From: a candidate division FCPU426 bacterium
GTDB taxonomy: Bacteria; Oederibacteriota; Muellerivitia; Muellerivitales; Muellerivitaceae
Reading direction: 5' to 3'
Length of the DNA: 64,000 nucleotides
NCBI GenBank assembly: GCA_963771075.1
Contig: CAVYSE010000003.1
Coordinates: forward strand, 64,001 to 128,000
Of the stretch, positions 1 through 64,000 are shown in pieces (within the stretch, counting starts at the first letter, position 1; each line of letters begins with the position of its first letter). Below the pieces are notes generated by a model. The model ran no database searches and was not told where the DNA came from. It was given only the letters and a program-made list of their open reading frames with translations. The translations under genes were made by a program, and so were the position numbers.

Positions 1-836
1 TGTTCTTGTTTTGTAGTCGTCCCGTATGGCACTGTGGATTCCATGGGACTACATTGATTCAGGGGCCCAATGTCAGTTACGTTGCCTCTCGCGTCCGTGA
101 TTTGAAAGTAAGTACCGCTGAACATACCGGTGGAGGTGCTCCAAAACTCGTTATCCCCCACATTATTCCCCAGGCTCAGGGCAGTTGGATAGGTGACACC
201 GTCAACGCCGACGCTCACGCTCACGATGGGAAAAAGATAATCGAGGAATTGGATTTCGGTGTAGTTGACGTTGCATCCCGATTTCCATTCATAGGTGATA
301 TTTCCGGTAGGATTGTTTCCGCCAACATTAAGCAGGCTCATGGGACAAGGAACGAAGTGCCACGAAATGTTTCGGATACCACCCGGAGCATTACCCGTCA
401 TGGCGTTCCAGGCCTGAAGCCCCAGGTCGATCTGATTGGCAGTGCTACAAGAAGGGCACTTGTCCACGATCATTACCGTGATGGCGGAATTGTCCGTGAG
501 ATCGGAAACCGCAGCGCAAGCACCGCAAGCCATTCCCTTTTGATAATCATCCGTGGGGCTGGAAGCGATTGCGGCATAGTAAGTGGGGTCGTACATGCCG
601 GCTTTAAAGCCACAAGCGCCAGTGCCAGGGGAGAGTGGCCCATATTCGGTCGCAATGGAGGTAAAGGCAGTAGGGGGATCCGTCGAACAAAATTTGGTTG
701 TTGAATAATTAATTTGTGCGAATGTCAAACTCGGATGGATGGCAAATATTGCAAAAAAGCACAGGCATATAGAACGAAGATAATTGAAATACCTTCGGCT
801 TTTAGAGTTTTGAAGTGTTGTCCTTTTGGCAACCAT
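1..836 (-). CDS. Secreted expansin-like (DPBB + CBM63-like) protein, N-terminal part; runs off the window edge; not in the ORF track
   Basis: Manual translation from ATG at 836 is open to position 1: MVAKRTT...signal peptide...[18 protein letters not shown]...GMACGAC...[19 protein letters not shown]...WHFVPCP...YEWKSGC. Clear paralog of the N-terminus of 6467..11578. Confidence 0.85.
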   Translation of the reverse strand, partial: MVAKRTTLQNSKSRRYFNYLRSICLCFFAIFAIHPSLTFAQINYSTTKFCSTDPPTAFTSIATEYGPLSPGTGACGFKAGMYDPTYYAAIASSPTDDYQKGMACGACAAVSDLTDNSAITVMIVDKCPSCSTANQIDLGLQAWNAMTGNAPGGIRNISWHFVPCPMSLLNVGGNNPTGNITYEWKSGCNVNYTEIQFLDYLFPIVSVSVGVDGVTYPTALSLGNNVGDNEFWSTSTGMFSGTYFQITDARGNVTDIGPLNQCSPMESTVPYGTTTKQE

Positions 837-1134
837 AAAAGCACCGCCTATCTTGCCAAAAACAAACAATCTTCAACCGTTAAGTTTACGGTTAACTCTC
901 CCCTTTATGTTTTTCAGGAATCTCCTGGGCGAAAATCGTTATTAGAATTGGAAATTCTAGTTTTAACATCTAGACGGTCAGCCCGTCTTTCCATCCAATT
1001 CCTTAGTTAAATTTTACATCTACTTTATTCAATACTTTTAAAATTTTTCATAATATTTTTATAAAGTTGCCTCAAAAAAGCCCCCTATTTCCTTAGGAAA
1101 TTAACGTTTTCCTGCCTTTAGGGAAATCTTCCCT

Positions 1135-2385
1135 ATGTTATCATCTTTAAAATTTATCTACTCATTTGGGAAATCCATGCAATTAAAAAAAACTTTTTTC
1201 TTTCACCTCTTTTTATTGTCGGTCACATTGGCTCATGCCGATTTTGGGTGTCATTTCATCATTAATAAAATTGTTCAACAGGCCCTGGATAACCCGGAAA
1301 CAAAGATCTCTTTTCGTTTTACCTGCCGGGAAGATATGGATTTAATTGGCGTTTCATTTTGCGTTGGTGACGCTCGTAAACCGCCCTCTTACTTAGTCAC
1401 GATCCATGAGGATTCAAAAGGATTTCCGGTTTCACAGGCATTGACTTCTGCAGCCATTACCCCAAAAGCGCATAGTTGGGCCAGCTTGCCCATGGATAAT
1501 CTGCCCCTGCAAGGCGGGCGAGTTTATCACCTTGTCATCGAGCAGGATTCACTTCGCGGGGGAATGCATCCCGTTGGGATCATCGGCCCAGATCATTACG
1601 CGTCGGTATCCTTTAGTGATGTACTCAACGCCTTCGACCCGAGAAATGAGACATTCGATCCCAATTTAAACGTCTTGCTTTATCAAAATAACAAGTGGCA
1701 AGCTCTAGATCGCCAGCCTCTTTACGCCCTTCACGGTACCGGGTCCCGCTTTCAAGGCGATCCTTATGATGAATATGGAGAGTTGGCAATTCACGGAAAT
1801 GGTACACCCAATGAACGTCCTGACGACATTATTCAAGGCGAGGCATTGCATCCCCATTATGGTTTCACCGGAACCGGGTTAGCGGTACGGCTACGCAAGG
1901 TCGGCCACCCTACCCTTCCGTTAAACTACGGCGTCTTCATAATCGACTACCTGCACCACAAAGCCGTCCCCTCTTTCTCTGGAGAAGCTCTAAACCCGGA
2001 TCAAGTGTCGACGACCTATCAATGGGTCACGATTGGATTTCATTCGAAGGACAATCCCAAATCCTTTCCGCCACAGGGCCAATGCGTCGTTTTTCAAACA
2101 GACTCCGGAAAGGCGGTTTCCGAATCTCCGGGTTGCATGGATTGTTACGTCATTTCCGAAGTGGGAAACTCCGGAGGACTCGCCTCCGCCGCGGATTTGA
2201 GCTTTGATGGTGGCGCCCACTTATCCCGGGAAGTCCATTCCAGCGACGGATGGTCAACCTGGACGGATGAATTTGAACGCGACGCCAATATAGTCATCTT
2301 GGGGCCCTCCCAGCCCCCACTATCCGAAAACACGCCCGGTCCCATACCCACCCCCGACCTTTGGTTTCAAGGGTTGACCCCATGA
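1135..2385 (+). CDS. Secreted hypothetical protein (beta-rich)
   Basis: 416 aa ORF with signal-peptide-like segment (FFFHLFLLSVTLAHA; alternative start MQLKK); ATGA overlap with the next gene. Confidence 0.7.
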   Translation: MLSSLKFIYSFGKSMQLKKTFFFHLFLLSVTLAHADFGCHFIINKIVQQALDNPETKISFRFTCREDMDLIGVSFCVGDARKPPSYLVTIHEDSKGFPVSQALTSAAITPKAHSWASLPMDNLPLQGGRVYHLVIEQDSLRGGMHPVGIIGPDHYASVSFSDVLNAFDPRNETFDPNLNVLLYQNNKWQALDRQPLYALHGTGSRFQGDPYDEYGELAIHGNGTPNERPDDIIQGEALHPHYGFTGTGLAVRLRKVGHPTLPLNYGVFIIDYLHHKAVPSFSGEALNPDQVSTTYQWVTIGFHSKDNPKSFPPQGQCVVFQTDSGKAVSESPGCMDCYVISEVGNSGGLASAADLSFDGGAHLSREVHSSDGWSTWTDEFERDANIVILGPSQPPLSENTPGPIPTPDLWFQGLTP

Positions 2386-3551
2386 AATTTTCTGTAATGA
2401 GAATCCATTGGCATCCCAAAATTCTGTTTCACCTTGTTTTCCCATTTCTTTTGATACGTTTTAGCCTCTCCCCTTTGTGGGCCGAGCAAATCCTGGATGT
2501 CGCCGACCCCCTCTCCGTCGCGAAAAACCAAGCCTACCTGGCGGTAAACCAAGGACATCTAAATGACGCACTGGCCCTTGAAGCGAAAGCGAGAAAAATT
2601 GCGGAAGATCGTTGGGGGCCAACTCACCCTTCCCTCTCACCCATTCTCTCCGACATTGCCACAATTGACCGGCACCTGGGATTATTCACGGATGCCGAGG
2701 CCTCACTGAACTGGGCTTTGGCCCTTCGTGTTAGGGCGTATGGTATGGATAACCCTCTCGTAGCAGAGTCACTAAACCAGCTTTCATCCCTTTATTGCGA
2801 TTGGGGCCGGTGGAAAGACGCGGAATATTTTTCCAATCGCGCCCGCATTATTCTAGAAAAACACAAAAATCCACTGAGGAGTCTTTACGCTACTTCGCTC
2901 AACAAGCTAGGCGAAATTCAATTGGCACTCGGCCAAATATCCTCCTCTCTCCATTGGCTTGAGCAAAGCCAAACCTTCCAGGAAGAAAAACCCAATCCAG
3001 ATGCGGGCGTCTACATTCAAACCCTCACGCTTCTCTCGAAAGCCCACCTGCTTAACCACCATTTGCCGGAGGCGCAATCCTTCCTAGAAAAGGCCCTCGA
3101 AACCACCCAAAAAAGGTTTCCCAGTGATTCGATTGAAGTCGCTGACGCCCTTGAAAACCTGGGGTCCTATTTACAGGCTCAAAACCAGTCCCAGTCAGCT
3201 GATCCCCTGTTGGATTCCGCTCTTAAAATCTATGGCCGTTTCATGGGTGATTATTTCGGGTACAGCAATTTGCCTTATGCTTTCAGGCTCGCAAGGGCTT
3301 GCCAATCGGTGGGAAACGATAAAAAGGCTCTCGATCTTTTAACTCACTGCTTGGAAACACAAAAGGAAATTTACGGGGAAAAAAGCCTTCAGGTCGCTCT
3401 GACCCTTTTGGATAAGGCGAAGGTAGAAAAAAAGCTCAACGAAGAACCGCTTTTTATCAAGGATGCCGACGAGGGTTTGAACCTTTTGGAAACCTATTTC
3501 AACTCAGAAAATACATTGATCAAAAAAGCCCGTCTTCTTAGGCATTCATGA
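2382..3551 (+). CDS. Tetratricopeptide repeat protein (kinesin light chain-like TPR), probably exported
   Basis: Repeats such as GPTHPSLSPILSDIA, DNPLVAESLNQLSSLY, SIEVADALENLG, EIYGEKSLQVA; hydrophobic N-terminus. Confidence 0.85.
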   Translation: MKFSVMRIHWHPKILFHLVFPFLLIRFSLSPLWAEQILDVADPLSVAKNQAYLAVNQGHLNDALALEAKARKIAEDRWGPTHPSLSPILSDIATIDRHLGLFTDAEASLNWALALRVRAYGMDNPLVAESLNQLSSLYCDWGRWKDAEYFSNRARIILEKHKNPLRSLYATSLNKLGEIQLALGQISSSLHWLEQSQTFQEEKPNPDAGVYIQTLTLLSKAHLLNHHLPEAQSFLEKALETTQKRFPSDSIEVADALENLGSYLQAQNQSQSADPLLDSALKIYGRFMGDYFGYSNLPYAFRLARACQSVGNDKKALDLLTHCLETQKEIYGEKSLQVALTLLDKAKVEKKLNEEPLFIKDADEGLNLLETYFNSENTLIKKARLLRHS

Positions 3552-5482
3552 GTTTCGATTTAAATGTTTCAGCGCGCCAATCTTCCCCCAAAGAACCCAC
3601 TCCAAAAATTCATTTCCCCGCATCAGGACAAGGCTATTGGGCCTTCGCCTTCGCGGCTTGTTTCCTGCTTCTGATCCTTTTGGGGACGAGAAAAATAGAA
3701 TCCTACGACCTGGGCACCCATCTGAAATCAGGTTCCTGGATTGTTCAAAATCACGCTTTCCCATCAAAAGACACCTTCACTTATACGCAGAACACCCAGG
3801 ATTACCTGGATTCCAACGGACTCTATCAAATCCTTCTTTATTCCCTTCAAACCCTGGGTGGTTATCCCGCCCTGACCTTGATGAACATCGCGGTATTTAT
3901 CGCAGTCTTCGGGATTTTAGCCTGGCGCCTTCTCTTGTCGGGCGCAAACCCGCCTTGGGCCTGTCTTTTCTTTTTCGTAGCTATTTTAGTGATGGAACGT
4001 CGCTTTTTTGTCCGGCCCGAGCTTTTCTCCTGGCTTTTCCTTTCGCTTACTCTACTGATACTCGAATACCGGGAAAAAGGCAGGAATTACCTTTATTTAC
4101 TGCCCCTGATCCAGCTTTTCTGGGTCAATATGGAAGGCCTGTTTGTCTTAGGCTGGGCTCCGATAGTCACTCAAGCCGCAAGAGGATATCTTCAACGCCG
4201 GAAACTGGACAAAGCCCTGATCCACGCAAGTTTTTTGTGCCTCGGAGCGGATTTGTTGAACCCATATTTTTTCAAGGGAGTCGCCTTTCCATTCATCCTA
4301 TGGTCCCGTCTTCAGGGTTCCAATCTTCATAAACAAAACATTTCCGAATTGGCCTCGCCGATTCAGTCCTTTTTCTACTTAACCCATCATCACGATTCCG
4401 CCTTGCATCTTTATCTTTTCTTTTTCCTGGTGGCGACCGTGGCCATCTTGTTGGTTGCGACCTTTAAAAAAAGAAACCTCAACGAAATCACACTTGTCGT
4501 CATTTTCGGGATTCTTGCTTTTAGCGCAATTCGGAACATCCCATTTTTTGTCTTGGTCTCCGTCCCATTGATTCCGGTTATGCTCCAAGACCGCCTTCGA
4601 GGCCGCGAGGAACCCTTTTTCAGGCAAAAATCCCTTCCAATATTGTCGATTATCCTAATTCTCTTACTCTGCGCGAGAGTCGTAACCAACGCCTACTATA
4701 TTTCCGACCGGAGAGTGGATCGATTTGGCTTGGGCTTGGGTGAATATTGTCTTCCAGTAAAAGCGGCGACCTTTTTAAATCTGAATCATCTGGACCAGCG
4801 GATTTTAAACACACTGAACGATGGAGGATGGCTGAATTGGCAGGCTCCCCAACTAAGTTTCATTGATGGCCGTTCAGAAGTGATGTCCGATGATTTCTAC
4901 GCGGAATATTTGGAAAGTCAGGCGCCCGGAGGTCTTTCGCACCTCGTGGCACGCTATCAACCACAATTGATCCTGGTGGATTACAACACCCATAATACCT
5001 GGGTGGATCAACTCCGGGGTTCCAGCGATTGGCGCCTGATCTATTTAGATGACTGTTCTGCCCTTTACGCCGCCAAAGACTACGCCCTCCAGTTACCCAC
5101 TTTCGATTTCACGAACCTGCTTTCGAATTACGAAATCCCTTTTATTCTCGAGGAAGACATGCTTTCCATCGTAAGTCAAGGGAATCCCCATCCATTCAAT
5201 TATTGGGTCAGCGGTTTCTTTAAGCCACAAACCTATCCCTTGGGCCTTTCCAATCTCGGCCTTTTCGCCCTGAAATACGGCCAATACCCGGTCGCACGGA
5301 TGTTTTTTTTGCGGTGCCTTCAATTGGCCGGGGGACATTATGAAGAAATCTTTTTCAATTTAGGGATTTCAAATCTGCATTTAGGAAATTTCGAATTGGG
5401 CCGTCTTTGTCTTCAGCAAGCCTTCAAACTAGACCCATCCAATCCGGAAACCCGCAGGATGTTAAGCCATTTTTCCCAGTGA
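3548..5482 (+). CDS. Polytopic membrane protein, putative GT-C-type glycosyltransferase with C-terminal TPR
   Basis: About 11 TM segments; acidic first-loop motif YDLGTHLKSGSWI..P.KDTFTYT, then RPELFS, LFWVNMEG, GGWL.W...FIDGRSE; C-terminal TPR (FNLG...AFKLDPSN). Confidence 0.6.
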   Translation: MSFDLNVSARQSSPKEPTPKIHFPASGQGYWAFAFAACFLLLILLGTRKIESYDLGTHLKSGSWIVQNHAFPSKDTFTYTQNTQDYLDSNGLYQILLYSLQTLGGYPALTLMNIAVFIAVFGILAWRLLLSGANPPWACLFFFVAILVMERRFFVRPELFSWLFLSLTLLILEYREKGRNYLYLLPLIQLFWVNMEGLFVLGWAPIVTQAARGYLQRRKLDKALIHASFLCLGADLLNPYFFKGVAFPFILWSRLQGSNLHKQNISELASPIQSFFYLTHHHDSALHLYLFFFLVATVAILLVATFKKRNLNEITLVVIFGILAFSAIRNIPFFVLVSVPLIPVMLQDRLRGREEPFFRQKSLPILSIILILLLCARVVTNAYYISDRRVDRFGLGLGEYCLPVKAATFLNLNHLDQRILNTLNDGGWLNWQAPQLSFIDGRSEVMSDDFYAEYLESQAPGGLSHLVARYQPQLILVDYNTHNTWVDQLRGSSDWRLIYLDDCSALYAAKDYALQLPTFDFTNLLSNYEIPFILEEDMLSIVSQGNPHPFNYWVSGFFKPQTYPLGLSNLGLFALKYGQYPVARMFFLRCLQLAGGHYEEIFFNLGISNLHLGNFELGRLCLQQAFKLDPSNPETRRMLSHFSQ

Positions 5483-5494
5483 TCCAGGAAAGGC

Positions 5495-8400
5495 CTATCG
5501 AACCACGACGATCTTGAGGGCCTTGTGGCCCACCAGGCCGCCTTGGACGTTGTAGGCGTCCACCGCCATGAAATAAACCCCGCTCGCCAGTCCCGCCGCG
5601 TCGCAAGTGGCCATGTTGGAACCTGCCGGACCCGTGACCTCCCTCCTCACCAGTTCCCCAGCCGCATCATAGACCCGGAAGGCCAGGGTCAGGCTTTCCC
5701 CTGAATCCGACACCACCTGGACACTGTATCCCGTCCCCGCGTTCAACAGGTTCGGCCTCGCCGTCAGGTTCCCCATCCCCGCGTTCGCGTTATCCGACAT
5801 CACCATCACATGCCCCGTCATCACCGTCTCCCCGCCCTGGCCATCCTGTGCCGAACCGAGATGAAATACTGCCCCGACGCCACCACCGCCCCATTGTCCC
5901 CCGTACCGTCCCACACGATCGTCGTCCCGTTGTTGAGCGTGATCGTTACATTGGTCGGAATCGTCCCCGCCGGCGTCCCGCTCGTCGGCTCGAACCTGTC
6001 GTCGACAGTCCCAACTGCGTCGCGTTGTTGACACCGGGTTGCTCGTATAGGAATAGAGGTTCTTCACCACCTCTCCCGCCTCGTTGTAGATCTTCACCGC
6101 CACCTTGTACACCGCCCGGTTCACCACCACCGGTTCCGTCACGCTCGTGTCCACTCCCATCCTACTGATGCTGTCCACCTTCACGAAATACTGCCCGTTC
6201 ACCGCCGGGTTCCCCGTCGAGTCCATCCCGTTCCATGTCCCGATCGGCACCCCATCGAAATAGATCGTCGTCGGGCTTCCCGTCCCGCTTACTGCCGTGA
6301 TCGCGTTGGACTCAGGCTGAGCCGTTGATCACCTGCGAATAGTGGCTCACCGGCATCGACTGGATCAGTTCCCCCGCCTCGTTATACACCCCGATCTTCA
6401 CCGTGTATTGCCCCGTCGTTTGTACACTCGCGCAAGAGGACGCCGCGGCCCCTCCCGTATAGTTCATTACCGCACAGTTTTGGATATCCATCCTCCCGGA
6501 ACCAGGGGGTTCACCATTACCTGGTAGGTCATCTGGTACTGAGCCGGGCCCAGGGGCGAGGGCATCTGCCAGGTCAACACCGAGGTCGCCTGGTTGTAGG
6601 ACGCGGTCACTCCCGCGGGCGTATAGCTAAACGATTCGAAGATCACATTGGCCGGCAAGGGGTCGGTCACCACCACGTTCGTCACGCTGTTCCCCACCAC
6701 GTTCAACGTGAGGGTATAAATCACCGCCCCTCCCCCGCCCGTGCTGGAGGAGGAAGCCTGTTTGCTCAAGGACGCCAATCCCGTCGGGGTCGGGGTTGCC
6801 GTAGCCGTGGGGGTTGCTGTCACCGTCATGCTCGGGGTCGGAGTGGAGGTACGCGTGGGAGTGGAGGTATGGGTTGAGGTCGGGGTTGGGCTGGGTGTTC
6901 CACTGGGGGTAGCCGTCGGGCTATTCGTGGGGGTGCGGGTATTCGTCGGGGTGCCGGTGCTGGTCGCCGTGTGGGTCGGGGTGCCGCTATTGGTCGAGGT
7001 CGGGGTGAACGTAGGCGTCGCGGTCACGGTAAAGGTGCGGGTGTCCGTCGGAGTCAACGACCAGGTGGGGGTATTCGTGGCCGTAAAGGTATTGCTCGGC
7101 GTATAGCTGTTCGTCGGTGTCATCGTGGATGTGTGTGTGTGGGTTGAAAGGGCTGTAATGGAAGCGGTTGGTGTGGCAGTGATTGTGTACGTGTTTGTGA
7201 TTGTGGGGCTGTATTGGAATGTTGGGGTCCAGGTAGGTGACTGAGTCCTGGTTGAGGAGTAAGTGGCGGTCGGGCTGTTCGAGGCCGTTGGGCTGTTCGT
7301 CGCTGTGAAGCTGTTTGTTGGAGTAAAGGTGGGCGTAACCGTATTGGTATTCGTGGGAGTCTGAGTATGGGTGGGCGTATAGGTGGCCGTGTAGGTATTC
7401 GTGGAAGTGGGGGTGAAAGTAATGGTGAAGGTGGAGGTGGGGGTGGGGGTATCCGTAATGGTCGGGCTGTATTGGAAGGTGTGGGTCCAAGTCGGGGACA
7501 AGGTGATGGTATAGGTCGAGGTAATGGTAGCAGTGTTGGTCGGGGTGTGGGTGAAGGTAGGAGTGGCGGTAATGGTCGGGGTGTTCGTTTGGGTAAGTGT
7601 GTTGGTTGAGGTGGAGGTGTTCGTGGTCGTGACTGTGGGCGTAATGGACAAGGTGTTGGTTGACGTCATGGTTAGGGTCAAGGTAGCAGTCACCGTGGGG
7701 GTATTGGTAAGGGTCAGGGTGTTAGTTTGGGTCGGGGTGACAGTCAGGGTACGGGTCAAGGTCGCGGTGGGGGTGGGTGTCACCGTCAAAGTATTCGTGG
7801 GGGTCGCCGTCAACGTAAAGGTATTCGTCAGGGTCAAGGTCGGGGTCACCGTGGGCGTATTGGTGGGTGTGCGGGTGGAGGTGTTGGTCGGGGTTGAGGT
7901 CGTTGTAGGCGTATTCGTGGAGGTCGGAGTCAGTGTGGTCGTGGGCGTAGGAGTAGGGGTGGGCGTGTTGGTGCGAGTATTGGTTGGGGTAGGAGTATTC
8001 GTGGGAGTGGGAGTAGGCGTATTGGTAGGAGTTAACGTGGGTGTGGGTGTGTTGGTGTAAGTTCGAGTGGGTGTCACGGTTGGCGTCAATGTGGGTGTGG
8101 CGGTGTTGGTGGGGGTCGGTGTGGGCGTTGGCGTATTGGTAGGGGTAAAAGTCGGAGTAACCGTGGGTGTGTTGGTGGGAGTCGGGGTCGGGGTATTCGT
8201 CGGTGTAAGAGTGGGGGTAGGGGTAGAAGTTGGTGTATTGGTCGGTGTATGAGTGGGTGTAACCGTGGGGGTCATCGTGGGAGTGGGCGTGGGTGTATTG
8301 GTATGGGTCAAAGTCGGAGTTGGAGTATTGGTAGGGGTATTAGTTGGGGTCACAGTGGGTGTTTTCGTTGGTGTATTCGTTGGTGTTGGAGTGTTAGTGG

Positions 8401-11400
8401 GTGTGGGTGTGGGTGTATTGGTCGGGGTCATGGTGGGAGTCGGCGTGTTCGTTGGAGTGGGGGTAGGTGTATGTGTGGGTGTATTGGTGGGTGTATTGGT
8501 CGGAGTCGGAGTCGGCGTATTGGTTGGTGTCATTGTGGGAGTTGGAGTGTTGGTTGGGGTTGGGGTGGGTGTGGGTGTATAGGTGTTCGGGGGTGTCGGC
8601 GTCGGCGTGGGTGTTCGGGTGGGGGTGGGGGTAGGCGTTGGTGTATTGGTCGGGGTAGGTGTAGGAGTGGGTGTATTGGTCGGTGTAGGAGTCGGCGTAT
8701 TGGTCGGCGTCGGTGTAGGAGTTTTGGTCGGGGTCGGAGTAGGAGTGGGAGTATTTGTGGGTGTGGGGGTAGGCGTGTTGGTCGGGGTTGGGGTGGGGGT
8801 CGGAGTGTTAGTAGGGGTAGGAGTGGGAGTAGGAGTTTTAGTTGGTGTCGGGGTAGGAGTCGGTGTATTAGTCGGGGTTGGAGTGGGAGTGGGTGTGTTA
8901 GTTGGGGTAGGTGTAGGCGTCGGGGTGATCGTCGGGGTGGGGGTAGGGGTTGGGGTACGAGTCGGGGTGGGTGTGGGAGTGGGCGTGTTAGTAGGAGTGG
9001 GGGTCGGGGTTGGGGTATTGGTGGGCGTGGGGGTTCGGGTGGGGGTCGGTGTGGGAGTACGGGTAGGGGTTGGTGTCGGAGTAGGGGTAAAGGTGGGATT
9101 ACAAACACCATGCCAAGCAAAAGATTTGAATAGATCGTTCGGGCAACCATGGTCACTGATGCCCACAAGTCCCGATGAATAAGTCGAATCCGTGAAGGTC
9201 GTGCCAAAGGTATAAGAACCCTGGGCGGCGCCAATGGAGACAATGAAGCTGTTCCCACTGACGATCAATTGGATCCATACCGAGGTTGGACACATGGCGC
9301 ACATGGCGCTGTTGGCAGGCAGGTCCACCGTTTGGGTTTTAGTAACGTTTCCGGTACCCGTGCTGGCGGCCCCATACACGTTGAAAGTCAGAGTGCTATC
9401 CGCGTTTGCGCAATTGTCCCCGTCAAATTGAATTTCATACCCCGCGCCCGTGGAGGGGTTCACGTCCCACATGATGCCCCCCTCGTTCGGAGATTGATGC
9501 ACGTTATTTTGGCAATAATTCACCACCATGGTCCCGGGGCCGCTGGCGACCTGGGTGTTCAGCAGCTGGTTGTTTTCATCCAAACACGAGGAATAAACGC
9601 CGCCTACGAACGAAACACCGTTGGTACCTTCACCCCAAGTACCTTGGTCGGGCGGTGCAGCCCCCACCATCCAGCCAGGAGGAGTACCAGGAACCGACTG
9701 ATTGAAAGTCTGACTCACCGAACATTGTTGGGTCGGGTTACATTGGTATTGGGCCACGACCGCCTGTTGCCAATAGCTGCTTTTGGCCGTTAAAGGTGGA
9801 GCCGGGTCTAACCCCCACTCAAAACTCTGACCATTGTTGCTGAAGGCGCTAGTGGGCGGGTAATAATCCCTAGATATTTCATCAGGACCGCTTCCGACTT
9901 TACAATTCAAGGCGCCTGGAGGGCCGCTCCATACGGCTGGAGACCCTTCGTTACCCCCGTATTGTGAACCATTTGACGCCGGTGGATGGTTGGGGCCCGA
10001 TCCGTTGGTTTCGATCTGGTCCATGAATCCATTGGTACTGCCGGTACACTCCTGGGCGCCGCCAAGAGCGGAAAAACGCGTCGAGTAGGAACCGCAACTC
10101 ATGCCCAGGCAGGTCCAATTCAAGTTGGTGTCATAGGGGGGATAACCATATGCTATTTGGCCGTTTTCTTCATAATGCCATGCGCTCTCCCCATCCGAGA
10201 TGGCCACGACATTATTGGAGGTTTCCGCCGGATTTTTGTAAAGCACCATCAGCCCCAATCCCTGGCATGAATCGCCGACGGCGGAGGTGTTAACGGTATT
10301 GGCGCCCGTGTTAAGGGAACCGGGACTAATTCCATAACGAATGCTGTACCAGGTCTGGGTCCATCCGACATAGGAAACCGCACCCGTATTTGTTCCAGTG
10401 CCTGTCCCGTTTCCATTGATCGTGATTTGAGTCGTATTAGGAGCAACATCAGCACCACCGTTGTTGTATTCCACATATAGGAAGGCCGTGACGGCTGTTG
10501 ATCCTGCGGGAAGAGTTACGTTCAAGGGTTGGCCGCACTGGGCAGAGACCATGGTGTAATCTAACCCGGTACCCTGGGCCACTAAACTTTGCTGTTGGGA
10601 ATAGGCGCTCGGTTGGCTCGCGCCGCAATTGGTGAAGGTAATCCCGCTGACCGTCACGGGCTGCATGGGGGCAGGTGTTTGGGTGATGGTGGGGGTCGCG
10701 GTATGGGGTCCGGGAGTGTTGGTGGGCCCGGTCCCATTAAATTGGTTGGTGGTCGTATAGGTCGTTCCGCAGGAACCCACGCTCAAAGGTCCAATGGTTG
10801 TGGATTGCCCACAGGCGTTCGTTACGTCGAAATAAAATGGCCCTCCGGAGTTTCCGTTCAGGCCACCGCTGGTGAGTCCCCAATACTCATCCCCACCCAC
10901 GCCGTTCGCACCCAATGTAAGAGCCGTGTAGGTGCCATTGGAGGTAGAGGAGACACTGACAGACGTGATGGGAATATTCATGTCCAAAAACTGGATGGGA
11001 TCGTAACTTGCGCTGCAACCTGACTTCCATTCATACATGATGTCACCGGAGGGGTCCCCGGTCATCATGCTCAAAGGACACTGGATGAAATGCCAGTCGA
11101 TATTTGCGATACCCGCTGGAGCATTTCCCGTCAATGTGTTCCAGGCAGTGGGGCCCAAATCCAGTTGGTTTGCGGTGGAACAACTCGGACAGTTGTCCAC
11201 CACCATGACCGTGACGGAACCGCCCGTCGTTATATCCAACGCGTCGATGCAAGCCCCGCAGGCCATACCGTTCTGGTAATCAGCGCTGATGATGGCGGCG
11301 TAATAATTCGGATCGTAGGTCCCACTCGGAAAACCGCAATTGCCCGTACCCGGGGATAGGGGCCCGTAGGTAGTCGCGATGGATGTATAGGTGGTGGGTG

Positions 11401-11578
11401 AACTGGAACAAATGACGGCCGAACCAAGAACTTGGGCGTAAGAATACGTTACCGGTAGAATTCCGATAATAAGTGAAGTAATAAATATTTTTGCGCTTCG
11501 ATTGTCGTTAAAATTAACCAACAATCGACGCTCATGAAAACATGATAACGTTTTCAGGAACTTCAGTAACGAATTCAC
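5495..11578 (-). CDS. Giant secreted protein (~2000 aa): expansin-like head, beta-rich domains, ~770 aa Thr/Pro stalk, DUF11-like domain, FlgD-Ig repeats and T9SS-like C-terminal tail; frameshifted in its 3' part
   Basis: ORFs 6467..11578 and 5495..6250 join through frame changes near 6490, 6320, 6035, 5995 and 5855 (bridging frames read [29 protein letters not shown] and [29 protein letters not shown]). Motifs [60 protein letters not shown]. Confidence 0.85.
6790..9100 (-). repeat. Low-complexity coding repeat, (TP)n / TPTNTP / TxT stalk
   Basis: Degenerate 6-nt codon-pair periodicity over about 2.3 kb. Confidence 0.95.
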
Positions 11579-11870
11579 GTACTGCTCCCCTATGAATCCC
11601 TGACGAAGTTAGTCAACCTGCTGGTTTTGAAATTGTTGTTTTGGCGTGGAATTAATTAGTTCGCAGGTTCCGACTTCTTCTACCTATAAGCTACCATGAT
11701 TTGCGTCATAAATGTATGTTTCCCGACAATTTTTTTCACATTTTGGGTAATAAAATCGCTTCAATCGTCAATAAAAAGCCTTGTTTTGCCGCCATTTAAT
11801 GAAATAGGGCTAAAAGAGGGTATAAAAACTTCCAAAAACGGAGAATAAACGGCTTAAAACCAATTTACAG

Positions 11871-12836
11871 TTATGCTTTCCATATCAATTCATTCCAAAG
11901 CTGGGAAGATAAACTCATTCTTTGGAGACATTCCAAAAAATCGATTGGGGGAGGCGTCGTAAAAACTTGCACCTCACCTGAAATGGGATGTTTGAGAGTC
12001 AATTTGAAAGCATGGAGCATTTGCCGGGGGGCCAATCCCGAATCCTCTCCATAGACCGCATCCCCAAGAATGGGATGCTTGATAAATTCCATATGAACCC
12101 GGATTTGATGGGTTCGGCCCGTCTCGAGTTTTAGGTAAATTAGGCTTGCTTTCTCATTCGCATTCAGGGTTTTGAAATGGGTGATGGCGGGTTTCCCCGT
12201 TTCGGCCCGCACCGCCATGCGGTTTCGAGCCGAAGGATGCCGGCCGATTGGAGCCTCCACCCTTCCTTTTTCATTCAAAGACCCTTTGACGATTCCCAAA
12301 TATTCACGGCTAAGTTTTCTTCCTGCCAGTTGCCGGACCAGGCTTCGGTAGGCCTTATCCGTCTTGGCGACCACCAATAGCCCGGAAGTGTCCTTATCGA
12401 TCCGGTGAACTAGCCCCGGCCTCTGAACTCCCCCGATTCCAATAATATCCGGACAGTGTGCCACCAAAGCATTTAAAAGGGTTCTGTCCGGGTTCCCCGC
12501 CCCGGGATGCACGACCAACCCGGCTGGTTTGTTGATCACCAGGATGTCGTCATCCTCAAAAAGAATTTCCAGTTGAATCGCTTGGGCCGGAATATCGGTG
12601 GAAGTTGGAGGGGGAATCATCACGTGGAATTTTTGCCCTTCTTCCACTTGTAAACTCGGCTTAATTTCTTTTAATGGAAACTCAGCTGACACCTGTCCAT
12701 CTTCGATGAGGCCGCGAATGCGAGTGCGAGAAAGATCAGTCAATTGGGCGGCCAGGAAAACATCCAGGCGCCAACCTTTTTGGGCAGCCTTCACGACCGC
12801 TATGATTTCTTGGGGTTCATGGGCAGGAGAGATCAT
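11871..12836 (-). CDS. rluD: RluA-family 23S rRNA pseudouridine synthase
   Basis: S4 domain (RLDVFLA..SRTRI), NKPAGLVVHP, HRIDKDTSG, LETGRTHQIRVH, PILGD, QMLHA. Confidence 0.93.
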   Translation of the reverse strand: MISPAHEPQEIIAVVKAAQKGWRLDVFLAAQLTDLSRTRIRGLIEDGQVSAEFPLKEIKPSLQVEEGQKFHVMIPPPTSTDIPAQAIQLEILFEDDDILVINKPAGLVVHPGAGNPDRTLLNALVAHCPDIIGIGGVQRPGLVHRIDKDTSGLLVVAKTDKAYRSLVRQLAGRKLSREYLGIVKGSLNEKGRVEAPIGRHPSARNRMAVRAETGKPAITHFKTLNANEKASLIYLKLETGRTHQIRVHMEFIKHPILGDAVYGEDSGLAPRQMLHAFKLTLKHPISGEVQVFTTPPPIDFLECLQRMSLSSQLWNELIWKA

Positions 12837-12850
12837 GGAAGCAGGATAAC

Positions 12851-13684
12851 CTATTTCGACCGCAGTTGAACGTTTTTGGGGCGATGGCACCAGACACTCC
12901 ATACGATCACGGCCAAGGAAACCGCGATCAGAAGACCGCTGACGGCCTGGGACGCGGAATTAAAAAAGATGAGATAGCGTTTATCCCAGTCCCTGCGCCA
13001 AAACTCAATGACGAGACGCAAAATTCCATAAGTGAACCCGTAAAGGGATAGGCCCAACCAGGGATAACGGATGGTCCAACGACGTGCCCCAAGAAGTAAA
13101 AAGAAAAGGATCATGTCCCCGGCCAATTCCCAAAGCTGGGTGGGAAGATGCGGCAGATTGTCTTCTCCTCCTGGAAAAACCAGCCCATATTTGTTACTGA
13201 CCACCCCATAACAACATCCATTGAGAAAGCATCCCATCCGACCAATGGCTTGCCCGAGGGAAATATAAGGCGCCACCAAATCAAAAGAAAATGCCATCGG
13301 CCATTTCTCGTGCTGGAACCAAACCAGGGCCGCGATGACCGCCCCGAAAAGGCCGCCGTAATAGACCAATCCACCCTGCCAAATATAGAAAGCTTCCCAC
13401 CACTTTGCCGTGAACTCCTGATGGTTCTCCAAGACGAAAAAAAGTCTCGCGCCAACCAAGGAAGCGAAAATAACGCCAACCGCAAGATCAAATACTTTTT
13501 GAAACACCAACTCTGGATTTAATTTTACCTTGCCCGCGAGATTCCTTTTAGCGTCGTAGGCAAAGAGGGTGATGCTGATTCCCAAGGCCAAGGCCAGGCA
13601 TAGGCCATAGGAATAGAAATGGAGGGGACCCCAAACATGGCCCGCAAACGAGAAAGGGCCTAAAGAAAGAAGAATGGGATACAC
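12851..13684 (-). CDS. lgt: Prolipoprotein diacylglyceryl transferase
   Basis: GARLFFV, WQGGLVYYGG, GQAIGRMGCFLNGCCYG, PTQLWE, RLVIEFWR; GTG start after AGGAGG. Confidence 0.93.
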   Translation of the reverse strand: MYPILLSLGPFSFAGHVWGPLHFYSYGLCLALALGISITLFAYDAKRNLAGKVKLNPELVFQKVFDLAVGVIFASLVGARLFFVLENHQEFTAKWWEAFYIWQGGLVYYGGLFGAVIAALVWFQHEKWPMAFSFDLVAPYISLGQAIGRMGCFLNGCCYGVVSNKYGLVFPGGEDNLPHLPTQLWELAGDMILFFLLLGARRWTIRYPWLGLSLYGFTYGILRLVIEFWRRDWDKRYLIFFNSASQAVSGLLIAVSLAVIVWSVWCHRPKNVQLRSK

Positions 13685-13692
13685 AACGCCTC

Positions 13693-14265
13693 CTAGGTCG
13701 GGTCGCTTTTTGAATCGGAAAAATAGGCAAGGAATATCAAAATAATTCCCACCGTAATACAGGAATCGGCGAGATTGAAAATCCACGGGAACTTAACAAT
13801 GATACCCGGACCGGCAAGTTCAAATAACCATGGAAATTTCGTTGTGAAGTATGAATTGACATAATTTAAAATCCACGGAATTTTCAACGTAAAAAAGTGG
13901 ACTCTTTCAAAATCAATAAAATCCACCACTTCCCTTCGAAAAATCCGGTCCGCGAAATTGCCCATGGCCCCGCCCCAAATCAGTCCCAGGGCGAACCTTA
14001 AGACGTTTTTTTCCTTGGGAACAAAGCGTTGATAGGCATAGACCACGAAACCCGCGCCTAGGGTGATCAGGATAAAAAAGGGGATTCGCACCCAAACCCC
14101 CAGATGGGAAAAGAAACCAAAAGCGGCGCCCGGATTATGGATATAGGTCAGGTAAAGCACCCGGGGAACGACAGGAATCGATTGGTCTGGAACGCAAAAG
14201 CGCGACACCAGGAATTTCGAGAGCTGGTCCAGGATCAAGACCCAGAGTGAAACCTTTCGAATCAT
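13693..14265 (-). CDS. lspA: Signal peptidase II, copy 2, with internal insertion
   Basis: DQLSK, NPGAAFG, GAMGNFADR, VVDFID, FNLADS. Confidence 0.92.
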   Translation of the reverse strand: MIRKVSLWVLILDQLSKFLVSRFCVPDQSIPVVPRVLYLTYIHNPGAAFGFFSHLGVWVRIPFFILITLGAGFVVYAYQRFVPKEKNVLRFALGLIWGGAMGNFADRIFRREVVDFIDFERVHFFTLKIPWILNYVNSYFTTKFPWLFELAGPGIIVKFPWIFNLADSCITVGIILIFLAYFSDSKSDPT

Positions 14266-14744
14266 CCCGGTTCCGCCGCTTTCTCCTTTTGGCCCCTTAA
14301 ATAAACCGTAAGGAGGATCAACAAACCGATCAGGACGCAGGAATCGGCGATATTAAATACATACCACTGGAAATCTTCCCAACGTAAATCGATGAAATCA
14401 ATCACCCTGCCGTAAAGAAGCCGGTCTAAGAAGTTGCCCAACACCCCCCCCAGCACCAGGCCCAAACCCACCCGGGGAAGGTTCTTGTCGGGAGGTAAAA
14501 AATGTTGATAGGTATAAACGATGGCGAATGCGGCCAAGGTCGCGGCCACGAAAAAAGGGATCCTCACAATCGGCTCCATTTGGGCCATAAAACCGAAAGC
14601 CGCGCCGGGATTCTGCTTGTAGGTCAAAAAAACCGTGTTGAACAAAAGGGGTATCGACTCGTTCAATTGAAGCTGATGCAAAACCAGGAACTTGCTTGTT
14701 TGATCAAGCGCCAAGACAAGCATGGCGATACCCAGGAGGATCAT
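14262..14744 (-). CDS. lspA: Signal peptidase II, copy 1
   Basis: DQTSK, NPGAAFG, GNFLDR, VIDFID, FNIADS; ATG overlaps the ileS stop (ATGA). Confidence 0.93.
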   Translation of the reverse strand: MILLGIAMLVLALDQTSKFLVLHQLQLNESIPLLFNTVFLTYKQNPGAAFGFMAQMEPIVRIPFFVAATLAAFAIVYTYQHFLPPDKNLPRVGLGLVLGGVLGNFLDRLLYGRVIDFIDLRWEDFQWYVFNIADSCVLIGLLILLTVYLRGQKEKAAEPG

Positions 14745-17593
14745 GCCTTCCCACCTCCCCGGGTGGTTGGCCATTCGCGTACCCGAGGTCCGCAACGATG
14801 GCAAATATCCGAAGTTACTTTGTCCATCTGCTCAACCGGGTAATAGTTCCAACAGCGTGCGCACTTTTGTCCGTTAAATTTGCGGGAAACAGTTTTAATT
14901 TTCAATTCCGAATCTTCCGCTTCCTGTGCATCCACCGGCGGGTTCCCATCCTTAAGGTTCACGGAGGAAACGAGGAAGTAATAACGCAATTGGTCCTGGT
15001 GCTTTAACAAGGATTTCCCGACTTTTTCATTGCCTACATAAAGATCGACTTCCGCTTCCAAGGAGCTTCCGATGACCTTCGCTTGCCGAAGGCCTTCCAG
15101 GGATTTCGAAACGGCCCTTTTCACCGCCAGAATCCATTCCCATTCCTGCTCAAAAACCGGGTCCACCTGGGAGTCCACCGAAGACCACCGGGAATCAAAC
15201 ACGCTTTTTTCCTTGTTTACGCGAAACTTTTCCGGCAAGGCCTGCCAAATTTCCTCCGCGGTGAAGGAAAGGATGGGCGCCACAGCGACGACAAAATGTT
15301 TCAAAATGTCGTAAAGAACAGTCTGGGAGGCCCGGCGGTCCTTGGAATCGGTCGCGTAAGTATAGAGCCGATCCTTCAGGATATCGAAATACCCCGCGCT
15401 CAAGTCCACGGAGAAAAACCGGTCCACCTGGTGGAATACCCTCGTGAACTGATATTGCCGGTAGGCATCCTCAATCCCCGCCAGCGTTTTTCGGGCTTCC
15501 ATCCATGCCCATCGGTCTAGGGCGGTCAATTCCTTTTCACCCACTCGGTGAAGGACCGGATCAAAATCCGAGAGATTTCCCAGGATGAACCGGAAAGTGT
15601 TGCGGATACGGCGGTAGGCTTCCGACATGCGGGTCAACATCACCTCACTGATGGATACATCTTCGGTGTAATCCTCCGAAGCCACCCAAAGACGCAAAAT
15701 GTCCGCGCCGTATTTTTTCACCATTTCTGTCGGATCGATCACGTTGCCCGCACTCTTGTGCATTGCCTTGCCCTGGGCGTCCAAAACCCAGCCATGGGTT
15801 AAGACTCCGGTAAAGGGTGCTTTCCCTTTCAGGGCGACCCCGGTCCAAAGGGCATGTTGAAACCATCCCCGGTGCTGGTCGCTTCCTTCTAAATATAGGA
15901 CATATCTATTTTCTTGCGGGCCGACAGCCTTCAACTCATCCCTTTGGTCCAAGACGGCAAAGTGAGAATTCCCGGATTCGAACCAAACATCCAAAATGTC
16001 TTCTTCTTTAATAAATTGAGTGGACCCACAATGACACTTATGGTCTGGGGGTAGAAGATCCGACGCCTGATGTTGGAACCATCCGTCGATTCCCTCTTTT
16101 TGAACCAGCGAGACAACGTTTTCAAGCACCGTTGGATTTCCCACCACCTCGCCGCAAGACTGGCAATAAATGGCCGTAATGGGCACACCCCAAGCCCTTT
16201 GCCTGGAAATGCACCAGTCCGTTCTCCCCTCGACCATGTTTCGCATGCGGTCTTTGCCCCAGGTAGGTATCCATTGCACATTCTCGATTTCCGCTAGGCA
16301 TCTTTTCCGCAAGTCTTTGTTGTCCAATTCGATAAACCATTGGGCGGTGGCCCTGAAAATGATGGGATTTTTCGACCGCCAACAATGGGGATAGCTGTGT
16401 TTCAGTTTCTCAACGGAAAGCAGTAGCCCCAATTCCTTGAGTTTCTCGACGATTTTCGGGTTGGCGTCCCAAACCGAAACGCCCTCCATTTCCTTGAAAC
16501 GGGAGTCATAGCGCCCCGCCTCATCCACCGGCGAGTAAACTTCCAAATGATATTGAAGGCCGATCTCGTAGTCTTCCCGTCCATGTCCGGGGGCGGTGTG
16601 AACCAAACCCGTTCCCGTGTCGGCGGTGACGTGGGGCCCGACCATGACCAAAGAATTCTTGTCGAGAAAAGGGTGCCGTGCCAGAGCTCCGTCCAGGGCC
16701 CGCCCCTTCACCTCATCCACGATCTTGATGTGGGAAGCGTTCCAACCGCAAGCTGCGGCCACTTGGGACAGCAAGACCTTGGCTAGGATGTAATTGTTGT
16801 CCCCAACCTGGACCGTCACATAGTCAAAATCCGGGTGGACGGAAATGCCCAGGTTCGCGGGCAAAGTCCATGGGGTAGTCGTCCATATAAGAAAGAAAAG
16901 GTTTTTCCGGGGAGTATTGGGGAAAACACCGCTGGGTAGGTCCTTGACCGGGAAAGCCACTGTGACCGACAGGGACTCATGGTCGGCGTATTCCACCTCG
17001 GCTTCCGCCAGGGCTGATTTGCAAACTGGACACCAATGGATCGGCCTCAGGCGCCGGGTGACATAGCCTTCCGAAATCAATTGGGTTAGGGCCCGAACCA
17101 GGGAAAGCTCATAAGCGGGGTCCATGGTCGAATAGGGTTTGTCAAAATCGCCCAATATCCCTAATCGTTTAAACTCCTCCTTTTGGCGTGCCAGGAATTT
17201 ATCGGCGTATTTCCGGCATTCCTTGCGGATCTCAATTTTTGACATCGTCTTGGCCCTGGAACCTAATTGCTCGACCACCTTGTGCTCAATGGGCATGCCA
17301 TGGCAGTCCCAACCCGGCACATAAGGCGTTTGTTCTCCCCGAAGGGCGTGAAACTTGACAATGATATCTTTAAGAATCTTGTTGAGGGCATGACCCATGT
17401 GGATATCCCCATTTGCGAAAGGAGGGCCATCATGAAGTATGTATTGGGTGGTGGAACCGGCGGACTGGGTTCGGCCTTGATAAAAACCAAAATTTTCCCA
17501 CAGTTTCAAGCGTTCGGGTTCGGTCTGGGGAAGGTTAGCCTTCATGGGAAAGTCAGTCTGGGTGATGTTGAGGGTGTGTTTGAAATCGGCCAT
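14741..17593 (-). CDS. ileS: Isoleucine--tRNA ligase (type 1)
   Basis: HDGPPFANG.IHMGH, PGWDCHG, WTTTPWT, WCISRQR, EGSDQHRGWF, AMHKS, C-terminal CARCW..CHRC zinc finger. Confidence 0.98.
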   Translation of the reverse strand: MADFKHTLNITQTDFPMKANLPQTEPERLKLWENFGFYQGRTQSAGSTTQYILHDGPPFANGDIHMGHALNKILKDIIVKFHALRGEQTPYVPGWDCHGMPIEHKVVEQLGSRAKTMSKIEIRKECRKYADKFLARQKEEFKRLGILGDFDKPYSTMDPAYELSLVRALTQLISEGYVTRRLRPIHWCPVCKSALAEAEVEYADHESLSVTVAFPVKDLPSGVFPNTPRKNLFFLIWTTTPWTLPANLGISVHPDFDYVTVQVGDNNYILAKVLLSQVAAACGWNASHIKIVDEVKGRALDGALARHPFLDKNSLVMVGPHVTADTGTGLVHTAPGHGREDYEIGLQYHLEVYSPVDEAGRYDSRFKEMEGVSVWDANPKIVEKLKELGLLLSVEKLKHSYPHCWRSKNPIIFRATAQWFIELDNKDLRKRCLAEIENVQWIPTWGKDRMRNMVEGRTDWCISRQRAWGVPITAIYCQSCGEVVGNPTVLENVVSLVQKEGIDGWFQHQASDLLPPDHKCHCGSTQFIKEEDILDVWFESGNSHFAVLDQRDELKAVGPQENRYVLYLEGSDQHRGWFQHALWTGVALKGKAPFTGVLTHGWVLDAQGKAMHKSAGNVIDPTEMVKKYGADILRLWVASEDYTEDVSISEVMLTRMSEAYRRIRNTFRFILGNLSDFDPVLHRVGEKELTALDRWAWMEARKTLAGIEDAYRQYQFTRVFHQVDRFFSVDLSAGYFDILKDRLYTYATDSKDRRASQTVLYDILKHFVVAVAPILSFTAEEIWQALPEKFRVNKEKSVFDSRWSSVDSQVDPVFEQEWEWILAVKRAVSKSLEGLRQAKVIGSSLEAEVDLYVGNEKVGKSLLKHQDQLRYYFLVSSVNLKDGNPPVDAQEAEDSELKIKTVSRKFNGQKCARCWNYYPVEQMDKVTSDICHRCGPRVREWPTTRGGGKA

Positions 17594-17719
17594 TTTTATT
17601 CCAAATAAGTGATTTTGAAGAGGGAGAGCTTAACAAAAAGGCCTGAAAATGTTGAGAGGAAATTTCTTGGTATCCAGCGGGGTGGGTTTGGGCCGGTGAG
17701 CCACACGGCTGGAAAAAAC

Positions 17720-19000
17720 TTACGAACGGGATTCGCGAGGGACTCGCAGGATACTGTTGTCGCCTCCCTGGCCGTCATGGATCCTCTCTGAGCTCTTCGG
17801 ATCGGAAATCCACTCCACATCCTCCAACACAAACTTGTAATGGTAGGTTCCCGGGTTCAAGGACATGATGAAACGGAATGAACCGTCAGGCTGGCGTACC
17901 ATGAGGTCTTCATCCTTGTCCCAATTGTTGAAATCCCCGACCAGTGCCACGCGGTTCACCGGCCGGTAAGGATGGTAGGTAATAGTCACGTTGCTCGGCG
18001 GGCTATAAGACTCGACCCGGTTACGCCCCTTGGATTTGGCCGAGTAAAGGCTTTCGTCGGCGGTCTTGATCAGGGATTCCTCGTTGGAAGCGTCCACAGG
18101 AAAGGTCGCCACCCCGGCCGAAAGGGTAACCCGGCCTAATGGCTGGGATTCCATGTGGTCAAAAGGGGTCGTCTCGATCCGGCTACGGATCCGTTCCGCC
18201 AATTCGGAGGCCCTTTTGCGGCTCGTCTCCGGCAGGATCAGCACAAATTCCTCGCCCCCGTACCGGGCCACCACATCCACCTCCCGGGCCTCGTCCTCCA
18301 AAATCTGCGCCACTTTTTTCAACACCTCGTTGCCGGCCGGATGGCCGTTGGCGTCGTTATAGATCTTGAAATGATCCAGGTCAAAGATAACCAGGGAGAG
18401 TAGACGGTGATATCTGTCGGCGCGGACCCTCTCTTCCTTCAGCCTTTCCAGGAAGTACCCGAAGTTATAGAGCCCGGTCAAACGATCCGTAATGGCCATT
18501 TGTCTTGTCCGTTCATAGAGCAAGGCGTACTCGATGGCCAGAACGTCTTGGCCCAGGCTCTCCGAATCCCCACCCTGCCGCATGGCCCCATCAAAGAAAA
18601 CCAAGCCCAAACGGTTCAAGAGCAGGGTGACCTGCTCCAGCTTTTCGACCGTTCCCGACTCGGCGGGGCTTTCCCCCGCCGATACCTCGCTGGACAATTC
18701 CCTCAGGCTGTCCCGCAAAAGGAATAGTAAAAAAACCATGTCCGTCCCGGATAAACGGTTCACCGCCTGCAAGGTCTTGAGGTTTTGAACGATAGGTTTA
18801 AGGACCGCGTCAACGGCTTGTTCGGCGCTACCCTTTTTATCGACGATAGCGACCAGGTTGCGAAGAAGATCCCGTACCGCCCCAAAAACGGGAGTCTCGG
18901 TTCCCATCAAAGACAAACGCCCCGCCAAAGCCTCCCGGGTCATCTGCCAGTGGGCCCGAAGGCTTTCCATCCGGGTATCCAAAAATAGATTTAAGTTCAT
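17720..19000 (-). CDS. Diguanylate cyclase: RsbRD_N-like N-terminus + GGDEF + C-terminal CBM48/AMPK-beta-like glycogen-binding domain
   Basis: DRLTGLYN, DLDHFK.YND..GH..GN, I-site REVD, GGEEF; C-terminal VALVGDFNNW..M...L.PGTYHYKFV...WISDP...DGQGGDNSIL. Confidence 0.9.
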   Translation of the reverse strand: MNLNLFLDTRMESLRAHWQMTREALAGRLSLMGTETPVFGAVRDLLRNLVAIVDKKGSAEQAVDAVLKPIVQNLKTLQAVNRLSGTDMVFLLFLLRDSLRELSSEVSAGESPAESGTVEKLEQVTLLLNRLGLVFFDGAMRQGGDSESLGQDVLAIEYALLYERTRQMAITDRLTGLYNFGYFLERLKEERVRADRYHRLLSLVIFDLDHFKIYNDANGHPAGNEVLKKVAQILEDEAREVDVVARYGGEEFVLILPETSRKRASELAERIRSRIETTPFDHMESQPLGRVTLSAGVATFPVDASNEESLIKTADESLYSAKSKGRNRVESYSPPSNVTITYHPYRPVNRVALVGDFNNWDKDEDLMVRQPDGSFRFIMSLNPGTYHYKFVLEDVEWISDPKSSERIHDGQGGDNSILRVPRESRS

Positions 19001-19058
19001 GGGTTCGTTCTTCCGTTTCCTATGGGAAATTTAAATGGGATGGAGGTCAAGGGCGGGG

Positions 19059-20576
19059 TCAGGGCTTCATCAAGGATTCGTATAAAACCATGTATTTTTT
19101 GGCGGTCGAATCCCAGGAAAAATCCTGCCGCATGTCCCTTTCCACCAGATCCGCCCAAAGCTTGGACTGGTGGTAGGCCTCCAAGGCCCGCCGTAGGGCG
19201 CCTAAGAACTCATCCCGCCGGGTATTCTCAAAGACAAAGCCCGTGCCCCGCAGGCCATCGGGCGAGAGATTCTCCACCGTGTCCGAAAGGCCGCCCGTTT
19301 TCCGGACCACCGGCACAGTGCCGTATTTCATGGCGATGATCTGGCCCGACCCGGAAGGTTCGAACCGGGAGGGCATGAGAAAAAGATCGCTACCGGCGAA
19401 AATGAGCTTGGCCAGCCGGTGGTCGTATTTCAGGTTCACGGCGAGTTTCTTCGGGTACCGGCCATGCCATTCCTGTAGCAAGTCGTGGTAACGGCTCTCG
19501 CCGGTTCCCATTACGACGAATTGGGCGTCCATTTCCACGAGATCTCCCATTGTTTCCGCGATCAAATCAAACCCTTTCAGGTCATTGAGGCGGGTGAGGA
19601 GGCTTACCACCGGAGTGTGGGGCTTGAACTCAAGGTCCTGTTCCTTCGTCAGTTTGCGTTTGGACTCGACCTTATGGCTGTGGTTTTTCATGGTGTATTG
19701 CGCTGGGATTTCCTTGTCGGAGGCCGGGTTCCATTCCGCGTAATCGACCCCGCTGAGGATCCCATGCAAGTCCATGGATCGGGTTTGAATTACCCCTTGC
19801 AGGCCGTGCCCCTCCTCATCCGTTTGAATCTGCTTTGCGTAGGTGGGAGAAACAGTGCTCACGGCCTCGGAATACACGAGACCGGCCTTGAGATAATTCA
19901 CTTGGTCGTAAAATTCCAGGCGTTCCGCGCGGAACTCCTCCCAGGGAAGCCCGGTCATGGGCAAAACATATTTCGGAAACAATCCCTGGTAAGCCATGTT
20001 ATGAACGCTAAAAAGTGTTTTAATCGGGGTATAAATCGGTTTCTCCCGGTAAAGGGTTTTCAAATAAGCCGCCACCAAGCTGGTCTGCCAATCGTTCAAA
20101 TGGATGATATGCGGAATCCAATTGACTGCCTTGAGCATTTCCAGGACCGCCCTGGAAAAGAAGGCAAACCGTTCGGCGTTGTCGAGATAATCGCCATCCG
20201 GGGTTCCGTAGAAACCGTCCCGGTCAAAATAACGGTCGTTCTTGATGAAATAAGCCATGCCGTGGGACTCGGTGAAATGGGTCGACAGGATATCGGCCTG
20301 CATATCCCCCATTCCCATGGGCACCGGAAGTCCCCGGGCCTCCAACTTGAAATCATACTTTTCATAAGAGACGGCGCGATAAAAAGGGAGAACGACTCTT
20401 ACATCGCAGCCCAGCTTTAATAGGGCGGCGGGGAGAAAATGGGAAACATCGGCCAATCCCCCGGTTTTCATGAAAGGGGACGCCTCGGAGCTGACAAAAA
20501 GCACCCTCATTTGGGAGGAACTGGTGGTTTTCGCCGAATGGGAAAAGGACTGTTGGATTCGATCAAAAATCGACAT
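19059..20576 (-). CDS. glgA: Glycogen synthase (GT5)
   Basis: KTGGLADV, DNAERFAFF, IHLNDWQT, HNMAYQG, MPSRFEP, TGGLSDTV, DFSW. Confidence 0.95.
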   Translation of the reverse strand: MSIFDRIQQSFSHSAKTTSSSQMRVLFVSSEASPFMKTGGLADVSHFLPAALLKLGCDVRVVLPFYRAVSYEKYDFKLEARGLPVPMGMGDMQADILSTHFTESHGMAYFIKNDRYFDRDGFYGTPDGDYLDNAERFAFFSRAVLEMLKAVNWIPHIIHLNDWQTSLVAAYLKTLYREKPIYTPIKTLFSVHNMAYQGLFPKYVLPMTGLPWEEFRAERLEFYDQVNYLKAGLVYSEAVSTVSPTYAKQIQTDEEGHGLQGVIQTRSMDLHGILSGVDYAEWNPASDKEIPAQYTMKNHSHKVESKRKLTKEQDLEFKPHTPVVSLLTRLNDLKGFDLIAETMGDLVEMDAQFVVMGTGESRYHDLLQEWHGRYPKKLAVNLKYDHRLAKLIFAGSDLFLMPSRFEPSGSGQIIAMKYGTVPVVRKTGGLSDTVENLSPDGLRGTGFVFENTRRDEFLGALRRALEAYHQSKLWADLVERDMRQDFSWDSTAKKYMVLYESLMKP

Positions 20577-20787
20577 AGACGCCTTTATTCGCTTTAAATT
20601 AAACGGAATTTATCAGGGATTGTGGCCGTCAAATTTTTGGCATTATAGGTTTCGCGGCAGGGAGGGTCAAGGAAAGCCCCAAACGTTCGTTGAATACAGC
20701 CTACTTTCGACAGGCATCAATCCTGACACAATATTATCTCAATGAAACCCGCTGAGTGGACCCCAGTTCATTCCCACCATGGATATC

Positions 20788-20821
20788 AAGGAAGGGCTAA
20801 AAAGGTTTTCAGCCCTTTCTT
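20788..20821 (-). terminator. Stem-loop downstream of glgM
   Basis: aaggaagggct-aaaaaggttttc-agccctttctt inverted repeat. Confidence 0.45.
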
Positions 20822-20844
20822 AATTAAAACAAGCAACCCCAACA

Positions 20845-21999
20845 CTATTTTTTAGGCACACCGGATACAAGGGACGCGTACAAGTCTCTGGTCTTCTCGG
20901 CGATGGAAGTCCAGCTGAAATATTTCTCCACCCTTTTGCGCCCGTTTTCCCCGTAACGTTGGGCCATGGCCGGATCTTTTAACAGCTTCTTAACGGCCTC
21001 TGCGATCTCGGTAGGTTTGCCAGGCGTGACCAGATACCCCGTCTCATCCGGCACCACCACTTCCAGGATGCCCCCCACGGCCGAAGCGACAACCGGGGTT
21101 CGGCAGGCCATGGCTTCAAGGTTGATGATTCCGAAAGGCTCGTAGATCGAGGGGCAAATGAAAACCCGGGCGGAGCTGTACAATTGGATGACTTCCTCTT
21201 CCTTGAGCATCTTGCGGATCCAAAGGATGTTCTTCTTCGTGCTGGCTTTTTTCGTCATCAGTTCCTCATATTCCTTGGTATCCCCTCCGCCAGCGCATAA
21301 CACGACCTGGCAGGGAATCTGATCCGCGGCGTCGATCAAGTGCTCGATTCCCTTTTGCGGGGTCGTGCGGCCGACATAAAGAACGAAATCATCCTGGATC
21401 CCGTATTCTTTCTTCAAGGAATCGCTCAAGGACGTCTTCACGTATTTATTCAGGTCGATCCCATTATGGATGATCGCGACCTTGTCTTCCGGAACCTTGA
21501 AATGTTTGAGGATATCGGCCTTCATGTCCTTGGAAACGGCCACGATCTTGTCGGCCGATTCGATGGATATCCGCTCGATCCAGGAACTCAACTGGTATCC
21601 CCCCGCCCCCAATTGCTGGTCTTTCCAGGGACGCAGCGGCTCCAGGCTGTGGCAGGTGAGGACGAAGGGCACCTGATAAAGAATCTTGGCCAGGAGACCG
21701 GCGAAGTGGGCATACCAGGTATGGGTGTGGATCACATCCGAATCAAAATCGTCGGAGAGGGACGCCATATTGACCGACATCGTTTCCAATACGGACGAGA
21801 ATTTCTGCTTGTCTTTGAGGTATTCCCAGGGTTTGTAACCCTTGGCGCGGCGGCGGGCCTCCCGCTCGTCCTGTTCGCCGAAACATCGGACATCCACATC
21901 CATTATTTTCATCAACTCTTGGGATAGATATTTGATGTGGATGCCCGCCCCTCCGTAAATGTGCGGCGGATATTCCTTGGTAACCAGGGTAACTTTCAT
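20845..21999 (-). CDS. glgM: GT4 alpha-maltose-1-phosphate synthase (actinobacterial GlgA/GlgM type)
   Basis: TKEYPPHIYGGAG.H, HTHTWYA, HSLEPLRPWK.QLG.GY.LSSW.E, CPSIYEPFGIINLEAMAC. Confidence 0.9.
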   Translation of the reverse strand: MKVTLVTKEYPPHIYGGAGIHIKYLSQELMKIMDVDVRCFGEQDEREARRRAKGYKPWEYLKDKQKFSSVLETMSVNMASLSDDFDSDVIHTHTWYAHFAGLLAKILYQVPFVLTCHSLEPLRPWKDQQLGAGGYQLSSWIERISIESADKIVAVSKDMKADILKHFKVPEDKVAIIHNGIDLNKYVKTSLSDSLKKEYGIQDDFVLYVGRTTPQKGIEHLIDAADQIPCQVVLCAGGGDTKEYEELMTKKASTKKNILWIRKMLKEEEVIQLYSSARVFICPSIYEPFGIINLEAMACRTPVVASAVGGILEVVVPDETGYLVTPGKPTEIAEAVKKLLKDPAMAQRYGENGRKRVEKYFSWTSIAEKTRDLYASLVSGVPKK

Positions 22000-22038
22000 T
22001 CTTTCTTCTCCTTGAGGAATTGGGTCAGCGATCCGGGT

Positions 22039-24027
22039 TTAATGCCCAGGGGTGCGGATATAAGCGTCGATGATGGACTCCCATCCGTGTTTTTGAGCTA
22101 GGCCGTCGATCACGAAGTGGAATGCCTCTTCGTAGTTCACTCCCGAGTAAATCTTTGGGGCGATGACTTCCTGAAAGAGGTGGGACATCTGGCGGCGCGC
22201 CAGGATGTCGCTCTTTTTGCCAGCCTGTTCCTGGAATTCGAAAAACAACTTTCCTTTTTCTTCCGCCATGGGCGAGGCCAGATTTCTAGGAACCTTCGCC
22301 CTTCCCGGCCGGAGGCGGAAGATCTGAACGGGTTCGCGCGTCGGGTCCAGCAGCACGTAATTCTCTCGGCCCTTCCAGGCGAAAGTTTTTTCGGTGATTA
22401 ATTCCTCGGCCAGGTAGGTCTCGTCCGATCCCAGCCCCAAATTCTCGACCGGAACAGTAACACGGGAAGTTTGGGTTCCGTTCAAGTTGAAGTTGACAGT
22501 GATCAGTAGGTGGTTTTCGCCCTTGGGATCGGATTTCAAAAATGCAAGGACATGTTCGTTGGTGGAAGGGCAGAATTGGATATTGTCGAAATAACGCAAG
22601 GCGAGGTTTTCCTTGCGGATGCGGTTGACCGCGCCGATATAGTCCTTGATATGTCCCGGGCGGTCCCAATCCCAAACCTTATATTCATACTTTTCGGAAT
22701 GGATGTAGGTTTCCGCATTCGGGTTGGCCGCGTTCTCGCACAGTTCATAGGTGCTGTAGATGCCGTAGGCGGGCGCCAGGGTGGCGGCGAGCCCCAGGCG
22801 CATCTTGAAGGCGGGCCGCCCTTCCCTTTGAAGGATCTCGGGCAGAATATCCGGGGTGTTGCAGAAGAAATTCATCCTGAGAAAATCCTTCACGTAGCTG
22901 GACGTCAGCCGGCCCATATACTCGATCATCTCGTTCTTCGTGTTGCGCCAAGTGAAATAGTTGTAGGACTGGGAAAAACCCAGCTTGGCCAGCAGTTCCA
23001 ATCGCTCATAGTAGGTGAAGGCCTCCGAGAGGAAGAACAGGTCCGGGTTTTCTTTTTTCAGTTCCGGGATGACCCAGTGCCAGAAGTCGTCCGGTTTGGT
23101 GTGGGGATTGTCGATCCGGAAGATGGTCACGCCCTGTTGAATCCAGAAGGAAAAAATATTCTTGAGTTCCTTCCACATCGCGTCCTTATCCGGGGGATAA
23201 AAGTTTAGGAAAACCGTGTCTTCATATTTCTTCGGCGGGTTCTCGGCGTATTGGATGCTCCCATCGGGATTGTGGAAAAACCAGTCTGGATGTTCCTTGA
23301 GCCAGGGATGGTCGTAGGAACAGGTGAGGGCCATGTCCATCGCGATGCGGATCCCCATCTTGTCGGCTTTCTTGACGAATTTCCTGAAATCCTCCAGCGT
23401 TCCCAACTCGGGGTGGATCGCGGTGTGTCCCCCCGTCTCGTCCCCTATGGACCAAACGCAACCCGGGTCTCCCGGCCCGGCCCAAAGGGTGTTATTGGGT
23501 CCCTTGCGATTGGTATGACCAATGGGGTGGATAGGCGCCAGGTAGATCACGTCAAAACCCATGCCCTTGATCTCACCCAAACGTTCCTCACAGTCCTTGA
23601 AAGTGCCGCTCTTACCCGGAACCCTTCCTTGGGATCGGGGGAAAAGCTCATACCAGGCGCCGAAGCGGGCGACCTCGGGCTCCACGAAGACCTCCAAAAT
23701 ATGTTCGTACCCTAACGGTTTGCCGGCATGGCCCGAAGAGGCCTCGACGGTGTATTCGTAAATGCCGGTTTTGGGGAACCGGACGGATCCCCGGTACCTT
23801 TTAAGTTTTCCGGGCATATTCAAGGCTTCCAGTGGTTTTGAGTCCCACTTTTTTTCGCCTTTTTTCCTGTAAAGAAGTAAAACCTCGGAGGGGTTCCCAT
23901 CCAATCCGGCCTCCACCTGAAATTCCAGGTTCAATTCCGTTTTGACAGGGTATTTTCCACCGTCCACTTCGGGGTAAATGTGCCGAAAGGCTAAAGGCCC
24001 GGAACTTTTTGGTTTCTTCATGTTCAA
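22039..24027 (-). CDS. glgE: Alpha-1,4-glucan:maltose-1-phosphate maltosyltransferase (GH13_3)
   Basis: WYELFPRS, PIHPIG.TNRKG.NN, YAENPPKKYED, FRIDNPHTKP, FLSEAFT, NTPDIL, SEKYE. Confidence 0.95.
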   Translation of the reverse strand: MNMKKPKSSGPLAFRHIYPEVDGGKYPVKTELNLEFQVEAGLDGNPSEVLLLYRKKGEKKWDSKPLEALNMPGKLKRYRGSVRFPKTGIYEYTVEASSGHAGKPLGYEHILEVFVEPEVARFGAWYELFPRSQGRVPGKSGTFKDCEERLGEIKGMGFDVIYLAPIHPIGHTNRKGPNNTLWAGPGDPGCVWSIGDETGGHTAIHPELGTLEDFRKFVKKADKMGIRIAMDMALTCSYDHPWLKEHPDWFFHNPDGSIQYAENPPKKYEDTVFLNFYPPDKDAMWKELKNIFSFWIQQGVTIFRIDNPHTKPDDFWHWVIPELKKENPDLFFLSEAFTYYERLELLAKLGFSQSYNYFTWRNTKNEMIEYMGRLTSSYVKDFLRMNFFCNTPDILPEILQREGRPAFKMRLGLAATLAPAYGIYSTYELCENAANPNAETYIHSEKYEYKVWDWDRPGHIKDYIGAVNRIRKENLALRYFDNIQFCPSTNEHVLAFLKSDPKGENHLLITVNFNLNGTQTSRVTVPVENLGLGSDETYLAEELITEKTFAWKGRENYVLLDPTREPVQIFRLRPGRAKVPRNLASPMAEEKGKLFFEFQEQAGKKSDILARRQMSHLFQEVIAPKIYSGVNYEEAFHFVIDGLAQKHGWESIIDAYIRTPGH

Positions 24028-24056
24028 CTCCTGAATTTCATTTCAACGCTTTCATT

Positions 24057-25580
24057 TCAGGGAATCTGCCAGCGTGCCTGCAGGTCGGCGGCGGATAGGG
24101 TTTTTCGCGCCAGCAAGGCCGTCTCCAGGGAGTCACGGAAATCGAGATCGGTTTTTTTGCGGGATTTCAACTTTTTCAAGGGCCAATAGCCGCCTTGGCC
24201 CATAACAAGGCGGTCAGTGGTGACAATCGTGTAGGTTTTCTTTTCAACCAAGGGGTCCCCCCCCACCAAGAGGCGAAGTTTAGGTTCGGTCGCGTCCACG
24301 CTTAGGCCGGAGATTTGGAGAAAACCCGGCTGGCCCTTCATTTCCAGCGATTTCTGGATGGCTCCCCGAAGAAGGGACCCTGTCACTTCCACCGTATAAA
24401 CCGTGTCTTCCTCGGGATAAAGGTTGTAAAGGTCTTGGCGCGTGAAAGGCCCTTGCGCCAGGGGTTTGGAGAGGGTCTCCGTGGGCACAAGGGCCACATC
24501 CGCTCCCGCGCCCTCCTTGAGCGAATCCGCCACGATTTGTCCCAAAAGGCAATCACCCTTCGAGGAGAGAGGCGTGGAAACGGTCGCCAGGACCTGGTCC
24601 AAGGGCTTGTCCACCAGGGCCTTCCGATATTGATCCAAAAGGGTTTTCATTTGCGGGTCTTCGGGAATATCGGCGGTGATGGGAATCATTTGGTAACGGT
24701 AATCCACGATGGCGAACTCGGATTTTTTTGTCTTCCGGTCCCTTTTTCCCTCCACCGATAGGTCAAGCCTTCCCAGGTAAAGGCCACGGTTTCCGGTCTG
24801 GACCAAAAGAGGTCCGACCAGATCCCCCCCCTTGGTCTGGTTGGCGAGGGGTTCCTTCAATATTTTGTCTCCGTCACCGCCGATGATGACGTGCAGGAAA
24901 GAATTATCCTTGGCCAGTTTCATGTCCTGGTCCGGTCCCAGGCGGCTCAAAATAATGAATAGGTCCGCGTCCTTCTTGAAGATGGAATGCAGCCCTTTGA
25001 CGGCCGCGTTTCCTTGAATAAAAGACAGGCCCTCAATGTTCTTTTTGCTGGTCAGGTTTTGAATGTCGGGATTGGAGAGCCCGATCAAACCCACCCGGAC
25101 ACCCGAATACTTGAGCTCGTAATCCTTGACGAAGGGTTGGAGGCCCGCGTGCACATTGGCCGACACCCAGGGGATCCTGAATTTTTTCCGGTACTCCAGG
25201 AGGGTCTTTTTACCGTAGGTCAGGTCCCCTTCCCCCACGGCGAGGGCGTCATAACCCATTTTTTGGATAACGGCGCACATGACCTGGCCCCGGGTCATGT
25301 CGGCGAAAGCTGTTCCCGTCAAAAGGTTCCCGCTATCGACCAAAATAACGGAAGCCTCACCCGCTTCCTGGCGGATCTTGTTGATGAGGGTCATTCGGCG
25401 GGCCACCCCGCCCACCGGCTGGGTCGGATCGGAAAGGGGGAGGGAGTCGATCTGCCCGTTCTCGTCGCCGGTGAATAAAAGGGTCAGTTTGGCTTCAACG
25501 GCGTATAGGGAATGGGATTGAAGGTAAAGGGCAAATGCGCAAAGAAGGAGGAGGCTGGGAAATCTCAAGCGTGGAGCCAT
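24057..25580 (-). CDS. Secreted 5'-nucleotidase/metallophosphoesterase-fold protein with degenerate metal ligands
   Basis: Signal peptide; GGVAR, MGYDA, VSANV, YLGRLDL, C-terminal 5'-NT domain (FLQISGL, YTIVT..GGY). Confidence 0.8.
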   Translation of the reverse strand: MAPRLRFPSLLLLCAFALYLQSHSLYAVEAKLTLLFTGDENGQIDSLPLSDPTQPVGGVARRMTLINKIRQEAGEASVILVDSGNLLTGTAFADMTRGQVMCAVIQKMGYDALAVGEGDLTYGKKTLLEYRKKFRIPWVSANVHAGLQPFVKDYELKYSGVRVGLIGLSNPDIQNLTSKKNIEGLSFIQGNAAVKGLHSIFKKDADLFIILSRLGPDQDMKLAKDNSFLHVIIGGDGDKILKEPLANQTKGGDLVGPLLVQTGNRGLYLGRLDLSVEGKRDRKTKKSEFAIVDYRYQMIPITADIPEDPQMKTLLDQYRKALVDKPLDQVLATVSTPLSSKGDCLLGQIVADSLKEGAGADVALVPTETLSKPLAQGPFTRQDLYNLYPEEDTVYTVEVTGSLLRGAIQKSLEMKGQPGFLQISGLSVDATEPKLRLLVGGDPLVEKKTYTIVTTDRLVMGQGGYWPLKKLKSRKKTDLDFRDSLETALLARKTLSAADLQARWQIP

Positions 25581-25583
25581 GGT

Positions 25584-25934
25584 CTAAAATTCGCCGACAG
25601 CATCCTGCTCGGTCTTGAGGATATGAAAGAGGCCCGGTAATTCCAACAGGTCGAAAACCTTGTAAATGTCGGGACTGACGTTGGTGATCTTGATGTCCCC
25701 CCTGTTTTTCCGGACATCCTTGATGACACTCATCAAAACGCCGAAACCGGCGCTGGAAATATAGGTCAGTTTCTTCATGTTCAACACGACCTTGTACTGT
25801 TTCTTCTTGAACAAATCTTGGAGGCACGTCTCAAAATTACCGACCGTGTTGATGTCCAAAACTCCCTCTATATCCACCACAGTCACGGCGGTGTTGGACA
25901 TGGCGGAGTGCGTGGATAGGACCAAACTTTCCAT
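25584..25934 (-). CDS. STAS domain anti-sigma factor antagonist
   Basis: GVLDIN, LNMKKLTYISSAGFGVL (phospho-Ser motif). Confidence 0.92.
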   Translation of the reverse strand: MESLVLSTHSAMSNTAVTVVDIEGVLDINTVGNFETCLQDLFKKKQYKVVLNMKKLTYISSAGFGVLMSVIKDVRKNRGDIKITNVSPDIYKVFDLLELPGLFHILKTEQDAVGEF

Positions 25935-26006
25935 TCAAAATCCTCCCAAAAGGGATAATTCCCTGGAACAAAGGGAACCGGGATCATTCCGGGTTCAACG
26001 ATTATT

Positions 26007-26927
26007 TTAAGGCAAAGCTTCTTCGGAAAGCATCGCCTTGGCAAAAAAACCAGCGTCAAAGGCCACCAAATCTTCCAGACCTTCCCCGACTCCCAAGAAT
26101 CGGATGGGAAGCGATAGGCGGTCGGCCAACGCCAGCACAACCCCGCCCTTTGCGGTTCCATCCAGCTTGGTCAATACCAATCCCGTGAGGGACATACCCT
26201 CGTTAAATTCTTTCGCCTGAGGGATGGCGTTCTGGCCCGTATTGGCGTCCAATACCAGCCACCTCTCCTCCGCCATTCCTGGAACTGCCTTCTGGGTAAC
26301 CCGCGCGATTTTATCCAGTTCTTCCATTAAATTGGAACGGTTGTGGAGACGCCCAGCCGTATCCACTATAAAACAATCCATCCCACGGGAAAGCCCTGAT
26401 TTTAACGCATCAAAAATAACCGAGGCGGGGGAAGCCCCATGGGCTCCCCGAACAAACTCTACTTTAGCACGAGAAGACCATTGCGTCAGCTGTTCTTCCG
26501 CTGCCGCCCGAAAAGTATCCCCCGCTACCAATAGGACCTTCCGGCCTTCGTTCGAGTACTTGGCGGCCAATTTACCCGCCGTGGTGGTCTTCCCCGCCCC
26601 ATTGACCCCGCCTAATAGGATCACGGCCGGCTTGGGCAAAACAAAGGGGTGGTCTTGGTAAGTCAGGCGGTGTTCAACCACTTCAATCAATAATTGTCGG
26701 GCGGAAGGAAGGGTAGAGGGGGGTAAAGAACCGGCTTTCTCCACGATTTCCTGGACTATCGCCTTGGCGGTTTCAGTACCCGTATCGCAAAGAATGAGCT
26801 GTTCCTCTAAACGGGAAAGGGTTTCCCGGCTTAAGGGTTGGGAGGAATGGAGAATCTGGCCCAAGCCGGAGGATAATTGTCGGGCGGTTTTTTTTAGGCC
26901 TTCTTTTAATTTTTCAAATAATCCCAT
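26007..26927 (-). CDS. ftsY: SRP receptor FtsY
   Basis: GVNGAGKTTT, DTFRAAA, DTAGRL, DANTGQNA, TKLDGTAKGG, GVGE. Confidence 0.97.
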   Translation of the reverse strand: MGLFEKLKEGLKKTARQLSSGLGQILHSSQPLSRETLSRLEEQLILCDTGTETAKAIVQEIVEKAGSLPPSTLPSARQLLIEVVEHRLTYQDHPFVLPKPAVILLGGVNGAGKTTTAGKLAAKYSNEGRKVLLVAGDTFRAAAEEQLTQWSSRAKVEFVRGAHGASPASVIFDALKSGLSRGMDCFIVDTAGRLHNRSNLMEELDKIARVTQKAVPGMAEERWLVLDANTGQNAIPQAKEFNEGMSLTGLVLTKLDGTAKGGVVLALADRLSLPIRFLGVGEGLEDLVAFDAGFFAKAMLSEEALP

Positions 26928-26938
26928 CCCCAAACCAC

Positions 26939-28030
26939 CTATCTTTTGGTTAATACCTTTTTCAAAACCTCGGCCACCTTTTCCGGTGCGATCGAATCGC
27001 AAAGGTTATCCCGGGAACGGATCACGAGCGGACGGTGAATCTTCAAGGGCCCCCATTGTCGGGGGTCGCTAGGCCCGAATAAGGCGATCACCCGGGTCAC
27101 CAGGGAGCAGGCGTGGGTCAACCCGCTGTCCCCCGCGATCACCACCGAACACCTTTGGGCCGCGGCCAAGGTCGAGAACAAATCATTCGTGGGTAGGATA
27201 ATGACTCCGGATCGATCCTCAATCGTTTTTTTGAAATTTTCGAGGGCGGATTCCTCACCCTTTCCATGCAAGACCAGCCACTTCAATCCCGGTCGGGCGG
27301 GAAAATAGTTTATCAACTCGGCGAAATGACCCGAATCCCATCGGTTGTCCTTCTTGAGAAGGGTGGGATGGATCCCGATAAGCCGGTCTTTCGGCCCTAA
27401 CCCATGAATCCTCAAAACTTCATCAACTGATTTCCTGGCTTCATTCAAATCCAGCTTGAAAACAAGATTCAGGCCCTGAAATTTGGCGCCGGGATAAAGG
27501 CGGCGGGACAAAAGCATGCTTTTTTGGGATTCATGGAGGAAAAGATCGGGGTTTTCAACTCCCCAATTGAATATTTTGTGGATGATGCCATCCCCCTCGG
27601 CGGAATGGACGAAACCCACCCGGCGGGAGGTTCCCGAGGCCAGGGCCATCAGTCCCGAGGTGGTGGAAAAGGGATAGGAGTGCAGGTCCACGACCGCGTC
27701 AAAGCGCGTGAACAGGATTTTCAGGAAAAGGAAGGTTCGGGAAAAGAAGTTCTTCCGGAAGGTCCAAACGGTAATTTTCGGAAAGAGAAGGCGGGCGATC
27801 GATTCATTGGGTTCACCCGCGACCAAGGTCACCCGGGCGGAAGGTCCCGCCTGTTGGATGAGGGCCACAAGGGCGGGCGCGGACAAAATGAAATCCCCCA
27901 AACGGTCCGGCCTCAGGAGAAGCAGGGACGGGGCGGAAGGCGGGGGTTGTTGACTGTGGGGCAGGCGGACCAGGACGGGCTCTAAAAATAGCCAGAAACC
28001 CTTCTTTGCCATTTTTTCCAGCCGGGACAT
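26939..28030 (-). CDS. GT9 family glycosyltransferase (LPS heptosyltransferase-like)
   Basis: [36 protein letters not shown]. Confidence 0.88.
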
Positions 28031-28036
28031 TTCGGT

Positions 28037-31000
28037 TTAACCGACCTTGGATTCCTCGGGCCGGTTTTCCTTGAACTTGGTCGAAAGGATCTTGGAGACG
28101 CCCGACTCCTGCATGGTCACCCCGTACATGATGTCCCCCGTTTCCATGCTGACCTTGTTGTGGGTGATCATGATGAACTGCGTTCGCTTGCTGAATTCCT
28201 TGAGCAGGTGGGTGAACCGGCCCACGTTGACGTCGTCCAGCGGCGCGTCGATCTCGTCCAAGCAGGCAGAAGGGGCTGGGTTTGACCATGAAAAGCGCGA
28301 ACAGAAGCGCGATAGCGGTCAGGGCCTTTTCCCCCCCGGATAGCAGGAAAATGGATTGCAGCCTTTTGCCCGGGGGGACGGGCCACGATCTCAATGCCCG
28401 ATTCCAGCACATCCCCCTCGTCGATCAGGATCAACTCCGCCCGTCCCCCCTCGAAAAGGCGCTGGAAGATGTCCTTGAAATTTTCCTGGACGGTGGCGAA
28501 GGTGGATGTGAAAAGTTCCTTGGAGGTCAGGTTGATCTTGTTGATGGCTTTCTGCAGATCGTCCTTGGCCTTGAGCAGGTCCTCCTGCTGTTCGCGTGAG
28601 GAACTTGTAGCGCTGGGAAAGCTCGTCATATTCCTCCATGGCGACCATGTTCACGAGCCCTAACCGCTCGATCTTGGCGCGCAATTCGATGCACTCGGTC
28701 TCGGCCAAGGCCGCGTCAAAATCCTCCTGGGGGGTGACGGGAGGGTTCTCAATATCGACCTTATATTCCACCTGGAGCTTTTCCTCGTAATTACGGATCT
28801 CCACGTTGATCTGGGCTTCCTGCACCGCCAGGCCGTGCATTTCTTTCTGGATCTCCTCCAGCTTAATCCTGGATTTTTTCACCCTCTCGATGCGTTCCTC
28901 AGTTTCGGCGGCGACGGTTTCACGTTTGGCCATGACCGCATGGACCTTGTCATCCGCCTCTTTTTTGGAGTGGGTGAGGCCACCGGCCTTTTGCTCCAGG
29001 TCGGTCAGATCCAGCGATAACTGGCGGTCTTGGCTCTCCAACTGCTGGTTTTCGTCCTTTTTCAGGGCGACCGAATGGGTCAATTGGTCCTGTTCGGTCT
29101 GGTAACGGTCGGCTTCCTCCTGGGCACGAACGGCCATTTCGTCCATGGCCGCCAGTTCCAATTCCGCCTGGACTACCAACCGGGACAATTCCTCCCGCCG
29201 TCCCTGCAGGTTTTGCAGGGATTTGCGCGCCTCGGAGATTTCTTCCTGGGTCAGGTGGTGGGCTTGTTCGCTTTGGGCCAGGAGCACCGAAAGCTGGTCC
29301 ACCCGGTCCTTATCCGCCTGCCAATGGGCTTCCAGGTCTTGGCGTTCTTTCGCCAGCCCCGTTCGTTCCCCCTCCAGTCGGGCCTTGGTTTCCCCGATAC
29401 GGTGAAGTTCCTTTTCAGTCTCGGCCAAGAGGATCTTCAACTGTTGGTTGCGGCCCTCGGAGGCCAAAAGGGCGTCCTCGGTTTCTTTGCGGACCCTTTT
29501 GGAATCGATGAGCTTTTGCTCAGCCGTTTGGATATCCCCCTCCAGTCCCTTGAGGCGGTCGCTCAACTCGGTCATTTCCCGGTGGCGGCCCAAAAGCGAG
29601 AAGCCCGAAACCGCGGACCCGGCTTTCCAGGAACCCTTGGGCCCCTGGCGGTCGCCGTCCCGGGTCACGAAACGCCGGGTGGGATGCTGTTCGCTCAAAC
29701 GTCCCGCCGCGGACCAATCCTCCACCAGGTGCCCATCCCCCAATAAAAACCGGACCATGGGTTCCATCTCCGGTTTGAATTGGACCGATTCGGGCAGGGG
29801 ACCGACATGGCCCTCCCCCGGAGATAGGGCGACGGCTCCGGCGGGGACGAGGTCTTCCAGCACCAACAAGGAAACCTTACCCTGGCCTTCGGCTTTCAAG
29901 AATTCCACGACCTTGGTGGCGGCAACCCGGTTTTGGACGACGAGGGATTGCAGCTGGCTGCCTAACAGGTTTTCCACCGCCCCTTCCATGGATTGGTCCA
30001 CGGAGAGGAGGTCGGCCACCACACCCAGCACTTCCTGCCACATCAGGGGTTCGTTTTGCTTGGCCTGGAGGACCGCCTTCACGCCCGCGTCATAACCCGT
30101 GAGTTTGTCCTGGAGTTCCTGGAGCACGCCGTAACGGGACCTTACCTCGGAACATTGGTTGTTCAACTGGCGCAAGGATGAGTTGATCTCCTCCAATTGG
30201 GTTTCCTGTTGGGAGAGCGAGGTTTGGTAGCCCATGATCGTCTCGACGGTCTGGATCTCCTCGGCTTGGGCATTTGTCTTCGCGAGATGAAATTCTCCCA
30301 GCATGCGGTCGGAATCCGCCACTCCCGTTTCCACGCGGTTCAATTGGTCCACCAGGTCCTGGATGCGCTTGGAGGTTTCGGCGTCCTGGGAACGGAGCGA
30401 GTCCAGCTCGGCGCGCATTTGGGCGGCCTTGGTCACCAGGTCCACCGCGGCGCTATTCTTGCTTTCCAGGTCCTGGTTTTTGGCGCTCAGATCGCCGTCC
30501 AGGGCGGATAATTTCTCGACCAGTCCGCGTTTTTGGGATTCCCTCTCGGCCTTTTGGCTTTCCTTCGAGGCCACCGCCTGGCGCCGTTCGGCGATCCAGG
30601 TCTTGAGGTTCTCGATACGGGCCAGGGCCTCGGCCACCTGCTGTTGATTGCGGGCTCGTTGGTCGGCCAGCAGATCCTTGTGGCGCTTGGTACCCTCCAT
30701 GCGGCCCTGGGTCAACTCCACCTCGCTGTGGACCTTGTAAGCCTGTTCCCTGGTTTGGGCGAGTTCTTCCTCGATCTCGGCCAGGCGGGAACGCTGCTGT
30801 TTTTCATCCTGTTCCAGGTTGTGGGTCTCGGCCTGGGCCCCCTCCATTTTTCCCCGGACCTGGTTCGTCTTGTGCTCCAGGTCCTTCAATTTGTCCTTGA
30901 GCTTGACGGTCTTGTCCAAATGTAAAAGGATCTGGAGCTTGCCCAGCTCTTCCTTGAACTTTCGGTACTTCTCGGCCTGCTTGGCCTGCCGCTCCAGGGT

Positions 31001-31609
31001 GGAGATCTGACGCTTGATCTCGGCGATGATGTCCGCCACGCGCACAAGGTTTTGCTCGGTGGCGTCCAGTTTCCGCAGGGCCTCGACCTTGCGGGCCTTG
31101 TAGCGGGTGATTCCCGCGGCTTCCTCGAAGAGGGCCCGGCGCTCAAGGGGTTTGGAGGTGACGATCTGGTCCATCTTGCCCTGCTCCATGATGGAGTAGG
31201 CGCCGACCCCCAGGCCCGTTCCCATGAACAATTCCCTGACGTCCTTCAAGCGGGCGATGGCCTTGTTGATCAGGTATTCGGATTCCCCGGAACGGTAGAC
31301 CCGGCGGGTGATGGAGATCTCGTTGAATTCCAGGGGCAGGGCCTTGTCGTCGTTGGAAAGGGTCAGGGTCACTTCCGCCATGCTGGCGGGTTTGCGCTGG
31401 TCCGTGCCGTTGAAAATGACGTCGGTCATTTCGGAAGCCCTCAACCCCTTGGCCGATTGTTCCCCCATCACCCATCGGATGCTGTCCGACACGTTGGTTT
31501 TTCCGCAGCCGTTGGGTCCCACCACCGCCGTGATGCCCGGCTCCAGGATCAATTCGGTCTTATCGGCGAAGGATTTGAAGCCGTGGAGTTCAAGTTTTTT
31601 TAGGAACAA
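28037..31609 (-). CDS. smc: Chromosome segregation protein SMC (3' end broken by several frameshifts)
   Basis: [16 protein letters not shown], coiled coils, hinge; C-terminal motifs spread over ORFs 28168..28629 ([13 protein letters not shown]), 27813..28412 ([17 protein letters not shown]) and 28037..28261 ([15 protein letters not shown]). Confidence 0.95.
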
Positions 31610-31931
31610 TCGGTTTTCTCCGAAAGAATTTTTTAGGTGTGGATCGGTATCGTTGGGACGGAATCAGGTAGGCGAATTTGCCAAAAGGACGAAGTCCAAC
31701 ACGATTGGGCAAAATTTAACATTCCCACAGGTTGTTGTCAAAACCTTTTCCACCCCAAAATGTAGTTGAAATGGGCCTTGGCACCTTCGTTGAGGCCTCA
31801 AGCTGAGACTCAAGATTTGGCTGTACCAACGCAAAATAAATTGTTGGTGTGAAGTAAAACTTAGAGACTATAACAAAACCTAATTTCACCACAGGCCGCC
31901 TTTGGCGGCCACAGAGATGAGGACGTTTCGT

Positions 31932-32423
31932 TCAAGCCCCGAAATCCAAAAGCGAGATGGCCAGGTTGGTCCTGCGCAAACGGGCCGAGAATTGCTGGAT
32001 CAGGGTGGTGAATATCTCATAGCCAATTTCAGGGTTATTCTTGAGAAACTTTTTGAAATCCTCACCCTTTATCACGTGGACAGCGCAATTCCCACAAGCC
32101 TTGATGGTGGCCGAATAGGGGGCCTCGTCAAAAACGCTCATTTCCCCAAACATCGCCCCCCGCCCCAGGTCATTGAGGTATTTAAGCTTTGAATTGGCTT
32201 CCTTACCGGATTTATAAACCTCCGCCCGGCCGTCGATCATGATATGGAGGTTTCCGCCTTCCTGGCCTTCTTTGAGGATGATATCCCCCAGCTTGAAATT
32301 CACGACCTTGCCGAGCTTAAAAAGCAGGGCCAAATGATTGTCCGACAAACCATCAAAGAGGCTGACTTCGCGCAAGAAATCTTTCGTAACGGTTTGTTTC
32401 CGTGTCGCCATAACGCCTCCCAA
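31932..32423 (-). CDS. Stand-alone cyclic nucleotide-binding domain protein
   Basis: LREVSLFDGL, ILKEGQ.G, GAMFGEMS...PYSATIKA; no HTH. Confidence 0.88.
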   Translation of the reverse strand: MGGVMATRKQTVTKDFLREVSLFDGLSDNHLALLFKLGKVVNFKLGDIILKEGQEGGNLHIMIDGRAEVYKSGKEANSKLKYLNDLGRGAMFGEMSVFDEAPYSATIKACGNCAVHVIKGEDFKKFLKNNPEIGYEIFTTLIQQFSARLRRTNLAISLLDFGA

Positions 32424-32465
32424 TGATATAAAGCTTGGGTAAAATTTAAGGATTAATGTACGGTC

Positions 32466-32633
32466 CTAAGGCTCTTTGAGGTTTTCATTTCCCCTTCGGT
32501 GACGGCCATGTAGGGGCTCGGATTCTCTCTCTTTATTCAGCTTCCAAAGCCGGTAGTAGGTTCGGCCCAGGGCGAAAAGCAAACCGGCGATGCCTATCCC
32601 ATAGAAAACAAAGGATAACCGGAAAAGTCCCAC
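32466..32633 (-). CDS. Possible small membrane protein (55 aa), below the ORF-track cutoff
   Basis: GTG start 12 nt after the upstream stop; MGLFRLSFVFYGIGIAGLLFALGRTYYRLWKLNKE.. one TM helix and a charged tail. Confidence 0.4.
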   Translation of the reverse strand: MGLFRLSFVFYGIGIAGLLFALGRTYYRLWKLNKERESEPLHGRHRRGNENLKEP

Positions 32634-32644
32634 CAACCGGCCTT

Positions 32645-33673
32645 TTATTCGTCAGCCGTTTCCTGCGGCCGGTGAAATGGCGCGGTCCAATCCCGGACCA
32701 CCCGGATTTCGTGGGGCAACAAGCGTCCTTTTAAATGGTGGCGAAGAATTTGAAGCGCCTTCCAGTCCTCGTTTTTGAGCTGGACCACCTTGGCCATCTT
32801 TTCACCGGCGGGGGGCTCATCCGGTCCCACCCTCACCCAGACCCTTTTGCCCTCGGGTTTGACGTAAACCTGGACCGTCACTTTGGTTTTGGGGGCTTTG
32901 AAGAACAATGAACGCCATTGGTCGCCAGGTTGTCCCTGGTAATTTCCCTTTTCCTGATCTGCTAAATTTTTGTATCCCTTGAAGATCAAAGCGTTTAACA
33001 CTTCCTGGGATGCCCAGGCAATGCGGGCGGTGGGATTTGAACCCTTGCCCTTAACCCATCCCCCAAAAATCACGTTGGGTTGGGCCGGAGGTACTGGCCA
33101 AGCGGAGCGGGGAGGCCCTTTTTTCTTGGGTTCCTCGCCAGTGCCGGTGACCCCTTCAGTCGCTGCGGGCAAGGCCTTGGTTTCAGGCGGTTGGGTCGTT
33201 TCCGTGGCGGCGGAACCGGGCAAGGGAGGCAAAGCGGGGGCGGTCGTTGTGGAAGACGAACCTGGCAAGGGCGGCAAGGAAGGCGCCGAGGTACTGGGAG
33301 CCGCGTTTTGCGGCGGCACCGGAGCCGATCCCTGATCCGGCAAAGGAGGCAAGGCGGGCCCGGAGGAAGCAGGTGTGGATGGGGACGCGGCAGGTGCCGC
33401 TGAACCTGGCAAAGGCGGAAGAACAGGGCCACCGCTTGTAGATGAGGAAGCTGAAGTATCGGGCAAGGGCGGCAAGGCAGGCCCTGAGGCGGCGGGTGTC
33501 GAGGTGGAGGGATTGCTGTTTGGAAGGGCTGGCATGGGTGGCGCGGAACCGCCCGATGGAGCCGCGGCGGCTTGGTCCGAACCCGGCATGGCTGGAAGGG
33601 GTGGCATATCCTGTGCTTGAACCCAACCCACGAAAGTCAAAAACATTGTCACTGCTAAAAATCGTTTTAACAT
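32645..33673 (-). CDS. Secreted proline-rich hypothetical protein
   Basis: Signal peptide (VQA/QD), repeated LPPLP motifs, basic globular C-terminus; AGGA RBS. Confidence 0.75.
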   Translation of the reverse strand: MLKRFLAVTMFLTFVGWVQAQDMPPLPAMPGSDQAAAAPSGGSAPPMPALPNSNPSTSTPAASGPALPPLPDTSASSSTSGGPVLPPLPGSAAPAASPSTPASSGPALPPLPDQGSAPVPPQNAAPSTSAPSLPPLPGSSSTTTAPALPPLPGSAATETTQPPETKALPAATEGVTGTGEEPKKKGPPRSAWPVPPAQPNVIFGGWVKGKGSNPTARIAWASQEVLNALIFKGYKNLADQEKGNYQGQPGDQWRSLFFKAPKTKVTVQVYVKPEGKRVWVRVGPDEPPAGEKMAKVVQLKNEDWKALQILRHHLKGRLLPHEIRVVRDWTAPFHRPQETADE

Positions 33674-33794
33674 TCCTCGGCTCCTTGCCCCGGCAGGCGA
33701 AAAAGTGCTTTATTTTAGACTGATTTCCAGCCTAATCCGATAAAAAAAGTTAACTTTTCCTTACCTTGTTTTAGGTTTATCTCAAGGTTTTATC

Positions 33795-33928
33795 TAGCAG
33801 ACTGCTAAAAGTTTAAAAGGGCTACAAAGCAGCCTGCCTACCCCAAAGATTCCGCAGGAATCGTGGGGTTTCCACAAATGTCGTCAGCTGAAAAAGTCCG
33901 CTTTAGGGACTTTTTCAGCTTCCTGCTA
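33795..33928. mobile_element. Probable MITE (IS5/IS1182-like ends) with internal 14-bp stem
   Basis: Ends TAGCAGACTGCTAAAA / TTTCAGCTTCCTGCTA (imperfect IR); hairpin agctgaaaaagtcc..ggactttttcagct at 33886-33920. Confidence 0.5.
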
Positions 33929-33999
33929 TGGTTTTGAAATCTCAATAAACATGCCTTTCTAAACGCCTTGGTGTATTGGTGGTAAATCTTTAATTTTCG

Positions 34000-34488
34000 C
34001 TAAAACTTTGCCGTCAGAAGCGGTACTTCAAAAGCCAAGGCTTTTGGCTGTAAGGAATTGTCCGAAAAGGTCGTCTGGTGCGGAGGTGGATAGTTGTTAC
34101 TTAACACCGATACGCAGGCAACCGTCGTTGAACCGGCCAGGGCCGTGCCAACGAAATACCAGAAGTTATCCCCCACGGTGAAGGTCCCATTCGTAAAAAG
34201 GCCGATGGTGGCCCAAACTCCGAAACTGGCGAAGGCGGTAAAGGGGGTCGCGGTAATAAAAACGACCTGGAAATCCTCAACTTTGTTTTCTTTATACTCC
34301 ACCCCTTCTGGGTCGTACCCATTGGCCTCTCTTTCGTATTCGTAAGGCGGGGCGAAGCCATTGACCACATTGGGGTCTTCCTCATCCGTAACCGCGGCGG
34401 AATGCGCGCTCTGGGCATTACATATATGAGGCAATCCGAAACCCATGAGAATAAGGATGGTGAATAGGGTTAAAAGTCTTGAAAACAT
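34000..34488 (-). CDS. Hypothetical membrane/exported protein
   Basis: Signal-like N-terminus (MFSRLL..) plus two hydrophobic segments; terminal Phe. Confidence 0.6.
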   Translation of the reverse strand: MFSRLLTLFTILILMGFGLPHICNAQSAHSAAVTDEEDPNVVNGFAPPYEYEREANGYDPEGVEYKENKVEDFQVVFITATPFTAFASFGVWATIGLFTNGTFTVGDNFWYFVGTALAGSTTVACVSVLSNNYPPPHQTTFSDNSLQPKALAFEVPLLTAKF

Positions 34489-34949
34489 GGGGTCATTGTA
34501 ATGGGGGGAGCGAGCAATCAAAAGGGGGAAAGACTTGAAAACCTTCCGAGTCATGCGTTTTTCGGTAGTGTCTCAGTTTAAACGGGCTATTAATTTAAGT
34601 CGTAACTGTTCAGCGTAGCTTAAAAAAACATCCAACACATGCCGACCTTCCATGAAACCCTTTTATGAGGTCGGTATAGTCCTGGTTTCATTTGCTCCCA
34701 GGGAGCAAATGAGGACAAAGATACGAAGACACCCCATATGATTCACCGTGAATCATATGGGGTAGTACCGCCATCATTAAACCAATCAAATGGAGGGGCG
34801 GCACACAAAGGACAGCAAAAGAAGAATAAATACCTAAAAAATCTAAAACCAGGGCCTTATTTGCCTTTCTTCGTGGCTTAGTGGCTTCGTGTTGGCTGTG
34901 GGTTTGTCGGGCCTGAACTATTACGAATTGTCTATATCGGGGTTTGAAC

Positions 34950-35438
34950 CTAAAAAGCCTTGTTTTTGCATAGGAGAATGGCGTCGGGTGCTGGCCAAGC
35001 GGTCGAGACGGGTTCTTCAATGTTTACGGTGAATTCCTTAACACTGACGGTGGATGAAGGGGGGGCGATTTTTTCCACCTGGCCGACCAGGTGAAATTGC
35101 CTATGGACTACCCAGTCCCCCACCTCGATGACGTCTTGCCCCTTTTCGGGCTCACGCTGAAAAAGGGAAAGGATCGTTTTTTTCAACCGGTCCTGGCGTG
35201 ATTCCAGGTAGGCAAGGGCCCGCCCCTTGACGAAGGCCACTTCAAGGGGTGTTAGGTTCCGTTTAAAAGATAGTTCGATTTCCTTGAAGCACTTGATGAT
35301 AGCTGCCGTCCGTAAGGCTTTGGGGTCATCGGCGCTGATTCGGGACCCAGCCAAAAGCGTTTGCGGCCATTGGTATTCGGGTTTCTGAAAGGCTTGCCTC
35401 AGGTTTTTAAGGATATTGCCCGCGCAGCGTTCATCCAT
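34950..35438 (-). CDS. Hypothetical protein with possible C-terminal SH3/KOW-like domain
   Basis: 162 aa ORF; IEVGDWVVH..F..VGQVEKI. Confidence 0.55.
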   Translation of the reverse strand: MDERCAGNILKNLRQAFQKPEYQWPQTLLAGSRISADDPKALRTAAIIKCFKEIELSFKRNLTPLEVAFVKGRALAYLESRQDRLKKTILSLFQREPEKGQDVIEVGDWVVHRQFHLVGQVEKIAPPSSTVSVKEFTVNIEEPVSTAWPAPDAILLCKNKAF

Positions 35439-35885
35439 TTACGGGTTACTTTCTACCCTTCAATTGGCCATCGAGAAGAAGGGTTTTGAGAGGTAACTTA
35501 AATATAAGATTATTGTAATGGCGGGCTTCTGTAATCAAAAGCGGGAAAGGTTTCATTATTTTTGGCTTTCTAAAACTTCAACCCTTTTCCGACTTCCCCT
35601 TCGGGAAAACCGGGCCACCCTGGTTTTTTCTTCCAGTCGTTACGCCGTCATCTCACCGCCGGTTTCCTCTGGAACTTCCGCCATATCTCGCCCATCTCGC
35701 CTTCCTGTTAGCGTAGGAAGAAGCGATTGGAATAGTTTCTATAAAATGAAGACTTGACCCCATTTTTCTCACCCATCCCGACCCACCCAAACAAAAAAAC
35801 CCCGTCCATCCGCGAGGATAAACAGGGTCGTTTTTGTTGAGAACAGGCTCTAATTTTAACGAAAACCAAGGTCGTAGGGTAAAAG

Positions 35886-35940
35886 TGGTGCCCGAGGTCG
35901 GACTTGAACCGACATGACCGTGAGGTCGATAGATTTTGAA
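35886..35940 (-). pseudogene. 3' portion of tRNA-Leu(CAA); 5' half absent
   Basis: Minus strand reads TTCAAAA TCTAT, long variable arm GACCTCACGGTC, T arm GTCGG TTCAAGT CCGAC, then CTCGGGC ACCA. No D arm or 5' acceptor strand upstream. Confidence 0.85.
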
Positions 35941-36045
35941 CATTGGGGTCAGGTCTTTATTTTATATTGTCTATCCGGACCTTGAACCTCGTCTCTCCCT
36001 CCATCCTCTTCTTTACCATCGCCATCCGGTTCCCCACTGCCGAAC
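35941..36045. repeat. Copy 1 of a ~100-bp direct repeat: GGGGTCAGGTC end plus a 3' coding remnant
   Basis: Near-identical to 36054-36064 joined to 37389-37482; minus strand reads SAVGNRMAMVKKRMEGETRFKVRIDNIK* then AGACCTGACCCC. Confidence 0.85.
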
Positions 36046-36064
36046 ACATTAAACATTGGGGTCA

Positions 36065-36230
36065 CCTATGAAAAAGAATGTCCAGGCAAAAGCGTAGTAT
36101 CACGGCCCCAAGTCCAACCTGAGTCTCAAAGGACTACAAGTCAGTCACCTATTCGCGGTTGTTTCACCGCACGATAACGTTGGACCCGGCCGCTCAATCA
36201 GGCCAAGGACCTCAACTCTTGCGGGTTGTG
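36065..36230 (-). ncRNA. Candidate bridge/seek RNA in the downstream non-coding end of the IS110
   Basis: Structured region (stem GGGTCCAAC/GTTGGACTT, hairpin GCGGT-GAAACA-ACCGC) with segments matching both IS ends. Confidence 0.6.
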
Positions 36231-37253
36231 TCAGACCCCGTCGGAGCTGGCCGGGCAGTCCTCAAAAGCTTCCTTCTTTCGTAACATATGAAAGATGCTT
36301 TTCAGCATAGCCCTTGCTACTGCTATTCGTCCCGCGTTATTCCCATGCTTCTTCTTCACCCTCGTGTATAAGGTCCCATACCGTCGGGTTTTGCGAATGG
36401 CATGAAGCGAGTTCTCAACCAATATCCAGCGAATCCATTTAGAACCCTGTTTGGTGATGTGGCCGTTGTGGCTTTTTCCCCCTGATGCGTGAACACTGGG
36501 GACCAATCCACCATAAGAACATAGATGTTCCGCGTCCGGGAACCGGCGAATATCCCCAATCTCGCTCAAAATTAATAAAGCCGAAAAGGCACCCACGCCT
36601 GGCATGGTCATCATCAGCTGGGCTTCCGGGCTTTCTGCTGCCATTTTCTTGATCACCTCTTCTGATTTGGCGATCTCTTGGCCTAGTTCCCGGATTACTT
36701 CCATATATCCGTCCAGTTCCAAACGGTAGCAAGGCCGGGTACCTACCGTGGCAAGTTCGCGGAAGTTCTTTATTCCGAATCGGTTTTTAGTAACGGGTTC
36801 GATTCCCGCCTTGGTCATGACCGAAGTCATCCGGTTTTTGGCTTGTGTTCTCAATTGCACCAGGGAAGCCCGGTACCTAAGGATTTCCCGTAAGTCGCGG
36901 ATCTCTCGGGGTGGCACATAGGCTCGTGGCAGCAGATCCACCCGCAAAAGTTGAGCCAGGATTCCCGAATCAATTTTATCCGTCTTGATCTTGGCCGAGG
37001 CTATGGCTTTGACCTTTTGGGGGTGGGCCAATACCAGGTTGGGGAATCGATCCTCGATGAGTTCGTAAAAGTGATACCAATGACCTGTGGCTTCTACTAC
37101 GACCTGGCTACTCACGGGTTGCTTCTTGAAATAAGCCTTTAAAGTATCCGCGTCGTTCTTCAGATCGACTTGTTCCAGCACCTTTCCTTTCTCATTCACT
37201 CTCGTGACGTAGGATGTTTTCTGGTGTAGGTCTACTCCGATATACTGTCCCAC
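36231..37253 (-). CDS. IS110 family transposase/recombinase (DEDD RuvC + Tnp20)
   Basis: IGVDLH, VVEATG, KTDKIDS, PGVG, GLVPSVHASG, ITKQGSKWIRW, AVAR. Confidence 0.96.
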   Translation of the reverse strand: MGQYIGVDLHQKTSYVTRVNEKGKVLEQVDLKNDADTLKAYFKKQPVSSQVVVEATGHWYHFYELIEDRFPNLVLAHPQKVKAIASAKIKTDKIDSGILAQLLRVDLLPRAYVPPREIRDLREILRYRASLVQLRTQAKNRMTSVMTKAGIEPVTKNRFGIKNFRELATVGTRPCYRLELDGYMEVIRELGQEIAKSEEVIKKMAAESPEAQLMMTMPGVGAFSALLILSEIGDIRRFPDAEHLCSYGGLVPSVHASGGKSHNGHITKQGSKWIRWILVENSLHAIRKTRRYGTLYTRVKKKHGNNAGRIAVARAMLKSIFHMLRKKEAFEDCPASSDGV

Positions 37254-37699
37254 GGCTGCACCTCCTAAGCGTTTTGCACCACCTGCAAAGGTGAGTGCCT
37301 TTTCGACTCTGGGTTTATCCTAGAGCCTCGTCCCACTTAAGTGGAGACGCTCTACGCTTGGAGCTCTGCAGCCTTTTTCATGTTATCAGGTCTTTATTTT
37401 ATATTATCTATCCGGGCCTTGAACCGCGTCTCTCCCTCCATCCGCTTCTTTACCATCGCTATCCGGTTCCCCACTGCCGAACAAAAAAAGGCCACCATTA
37501 TCCACTTTAGACCCTTCCGCCCTCCACCGCATTATCGCACCCGATAGGCCGCCTTCGGTTCCTCAATAAACCCGATCTTCCGAGCAGGTTTATTCGGTTC
37601 TTCATACCGCTTCTAATTGAAAGCTAATTGGAATGCGGCATCGTCCCCCCTTTTGACCTTTCGGGCAAAAGGGGACATTGGGTCCCCGTCGTGGAAAAC

Positions 37700-38107
37700 C
37701 TATTTTCTGATAACAAAGTTTTCCATTGAAACAGTCAGACCCGGGGTGGCACGGCGTAGGGCGCGATCCTCGGTCACGCAAGGCACCCCAAGCTGCTGGG
37801 CCAACAAGACATATTGGGCGTCGTAGGCTGATATTTTGTAATGAAGGGCGATTTCTAAGGTTTCAATGGGCCCCAATTCAACTTCGTTTGGAAGGAAATG
37901 GGCATAAACATCTTCTAATGCCTTGGCCGCTTTTTCTTTGGTTAATCCGCCCTGCCGGACATAGGTGGTGAATATGTTGAGAATTTCATGGCGCCAAAGA
38001 CTCGGAAGTCGCCAATACGGATCCCGATCACGCACTTGGAGGGCTAAAGGCGTCAGCGACCCTTCGATAATGGAATAAGCTAAGACATTCGCATCCACGA
38101 CAATCAA
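37700..38107 (-). CDS. vapC: VapC PIN-domain toxin
   Basis: IVVDANVL, WRHEILN, ISAYDAQYVLLA, VTEDRAL; TTG start overlaps the antitoxin stop. Confidence 0.9.
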   Translation of the reverse strand: MIVVDANVLAYSIIEGSLTPLALQVRDRDPYWRLPSLWRHEILNIFTTYVRQGGLTKEKAAKALEDVYAHFLPNEVELGPIETLEIALHYKISAYDAQYVLLAQQLGVPCVTEDRALRRATPGLTVSMENFVIRK

Positions 38108-38322
38108 GCGCGGCCCTCTTGGATGGTCTTTTTCAACCATGCGGGAGTGATGGGAAATTTCCCCTTGATGGGTTCGGGCCAAGGACGCTCGGAATGCCCG
38201 GACAAAGCTTCCTCCAGGAGAGCCAACGCTTCTTTGGTCATAGACCTTCGATGTTGGGTCGCGAATTCCTTGAGTTTCTTATGCACTGGGCCCGGAACGT
38301 TTTTGATCAAAATATCAGGCAT
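38104..38322 (-). CDS. FitA/VapB-like ribbon-helix-helix antitoxin
   Basis: ILIKNVP..VHKKLKE.A..HRRSM..EAL.LL; directly upstream of the PIN toxin. Confidence 0.88.
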   Translation of the reverse strand: MPDILIKNVPGPVHKKLKEFATQHRRSMTKEALALLEEALSGHSERPWPEPIKGKFPITPAWLKKTIQEGRA

Positions 38323-38563
38323 ATCCGCCTCCTATCCAAACGATATCATAACAATATCATTACAATAGTTAAGTTTCAAGGCTCTTCCATAACTCGGGTT
38401 GTCTGCTAGGCCTCCCCGTCGTGGACAAAGAAACTTTAGAAAAGGTCCTACTCGGGAATCCAAATGCAATGGTTTATTGGGCTTATATTCATATTATTTT
38501 ATCCACGGGACCCCAGACCCGGTTCGATTTCAAGTTGAGTCGTAAATTACAACAGAGGTTCCC

Positions 38564-39400
38564 TCACGGCACGTCCAAAGCCAGCTTTTCCCTTTTCGGG
38601 TTGAAGCCATCGGACGATTGGGGGTCCTCCAAGCGGTGAGCGTCGTCCCACTCCTTCGGGTTCACGACATAAAGGCTGTGCTTGCCCGGCGCGAGGCCCT
38701 GCAGGGCCGCTTCCAGGTTTTCCCGGTGGGGCTGCTGGTCGGTATCCATATCCACGTTCCAAACCCTGTCCCCGAATAGGAAGCCCGACTTTTCCATGGG
38801 AGAGTTGTCCCACATCATCACGGCCTCGCCGCCGCCATCCAGCAAAACACCCTGGTTCGGGTAAGGCATACCGCGAACAGGCACCGCTTTGCCGTTTTGC
38901 GAGGTCTTGATAAAAAATTCCATGGCCGAAACCAGGTGCTCCATGGCCTCCGCGTTGGCGCAGAACATCGTGAAGGGCTTTTTCAGGCTGGACGCCACCA
39001 CGCCGCAATAGTAGGAAGTCCCCGGGTGGTCCGACACCGTTTCGATTTTGGAGCAATGGATGGCCCGGACGTCTTCCCAAAAGAACGCGGTTTTCGCCGG
39101 GCTGGCGCCCACCCCCAGGAAATTGCCCGCCAGGTTTCCCAGCGCGTCCCCCGGCAGGTTCAGGGTGAGCCCCGTGGCGCCCACTTGGACCGACTGGATC
39201 TGTTTCTTGTCGTGCCCCTGCACGAGGATGTATTTGTCCGGGTCCGCCAGGTCTTGCAGGCGTCCCGTGGCCATGCCCTCGCCCATTGCGCTATCGGCCG
39301 TGATTGGGCAATCCAGGACCCGGCATGACGGGGGGAGAACGGCTATTTCAGCTTCGAGGTAACTCTTATCTTCGTCGCTCTCTTTCCAAGCGCAGGCGGA
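38564..39400 (-). CDS. Hypothetical protein with C-terminal PDZ-like motif; true start uncertain, possibly 5'-truncated
   Basis: GC-rich coding-like 3' part; DNSPMEKSGFLFGDRVWNVD resembles the PDZ SPA..G...GD.I..V motif. Confidence 0.5.
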   Translation of the reverse strand, partial: SACAWKESDEDKSYLEAEIAVLPPSCRVLDCPITADSAMGEGMATGRLQDLADPDKYILVQGHDKKQIQSVQVGATGLTLNLPGDALGNLAGNFLGVGASPAKTAFFWEDVRAIHCSKIETVSDHPGTSYYCGVVASSLKKPFTMFCANAEAMEHLVSAMEFFIKTSQNGKAVPVRGMPYPNQGVLLDGGGEAVMMWDNSPMEKSGFLFGDRVWNVDMDTDQQPHRENLEAALQGLAPGKHSLYVVNPKEWDDAHRLEDPQSSDGFNPKREKLALDVP

Positions 39401-39829
39401 AATATAGGTAAGATTAGTCGACAGTCGACGGTCTGCAGCCAGAGCACCAATTCCCTTTTCCGGAATTGGCGCGCTCAAACCTTGTTCCCCGGTTTGAGAC
39501 CTCGGAACAGAGGACAGGGAAGCTTTGGGTTTAGCCGGCAGTCGACGGTCCGCAGTCTGCCCTGAGCCCCGTCGAAGGGTTGGCAGGGGCGCCTTTGGCG
39601 ATGATTGAACCTGAGAAGTCGTGTCGTTCTTTGTGTCTTCGTGTCTTTGTGTTGGATTTGAAGTTCCCGGGGTTGGAATTGTCGTGGGTAGTGGTTGAGG
39701 AAAAGCCTTACTATCGCCTTCCCAAGGGTTTACCCAAGACCCTACCCAATGGATTGCCCCGGAGGCGGTCCGGCTCAACAAGCCCCTTAGCCCTGCCGGG
39801 TGGAAGAAGAATAGTCGACCAGCTATAAA

Positions 39830-40851
39830 GGGGTCAGTCATCAATTATTAATATTTACAAGTTGGAGGCAATCGGTTAGCTTGTCGGGGCTATGAGAAAA
39901 CCTAGACTTCTTTATCTCGGCGGCTTGTACCACGTGATTGCCAGGGGAAATCAAAGGCAAAAAACATTTTTGGCCAAGGTTGATTTTCTTAAATATCTGG
40001 AACTATTAGGCGAGCATTTGGAAACGCGTGAAATAAGGCTTTATGCCTATTGCCTGATGCCCAACCATGTTCATCTGTTGGTAGAACAAGCCGGTGATTA
40101 TCCCTTGTCCCGGTATATGCATCGGCTCCAAACGGCTTATACCCAATTCTTCAACCGGACCCATAAGAAAGTAGGCCATCTTTTTCAGGGTCGGTATAAG
40201 GCCATATTGGTGGACAAGGATTCATATCTGTTGGAATTGGTTCGATACATTGGGTTGAATCCGTTCAGGGCGAAATTGGAGGAAAAGCCGGGAATATATC
40301 CCTGGACCAGCCACCAACAATATTTGGGCCGAGAGAATAAGCCATTGGCGAAAGTGGAAGTTGAACCAGTTTTGGCTCTTTTCAGCAAAATGAAGAAAGA
40401 AGCCCAAAAGGCCTATTTGAGGTTCGTCAAGGAAGGCATGGGGGAAGGCCATCGGGAGGATTTGTATGATGTCCGGCAGGGACATATTTTGGGGGACCAG
40501 GAATTCGAACAAAAAGCGCATCAAAAGGCCCAACGTCCGCTGTCAGGTGCGAGTTTGAAGGTGAAGAAAACATTACCTGAAATATGGAAAGTACTTTTGA
40601 AACGGGAAGGGCATAGTGAAGATCCGACAGGCCATCGCCGAAGCCGTTTAATGGAAGAAGCGGCCTATCTAGCGTTTGAGGGTTGTGGGATAAGCCAAAG
40701 AGAGATAGGGGTATATTTTGGGAAAAATCAAAGCGCAGTCAGCCAGGCCATTAGGCGTTTGGAGATGAAGTGGAAAGAACAGCCCGGGGAAAAGGAGAAG
40801 TGGTTTCGATGGGCGCGACACTTAGAATATTAATAAATGATGACTGACCCC
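39830..40851 (+). mobile_element. 1022-bp element with a Y1/HUH transposase and 26-bp terminal inverted repeats
   Basis: GGGGTCAGTCATCAATTATTAATATT (39830-39855) and AATATTAATAAATGATGACTGACCCC (40826-40851), 25/26 match; no TSD visible. Confidence 0.85.
39892..40833 (+). CDS. Y1 (IS200/RAYT-like) HUH transposase with C-terminal HTH
   Basis: YHVIARGN, AYCLMPNHVHLL (HUH), GHLFQGRY, RYIGLNP, YPWTS, C-terminal SQREIG.YFG..QSAVSQ. Confidence 0.93.
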   Translation: MRKPRLLYLGGLYHVIARGNQRQKTFLAKVDFLKYLELLGEHLETREIRLYAYCLMPNHVHLLVEQAGDYPLSRYMHRLQTAYTQFFNRTHKKVGHLFQGRYKAILVDKDSYLLELVRYIGLNPFRAKLEEKPGIYPWTSHQQYLGRENKPLAKVEVEPVLALFSKMKKEAQKAYLRFVKEGMGEGHREDLYDVRQGHILGDQEFEQKAHQKAQRPLSGASLKVKKTLPEIWKVLLKREGHSEDPTGHRRSRLMEEAAYLAFEGCGISQREIGVYFGKNQSAVSQAIRRLEMKWKEQPGEKEKWFRWARHLEY

Positions 40852-41233
40852 GTTCACCAAGACTTTTAGGAAATTATTTTGATCCGCGTGTTAATTTAGC
40901 AAACGACCTAGCCGGAGGGTTATCTTTTTTCAGAGTTTAGATGATGAGCTTTTGGGATTGCCAGGTTTTTTAAGTGCTGTTGTCAAAGTTGTAGCAGGAG
41001 TTATATGAATCAATTAGAAAATCTCTTCAAATTTTACAGCCAGGTGAAAAAAACTAAATCATTTGTATTTAGTGCGGCCCTATTGGGTGGTGTAGTCGTA
41101 ATATTCAACTATTGTTTTTATCACTACTATTTGAGGTTTCGAATTCCTTTTATAACAGATTTGGATTCATTTGAATTTGATTTCTTGGGATATTTTTTAA
41201 ATATTACTACTTGTATGATTTTTTATATATTCT

Positions 41234-42506
41234 CATGTGTGTCTAAATTAGCCCGAACAAGAAAGGCCTAACCAACCCGGAGAAATATAATAAGTGGGTG
41301 CGAAACCCTTATTATTCCAGGAGGTCCGGCCTTGGCTCATTCTTCCACAATCCTTTCCCAGATGCTCAAGTTTTTTTCGAGACATGAATTTCAAAAGCTG
41401 GTTTTGAAGCACCAGGCCGAGTACCACGCAAGAGGCGTTACATCCTGGTCCCACTTTGTGGCTATGCTCTACGGCCAACTGGCCGGACAAGATGCGCTCC
41501 GGGGCATTGAAGCCGGGCTCGCCACACAAGGGAACAACCTCTATCACATGGGTGCCCAACCCGTCTCCCGACCCACCCTGTCCTACGCCAACGCCCATCG
41601 TCCCGCCAGCCTTTTTGAGGACTTGTTCTCCCTCATGCTGTCCAAATGTCAGACGGTGGCACCCCATCACAAGTTCAGGTTCAAGAATCCCCTCTATTCC
41701 CTGGACGCCTCCACCATCAGCCTTTGCTTGTCACTATTCGATTGGGCCATGTTCCGTAAAACCAAAGGAGCCGTCAAACTTCACGTGAAGTTCAACCACT
41801 CCGGCTACCTGCCCACCTTCCTACGTGTAACCACCGGCAAGCTGCATGAAAAGAAAATCCTTCCGCTGGTTCCCTTGGAAAAAGGCGATGTCCTAGTCAT
41901 GGATCGGGGTTACCTTGATTTCACCCTTCTCCAAAACCTCACAAAACAAGGCGTTTTCTTCGTCACTCGTCTCAAATCCAACTCGGCTTTCCGGGTGGTT
42001 GAACGCCATGAAAAAAAACACCCCAACATCCTGGCGGATCAAACCATCCGAATGATCGGCTTCAACACCCGCCGAAAATACCCTTACCCCCTGCGACGTG
42101 TAGTGGCGCGTGATCCCAAAACAAAAAAACGAGTCGTCTTAGTTACCAATCAGTTCCAATGGGCCGCTTCCACCATCGCCGCCGTCTACAAAGACCGTTG
42201 GCAGATCGAACTCTTTTTCAAAACCCTCAAGCAACAGCTCAAGGTTAAAAGCTTCGTGGGAACCTCCTTGAACGCCCTGCTGTCTCAATTGTGGACTGCC
42301 ATGATTGCTTACTTGATGCTCAGCTACATGAAATTCAAATCGAAATTCGCTTGGTCGCTTTATACCTTGAGCAGTATTCTGCCCACGAACCTTTTCAGCC
42401 GTAGAAACCTGTGGGATTGGCTAAACCAGCCTTTCAAAGCTACGTCGGAAGTCTTTCTGCTTACAAAACAAGCTGGTTTTGATTTCGGCTAATTCAGACA
42501 GCTATG
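41234..42506 (+). mobile_element. IS4 family insertion sequence
   Basis: TIRs CATGTGTGTCTAAATTAGC / GCTAATTCAGACAGCTATG; 9-bp TSD ATATATTCT at 41225-41233 and 42507-42515. Confidence 0.95.
41332..42492 (+). CDS. IS4 family DDE transposase (DUF4372 N-terminus)
   Basis: LDASTI, KGAVKLH, MDRGY, YKDRWQIELFFK.LKQ (YREK). Confidence 0.96.
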   Translation: MAHSSTILSQMLKFFSRHEFQKLVLKHQAEYHARGVTSWSHFVAMLYGQLAGQDALRGIEAGLATQGNNLYHMGAQPVSRPTLSYANAHRPASLFEDLFSLMLSKCQTVAPHHKFRFKNPLYSLDASTISLCLSLFDWAMFRKTKGAVKLHVKFNHSGYLPTFLRVTTGKLHEKKILPLVPLEKGDVLVMDRGYLDFTLLQNLTKQGVFFVTRLKSNSAFRVVERHEKKHPNILADQTIRMIGFNTRRKYPYPLRRVVARDPKTKKRVVLVTNQFQWAASTIAAVYKDRWQIELFFKTLKQQLKVKSFVGTSLNALLSQLWTAMIAYLMLSYMKFKSKFAWSLYTLSSILPTNLFSRRNLWDWLNQPFKATSEVFLLTKQAGFDFG

Positions 42507-42687
42507 ATATATTCTATTTGAATATCTATACCTTTTTTTATTGGTTTATTCATATTAGAAAATCGAAAAATAATTTCGTATAGAGTAATGATATTTGTAG
42601 TGTCCACTAAATATCTTCTAGCATTTTGGGGTGAGCACGAGTAGATATTCAGACAAGCACAAGCCAAACTAAAAACCAGCTTTTAGC

Positions 42688-44587
42688 TTAAGCCCTCGGG
42701 TTGGCCTGCCCAGAACGACCAGCAGGTGTCGAACCGGCCTGTTCCATGGCCTGACGAAGCGAAGACTTGGCCGTTTGTTTCTCCGACTTCATGCGCTCGT
42801 TATTGTTCAAAATCTTTTTGCGCATGCGCAGGTTCAGGGGCGTGACTTCCAAAAGTTCGTCGTCCTGGATGTATTCCAGGCATTGCTCCAGCGAGAAAAT
42901 CGTCGGCGGCTCCATGGTCAAGGCCTCGTCGGAGGACTTGCTCCGCATGTTGCTCAAATGCTTGGTTTTGCAGGGGTTCACCGCGATATCATTCTCGCGC
43001 GTATGTTCGCCCACGATCATGCCCTCATAGACTTCCAAGCGGGGGTGGATGAAAAACTTTCCCCGGTCGGCCAATTGGAACATGCCATAGGCCGCCGTGA
43101 CGCCCGCCTCAAAAGCCACCAGAACGCCCCGGCTTCTGCCCCCGATATCGCCCTTGTACTCGCCGTAGCCGGAGAAGACATGGTGAAGAACGCCTTCACC
43201 CTTGGTGTCGGTCATGAACTCGGTTCGGAAACCCAGCAGACAGCGGGAAGGGATCAAAAACTCGATGCGGGTCGCCACTTCGGAAAGGGGCGCCATGTTC
43301 TTCATCTCACCCTTGCGGGCCCCCAGTTTTTCCATCGCGATGCCCACGCAATTGTTAGGAACGTCGACGATCAAATGCTCATAAGGTTCCTCGAGTTTTC
43401 CCTCTTTCATCTTGAAAATGACCTGGGGTCGTGGAAACCTGGAACTCGAATCCCTCACGGCGCATGGTCTCGATCAGGATGCCCAAATGCAGTTCGCCCC
43501 GGCCCGCGACCTGGTAGGCGTCCGGACTTTCCGTATCGCTGATTTTCAAGGTCGGGTTGGCTTCGGCTTCTTTATATAAACGGTCCCGCAAGTGGCGGGA
43601 AGTGACGAATTTTCCTTCCTTGCCGGCGAAGGGGCTGTTGTTGACGGAAAAAACCATGGACATGGTGGGTTCGTCGATGGCGATGGAGGGCAAAGGGGTT
43701 GGATCGTCGCTGGAAGCCACCGTTTCCCCGATCTGCACGTCTTCCAAACCGGCCAGGAGGATGATATCGCCCGCCATGGCTTCCGGGCACTCGACCTGTT
43801 TGATGCCGCTGTACGTAAAAAGCTTGGTGGCGTTGCTGGTGACCTTCCGGCCGTCCAGCTTGATGAGGGTGATGGGGTCGTTGAGCTTGATCTTGCCCCG
43901 GGCGATGCGGCCCACGGCCATACGGCCCAGGTATTCATTATAGGAAGTCGTGGTGACCAGCATCTGGAAAGGCGATGTGACATCCACTTCCAAGGGTTTG
44001 AAATGCTTCACGATGGTTTCAAAAAGGGGCTTCAGGTCCGTACCGGGCACATCCAGGCTCAACGAGGCCTTGCCCTCCCGGGCGATGGCGTAAAGGACTG
44101 GATAGCTGATCTGGTGCTCATTGGCGCCCAGGGCGATGAAGAGGTCCAGCACGGCGTCCACCACTTCGTGGGGCCGGGCGTCCTTCCGGTCGATCTTGTT
44201 GATGACCACGATGGGGTCCAGGTTTTGTTCCAGGCTCTTGCGCAGGACGAACTTGGTCTGGGGCAGGGGGCCTTCGGCGGCGTCCACCAACAGCAAAACC
44301 CCGTCCACCATGGAAAGAATGCGCTCCACTTCCCCGCCGAAATCGGCGTGGCCCGGCGTATCCACGATGTTGATGCGCACCCCGTTCCAGACGACCGAGG
44401 CGTTCTTGGAGAAAATGGTGATGCCGCGTTCTTTTTCCAGGTCGTTGGAATCCATGACCCGCTCTTCCATGTGCTCATTGGCCCGAAACACGCCGGATTG
44501 CCGGAACAAAGCGTCCACGAGCGTGGTTTTGCCATGGTCGACATGGGCGATGATGGCGATATTTCGTAAATCTTCCCTACGAGTCAT
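42688..44587 (-). CDS. typA: Translational GTPase TypA/BipA (one frameshift near 43430)
   Basis: [47 protein letters not shown]; continues in 42688..43458 ([21 protein letters not shown]). Confidence 0.96.
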
Positions 44588-44734
44588 GAAGCTAACCTCT
44601 TTGAACCGCTGTTTTTCGGTTTATTTTTTGGCTGTTCGTTGACGAAACTTGCGCGTTAAAAACAACGAAATCCGCCTTTGGGGAGGCGAGAGTATACAGA
44701 AAAGGGGTCAGAATGGAAAGGAGTTAAGATTCTT

Positions 44735-45064
44735 GGCAGTGTCTCAGTTTTAAAGGGATATTAAATTAAGTCGTCATTGCGAGGGTCAGCCCCAACCCTT
44801 CGACTTTGCTCACGGCCCTGAGGCTCTCGAAGGGTCGGGGAGGCATGAACAAGGCATGTAGTAGGTTGTACACCTTGAACCTACGACAAAACCTGAGATT
44901 CCCACGTCGCATACCGCTTTTCTACCTGATGTTTATTGAATGCGGTATTGCCCAGTCTTCCGTTGCCCTAAAGGGCAACGGGGGCAAATCGTACTGATCT
45001 CCTAATTTCAAGGATATGGAAATCAGCACTGCTCCTCGGAATGACTTCAAACTGAGACACTACC
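44735..45064. mobile_element. Composite MITE-like repeat, copy A
   Basis: 16-bp TIR GGCAGTGTCTCAGTTT / AAACTGAGACACTACC; inverted near-identical copy at 55352-55641; one end also at 34564-34603. Confidence 0.85.
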
Positions 45065-45877
45065 CGATTCTTGGGTTTTTCCCAAAAACCCCAATAAGAC
45101 TCTGCGAAAACCATCCGGGTTGTCCACGAAAACCCCGTGACCGGCCTTTTCAACCCCCACAAGCCGGCCCTGACGGATCAATTTTTCAATTTTGTCCGCT
45201 TCCTCCGGCGAAACATACGCGCTCTCCAGGCCCTTCATGAAAAGCACCGGGCATTGAACCTTTTCCAGCCAAGGGGAGTAATCCACGGCCCTTCCCCATT
45301 TTTGCGTTTCCACAATAGCGGGGATGGAGAAGACCCAATCCCATTTCCCATTTTCTTTTTTCTCGAACTGGGTCTTTTCATGGGCGATCTTTCTTTCCCG
45401 GCCGGGAAAGAGAATTTCGAGGAACCGATCCAAGCTGGGCTCATCGTCAAAAGGCGCGGGATATCGGGCGAACTCTTCCACATGTTTCTTCCAACGGTCG
45501 GGCGCGGGCATAAGGGTTTGGTCGATGATGGTTAGGCTGAGGGCCATGCCGGGGTACAGACCCGCGAAAACCAGGGCGTTCCGTCCCCCCGTGGAGTGGC
45601 CCACGATGTGGGCTTGGGGGATTAACAGTTCATTTAGGATTGCGGCCAAATCCTGGGCGTGGTCCTCGGGCGTGTAACCCCTTTCCGGCTTGTCGCTCTT
45701 CCCGTGGCCCCTCATGTCCGGCGCCCAGACCCGGAAGCCTTCGCTTGAAAGCCATTGGGCGGTTTCCTTCCAAGTGAAACAGCGGGACGTAAGACCGTGG
45801 AGAAGCAAAACCACGGGTCCCGCCTTGCCCCAGGTCTCGTAATAAAACTTGCCGCGTGGCGTCAGGGTGAATGGCAT
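45047..45877 (-). CDS. Alpha/beta hydrolase
   Basis: LLHGL, PDMRGHGKS, GHSTGG nucleophile, AGHG; stop codon lies within the MITE end. Confidence 0.92.
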   Translation of the reverse strand: MPFTLTPRGKFYYETWGKAGPVVLLLHGLTSRCFTWKETAQWLSSEGFRVWAPDMRGHGKSDKPERGYTPEDHAQDLAAILNELLIPQAHIVGHSTGGRNALVFAGLYPGMALSLTIIDQTLMPAPDRWKKHVEEFARYPAPFDDEPSLDRFLEILFPGRERKIAHEKTQFEKKENGKWDWVFSIPAIVETQKWGRAVDYSPWLEKVQCPVLFMKGLESAYVSPEEADKIEKLIRQGRLVGVEKAGHGVFVDNPDGFRRVLLGFLGKTQESGSVSV

Positions 45878-45968
45878 GTCGAACCTTTGATCCCGATTGA
45901 TGCCGGACAGTTTATTTCATCCCGCCCGTTCTTTCTATTTTTCCCCATCGCCCCTAAAATGCGCAGCC

Positions 45969-47195
45969 ATGAGGAAAGCCATGGCAAAACACGACCCCTA
46001 CGCGGCCTTCCGGTTCACCAACTACCGTTATTATTCCCTTGGCAGCTTCCTGTCCGTGGCGGGCCAGCAGATGCTTCGCCTGGCGGTCAACCTGGAAGTA
46101 TACCGCCTGACCCATTCCGTGATGGCGTCCGGCCTGATCGGCCTTTTCATCTGGATACCCATATTCCTCTTCATGCTTCCCGGCGGAATGATGGCGGACC
46201 GTTACAACCGCAAGGCGCTGGTGTTGGCCTGCAACCTATTATTCGCCCTATGCGCCGTGGGCCTGGCGGTGGCCGACCGTTTTCCCCAGCCGGTCACCCT
46301 GATCTTCGCGATCCTCTTCTTCATCGGGCTCGCCCGGGCCTTCAGCGACCCGCCCAAGAACGCACTCTTGCCCGAACTGGTGCCGGCGAAGCATTTTTCC
46401 AACGCCATCGCGTGGAACAGCAACATATTCCAGGTCGCATCCCAGCTCGGGCCAGCCTTGGGGGGAATGCTTTATAACTCCATCGGATTCGCGGGGGTCT
46501 GCTGGATCGACGCTTCCATCGAGGCCGCTTTCTTCCTGTTCATCCTCTCGGTCAAGCAATCCATCCGTTACAAAAGCGAACCCATCAGCCTTAAATCGCT
46601 CCTGGAAGGCTTGAAGTTCGTGCGGGATACCAAGCTCATATTGGCCACCATCACCATGGATCTTTTCGCGGTCATCCTGGGCGGGGCGACCGCCCTCTTC
46701 CCCGCCTTCGACGACAAGGTGCTCCATTGCGGGCCCGCCGGAGTGGGGTGGCTTCAATCGGCCATCGCCATGGGGGCCTTCACTACTTCTTTCCTGGTTG
46801 CCCATATACCCCTCAAAAAGGCCGGCCAAACCCTGCTTTGGGCCGTGGCGGGTTTCGGCGTCGTTACCATCCTCTTCGGGTTATCCCACTGGTACTGGTT
46901 GTCCTTCGCCATGATGTTCCTGGCCGGGGCCTTCGACAATATCAGCGTACTGGTCCGCCACACGCTGGCCCAGGTGCTCACCCCCCATTCCATGCGGGGC
47001 CGCATCAATTCGGTAAGCTATATCTTTATCCACTCATCCAACGAACTGGGCGGGTTCGAGTCCGGCGCGGTGGCGGCCCTGGTGGGTTTGGTGCCCTCGG
47101 TCATCATCGGCGGGATCGGGAGTCTTTTGGTGGTATGGGCGGTCAACAAGGTCTGGCCCGAGGTGGCGAAAATCAAGAAGCTCTCAAACCCTTAA
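45969..47195 (+). CDS. MFS transporter (EntS/DHA3-like)
   Basis: 12 TM; GGMMADRYNRK, GPALGG, DLFAVILGGATAL.P, MRGRINSV, SNELGGFESG. Confidence 0.92.
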   Translation: MRKAMAKHDPYAAFRFTNYRYYSLGSFLSVAGQQMLRLAVNLEVYRLTHSVMASGLIGLFIWIPIFLFMLPGGMMADRYNRKALVLACNLLFALCAVGLAVADRFPQPVTLIFAILFFIGLARAFSDPPKNALLPELVPAKHFSNAIAWNSNIFQVASQLGPALGGMLYNSIGFAGVCWIDASIEAAFFLFILSVKQSIRYKSEPISLKSLLEGLKFVRDTKLILATITMDLFAVILGGATALFPAFDDKVLHCGPAGVGWLQSAIAMGAFTTSFLVAHIPLKKAGQTLLWAVAGFGVVTILFGLSHWYWLSFAMMFLAGAFDNISVLVRHTLAQVLTPHSMRGRINSVSYIFIHSSNELGGFESGAVAALVGLVPSVIIGGIGSLLVVWAVNKVWPEVAKIKKLSNP

Positions 47196-47370
47196 CACCC
47201 TATTCACCGCCAAGAACGCCAAGAACACCTAAACCATAAAGGGATTTGATTTTCGACCCAATATTTACCACAGATAGCTAGACTATACCGACCTCCTTAT
47301 GGGTTTATGGAAGGTCGGCATGTGGCCGCCAAAGGCGGCCTGTGGTGAAATTAGATTTTGTTGTAGTCTT

Positions 47371-48741
47371 TTAGCCTTTTCCCAGTTGCCAGCGGAGGGC
47401 GGAAACCAAATTCGGGTATAAAAACTCAAATCCCGCCTTTTGCAGTTTGGCGGGCTGGACCCTCTGGCCTTCCAACAACAGCGCCTCCCCCATTTCCCCG
47501 AAAAGCATCTTCACCACGAACCCCGGAAGGGGCGCGATCGTGGGGCGACGGAGGACCTTGCCCAACACCTTGGTAAATTCCCGGTTCGTGACCGACTCAG
47601 GAGCTGTGGCGTTCACGGGGCCGTCAAGGTCTTTCCGGTAAAGCAATTCGTGAAAGATGCCGACCAGGTCCTCTAAGGCGATCCAGCTCATCCATTGTTC
47701 ACCGGAGCCGATGACGCCGCCTGCCCCCATCAAAAAGGGCGGTAGCATCCTGGGAAGCGCCCCGCCGGAAAGGGACAAAACGATGCCGGTACGCACGTGA
47801 CAGACCCGGATATTCTGCCAACGGGCCGGGTCTGCCGCCCTTTCCCATTCTTGGCAGGAATCGGGGAGAAATCCCCGGCCCGACGGGCTTTCTTCCGTTA
47901 ACACCTCATCCCCCCGGTTCCCATAAAAGCCGATGGCCGAGGCCACGATAAAAACCTTCGGTTTGTCCTTGAGTTTAGCCAAGGTCTCCGCGAGGAACCT
48001 CGTGCTTTGCACCCGGCTTTCCCGGATGGCGTCCTTTCGCTCCGGGGTCCACCGGGATGAGCCGATATTCTCCCCGCCCAGATGGATGACCGCGTCCATG
48101 CCTTCCAATGCGTTTGGATCAATTTCCCTTTTTATCGGGTCCCATTGGATTTCCCCCTTGAGGGGATCGGGCGCCCGGCGCACGAGTGTTTTCACCTCAT
48201 GCCCCGCGCATTGAAGAAAACATTTCAACTCGCTCCCCACCATGCCTGAGGCCCCCGCCAGGACGACCTTCAGGGGTTTTTCTTTTATATAGGGATAGAG
48301 CCTTTTTAAATCCTGCGAGGTTCTCGTATGTCGAAATTGAAAGAGCCGGTCCAACTTCCGCTTCATCCAATTCCCCGCCACCAGGTTCCCCAAAGGGCCC
48401 AGGGGAAGGGCGTAATCCACCTGATCCGAAAGGTGGCTGGCTTCGACGTAGAGGGGCTTGAACCCGTGGGTATGGACCCACTTCGCGAAGGGGCCCTTGG
48501 TCTGTTTATCCCTGAATTGCCGTCCCGGGATAAAGTCATAATGAACCGCTTCCCACCTTTGCCGGAAGGGTCCCACCTCGAGGACCACCTTTCCCCCTTC
48601 TTCAAAACCACCGCTTTTTTCGACCAGCCTCGCCCTTTCAAATGGCGGGGTCAGACGCACCAGCGCCTGGGGCCGACTATACCAGTTGAACAGAGCCTCC
48701 ACGGGGACCGGTATTTCGGAAGTTTTTTCGAACAAGGGCAT
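47371..48741 (-). CDS. SRPBCC + TIGR01777 family NAD-dependent epimerase fusion
   Basis: N-terminal RLTPP..F.D.Q.KGPF.KW.H.H; GASGMVG, HLGGENI, SAIGFYG, GSGEQWMSWI, GEMGEALLL. Confidence 0.92.
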   Translation of the reverse strand: MPLFEKTSEIPVPVEALFNWYSRPQALVRLTPPFERARLVEKSGGFEEGGKVVLEVGPFRQRWEAVHYDFIPGRQFRDKQTKGPFAKWVHTHGFKPLYVEASHLSDQVDYALPLGPLGNLVAGNWMKRKLDRLFQFRHTRTSQDLKRLYPYIKEKPLKVVLAGASGMVGSELKCFLQCAGHEVKTLVRRAPDPLKGEIQWDPIKREIDPNALEGMDAVIHLGGENIGSSRWTPERKDAIRESRVQSTRFLAETLAKLKDKPKVFIVASAIGFYGNRGDEVLTEESPSGRGFLPDSCQEWERAADPARWQNIRVCHVRTGIVLSLSGGALPRMLPPFLMGAGGVIGSGEQWMSWIALEDLVGIFHELLYRKDLDGPVNATAPESVTNREFTKVLGKVLRRPTIAPLPGFVVKMLFGEMGEALLLEGQRVQPAKLQKAGFEFLYPNLVSALRWQLGKG

Positions 48742-48933
48742 GAAAAGCCTCACGCAAGAAATGTTACCCATTGGAAGATAGGCTCTAGGCCCAAGGATTA
48801 TCAAGCTTCCACGATTTAAATCGACCCCAACAACCTTATTTTTCATCGTTATTCAAGCCGGGAACCTGTTTGCAACTTTCTAATTCCTCCGTTCGTCTTA
48901 TTTAACGAAGTTTAATAACCCAAGGAGAAGAAA

Positions 48934-49266
48934 ATGAGAAAGTTAATCGTTGTGTTATGCGGTTTGTTTTTCATCGGCGCGACCGGATTGGCCCTGGCGC
49001 AAGACGCGAATGGCAAGAACCCCGCGATGAGCCCCAAGGCCCGCCTGAAGAGGCAGCACAAGCGCATTGCGAACGGCGTGAAGAGCGGCAAGATCAGCAA
49101 GGCCCAGCACAAGCAATTGGCCCAGGAAGGCAAGGACATCAACCAAGAACGCAAAGCGGATTTAGCGGCTAATGGCGGAAAGATGGACAAGTCGGACCGC
49201 AAGTCCCTGGAATCCCAGGAGAACCTCCGTTCCGAGCAGATCAAGCAGGACAAGACCGGACAGTAA
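48934..49266 (+). CDS. Small secreted charged helical protein
   Basis: Signal peptide ALA/QD, AAGGAG RBS, Q..RI.NGVKSG.I motif, strong terminator downstream. Confidence 0.85.
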   Translation: MRKLIVVLCGLFFIGATGLALAQDANGKNPAMSPKARLKRQHKRIANGVKSGKISKAQHKQLAQEGKDINQERKADLAANGGKMDKSDRKSLESQENLRSEQIKQDKTGQ

Positions 49267-49280
49267 ACTTCAACCAGTCG

Positions 49281-49326
49281 AAATAAAAAAAAGGGCGTGG
49301 GGTTTTCCCCTCGCCCTTTTTTATTT
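49281..49326 (+). terminator. Bidirectional intrinsic terminator
   Basis: A-tract, GGGCGTGGGG-TTTT-CCCCTCGCCC, T-tract. Confidence 0.85.
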
Positions 49327-49358
49327 TCAGAACTATGCATTGGCATAAATTAAAAACA

Positions 49359-49616
49359 AACCCTCTCCCCTTGAGGGAGAGGGCATGCCGACCTTCCAAT
49401 TAGTTAGTTTTTATGGAGGTCGGTATGGTCCCATATGTCCTTTTTATATTCCCAAAAGGGAAATATGGGACAGGGTGAGGGGTGCTTTACCACGGGGTTC
49501 CCCCCTCATGCCGACATTCCATAAAACTTTTAAAGATGTCGGTATCGTACCGATCACCTTGATTTAATAAATAGAGGATCGGCACATCCCATCCTTCTCC
49601 CTCCAGGGGAGAAGGT
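49359..49616. repeat. Nested palindromic repeat cluster
   Basis: CCCTCTCCC..GAGGGAGAGGG..GGGTGAGGGG / CCTTCTCCCTCCAGGGGAGAAGG scaffold with several ATRCCGAC..GTCGGYAT hairpins inside. Confidence 0.75.
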
Positions 49617-49793
49617 GAAAACCACAACAACTAAACCTTTCTTGAACGACTTTATGTCAAAGCCATAACCCCGTTTGTTTTAAGCACCCATCAACAAAAC
49701 CCCGCGATAACGTATTAGCCACAAAATGGATAATTCGAATCCCAACGTGTATAGTTTCAAAATCATATTCAACCGAAAACCAATACAAATGGG

Positions 49794-51647
<1,854 letters not shown>

Positions 51648-51713
51648 GAGAATCGGCCAACCCAAGCGGTGGGCCAGTCGAACTGTTCGAGTCCAACCCT
51701 GGGAATCTTATAA

Positions 51714-52020
51714 GGACTCGAACAGTGGGAAAGACCCATGACAGTGCGGAGCACTGAGGGTGCAGGGAGAATCCCTGCGAATTTGAAGGGTACATAGGGG
51801 TAATTCCCTATGAGCGCTTTGCGCAAAACGGGTTTTTTCCATGAACGGTTTTAAAGGGTACAACTTATTTCGCGATGTACTTCCCGATGTGGACCTGGTT
51901 GGCTGTGGCGCCCTGCACATATTCCAGGGCAAGTTTGGCCTTGGGGGTTTCCCCCGGCGCCAATTCCAGGTATTTCTGCCAGCATTCCACCGCCTTCTCC
52001 TTGTGGCCACGGTTCAGGTA
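51714..52020. repeat. 307-bp direct repeat, copy 1 (copy 2 at 54620-54928); contains a 3' fragment (51865-52020) of the TPR gene
   Basis: Direct alignment by eye; fragment reads YLNRGHKEKAVECWQKYLELAPGETPKAK..GKYIAK*. Confidence 0.92.
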
Positions 52021-52121
52021 AATTGCCGATCAGGGCTAATATCCCCATGAAAAACGAGGGTTTTCGCGGGAATCCAGGAAGAAGTTGCAGATTTTACCTG
52101 GCAGGTTAAAATTGCGATACC

Positions 52122-53282
52122 ATGAACTACCTGCCGCGCCTTTTTCCAAAATCAGAACATAGTTATTTTTTGTTCGGCCCCAGGGGCTCGGGCAAATCCA
52201 CTTGGCTTAAACACGCCTACCCAAGGGCGCTTTACATCGACTTGCTGGACCCCGTCCTCTTCAGGGATTTTTCATCCCATCCAGAGCGCTTAGGCGGGGC
52301 CATTGATAAAGCCGCGCTCCATGAGCCCGTGATCATCGATGAAATCCAAAAAGCGCCCGCGCTCCTGGATGCCGTGCACCAGTCCTTGGAAGGACATGGC
52401 CGGGGCCGGCAATTCATATTGACGGGTTCAAGCGCGCGGAAGCTTCGCCGGACCGGGGTGAACCTGCTGGGAGGCCGCCTCCTTTGGCGGCAGTTTCATC
52501 CGTATCTCGCCTCGGAATTGGGGCCGAAATTCGACCTGGACCGTTCCATGTCGATTGGGATGTTGCCGCTCGTGCGGGCCGCCAAGAACCCCGCGGAAAC
52601 CTTAAGGGCTTACGCCGCCCTCTATATTCACCAGGAAGTCAGGGAAGAGGCTTCCGTGCGGGATTTGGGGGCTTTTTCGCGCTTCTTGGAGGCGGTGTCC
52701 CTGAGCCATGGGGGCCAATTGAACCTCAGCGCCGCCGCCGCCGAATGTTCCGTCACCCGCCGCAGCGCCGAGGGATACATGGAGGTCTTGGAAGACATGA
52801 TGCTGTCCTTCAGGCTCAAGGTATTCGAGAAGCGCGCCCAACGCCAGTTGGCGGCCCATCCCAAGTTTTATTTCTTCGATTCCGGCGTTTACCAGGCGAT
52901 CCGGCCGCGCAATCCCCTTGACTCGGACAGCGAAATCGGCGGGGGCGTCTTGGAGGGGTTGGTGGCCCAGCATTTGAAGTCTTGGCTCTCGCACCGGGAG
53001 GGTAAAAACGAGCTTTTCTTTTGGCGAACGAGAACCGGGTTGGAGGTCGACTTTGTCGTTTTCGGGGAAGCGGGCCTCTGGGCCTTTGAGGTCAAGTCGG
53101 GGGCGGTTGGCCATTCCGGGGACGCAGCAGGTTTGAAGGCCTTCTTAAAGGATTACCCGGAAGCCAAGGCGGCGCTCCTTTCGCCCTCTCCCACGCGAAA
53201 AACGCTGGATGGAATCCCCTGGCTGGATGTGCGGGACTTTCTTTTGGGATTGATTCCCGGAAAGCCGCTTCCGTTCAATTAA
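52122..53282 (+). CDS. AAA+ ATPase (AAA_14) with DUF4143 / PD-(D/E)xK-like C-terminus
   Basis: GPRGSGKST, IIDEIQK, LTGSSAR, HPKFYFFDSG, FWRT..GLEVDFV, AFEVKS. Confidence 0.92.
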   Translation: MNYLPRLFPKSEHSYFLFGPRGSGKSTWLKHAYPRALYIDLLDPVLFRDFSSHPERLGGAIDKAALHEPVIIDEIQKAPALLDAVHQSLEGHGRGRQFILTGSSARKLRRTGVNLLGGRLLWRQFHPYLASELGPKFDLDRSMSIGMLPLVRAAKNPAETLRAYAALYIHQEVREEASVRDLGAFSRFLEAVSLSHGGQLNLSAAAAECSVTRRSAEGYMEVLEDMMLSFRLKVFEKRAQRQLAAHPKFYFFDSGVYQAIRPRNPLDSDSEIGGGVLEGLVAQHLKSWLSHREGKNELFFWRTRTGLEVDFVVFGEAGLWAFEVKSGAVGHSGDAAGLKAFLKDYPEAKAALLSPSPTRKTLDGIPWLDVRDFLLGLIPGKPLPFN

Positions 53283-53398
53283 GGGAGCCTCTATTTATTC
53301 ACCACTAAGGCACCAAGACACCAAGACACCAAGAAAACCTTTTTTTTGATACCGACAAAACCGAAAAAGCAATTATTAGAGGTGCCCTTAATACAAAT

Positions 53399-53420
53399 AT
53401 GGTATCATATATAATACCAT
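53399..53420 (+). promoter_or_regulatory. Probable TA operator palindrome overlapping the -10 box
   Basis: ATGGTAT-N8-ATACCAT; TATAAT at 53410-53415, 6 nt before the GTG start (leaderless-like). Confidence 0.6.
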
Positions 53421-53421
53421 C

Positions 53422-53850
53422 GTGAAACCATTGCGAATTGTGCTGGACACCAACATTCTTGTCTCCGCTTTAAGGTCGCGCTTAGGTGCTTCGCACCGCT
53501 TGTTATTGGCGGTGGGCGACAAACGGTTTCAAGTTCAATTGTCGGTGTCGTTGCTTTTGGAATACGAAGCGGCGATTAAAAACCCCAAAAGCGGCATCAA
53601 GCTTTCAGCTGATGAAAAGGACGATATTCTGGATTATCTCTGCTCCGAAGCCCGGCATTGTAAAGTTCACTTTCTTTGGAGGCCGTGCCTAAAAGACCCA
53701 GGAGATGACATGGTCCTGGAATTGGCCGTTGCTTCGGAAGCGGGTGGAATCGTTACTTTTAACAGACGGGATTTCAAGGGCATCGAGGCTTGGGGTTTAA
53801 AAGTTTATTCGCCCCAGGAATTTTTGACGATCTTAGGAGGACGAAAATGA
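53422..53850 (+). CDS. PIN family putative toxin (TIGR00305-like)
   Basis: IVLDTNILVSAL, LLLEYE, DPGDDMVLELAV, IVTFN.RDF. Confidence 0.92.
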   Translation: MKPLRIVLDTNILVSALRSRLGASHRLLLAVGDKRFQVQLSVSLLLEYEAAIKNPKSGIKLSADEKDDILDYLCSEARHCKVHFLWRPCLKDPGDDMVLELAVASEAGGIVTFNRRDFKGIEAWGLKVYSPQEFLTILGGRK

Positions 53851-54086
53851 GTGCTATCAGTTTGAGGCTGCCAAACACCCTTCACCGATCCGTTCGAGAA
53901 ATGGCCGACAAGGAACATGTTTCAATCAACCAAATGATAACTTTGGCTCTCGCGGAGAAAGTTTCGGCTTTGATGACGGATGAATATTTAGTCCACCGGG
54001 CAAAGCGGGGAAGCAAGGCGAAATTCCTGAAAGCGATGGGCAAGGTGGCTAAAACCGAGCCGGAACCGAAGGATAAACTTCATTAA
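53847..54086 (+). CDS. RHH/HicB-like antitoxin
   Basis: MSAISLRLP..LH......E.VSINQ.I.LALAEK; AGGAGG RBS; ATGA coupling with the toxin. Confidence 0.88.
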   Translation: MSAISLRLPNTLHRSVREMADKEHVSINQMITLALAEKVSALMTDEYLVHRAKRGSKAKFLKAMGKVAKTEPEPKDKLH

Positions 54087-54772
54087 TTGTTCAGCCTCTT
54101 TCCTGAATTTGTAGATAGAGTCTGTTTTAAATCTTGCTTTATTTGGTTGTCATTGCGACGAGTGGCCGCCGATATCCCGCATTTCCTTATTTACCCTTAA
54201 AGAAAAACGGGGCTAGGGGGACGTTCACGAGAGGCTTGTGGTAGTTGGCCTAAATTCGGCCAACCATCCATGGGCTTTAGCCCATGGACAATCCCAGTTT
54301 AAAAAGCCTTTAAAAAGGCCAAGACGAACATCGAACTGAGATCGCGACGTCGGCAACCGCCCCGATTGGGGCGCCCCCTCTCGATGACAGACCACAAAAA
54401 GTACTTCAAAACCCTTTATCTGCAAATTCGGGAAAGGCCCATTGTTCACGATGGGCCTGGTTGGTTCTATTTAGCCAAATGGGTCATCCGTTAGGTTGCA
54501 CGACGGGGACCCGTCTTTAAAAGTGGAATATGGGAAGTAAGTGGGAACTTACCGGGAATCTGGGAATTCCCTCTTGGGTTCGCGGTTCTAAACTCGTCCA
54601 ATGCGGGGATGCATAAAAGGGACTCGAACAGTTGGAAAGGCCCATGACAGTGCGAAGCACTGAGGGTGCAGGGAGAATCACTGCGAATTTGAAGGGTACA
54701 TAGGGGTAATTCCCTATGAGCGCTTTGCGCAAAACGGGATGTTTCCCATGAACGGTTTTAAAGGGGTACAAC

Positions 54773-55273
54773 TTATTCGGCGATGTACTTCCCGATGTGG
54801 ACCTGGTTGGCTGTGGCGCCCTGCACATATTCCAGGGCAAGTTTGGCCTTGGGGGTTTCCCCCGGCGCCAATTCCAGGTATTTCTTCCAGCAATCCACCG
54901 CCTTGTCCTTGTTGCCCCGGTTCAGGTAGATGCCCCCGAGCGAGAAATGAACGTCAATATGCTTGGGGTCCAGTTCCATGACCCTTTCGTATTCCACCAG
55001 GGCCTCTTCCCACCACATCTTGGCGTAATAGGCGTTGCCCAGGTGAAAATGGGCGGAAGGATGGCCGGGATTGAGGGCGACCGCCTTGGTGCATTCCTTG
55101 ATGGAATCTTCGTAATGGCCGGTCTTGAAAAGCAGGATTCCCAGGTTGAGCTGGGCCGGAAAATAGTTCGGGTTTAGCTCGAGGGCCTGGCGATAAAGCT
55201 CCTCAGCCCCGGGGAAATCCTGGTTCTTGTACAGGATGACTGCTTGTTTGTTGATTTCGGACACGTCCGTCAT
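54773..55273 (-). CDS. TPR protein
   Basis: Four TPRs (ALELNP, AVALNP, MELDP, LELAP). Confidence 0.92.
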   Translation of the reverse strand: MTDVSEINKQAVILYKNQDFPGAEELYRQALELNPNYFPAQLNLGILLFKTGHYEDSIKECTKAVALNPGHPSAHFHLGNAYYAKMWWEEALVEYERVMELDPKHIDVHFSLGGIYLNRGNKDKAVDCWKKYLELAPGETPKAKLALEYVQGATANQVHIGKYIAE

Positions 55274-55351
55274 GCCTATATCCTAGCGGAAAAAGTTCAA
55301 CACCGACATCTAACACAAAGCCACAAAGAACGGCAAATAAGGAAAAGTCTG

Positions 55352-55641
55352 GGAAGTGTCTCAGTTTGAAGTCATTCCGAGGAGCAGTGCTGATTTCCAT
55401 ATCCTTGAAATTAGGAGATCAGTACGATTTGCCCCCGTTGCCCTAAAGGGCAACGGAAGACTGGGCAATACCGCTTCAATAAATACCTAATAGAAAAGCG
55501 GTATGCGACGTCGGAATCCCAGGTTTTTCCGTAGGTTCAAAGTGTACAACCTGAGATTGCTACGGTTCAAACCGCCCCGATTGGGGCTGACCCTCGCAAT
55601 GACGACTTGAATTAATAGCCCTTTTAAACTGAGACACTACC
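55352..55641. mobile_element. Composite MITE-like repeat, copy B (inverted relative to 44735-45064)
   Basis: Same TIRs; long near-identical stretch (GTCATTCCGAGGAGCAGTGCTGATTTCC...). Confidence 0.85.
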
Positions 55642-55729
55642 AAATTCTGACTTTTCAAAAAATCAGGTCTTACTTCGCCTCCCTGAGTGTCTTTGTGCCT
55701 TGGTGATAGCCTTGGTTTTTACTCTTGGT

Positions 55730-56605
55730 TTAAGGGATGACTTTATTCAGGGGATATTCCACGATTCCCTCGGCGCCCTGGTCCTTAAGCTTCGGGATCA
55801 TGTCCCGGACCGTCTTCTCATTGACCACCGTATCCACGTCCACCCAGTTCTTGTCCTGAAGCTCGGAGATGGTGGGCGAATTGAGCGAAGGAAGGACCTT
55901 CAGCACCGATTCCAGCTTGGCCCGGGGCACGTTCATCTTCAACCCCACCTTTTCCTCGGCCGCCAGGGCTCCCTTCAATAATAGCACCATGTCCTCGATT
56001 TTCTTTTTCTTCCAGGGGTCCGCCCAGGCCGCCTTATTGGCGATGACCAGGGTGTTGGATTCCATCAGGGTTTCCAGGATTACCAGGTTGTTCGCCCGCA
56101 GGGAGGAGCCGGTTTCGGTCACCTCGATGATGGCGTCGGCCAGCTCGGGAGGCTTGGCTTCGGTGGCGCCCCAGGAAAATTCCACAGTGGCCTTGACCCC
56201 GTTCTTTTTCAGGTATTCCTTCGAGACGTTCACCAGCTCGGTGGCGATCTTTTTGCCTTCCAGGTCCTTCACCGATTTGATATTGGAACTGGCCGGGGCC
56301 GCCAGGACCCAACGGACGGGCCGTAGGCCCGCTTTCGCGTAGATCAATTCCGCCACCTCATGCACCTGGGAGCCGTTTTCCATGACCCAATCCCGGCCGG
56401 TCATGCCCACGTCCAGGGTGCCGTCCTCGACGTAGCGGCTCATTTCCTGGGCCCGGATCAGCATGGCCTTCATCTCGGGGTCGTCGATATTGGGAAAATA
56501 GGAACGGGAGGTGGATGAGATTTTGTAACCGGCCTTGGCGAACAGGTGAAAGGTGGATTCCTGGAGGCTTCCCTTGGGCAGTCCCAGCTTTAACAGATTA
56601 GGCAT
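55730..56605 (-). CDS. hisG: ATP phosphoribosyltransferase (long form)
   Basis: [41 protein letters not shown]-terminal SPTIS regulatory domain. Confidence 0.96.
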
Positions 56606-56749
56606 TTTGGGTTTCCTTGCGTTTGGTGGTAAGACTCGCTTATTTAACAAAAGGCGCTGGGCTTTGGCAACCGTTTCATTCTTATAATTCGTCGGTGTCT
56701 TTTGATAGACTAGCCGCCGTTCAAACCGACGGAAAGGCGGACTTTAACC

Positions 56750-57826
56750 GTGCCGATGGACCTCTACAACCTCAACCGGGACGAACTGACCCGCCACTTC
56801 GTGGCATCGGGCGCGCCCCGCCATACCGGCGGGCAGGTCTTCCACTGGCTGTACCAAAAAAAATGCGGGTCCTTCCAGGACATCACGGACATTCCCCAAT
56901 CCACCCGGGAGGAACTGAACCGCCAGGCCCGCGTGACGCCGCTCCAACTCGACTCCAAACAAACCTCGGCCGATGGGACAGTCAAATATCTCTGGTCCCT
57001 CCCGGCCCTGGAGCAGGGCCCCGGCGGCCGGGTGGAAAGCGTCCTTCTTCCCATGTCGCGCGACGAGGAAGGCGAAGCCGGTTTTTACACAGCCTGCATC
57101 TCCACCCAGGCCGGTTGCCGCATGAAATGCGCCTTTTGCGCCACCGGGGTCCCCAAGTTCGGCCGCCACCTTTCCACCGCCGAGATTGTCGGCCAGGTAT
57201 TGGGGATGGAACGGGATTCGGGAATGAAATTCAGCAATATCGTGGTCATGGGGATGGGGGAACCCCTGGACAATTACGAGCCCACCCAAAAGGCCATGCG
57301 CATCTTCCATGACCCCGAGGGGCTCAACCTCGGACGGCGCCGGATGACCGTTTCCACCTCCGGGTTATTGGAACCCCTGAAAAGGTTCATCAAGGACGAC
57401 TGGCCGGTCTCACTGGCCCTTTCCCTGCACAGCGCCGATCCGGAAATCCGCAGCCGCCTGATGCCGGTCAACCGTTCCAACCCGCTGGAAAAACTGAAAA
57501 AACTCCTGAGGGAATTCACCTTTACCCGGCGCCTGCCCGTGACCCTGGAATATATCCTCCTGAAGGGGGTGAATGACGGCCCCGAGGACGCCCGAAAGCT
57601 GGCGGCCTTCTGCAAGGACCTGCTTTGCAAGGTCAACTTGATCCGATACAACCCAGTCCCGACCCTCCCCTTCCAATCGCCGGGCGAGGAGGCGGTGGAA
57701 GCCTTCAAGCAATCCCTGAGGGAAAAGGGCATGATGGTTTTCCTGCGGGAACGCAAAGGGGTGGATATCGACGCGGCCTGCGGGCAACTGGGATTCAAGG
57801 AAAGCCTGGCGGGGGCGGAACCATGA
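56750..57826 (+). CDS. rlmN: 23S rRNA m2A2503 methyltransferase (radical SAM)
   Basis: CISTQAGCRMKCAFCATG, MGMGEP, SLH, EYILL.GVND, IDAACGQL. Confidence 0.96.
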   Translation: MPMDLYNLNRDELTRHFVASGAPRHTGGQVFHWLYQKKCGSFQDITDIPQSTREELNRQARVTPLQLDSKQTSADGTVKYLWSLPALEQGPGGRVESVLLPMSRDEEGEAGFYTACISTQAGCRMKCAFCATGVPKFGRHLSTAEIVGQVLGMERDSGMKFSNIVVMGMGEPLDNYEPTQKAMRIFHDPEGLNLGRRRMTVSTSGLLEPLKRFIKDDWPVSLALSLHSADPEIRSRLMPVNRSNPLEKLKKLLREFTFTRRLPVTLEYILLKGVNDGPEDARKLAAFCKDLLCKVNLIRYNPVPTLPFQSPGEEAVEAFKQSLREKGMMVFLRERKGVDIDAACGQLGFKESLAGAEP

Positions 57827-58815
57827 TGAAAGACGCTTTCCGTTCTTACCGGCAGGCCCTGACCGATTCCGAAAAGATCCTGATCCGCAGGGCCCTGAAC
57901 CTGCTGGGTGTTTTCACCCTGGTGGCGCTTTCCTGCGGCGGGGTATCCCTTTTGTTCACCCAGCTGCACCAGCCCATGATCGTTCCCAAGATCGTCGGTT
58001 TGAGCGAGTCCCAGGCGAAGGATGCCCTTTCCTCCAAGGGACTGAGGCTGAAGATCTTGAGGTCCCAGTATGACGACCATGTTCCAGAGGGGCTTTTGAG
58101 CGAACAAAACCCCCGGGCCAACGCCTATCTGAAGCGGGGCAAGGAGGTCGGGGCGGTCCTGAGCAAGGGAAACCCCAAGGTCAAGGTTCCCTATGTGGTT
58201 CAGCTTTCGTTCCGGGAGGCCCAGATCCTCTTGGCCGCCAACCGCCTTCGCGTGGGGAGGGAATCCCTCGTGGCCGACAACCTGGAACCCAAGGACACGG
58301 TCCTCGCCCAGGTCCCCGATCAAGGGGAGGCGGCCGGGGCCTTCGACACCGTGGACCTATTGGTTTCCACCGGGCCGGACAACCCGAGTTTCCTGATGCC
58401 CAACCTCGCCCAACAGCCCCTGGAAACCGCGTTCAAGCTCCTGCGGCCCGCCGGGATCACGCTTCAAAAGATCAAGATCGAGGTGCATGACGACCTGGAT
58501 TCGGAAACCATCCTCTCGCAAACTCCCGCCGCCGGTTCCCGGGTGCTTCACGGCGACAACGCCTCCCTGGTCGTGAGCGCGAAAAGCTCGGACGCTTCCC
58601 TCAAGGCCCGCCTCGCCAAGGTCGACTTCGACATGCCCGTGGGGAACCCCCACCGGCTCCAGATCGACGTGTTCGATTCCACCGGAACCCGCACCGTTTT
58701 TAACCGCATGCAGGGCCCCCTGGACCACGTGGAGGTGGAGGTGAGCGTCACGGGCAAGGCCTCGGCCCAGATCTACCTGAACCAGGAATATGTTAAGGAG
58801 ATTCCCATCGAGTAG
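57823..58815 (+). CDS. Membrane-anchored PASTA domain protein (3 PASTA, no kinase)
   Basis: TM helix, then VP.IVG..Q.P / VP.VV..Q.P / MPNL..Q.P repeats. Confidence 0.88.
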   Translation: MMKDAFRSYRQALTDSEKILIRRALNLLGVFTLVALSCGGVSLLFTQLHQPMIVPKIVGLSESQAKDALSSKGLRLKILRSQYDDHVPEGLLSEQNPRANAYLKRGKEVGAVLSKGNPKVKVPYVVQLSFREAQILLAANRLRVGRESLVADNLEPKDTVLAQVPDQGEAAGAFDTVDLLVSTGPDNPSFLMPNLAQQPLETAFKLLRPAGITLQKIKIEVHDDLDSETILSQTPAAGSRVLHGDNASLVVSAKSSDASLKARLAKVDFDMPVGNPHRLQIDVFDSTGTRTVFNRMQGPLDHVEVEVSVTGKASAQIYLNQEYVKEIPIE

Positions 58816-58863
58816 CGCGGCGGAAGGCAAAGGCGAGGCGGGGCGGCCAACCCTAAGATCGGG

Positions 58864-59610
58864 TTACCTTAAATTGGAGATATTTTTCAGCTTCGCGCGG
58901 GCCTGGCCGATCTTACCTTGGACATCCGTGTTATCCGGATCTTCCTGGAGACATTCCTCCCACTTCCGGATCGCGTCCCTGAGTTGCCCATTGATATAGA
59001 GGGTGATCCCCTCGAAATAAAGCGCCTTCACCTTGGAGGCGTCCACCTTGTTGTAAATTTTGGCGATCTGCATGAGCTGGGCCCTTAGGGTAAGCCCCGC
59101 TTTTTTCACCGATTTGGGGTTCACCACCAGCCCAATCCGGTCCCCCTCCTGGTCGAAGGTGATCATGCCGCCCAGGGACGGAAATTGGTCGATCTCCGAA
59201 ACCGTGAGGAGGTTCGCCCCCCTCACGGAGGAGAGCACTTCCCTCATGTTGTCTTTTTCCGAATCGGAGATGAACAGGATCTGGCAGCTTCGCAGGGTGT
59301 CCAAGGGGGTCGTATCCGGATCGCTGAAGCGCCTGACAATCAGGGATCGGCCTTCGACCACCTTTCCCTTGATCACGTCGTCCAGGGTCGTCCCGAAGGG
59401 ATCTTCCCCCAGGACACCCAGGACAATGGGGGCGTCGCTGCTGACGAAAACGCTTGGGGGCCATTCCACGAACTTGGCGAAATTGTACAGGTACTCCGCC
59501 TTGACCGCGTATTCGGAAATATTGGCGCTGAAGGCCGGGGTAATCAGGATCAAGACAATTGCGAACAGGAATGGTTTGGTTTTTCCCACGATCGTCCCCT
59601 CCTTCCTCAT
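58864..59610 (-). CDS. YfiR family (DUF4154) protein with C-terminal TPR
   Basis: EYAVKAEYLYNFAKFVEWP, GVLGEDPFG, CQILFI, LLTVSE, GGMI; tail ALYFEG..AIRKWEECLQEDP. Confidence 0.9.
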   Translation of the reverse strand: MRKEGTIVGKTKPFLFAIVLILITPAFSANISEYAVKAEYLYNFAKFVEWPPSVFVSSDAPIVLGVLGEDPFGTTLDDVIKGKVVEGRSLIVRRFSDPDTTPLDTLRSCQILFISDSEKDNMREVLSSVRGANLLTVSEIDQFPSLGGMITFDQEGDRIGLVVNPKSVKKAGLTLRAQLMQIAKIYNKVDASKVKALYFEGITLYINGQLRDAIRKWEECLQEDPDNTDVQGKIGQARAKLKNISNLR

Positions 59611-59690
59611 TCGCTTTCGGCCAGGTTTAGGAACCGGTCCCATGACAAAAAATAAACCGTCCTAAAACTACTCTTAAACTTCCCCGAGAC

Positions 59691-61754
59691 TCACAATTTA
59701 AGGCTTAATTTTCCCCAAACGAGGAGCCCGTCCTGTTGAAGCGTGTTTTCCAACAGCGTGCCCGCCGTGGGTTGGTAATAGGTCGTGTTGAGCAGGTTAT
59801 AGGCCGATAGCGTGGCTTCGACGTTATCCCAAATGAAATGCGGGGAATAGAGTTTCAGGTTGAGGAGCGTGTAATCCGGCGCCCAAACGTCATTGAACCC
59901 ATAGCTCGCCGCCGTGAACTGGCACTCCGCGGTCACGGTGAGGAGCCGGGGGTCGATGGGAACCTGCAGGCTGGCCTTCCCCAGGTTTTGGGGGGAGTCG
60001 GGGAGCACATACTCCGCGTTCTCATCCTCGTCATACTGGTAGGACCAGCTCAAACGTCCCTGGATCCCGCTGTCGTCGCTGTATTGGTATTCAAACTCCG
60101 CGCCGTTGACCTCCACATGGCCGACGTTCTCGTAGATCGTGAGCAAGGGGTTATCCGCGGCGGGCACGCCCAGGATCAGGTTGCTTCCCGAATAATGAAA
60201 CAGGGAAAAGATCGTCCGGTGGTTCTGGCTGATGTTTTGTTCCCAGTCGAACTCGTAGGTCTCAAAGACCTCGTTTTTCAAGCTGGGATTGGATTCCTCG
60301 CTAAGGCCCCCGTCCTGGTAATACAGCTCAAAAGGCGTGGGGGCCCGGAATCCCTCTCCCGCGATTAATTTCAAAACCGTGGGTTGAACCGGCTGCCAGA
60401 TGATGGAACCCCGGGGTATCCACTGGGAACCGGTCACGGAGAAATAGTCGTACCGGCCGCCCAGGTTCAGGATCAGGTTGGAAGTGAACTTGACCTCGTC
60501 CTCGGCGTAGAGGGACCATTGGGTGGATTGGCGGGAATCGTCCAGGGCGGGCGCGGATCCCACATCGTAATTTTTCTGGTATTACTCGAAATTGTCAGTG
60601 AATTCGGTGCCCAGGCTGAGCTTGTTTTTCTCAAAGGGCGCGAAGGTAAATCGGAGTTCCGCGCCCCCCCAAGCCCCGTTTCCGATATCCACGTTCGGTA
60701 TGCCGCTATAGATGTAATTGCCGGTGTAATTGGCCGCGTCCGCGTAAAGCCGGGCCAGCCATTGCCCGCTTTCCACGTCCCCGTGGTGGTAGGCCAACTC
60801 GGCGAAAGAATTCAGGTCATCGGTATAGTTATTGGGGTTGTTGAAGTCGGATCCGTAGGAACCCGTGGGGATGACCTTGAAGCGGTGCATGACCGCCCCC
60901 TCCAGTGACCAATCGTCGAGTTGTAAAGAGGCGAACCCATGCTGGGCGTTTTCCGAATCGCAATCATGGGCGACGCCGTTGTTGGCGGAAAGCGGGTTGG
61001 CGGGATCGTTGTATTCGGGAAAATAAAGGTTCCCATTCCCGGCGCTGTAATAATCGGAGCCTTCCAGGGTCCACTGAAAGCCCGAATCGGTGATTCCCCC
61101 GTATTGGATTTCGTTGCCCAGGGTACCCAAGCTGGCCTCCTGGGCGGTCAGGACCACGCCATTAATGTCTTTTCCCTTTTTGGTGATGACGTTGATGACC
61201 CCGAACACGGCGTTGCTTCCATAGCTGGCGGCGGCGGGCCCCCGAATGATCTCCACGTGATCCACCATGTCCATGTCGATCGTGGCGTCTTCCCCGGAGT
61301 AAAACTCGCCATAGACGTCGTCATTGATCCGGTGCCCGTCGATCATCAGCAGAACACGGGAGTTATAGCCCCCCAGGCTTCCCATTCCCCGAAGGCCCAG
61401 GTAGGTATAGTTTCGGTCGGAGGTCACCCAAAAACCCCGAACTGCGTTGAAGAGGTCGTCCAGGGTCCGGTACCCGCCCGCCTTGATCTCGGAGGAGGTC
61501 AGGATGGTGGTGGTGCCGGGGGCTTCGGTGGTTTTTTGCTCGCTTTTGGAAGAGGAATAGACCACTTCGGTTTTATTCAGGTCGTTCAGGCTCGTATCAT
61601 CCGCGTTAGAGGAATCAGGGGTGGAAACAGCTGAAACGGCGGAACCGTCCGGGGACTCGCACCAGGAATGGGAGGGGAGTAAAAGGACCGGAAAGACCAT
61701 GGATAAGATTATTATTTTTAAACCCAGCCGATCCGCAACCAAAACCTTCAACAT
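59691..61754 (-). CDS. TonB-dependent receptor (frameshift near 60580)
   Basis: Plug motifs EAP..TILT..EI, RVLLMIDG, VEIIRGP...YGSNA..GVINVITK; barrel continues in 59691..60563 (GGRYD, GFRAPT, YNLLN). Confidence 0.9.
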
Positions 61755-61956
61755 ACAACGACCTCCGCTAAGGATTTCCGCGAGGCGCCCAACTTAATTT
61801 AAAAAAACGGGTTCAACCAAGGTAATCGATTTAACAAAACCCATTCCAAACGGATCACAATATTTGCCGGTTAATTTTTTAAATTGTACTACCCTTTTTC
61901 CCTTTCGCCTATCCTGCTATGGCATTTCCATTCTTTCGAAGAAACGAGGGCTGATC

Positions 61957-62505
61957 TTGGCGCTGCCATCGACGATCTATCGTTTCCAGGTCGATCTATC
62001 CGACGTGGACCGGGGCCTGTATGGGAAGATTGAGTTCCGCGCGGCCATGCATCCTTCCGAATCGATTCCTTTTTTCGTCGCGCGGATCCTTGCCTTTTGC
62101 CTTAATTTCCGGGAGGGTTTAGAATTCTCCGCGGGTATCAGCACCCCCGAGGAGCCCGCCCTGTTCTTGAAGGGCATGACGGGCGGTTACGATCTATGGG
62201 TGGACATCGGCAACCCCTCCGCGAAAAGGGTCCACAAAGCTTCCAAATCGTCTAAAACGGTCCGGATCTACACCCACAAGGACGCGCGAATGCTGGCGAA
62301 AGAATTGAAAGAGGAAAGGGTCCACCGGCTGGGCGAAATCGGGCTTTTTTCATTCGAACAAAAGTTCCTGAACGATCTGGGGGCCCGTCTAGGAAGGGAC
62401 AATCGTTGGGAGTTCACCCATCAAGAGGGAGAATTATACCTCGGGATCGGCCAAGCCTCTTTCCAGGGTCGAATGGATCGTATCGTTTGGGAAGAGGACC
62501 CCTGA
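61957..62505 (+). CDS. yaeQ: YaeQ family protein
   Basis: MAL.STIY...LSDVDRG.Y, A.HPSES, GISTPEEPA, LWVDIG.P..KR..KAS. Confidence 0.92.
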   Translation: MALPSTIYRFQVDLSDVDRGLYGKIEFRAAMHPSESIPFFVARILAFCLNFREGLEFSAGISTPEEPALFLKGMTGGYDLWVDIGNPSAKRVHKASKSSKTVRIYTHKDARMLAKELKEERVHRLGEIGLFSFEQKFLNDLGARLGRDNRWEFTHQEGELYLGIGQASFQGRMDRIVWEEDP

Positions 62506-62542
62506 TTCCCGCGAAAAGGATGACCACGAACCTTTCGTTTAT

Positions 62543-62932
62543 TTAGGAGGCGGACAGATCGCCATTTAAAAGTTGCCCAGCCAAATCGGCGATTTCCCCG
62601 GGAGCGGCGGGTTTCTGGACAAACCACACCATGGGGTCTTTCTTGTATTCCACCAACAGACCCGGGGTGATCCGGTTGGACAGGGCCACGACCCGCTGAT
62701 TCGCCGCGTCCCTCGCGTTGCGCAGCTGATGGAGAAATTTCTCGCCGTCCATCCCGGGCGTTTCCAGGTCCGCGATGATGAGTTCCATATCCCGTTGATC
62801 CATTTCCCGCAGGGCCGTTCTTGGGTCCTTTTCTTCCCACAGGACCATTTCTCCCAACGTTTGCGCGAGGGATGCCTTCAAGGCTTCCCCGCTTTCCGAG
62901 TTCGGGTTTAGGACCAGCACGTTCAATGACAT
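62543..62932 (-). CDS. Single-domain response regulator (atypical receiver)
   Basis: LIIADLETPGMDG, VVALS, FVQKP; the acidic pocket after beta1 reads LNPN. Confidence 0.8.
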   Translation of the reverse strand: MSLNVLVLNPNSESGEALKASLAQTLGEMVLWEEKDPRTALREMDQRDMELIIADLETPGMDGEKFLHQLRNARDAANQRVVALSNRITPGLLVEYKKDPMVWFVQKPAAPGEIADLAGQLLNGDLSAS

Positions 62933-63337
62933 TTAAACTACCTCCTCAAGCCCACCGGCTTTTGCCCTATCCCTCTTTTCGATCCGATCCGCTTCCGCGG
63001 TCATGACCTTGATCCGGCTGGAAGCTTCCACCAGGCATCGAAGGAGCGGTTCGAACAGTTCCTCTTCCGGCTGACCTCCCTGTAGACCCAGGGACATTTC
63101 CCTTATCTTTGAGTCCAATTCCCGAACCCACCCTTCATCAAGGGCGGAAGCCTTCCCCACCCAGGCGGACAACTCGCGAATCGACTCTTTAACCTCTCCC
63201 TTTCTTTTCCCGTTGGAAAAGCTGACGCGGGTACCCAAAGCGTAGAGTTGACAATCCAGTTGGCGAACCAGATTCATTTCCCGGTCGGTCAAAGTCCGGT
63301 TCCTTTCTCCACCCAAAAACGGATCTCGACGGGACAT
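62933..63337 (-). CDS. Hypothetical helical protein
   Basis: 134 aa ORF between the CheX-like gene and the receiver; its 3' end carries the GGAGG RBS of the next gene. Confidence 0.55.
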   Translation of the reverse strand: MSRRDPFLGGERNRTLTDREMNLVRQLDCQLYALGTRVSFSNGKRKGEVKESIRELSAWVGKASALDEGWVRELDSKIREMSLGLQGGQPEEELFEPLLRCLVEASSRIKVMTAEADRIEKRDRAKAGGLEEVV

Positions 63338-63855
63338 TGACTCAAAAGCAGCGCCACGGCGGCCTGGGTCTTGCCCTTGGGCCAGGATTGCGGGGTGCAG
63401 GTTTGGGAGGGGATCGCGTGGATGCCCTCCCTATTCCAGAATGAGGACAACAAATGGCCGCAGAAGGTTTGAAAAAGCTCCTGGAAAGCCTCGTCGCTGG
63501 TTTGTATCTGCGGAAGGGAGCCTTCTTTCCTCTCCAGCAGCAATCCCCCCAGGGAGTTATGGGCCCTCAGATTCACCAGGCCGCGGATCGTTCCGGCCAG
63601 GTAGGAACAGCGTTCCAGGGACATGACCGAGGGTCCCTCGACGGGCGGGCCGAGCGGCTGGCAAGGAAGGTGCAGCCATGACCGTGAAACGGCCTGAAAG
63701 GCTTGGAAAAGATCCTCACTCGTAGGCAAAAGCGTGGAAGCCACGGCAGGGGCGGAAAAGCCTGTGTTGCTGTAAACGCTGGATTCGGTCGTGGTTTTCC
63801 TCGAAAGGGATTTTAATTTTCGGGAGATAACCATGCCTTGGTTGAGGCAAGCCAT
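63289..63855 (-). CDS. CheX-like protein (degenerate)
   Basis: LAGTIRGLVNL..., DEAFQELFQTFCGHL resembles the CheC/CheX D/E..E..N...G helix; next to a receiver. Confidence 0.5.
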   Translation of the reverse strand: MACLNQGMVISRKLKSLSRKTTTESSVYSNTGFSAPAVASTLLPTSEDLFQAFQAVSRSWLHLPCQPLGPPVEGPSVMSLERCSYLAGTIRGLVNLRAHNSLGGLLLERKEGSLPQIQTSDEAFQELFQTFCGHLLSSFWNREGIHAIPSQTCTPQSWPKGKTQAAVALLLSQCPVEIRFWVEKGTGL

Positions 63856-64000
63856 ATGCCAATATTCCCGTGAGAAAAAGCCAATGTTGGCCGAGGTTGA
63901 GCCGGTTCGTCAGGAGGGTAAAACGGTAAACGTCCCAAAAGAGGTAAGGGGTATTCCCAAGTTGAGTAATGGAAAATGCCGAGAACTACCGGGAAGCCGC

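Follow-up and report, generated by a model that had tools for sequence, protein, structure and literature searches.

We identified, on the reverse strand of the window (the whole analysed stretch of 64,000 nt), a gene at positions 17720..19000 that starts with ATG and encodes a 426-aa protein in which a GGDEF domain is flanked by an N-terminal RsbRD_N-like helical domain and a C-terminal CBM48 module of the AMPK type. Since the open reading frame is intact and conserved, an artefactual gene was ruled out, and the motifs GDFNNW, YKFV, WISDP, NSIL, REVD and GGEEF are all present in the translation. The neighboring glgA gene, encoding a glycogen synthase (GT5; 19059..20576, reverse strand; TIGR02095 over its cut-off), has its stop codon ending at 19059, i.e., 58 bp from the cyclase gene. 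Further upstream lie the genes for a glgM-type maltose-1-phosphate synthase (20845..21999, reverse strand; TIGR02149 over its cut-off) and the maltosyltransferase glgE (22039..24027, reverse strand; GlgE_dom_N_S and GLGE_C). The preliminary description of this DNA was accurate in placing the gene 58 bp past glgA on the strand of glgE-glgM-glgA, and, given so short a gap, the cyclase gene is likely co-transcribed with glgA. The sigma70-like promoter match (11/12) ahead of glgA (20642..20670, reverse strand) is a consensus match only, with two such matches found against 4.0 expected in shuffled sequences, and a search of the 64,000-nt window with Rfam returned 0 matches.

The protein belongs to a conserved family with 103 homologues. 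In the FCPU426/Firestonebacteria-type phylum, 37 of 99 genomes carry the fusion, and a search of viral contigs returned no match. All 37 fusion-bearing genomes harbor glgA, as do 52 of the 62 genomes without the fusion (89 of 99 overall), and glgC was found in none of the 99 genomes (controls matched in 8/14). The genome containing the window harbors glgA, glgB, a phosphorylase, GH57 and glgE as glycogen genes. The homologues fall into two distinct groups by N-terminal type, the second clade having another unnamed helical domain in place of the RsbRD_N-like one, and a single clade of the fusion is not rejected (p-AU 0.485, with 50 of 120 rows used).

Within its own family, glgA lies directly upstream of the cyclase gene in all 23 loci with upstream DNA, as well as in three further genomes judged by coordinates (G007, G011 and G023), and it is the sole glg gene that is constantly adjacent, whereas glgE-glgM, seen in 1 of 21 relatives, is a rare insertion. 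Therefore, the earlier view that the gene sits within a glycogen synthesis cluster holds for glgA but not for glgE-glgM. The adjacency is one inherited arrangement inside a housekeeping block (smc-ftsY-STAS-5'nt-glgA-X-ileS-lspA), the unrelated genes of which are equally conserved, and in genome G025, from the sister family, this block runs from glgA to ileS without a cyclase in between. Our survey of homologue synteny thus supports a link to glgA in the own family but not beyond it, as no linkage to glg genes was seen in the 8 genomes from other families of the phylum, nor at the 27 loci from other metagenome lineages that have at least 1.5 kb of upstream DNA. These observations bear on the possibility that the ligands of the module are soluble malto-oligosaccharides or a different glucan, or that it anchors the protein without regulation, with the position next to glgA being a one-time accident within the housekeeping block. 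In line with it, the genes next to glgA differ freely from genome to genome in the phylum, and the genes adjoining the fusion in other lineages encode a HAD hydrolase and a methyltransferase, a GH94/glucoamylase protein (cyclic beta-glucan synthase-like), GH116, GH9, or nothing sugar-related. However, every carrier genome has glgA, and the conserved AMPK-type residues and the cytoplasmic ligand described next also speak against this possibility, which we regard as quite unlikely.

The Pfam model AMPK1_CBM matches aa 348-422 (17735..17959, reverse strand) with an E-value of 1.1e-10 and a score of 42 bits (cut-off 26.8), this being the single copy in the genome, and CBM_48 (PF02922) itself scores 17.2 bits, under its cut-off of 22.4. 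Among PDB sequences, the C-terminus matches AMPK beta CBMs best (1z0n, E 5.8e-5), and in the AlphaFold model (mean pLDDT 89.4) this region agrees with CBM48 folds (Z 11.5-12.7, rmsd 2.2-2.6), as the preliminary description had anticipated in calling it a CBM48 with motifs as in AMPK beta. Residues W360, K389, W397, G412 and N415 correspond to W100, K126, W133, G147 and N150 of AMPK beta1, and W360 is conserved in 64/64, K389 in 63/64, W397 in 62/64 and N415 in 63/64 members; neither clade has lost the AMPK-type residues. According to an excerpt of PMC2642990, mutation of the AMPK residues aligned with W360, K389, W397 and N415 lowers glycogen binding. By analogy, the two Trp and the Lys very probably bind alpha-glucan as they do in AMPK beta. 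At two positions, with an alignment gap beside them, the residues appear to depart from AMPK: L146 is replaced by Gln411 (hydrophobic in 60/64) and T148 by Gly413 (Gly in 63/64). The AMPK/SNF1 beta modules (1z0n, 2qlv and 6b2e; Z 11.5-11.8) thus share with ours the fold, the binding residues and the placement of a glycogen-binding module (here a predicted one) on a signalling enzyme, but in AMPK the module is carried by a kinase subunit, whereas here it is in one chain with a nucleotide cyclase. Moreover, the model of the 426-aa protein contains no signal peptide or membrane helix, hence the ligand of the module should be cytoplasmic. Judged from these features, the three-domain GGDEF protein is soluble and likely attaches to glycogen via its AMPK-type module. 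Our literature search returned no publication on a fusion of GGDEF with an AMPK-type CBM, in agreement with the earlier remark that the architecture was not recognised as characterised.

The GGDEF domain (aa 169-328; 18017..18496, reverse strand) is recognized by Pfam GGDEF (PF00990; E 1.6e-46, 158.5 bits, over the curated cut-off) and by TIGR00254 (176.8 bits), and its modelled fold matches known structures with Z 25-27, so that both this and the CBM48-type fold are supported by profiles and by the model. The GGEEF motif (aa 248-252) is intact, as previously stated. Residues D207, N215, E250, E251 and K322 are present in 64/64 members and K212 and R326 in 63/64, D207 and E250 being the equivalents of the metal ligands D327 and E370 of PleD, and K212, N215, K322 and R326 those of K332, N335, K442 and R446. 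The claimed RxxD I-site is also genuine, since R239 (60/64) and D242 (63/64) are accompanied by R193 (64/64) and R270 (64/64), the latter two equivalent to PleD R313 and R390 in the I-site numbering given in an excerpt of PMC12943098. The fifth motif residue, Phe in the window copy, is M, L or V in 92 of the 103 homologues, and the spelling GGDEF is confined to a distant sub-clade. Compared with canonical diguanylate cyclases (PleD, WspR and DgcR), the protein shares the fold, the metal, phosphate and base residues, the full I-site and a signalling helix ahead of the domain, but differs by Asn at D344, Phe at R300, a motif that is mostly GGEEM/L in its relatives, and the added C-terminal CBM.

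These residues also allow us to weigh a weak or dead c-di-GMP receptor, whose I-site would read c-di-GMP and whose CBM would carry the protein to the granule for regulation of GlgA or the phosphorylase. The signal would then flow from c-di-GMP to glycogen, in place of the allosteric GlgC step absent from the phylum. Such a role would fit the nearly invariant I-site residues, the loss of the guanine-reading Asp together with a motif ending in M/L, the missing glgC and the likely co-transcription with glgA. However, degenerate GGDEF receptors usually lose the metal and base residues, and these are invariant here in both clades, including homologues at 40-45% identity; R239 is missing in 4/64 members, and most lineages have the gene away from glgA. 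We therefore find a receptor of this kind improbable.

The N-terminal part, encoded at 18491..19000 (reverse strand), consists of a helical domain (aa 1-141) and a signalling helix (aa 149-170) with the conserved stretch DVLAIEYALLYERxRQxAIT. It had been described as RsbRD_N/globin-like, which is partly supported by the Pfam RsbRD_N model (PF14361) matching 17 of 24 family members (best E 1.8e-8), but not by the window copy, which has no match, nor by a fold search, in which no structure stood out (best Z 8.4 and 8.0). The assignment as RsbRD_N-like has an Atlas score of 0.82, and the match to 3zta (Z 8.0, rmsd 4.4, 117 residues aligned) is weak and tied with unrelated helical bundles. Because no conserved His was found in the domain, a haem-binding globin was ruled out and the domain is likely non-haem. 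This would be in keeping with the non-haem globin domain of the stressosome proteins RsbR/MtR (PF14361; 2bnl and 3zta), although that domain is joined to STAS and the present one to GGDEF. A homodimer prediction for aa 1-171 scored 0.41 against a mark of 0.42 and was given no weight for or against a dimer.

According to excerpts of PMC6456294 and PMC9140294, Asp and Arg at the positions of PleD D344 and R300 make canonical enzymes GTP-specific, and these are the two positions changed in the cGAMP-making Hypr enzymes; the former source adds that the cross-dimer Arg is found in 94% of predicted diguanylate cyclases and that natural Ser/Thr enzymes occur solely with GGDE[F/Y]. In our family the guanine-specificity position is Asn224 (Asn in 103/103 homologues) and the cross-dimer position is Phe180 (F in 99/103, Y in 4/103), both of which the preliminary description had overlooked. 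The label diguanylate cyclase thus stands for the GGEEF motif and the catalytic residues but is not assured for the product, as both specificity positions are non-canonical in all 103 homologues. The fused member P0286 has the canonical Arg/Asp at both positions. A direct alignment places N224 on Ser348 and F180 on Tyr304 of GacA. Like the Hypr enzymes GacA, GacB and Bd0367, the protein deviates at these two positions, has an aromatic cross-dimer residue (the non-Arg residue typical of Hypr) and keeps the I-site, but it has Asn instead of Ser/Thr and GGEEF instead of GGDE[F/Y].

The protein could accordingly be a glycogen-bound promiscuous synthase making 3',3'-cGAMP or a mixture, of a specificity class separate from Hypr, in which Asn224 would accept either of the two purine edges, with Phe180 stacking like GacA Tyr304; we think this unlikely. 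The fixation of the pair, which extends to 8 of 9 motif-blind representatives, the presence of a Ser/GGDEF protein with the Hypr signature in the same genome, and the recurrence of Asn plus an aromatic residue in unrelated GGDEFs (33/33 domains of a Bacilli TM-GAF-GGDEF family, and cNMP-GGDEF proteins) argue for such a synthase, but Asn can also hydrogen-bond guanine, the motif here is GGEE, and the sole HD-GYP found in the genome has the canonical RxxK rather than the cGAMP-type RxxQ/N. EAL partners in some lineages, either fused (P0059) or upstream and co-oriented (L197, with the same cluster in L216, L227 and L244), are further points against it, and no GEMM/c-di-GMP-I riboswitch (RF01051) was found in a search run without a positive control. 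No published test of an Asn variant at D344 was found, and Hallberg 2016 (PNAS) with its supplement may report such variants; none of the PDB GGDEF matches listed (5/27, 5/46 and 5/47) has Asn at this position. In background GGDEF domains the aromatic residue accompanies 4/7 Asn-type and 8/93 Asp-type domains (Fisher p 0.004, with kin not independent), a further point for such a synthase. A scan of genome contigs was dominated by generic GGDEFs and was used as background only.

The reading we favor, at about even odds (a probability of roughly 0.5), is an active cyclase tethered to glycogen, with c-di-GMP as its main product and a signal that would depend on the quantity or the surface of the glucan store. 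The AMPK-type module would dock the protein on glycogen, where the cyclase would be product-inhibited through its I-site; binding to the granule may shift the local concentration or the packing of a dimer putatively formed through helix 149-170, and the RsbRD_N-like domain would supply a second input. The enzyme is probably catalytically active, a prediction we make because its metal, phosphate and general-base residues are all invariant and Asn has the same length as the replaced Asp, and c-di-GMP is on balance the likelier main product. In favor of this product we counted the EAL partners in other lineages, the canonical P0286 and, in the genome, 21 matches to PilZ, a single EAL and the HD-GYP with RxxK. 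Against the favored cyclase we counted N224/F180, the fifth residue M/L/V, the inherited glgA block, the absence of linkage elsewhere, glgA without the fusion, T148 to Gly, L146 to Gln, and the fact that the genome yielded no glycogen enzyme known to carry a c-di-GMP site.

Second-messenger control of bacterial glycogen is described as a large gap in an excerpt of PMC9530166, which reports that the debranching enzyme GlgX of Streptomyces, also a CBM48 protein, is activated by c-di-GMP. GlgX was not found in our 96.7%-complete genome, so the earlier analogy to it as the receptor is inapplicable as such. Moreover, the GlgX of PMC9530166 is a reader of the signal, whereas the fusion protein would be a writer on the granule, working in the reverse direction as a bacterial parallel to AMPK. 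If the favored cyclase is real, it would turn stored carbon into a second-messenger signal, and, since the protein is small and soluble, this is directly testable. The phylum-wide occurrence of glgA without glgC (89 versus 0 of 99) also raises the question of what supplies and regulates glycogen synthesis there.

The role of Asn at the D344 position bears on many annotated 'diguanylate cyclases'. It is doubtful, though conceivable, that the protein is a granule-bound GGDEF enzyme with an Asn/Phe site marking a third class of specificity, for cGAMP or mixed dinucleotides without the Hypr Ser, and serving as the carbon-store sensor of a GlgC-less glycogen-making phylum; if so, the Asn plus aromatic signature would re-assign widespread families such as the cNMP-GGDEF and Bacilli TM-GAF-GGDEF proteins. 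The Neobacillus Asn-type protein L111 was considered as DgcP, a known c-di-GMP maker and thus a would-be counter-example. B. subtilis DgcP is soluble; the relatives of L111 start with a hydrophobic, membrane-type segment, and this identification was dropped. The same relatives adjoin a gene that reads from its sequence as folC-like.

We located the open reading frame (ORF) of the GGDEF-CBM protein at 19000-17720 on the reverse strand, with a product of 426 amino acids (aa). The glgA stop codon lies 58 bp ahead of its start, ileS follows 126 bp beyond its end, and glgA, glgM (TIGR02149) and glgE lie upstream in the same orientation, so that its position behind glgE-glgM-glgA, as noticed earlier from the sequence, agrees with the ORF coordinates. 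Pfam places a GGDEF domain at residues 169-328 (E-value 1.6e-46) and an AMPK1_CBM module at residues 348-422 (42 bits vs a cut-off of 26.8), while the CBM_48 profile proper stays below its own cut-off. In an AlphaFold model built on a 64-sequence alignment (pLDDT 89.4), five N-terminal helices are followed by a linker helix (149-170), a GGDEF fold and a C-terminal beta-sandwich; this sandwich matches CBMs from an amylase (4aef, Z 12.7), SNF1 (2qlv, Z 11.8) and AMPK (6b2e, Z 11.5). Both profile and fold thus bear out the union of GGDEF and a C-terminal AMPK-type CBM in one protein. The preliminary description had not recognised this architecture as characterised; likewise, no paper on a fusion of GGDEF with CBM48 came up in a full-text literature search, with subscription journals mostly outside its coverage, which listed the GlgX paper and a genome paper on Asaia, and databases know the fusion through automatic annotation only. 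As a variant of GGDEF signalling it is real and, as far as this search goes, apparently uncharacterised, and its predicted link to carbon storage is easy to test.

Querying with residues 290-426 gave 139 proteins, 120 of them listed; by precomputed Pfam annotation 101 of these have both domains, and P0103 is one further, truncated member of the family. Within the phylum the fusion is present in 37 of 99 genomes, namely the window's genome, 28 of the 30 others in its own family, and all those of three other families (f3, 5/5; f14, 2/2; f6, 1/1). It likely reaches other phyla, since Planctomycetota is the commonest among the 11 phylum-assigned members of an 81-member ESM Atlas cluster with the same two domains. 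Two types differ in their N-terminal domain. In type A, to which the window's protein belongs, RsbRD_N hits this domain in 17 of 24 members, the window's copy not among them; by structure the domain resembles the stressosome globin MtR only weakly (Z 8.0). Type B, found in f3, f6 and f14 and at many metagenome loci, begins with another N-terminal domain, for which Pfam gives no match. A GGDEF tree places type A with cNMP-GGDEF proteins (SH-aLRT 100) and separates it from type B, but a single origin of the fusion was not rejected (p-AU 0.485, for a tree with 50 of the 120 rows).

The fusion lies directly behind glgA in all 23 own-family loci having upstream DNA; five further loci of this family end at the fusion gene, three of which adjoin glgA by coordinates. 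The pair belongs to a block conserved in its entirety (smc-ftsY-STAS-5'-nucleotidase-glgA-X-ileS-lspA), and the sister-family genome G025 has the same block without the cyclase. It follows that the cyclase gene was gained or lost a single time, precisely behind glgA, and the 23 cases are not independent. Moreover, glgE-glgM stand between the nucleotidase gene and glgA in just one of 21 relatives (G003), and the fusion adjoins glgA in none of the eight genomes of f3, f6 and f14. A metagenome pattern scan gave 112 matches; a motif filter recognised a fusion ORF in 65 of the 80 from which DNA was obtained, and the other 15 were left out. Among these loci glgA is adjacent in 13, every one of own-family type, and in none of the 27 others with at least 1.5 kb upstream. 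The linkage to a glycogen cluster therefore holds for glgA within the family, but not beyond it, nor for glgE-glgM. Among all genomes, glgA occurs in 37/37 carriers and also in 52/62 non-carriers, and the sigma70-like match in the 268-bp gap before glgA is a consensus match only. Elsewhere the fusion has neighbours such as EAL genes, a HAD hydrolase gene paired with one for a methyltransferase, and genes of GH94/glucoamylase, GH116 and GH9 type. At five type B loci (L208, L236, L239, L245 and L254) the fusion, with a GGDEF motif, is flanked on one side by a gene for a sugar transferase and on the other by a large GH94/glucoamylase gene similar to that of a cyclic beta-glucan synthase.

Several features of the window, all on the reverse strand, were noted in passing. 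The small STAS protein (25584-25934) shows 67-94% identity across the family, mostly >80%, is more conserved than its neighbours and is present in the cyclase-less G025 too. The 3' end of smc (27813-28629) is split over several frames, likely by assembly indel errors, giving an ORF of 1072 aa vs ~1190 in relatives. Two tandem lspA-like genes (13693-14804), common to most relatives, lie between ileS and lgt, and a 1703-aa ORF (6470-11578) occupies a region where GC and AT skew are strong.

Aligned to rat AMPK beta1, with residue numbers counted along the alignment, W360, K389, W397, G412 and N415 correspond to W100, K126, W133, G147 and N150. According to PMC2642990, mutation of W100, K126, W133, L146 and T148 lowered glycogen binding. 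Among 64 sequences W360 is conserved in 64, K389 in 63, W397 in 62 and N415 in 63; the L146 position is hydrophobic in 60 but Gln in the window's protein, and the T148 position is Gly. From these residues we strongly infer that this CBM, the sole AMPK1_CBM copy in the window's genome, binds alpha-glucan. That the CBM has a different ligand, or merely anchors the protein, and lies near glgA by accident is rather improbable.

The genome itself encodes GlgA, GlgB, GH57, phosphorylase, GlgE and GlgM; it has just two GH13 frames, those of GlgE and GlgB, so that no GlgX or TreS was found in it (96.7% complete). GlgC, the usual allosteric control point, was found in none of the 99 phylum genomes at E 1e-60, a search in which controls rang in 8 of 14, and glgA occurs in 89 of the 99; the best matches in the window's genome are other nucleotidyltransferases (119 and 96 bits vs a cut-off of 425). 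In this phylum GlgA and GlgM may depend on a different sugar nucleotide or on a pyrophosphorylase that goes unrecognised. The missing GlgC makes control at the granule more plausible and proves nothing. The absence of GlgC has been described for Bacteroidetes (PMC10395257).

For the active site we aligned the PleD sequence (constant offset 120; numbering from PMC12943098). The metal, phosphate and base residues (D207, K212, N215, E250, E251, K322, R326) and the I-site (R193, R239, D242, R270) are present and nearly invariant, but N224 replaces the guanine-reading PleD D344 and F180 the cross-dimer R300, two changes that the preliminary description had overlooked. Asn with Phe/Tyr occurs in 103/103 homologues (the query and P0002-P0103), which were gathered with the residue 290-426 query that excludes both specificity sites. 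In type B the D344 position is Asn in 8/8, and the cross-dimer site is F or Y in six and L in one of the seven covered; motif-blind 50%-identity representatives covering the site have Asn in 8/9, the remaining one, P0286, being canonical. The cNMP-binding GGDEF proteins P0105-P0113 and L042, which cluster with the family in the tree, share the Asn site. Generic GGDEF matches have Asn in just 5/87, and in a background set an aromatic residue accompanies Asn in 4/7 vs Asp in 8/93 (p 0.004, ignoring kinship). The pair also occurs in 33/33 domains of a Bacilli membrane-type GAF-GGDEF family (L300-L329), which has tandem paralogues in at least three genomes. Because the pair recurs in this family and is associated in the background, the site looks, from sequence, like a compensated working site rather than a decayed one. 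The two replacements and the retained I-site could also be those of a catalytically dead protein that reads c-di-GMP and regulates glycogen enzymes, which, beside the nearly invariant catalytic residues, we regard as quite improbable.

Direct alignment to GacA (6d9m) puts N224 on Ser348 and F180 on Tyr304, the two residues on which the product of Hypr enzymes depends (PMC6456294); such enzymes are defined by Ser/Thr with GGDE[F/Y]. Since the protein departs from this definition and lacks two features of canonical diguanylate cyclases (D344 Asp, R300 Arg), we file it as neither; our literature search found no paper testing an Asn variant of the guanine-reading position. A cGAMP or mixed synthase, to which the altered specificity positions would point, appears unlikely. 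The context leans towards c-di-GMP, because EAL domains are fused to or adjoin the fusion gene in some lineages, and the window's genome has 21 PilZ matches, each in a short frame (122-191 aa). A simple motif scan also found an HD-GYP in it that bears the canonical RxxK, a signature taken from 10.1101/600031. The reading that we prefer, at a probability of roughly one half, is an active cyclase making mainly c-di-GMP, which the CBM would tether to glycogen, which its product would inhibit via the I-site, and whose output would depend on the glycogen store. Here the domains, residues, distribution and synteny are observed, whereas binding, activity, product and regulation are predicted from them. 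The window's genome also encodes one DAC domain protein and a 330-aa GGDEF protein (L149, G000:C6:149177-150169, reverse strand) with a GGDEF motif and Ser at both the D344 position and the cross-dimer site, which by this Hypr signature is a candidate cGAMP synthase.

Follow-up and report, generated by a model that had tools for sequence, protein, structure and literature searches.

Our analysis of the window, by which we mean the whole 64,000-nucleotide stretch of DNA under study, points to an insertion sequence that is very probably steered by a guide RNA of its own into the end repeats of a little-studied mobile family, the TIRtrons. We consider it highly likely that this IS1111-family element is moved by bridge/seek-RNA-guided recombination and that it belongs to a clade landing on TIRtron repeats and on scattered intergenic remnants. 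The support is sequence-based and comes from the element's ends, its enzyme, its copies and their sites, a conserved RNA fold, and covariation between guides and DNA. An RNA-guided mechanism for IS110/IS1111 elements has been known since 2024, and IS1111 members lying in the repeats of other elements were already known.

An IS1111-type element in the window

The element and the repeats around it are laid out as follows.

35945..36044, plus strand: intact tandem copy of the same TIRtron end, an empty target (aligns with the end of the intact TIRtron at 94.4% over 107 nt)
36058..36064, plus strand: GGGGTCA, the outer segment of the TIRtron terminal inverted repeat that the IS interrupts
36065..37388, minus strand: IS1111-type insertion sequence, 1324 bp (ends from flanks and homologues)
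36068..36076, plus strand: right subterminal inverted repeat ATGAAAAAG, 3 nt from the right end
36079..36084, minus strand: -35 hexamer TGGACA of a predicted circle-junction promoter
36231..37253, minus strand: DEDD recombinase gene, 340 aa (PF01548 and PF02371)
37373..37381, minus strand: left subterminal inverted repeat ATGAAAAAG, 7 nt from the left end
37380..37385, minus strand: -10 hexamer TAACAT of the predicted circle-junction promoter
37389..37481, plus strand: what is left of the split repeat, together with about 90 bp of truncated TIRtron end (95.8% over 96 nt to the end of C3:235052-236051)

The first-pass annotation, made from the letters alone, had called this an IS110/IS1111 element, and the domains, a score of 237.9 bits against NCBIfam NF033542 (cut-off 140) and the subterminal repeats agree with that call; the coordinates given for its motifs were all correct. 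The recombinase combines a DEDD RuvC domain with a PF02371 domain bearing the SG motif, its 340 residues fall within the 330-350 of IS1111 enzymes, and D8, E54, D92, D95 and S257 are invariant across 40 aligned homologue sequences; its similarity to the IS621 chain is only distant (E 1.8e-9). According to the available text of PMC11187229, the IS1111 signature is a pair of subterminal repeats at distances of 7 nt and 3 nt from the left and right ends, respectively. Here that 7/3-nt spacing is exact, and the repeats themselves are 9 bp perfect (10/12), below the usual 11-13. As expected of an IS1111 element, there is more noncoding DNA downstream of the gene (166 nt) than upstream (135 nt).

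Once joined, the element's ends read TGGACA-17-TAACAT, which is promoter-like and plausibly a junction promoter; a promoter scan of the linear locus gave 0 sites. An Rfam search of 34500-41500 returned no family, only one chance 15-nt tmRNA fragment, and a homologue scan with one protein alone returned nothing from genome contigs and likewise nothing from viral contigs. Near the IS we also saw a PIN-domain/RHH toxin-antitoxin-like pair (37700-38322, minus strand) and a DDE transposase (PF01609, DUF4372; 41332-42492).

The interrupted repeat and its family

Removal of the IS restores CATTGGGGTCAGGTCTTTATTT, the same as the uninterrupted copy at 35941, as had been proposed. The further proposal, that the target was the end of another mobile element family, was borne out: the repeat GGGGTCAGGTCTTCATTTTATA is the terminal inverted repeat (TIR) of an element of 1.0 kb that encodes a Y1 (HUH) transposase. 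An intact example lies at C3:235052-236051, and the genome also has 98-99% identical copies and 430-bp miniature derivatives. GGGGTCAG stands at both ends of this element and of others, in agreement with the consensus GGGGWSAS, and a Y1 transposase gene lies between the repeats in this family (C3, C26, C28) and at the C19 site; in the one window Y1 protein scanned, only a Y1_Tnp domain was found. The accessible portions of PMC3733652 and PMC6006769 describe TIRtrons (TIRYT; TnpA-Y1 subclass 2.1) as a Y1 gene between TIRs with GGGGWSAS, and our target family fits both the TIRtrons of the former and subclass 2.1 of the latter. Set against the elements in those portions, several of this genome's TIRtrons are near-identical multi-copy elements.

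The window holds two tandem truncated TIRtron ends of about 100 bp each, of which the second is split by the IS and survives as a truncated end only. We rejected the tandem empty copy as an IS target-site duplication, the two being 94.9% identical over 98 nt. A second TIRtron family occupies 39830-40851 of the window (repeats GGGGTCAGTCATCA, Y1 gene 39892-40833, 4 copies at 98.6-100%) and is a HUH element, bounded by terminal inverted repeats, that has been mobile recently; how such elements move is, to our knowledge, poorly understood. A third TIR end, GGGGTCAAGTC, at 35751-35761 (minus strand), stands back to back with the 35945 copy and matches 60 bp of a 430-bp miniature element. Some TIRtron ends break at one shared point about 100 bp in and then run into other repeat-like sequence (window 36044-36057 and 37481-37500; C28:307793; C7:204483), which suggests a nested-insertion hot spot, and short tandem duplications with GGGGTCA often lie just outside TIRtron ends (C26:74970-74987, C19:80272-80305, C6:2779-2792). 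At 35884-35939 of the window (minus strand) we found a tRNA-Leu(CAA) remnant, a 3' half with 85% identity to the C24 gene of this genome. The TIRtron end cuts this half at its anticodon loop, and a terminator-like hairpin follows it at 35798-35829. No 5' half matching it was found, ARAGORN reported no tRNA on the window, and the half is possibly an old att remnant.

Copies and insertion sites in the genome

The genome carries seven full copies of the IS, 100% identical over 1328 nt, plus fragments. All seven occupy GG[GA]GTCAGG in the same orientation with zero added bases, a specific target used in a single orientation being an IS1111 trait. Their empty sites are GGGGTCAGGTC in three cases, GGGGTCAGGCC in two, and GGGGTCAGGCT and GGAGTCAGGCC in one each. 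The context is clearly that of a TIRtron terminal inverted repeat for five copies (C3, C28, C26, C19 and C11): the C26 copy splits the end of an intact TIRtron, the C19 copy splits one of two 30-bp identical repeats flanking another Y1 gene, and 23 nt of the C11 site match a third Y1-flanking repeat family at 91%. It is weaker at C18 (27 nt, 89%) and C21 (14 nt).

Free sites matching GG[GA]GTCAGG[CT][CT] numbered 45, of which 15 are TIR-type and 30 are not. Since 27 of those 30 lie inside stop-free frames of at least 200 aa, selection against gene disruption alone could yield the TIR bias. Free [AG]GGGTCAGGCCAA sites have a TIR-type continuation in 7 of 7 cases. Two further classes are also free, the repeat variant GGGGCCAGGCC[AT]A (15 exact sites) and GGGGTCAAGTC (10 sites), for example at C2:48328 and C27:43331; these two classes hold none of the seven full copies, and both deviate at positions read by the predicted guides. 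The left target guide matches two of the occupied sites 6/6, and GGTC sites require one G-T wobble.

Three other arrangements of IS sequence were seen. At C28:109624-109762 a duplication covers the right end's last 139 nt, and its joint falls exactly on the left-target-guide core within the RNA gene, which fits either an IS that inserted into its own guide sequence and then collapsed or an assembly artefact. Fragments comprise a diverged 58-nt right-end piece (C1:118275-118331) and a 37-nt end cut by a TIRtron (C6:2793-2829). At C18:281541-283123 two left IS parts lie in inverted arrangement, and this too may be an assembly artefact.

A predicted guide RNA in the right end

The predicted RNA and its parts are listed here in the order of the RNA.

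36112..36256, minus strand: predicted bridge/seek RNA (inferred ends; conserved structure, RNAalifold)
36244..36254, minus strand: stem closing the target loop, 5' strand, located within the ORF (partner strand 36186-36195; 99.5% paired, with compensatory changes at 5 of 10 pairs)
36234..36239, minus strand: GGGGUC, the right target guide, in transposase codons Gly339-Val340 (homologue covariation and its own 7 sites)
36208..36232, minus strand: hairpin capping the target loop (helix 2, 86% paired)
36197..36206, minus strand: left target guide UUGGCC-UG plus handshake-like AU matching the donor left end (covariation)
36186..36195, minus strand: 3' strand of the target-loop closing stem (structure covariation)
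36173..36178, minus strand: right donor guide GUUAUC (covariation)
36155..36170, minus strand: hairpin capping the donor loop (100% paired, 2 of 4 pairs compensatory)
36144..36152, minus strand: left donor guide AUAGG-UG plus handshake-like AC matching the target right flank (covariation)
36103..36111, minus strand: TTGGGGCCG, the earlier candidate guide, not conserved as a guide

The order is thus stem, right target guide, hairpin, left target guide, stem, right donor guide, hairpin and left donor guide, with the complement of the top strand 5' of the bottom-strand match, as in IS1111 elements. The guides of this element spell GGGGTCAGGCCAA, and it lacks the A of GGGGTCA at the right target guide. 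A guide RNA in the right end had been part of the first-pass reading, and the conserved fold and guide covariation support it. Of the motifs picked out there, ATAGGTGA at 36145-36152 extends to the 9-nt ATAGGTGAC (36144-36152), identical to the right junction at 36061-36069; GTTATC at 36173-36178 covaries with the element end, as a donor guide should; and GGCCTGA at 36198-36204, offered as the left target guide, extends to TTGGCCTGAT (36197-36206). Other details needed revision. The RNA region had been drawn as 36065-36230 and instead runs into the end of the ORF, to about 36256, and of 40 aligned sequences just three, the window element and its two closest relatives, show the proposed GGGTCCAAC/GTTGGACTT stem, the consensus closing the donor loop with GTC/GAC. 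When the 175-nt region was shuffled 200,000 times at the mononucleotide level, ATAGGTGA arose in 0.19%, GTTATC in 3.2%, both in 0.004%, and TTGGCCTGA in 0.09%.

A hand-drawn 23-pair structure had 96.1% of cells paired, with double changes at 12 of the 23 pairs (40 sequences, at least 50% identity), and scored above all 500 shuffles and all slid controls. The RNAalifold consensus recovered the same main helices plus an extra GTC/GAC stem closing the donor loop, leaving the guides unpaired. The four guides mostly pair with each other in the single-sequence ensemble and are open in the alignment consensus alone; such mutual pairing is possible for guides that read opposite strands of the same core. 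Folding 36095-36256 gave two domains (z only -1.8). The RNA stem and guide, when translated, give the transposase tail motif GQR-x-GVM, or SS-x-GV in the close clade (P0013-P0079), so the conserved protein tail would be constrained by the RNA. A peat metatranscriptome (one run, share 0.07) contained two contigs of a relative, over 36123-36273 and 37036-37390. Neither contig reveals ends or a level, and the one over the guide region (151 nt, depth 3, from a 98% relative) would not by itself reveal an RNA.

Guides covary with targets and element ends

We gathered 77 homologue loci at no less than 45% identity with enough downstream DNA, which reduced to 63 non-redundant loci and then to 48 with both ends and flanks (15 dropped). 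When these insertion sites were aligned and covariation was scored, as the first-pass annotation had proposed, the guides of the 48 homologues were seen to track their own targets and ends. The left target guide matched its own targets in 161 of 192 positions (shuffled 80.6, max 110), the left donor guide its own ends in 143 of 144 (shuffled 107, max 121) and the right donor guide its own ends in 133 of 192 (shuffled 85.5, max 104), with 0 of 5000 shuffles as high for these three guides; the shuffles ignore kinship among homologues, so all such covariation figures overstate independence. For the right target guide, counted by a fixed rule that left 43 of the 48 scorable (three rows dropped for want of an anchor and two for short flanks), there were 197 of 215 matches (shuffled mean 166, max 180). 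This guide is off consensus in 16 cells, and the target follows in all 16; guide/target pairs include GAGCCA with TGGCTC, GGGACA with TGTCCC, and GTGTCA with TGACAC. The earlier candidate TTGGGGCCG is indeed present at 36103-36111 but is not the right target guide: it aligns poorly, and its aligned position gave 70 of 180 matches (shuffled 64; 36 homologues).

The left end of the homologues is always TGAT, and their targets continue TG-AC, TG-GC, TG-TC or TG-AA. Because the element's TGA start is constant and the target's third base varies (TGG, TGT, TGC), the shared core is TG/CA rather than the TCA first suggested. The dinucleotide following the left donor guide matched the target in 92 of 96 positions (shuffled 75.6, max 85), compared with 39 of 96 for the element's own donor. 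That following the left target guide matched the donor in 90 of 96, but is nearly invariant, precluding a covariation test. The donor-loop dinucleotide changes three times on a quick tree of related homologues, and the target changes alongside in 3 of 3, the handshake signal resting on these three events; in four of the 48 homologues the target deviates from the donor-loop dinucleotide with the guide unchanged. The handshake guides of IS621 show the same partner-DNA pattern in the parts of PMC11208158 and PMC13626964 at hand, and we read the bases after the left guides as an IS621-type handshake in mirror image. A mirrored handshake would mean that the bottom strand is exchanged first.

The clade and TIRtron repeats

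Among the 48 homologues, 27 targets fit GGGG[AT][CG]A exactly and 42 fall within one mismatch. For comparison we assembled repeats from 33 Y1 loci in eight homologue-bearing genomes, of which 18 gave inverted pairs, filtered for GG..CA-like starts; for 30 of the 48 targets there is a Y1-flanking repeat that agrees at 13 or more of 16 positions (controls averaged 2.5, max 8). Positions 12-16 of the targets agree with the Y1 repeats in 107 of 150 cases (control 54), a zone that long left guides may partly read. An unfiltered search found pairs in 7 of 17 further Y1 loci, four of them of GGGTCAG/GTGTCAG type. A Y1 gene is adjacent at 2 of the 48 loci, many flanks being short, and a partner repeat at 4 of 36, and most homologue sites look to be solo repeats or remnants. 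For the target classes GGGGACATTCT and GGAGCCAGTCCCC we found no link to any Y1 repeat among the Y1 loci of homologue-bearing genomes; GGGGACATTCT occurs as close inverted pairs in G062.

Proposed mechanism and alternatives

Extrapolating from the work on IS621 and ISEc11, the element would leave as a circle whose joined ends create the TGGACA-17-TAACAT promoter. The transcript would be processed to a two-loop RNA, its target loop made up of GGGGUC, a hairpin and UUGGCC-UG and its donor loop of GUUAUC, a hairpin and AUAGG-UG, and a recombinase tetramer would exchange strands at the TG core via serine intermediates. The dinucleotides after the left guides would pair with partner DNA only after the first exchange, favouring insertion, and that exchange would take place on the bottom strand as the gene reads, with IS621 mirrored. 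The sequence spelled by the guides is the terminal repeat of one TIRtron family here, and G-T wobble would admit the window's GGGGTCAGGTC family; we would expect GGGGTCAGGCCAA and GGGGTCAGGTCTT to be usable targets, and GGGGCCAGGCC and GGGGTCAAGTC poor ones. TIRtron repeats and their scattered remnants would then serve the clade as recurring intergenic landing sites. The recombinase may sense an element end, or merely the 11-13 nt sequence that such ends carry.

The latter leads to a reading that we hold possible, while leaning against it, in which insertion is RNA-guided and the tie to TIRtrons is incidental or historical: the enzyme reads 11-13 nt, and the surviving insertions are mainly intergenic, many of these being TIRtron ends. 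It is compatible with the proposed mechanism and differs only on why the guide has its sequence. In its favour are the make-up of the 45 free sites, with 15 TIRs and 27 of the 30 others in long stop-free frames, and the 46 of 48 homologue loci that have no adjacent Y1 gene. The 13-mer spelled by the guides is, however, itself a TIR of this genome, and the guides of 45-62% identical elements keep GGGGTCA and variants that are also seen as Y1-flanking repeats. We think it rather improbable that a short target-loop RNA suffices and that the protein finds the ends through the subterminal repeats, leaving the donor-matching loop dispensable. An 82-nt seekRNA did support ISEc11 transposition, as far as the accessible text of PMC11187229 goes, but here covariation links the donor guides to the ends (143/144; 133/192) and the donor-loop dinucleotide to the target, and the donor hairpin has compensatory pairs.

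The layout implied by the first-pass annotation, in which TTGGGGCCG would be the right target guide and the target loop would enclose the donor loop, now seems very improbable. The flanks at C3 and C28 do match TTGGGG, TTGGGGTCG is present in one relative, and a 173-nt single-sequence fold nests the arms; against this, TTGGGGCCG is conserved in no more than 3 of 40 sequences (39% match, 36 homologues), and it is the upstream guide, in the transposase's last codons, that covaries, giving the order reported for IS1111 elements. Hardly credible at all is the view that targets are chosen by protein-DNA contact and that the RNA-like matches are relics of duplicated end sequence. Our guide RNA is predicted from sequence, with a sole RNA contig that is uninformative, but the guides change with their targets among 57-61% identical enzymes, and the stems carry compensatory changes.

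Relation to known systems and significance

Partridge and Hall reportedly described in 2003 two IS1111 members, IS4321 and IS5075, that insert into the terminal inverted repeats of the Tn21 family. Our element likewise hits the TIRs of another element, in this case those of HUH/Y1 TIRtrons rather than Tn21-family repeats. ISEc11, ISKpn4, ISPst6 and ISPa11, as described in the available text of PMC11187229, share with it the 7/3-nt extensions, a 330-350 aa DEDD enzyme, a downstream noncoding region, the top-strand complement 5' of the bottom-strand match, and targets in other elements' repeats (attC, REP). It differs from the IS1111 members in that text in having a TIRtron repeat as its target, in placing the first guide and one stem strand inside the transposase ORF, where their RNAs were mapped downstream of tnp, and in a donor loop that covaries, where their seekRNAs were described by target matches. 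The accessible parts of PMC11208160, PMC11208158 and PMC13626964 describe an IS621 bridge RNA with a target loop followed by a donor loop, four guides around a 2-nt core, and handshake dinucleotides after each loop's 3' guide that match partner DNA. Ours has the same plan, the guides of both loops covarying with target and donor; compared with IS621, the RNA lies in the right end, the core is TG, not CT, and left/right and strands are mirrored relative to the gene.

Insertion of IS110/IS1111 elements into TIRtron repeats goes unmentioned in the main text of PMC3733652 ('IS110', 0 matches) and in the available part of PMC6006769, and a literature search of mostly open papers, outside ISfinder, found no report of TIRtron repeats as an IS110/IS1111 target. 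Searching mostly open papers, as far as their text was available, for IS1111 with handshake or cryo-EM likewise found no report of IS1111 handshake bases. In the readable supplements of PMC11208160 the target motif gave only unrelated hits among the matches listed, and the clade may be in those data.

TIRtron repeats are thus a target class that we did not find reported for the IS1111 family, and the homologues provide natural, position-level evidence for donor guides and handshake bases, where the seekRNA and bridge models differ. The element has been active recently, all its guides are mapped, its core is TG and nature has reprogrammed its relatives, which suits it to assay, and it cautions that a guide can sit inside the transposase gene. 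More tentatively, and with real doubt, we suggest that a widespread IS1111 clade is a specialised TIRtron parasite, whose guides have tracked repeat variants across phyla, from which variants such as GGGGCCAGGCC escape via the handshake position, and that IS1111 elements, as the natural covariation would show, use a full donor loop with a mirror-image handshake. If true, this reading would reconcile the seekRNA and bridge RNA models.
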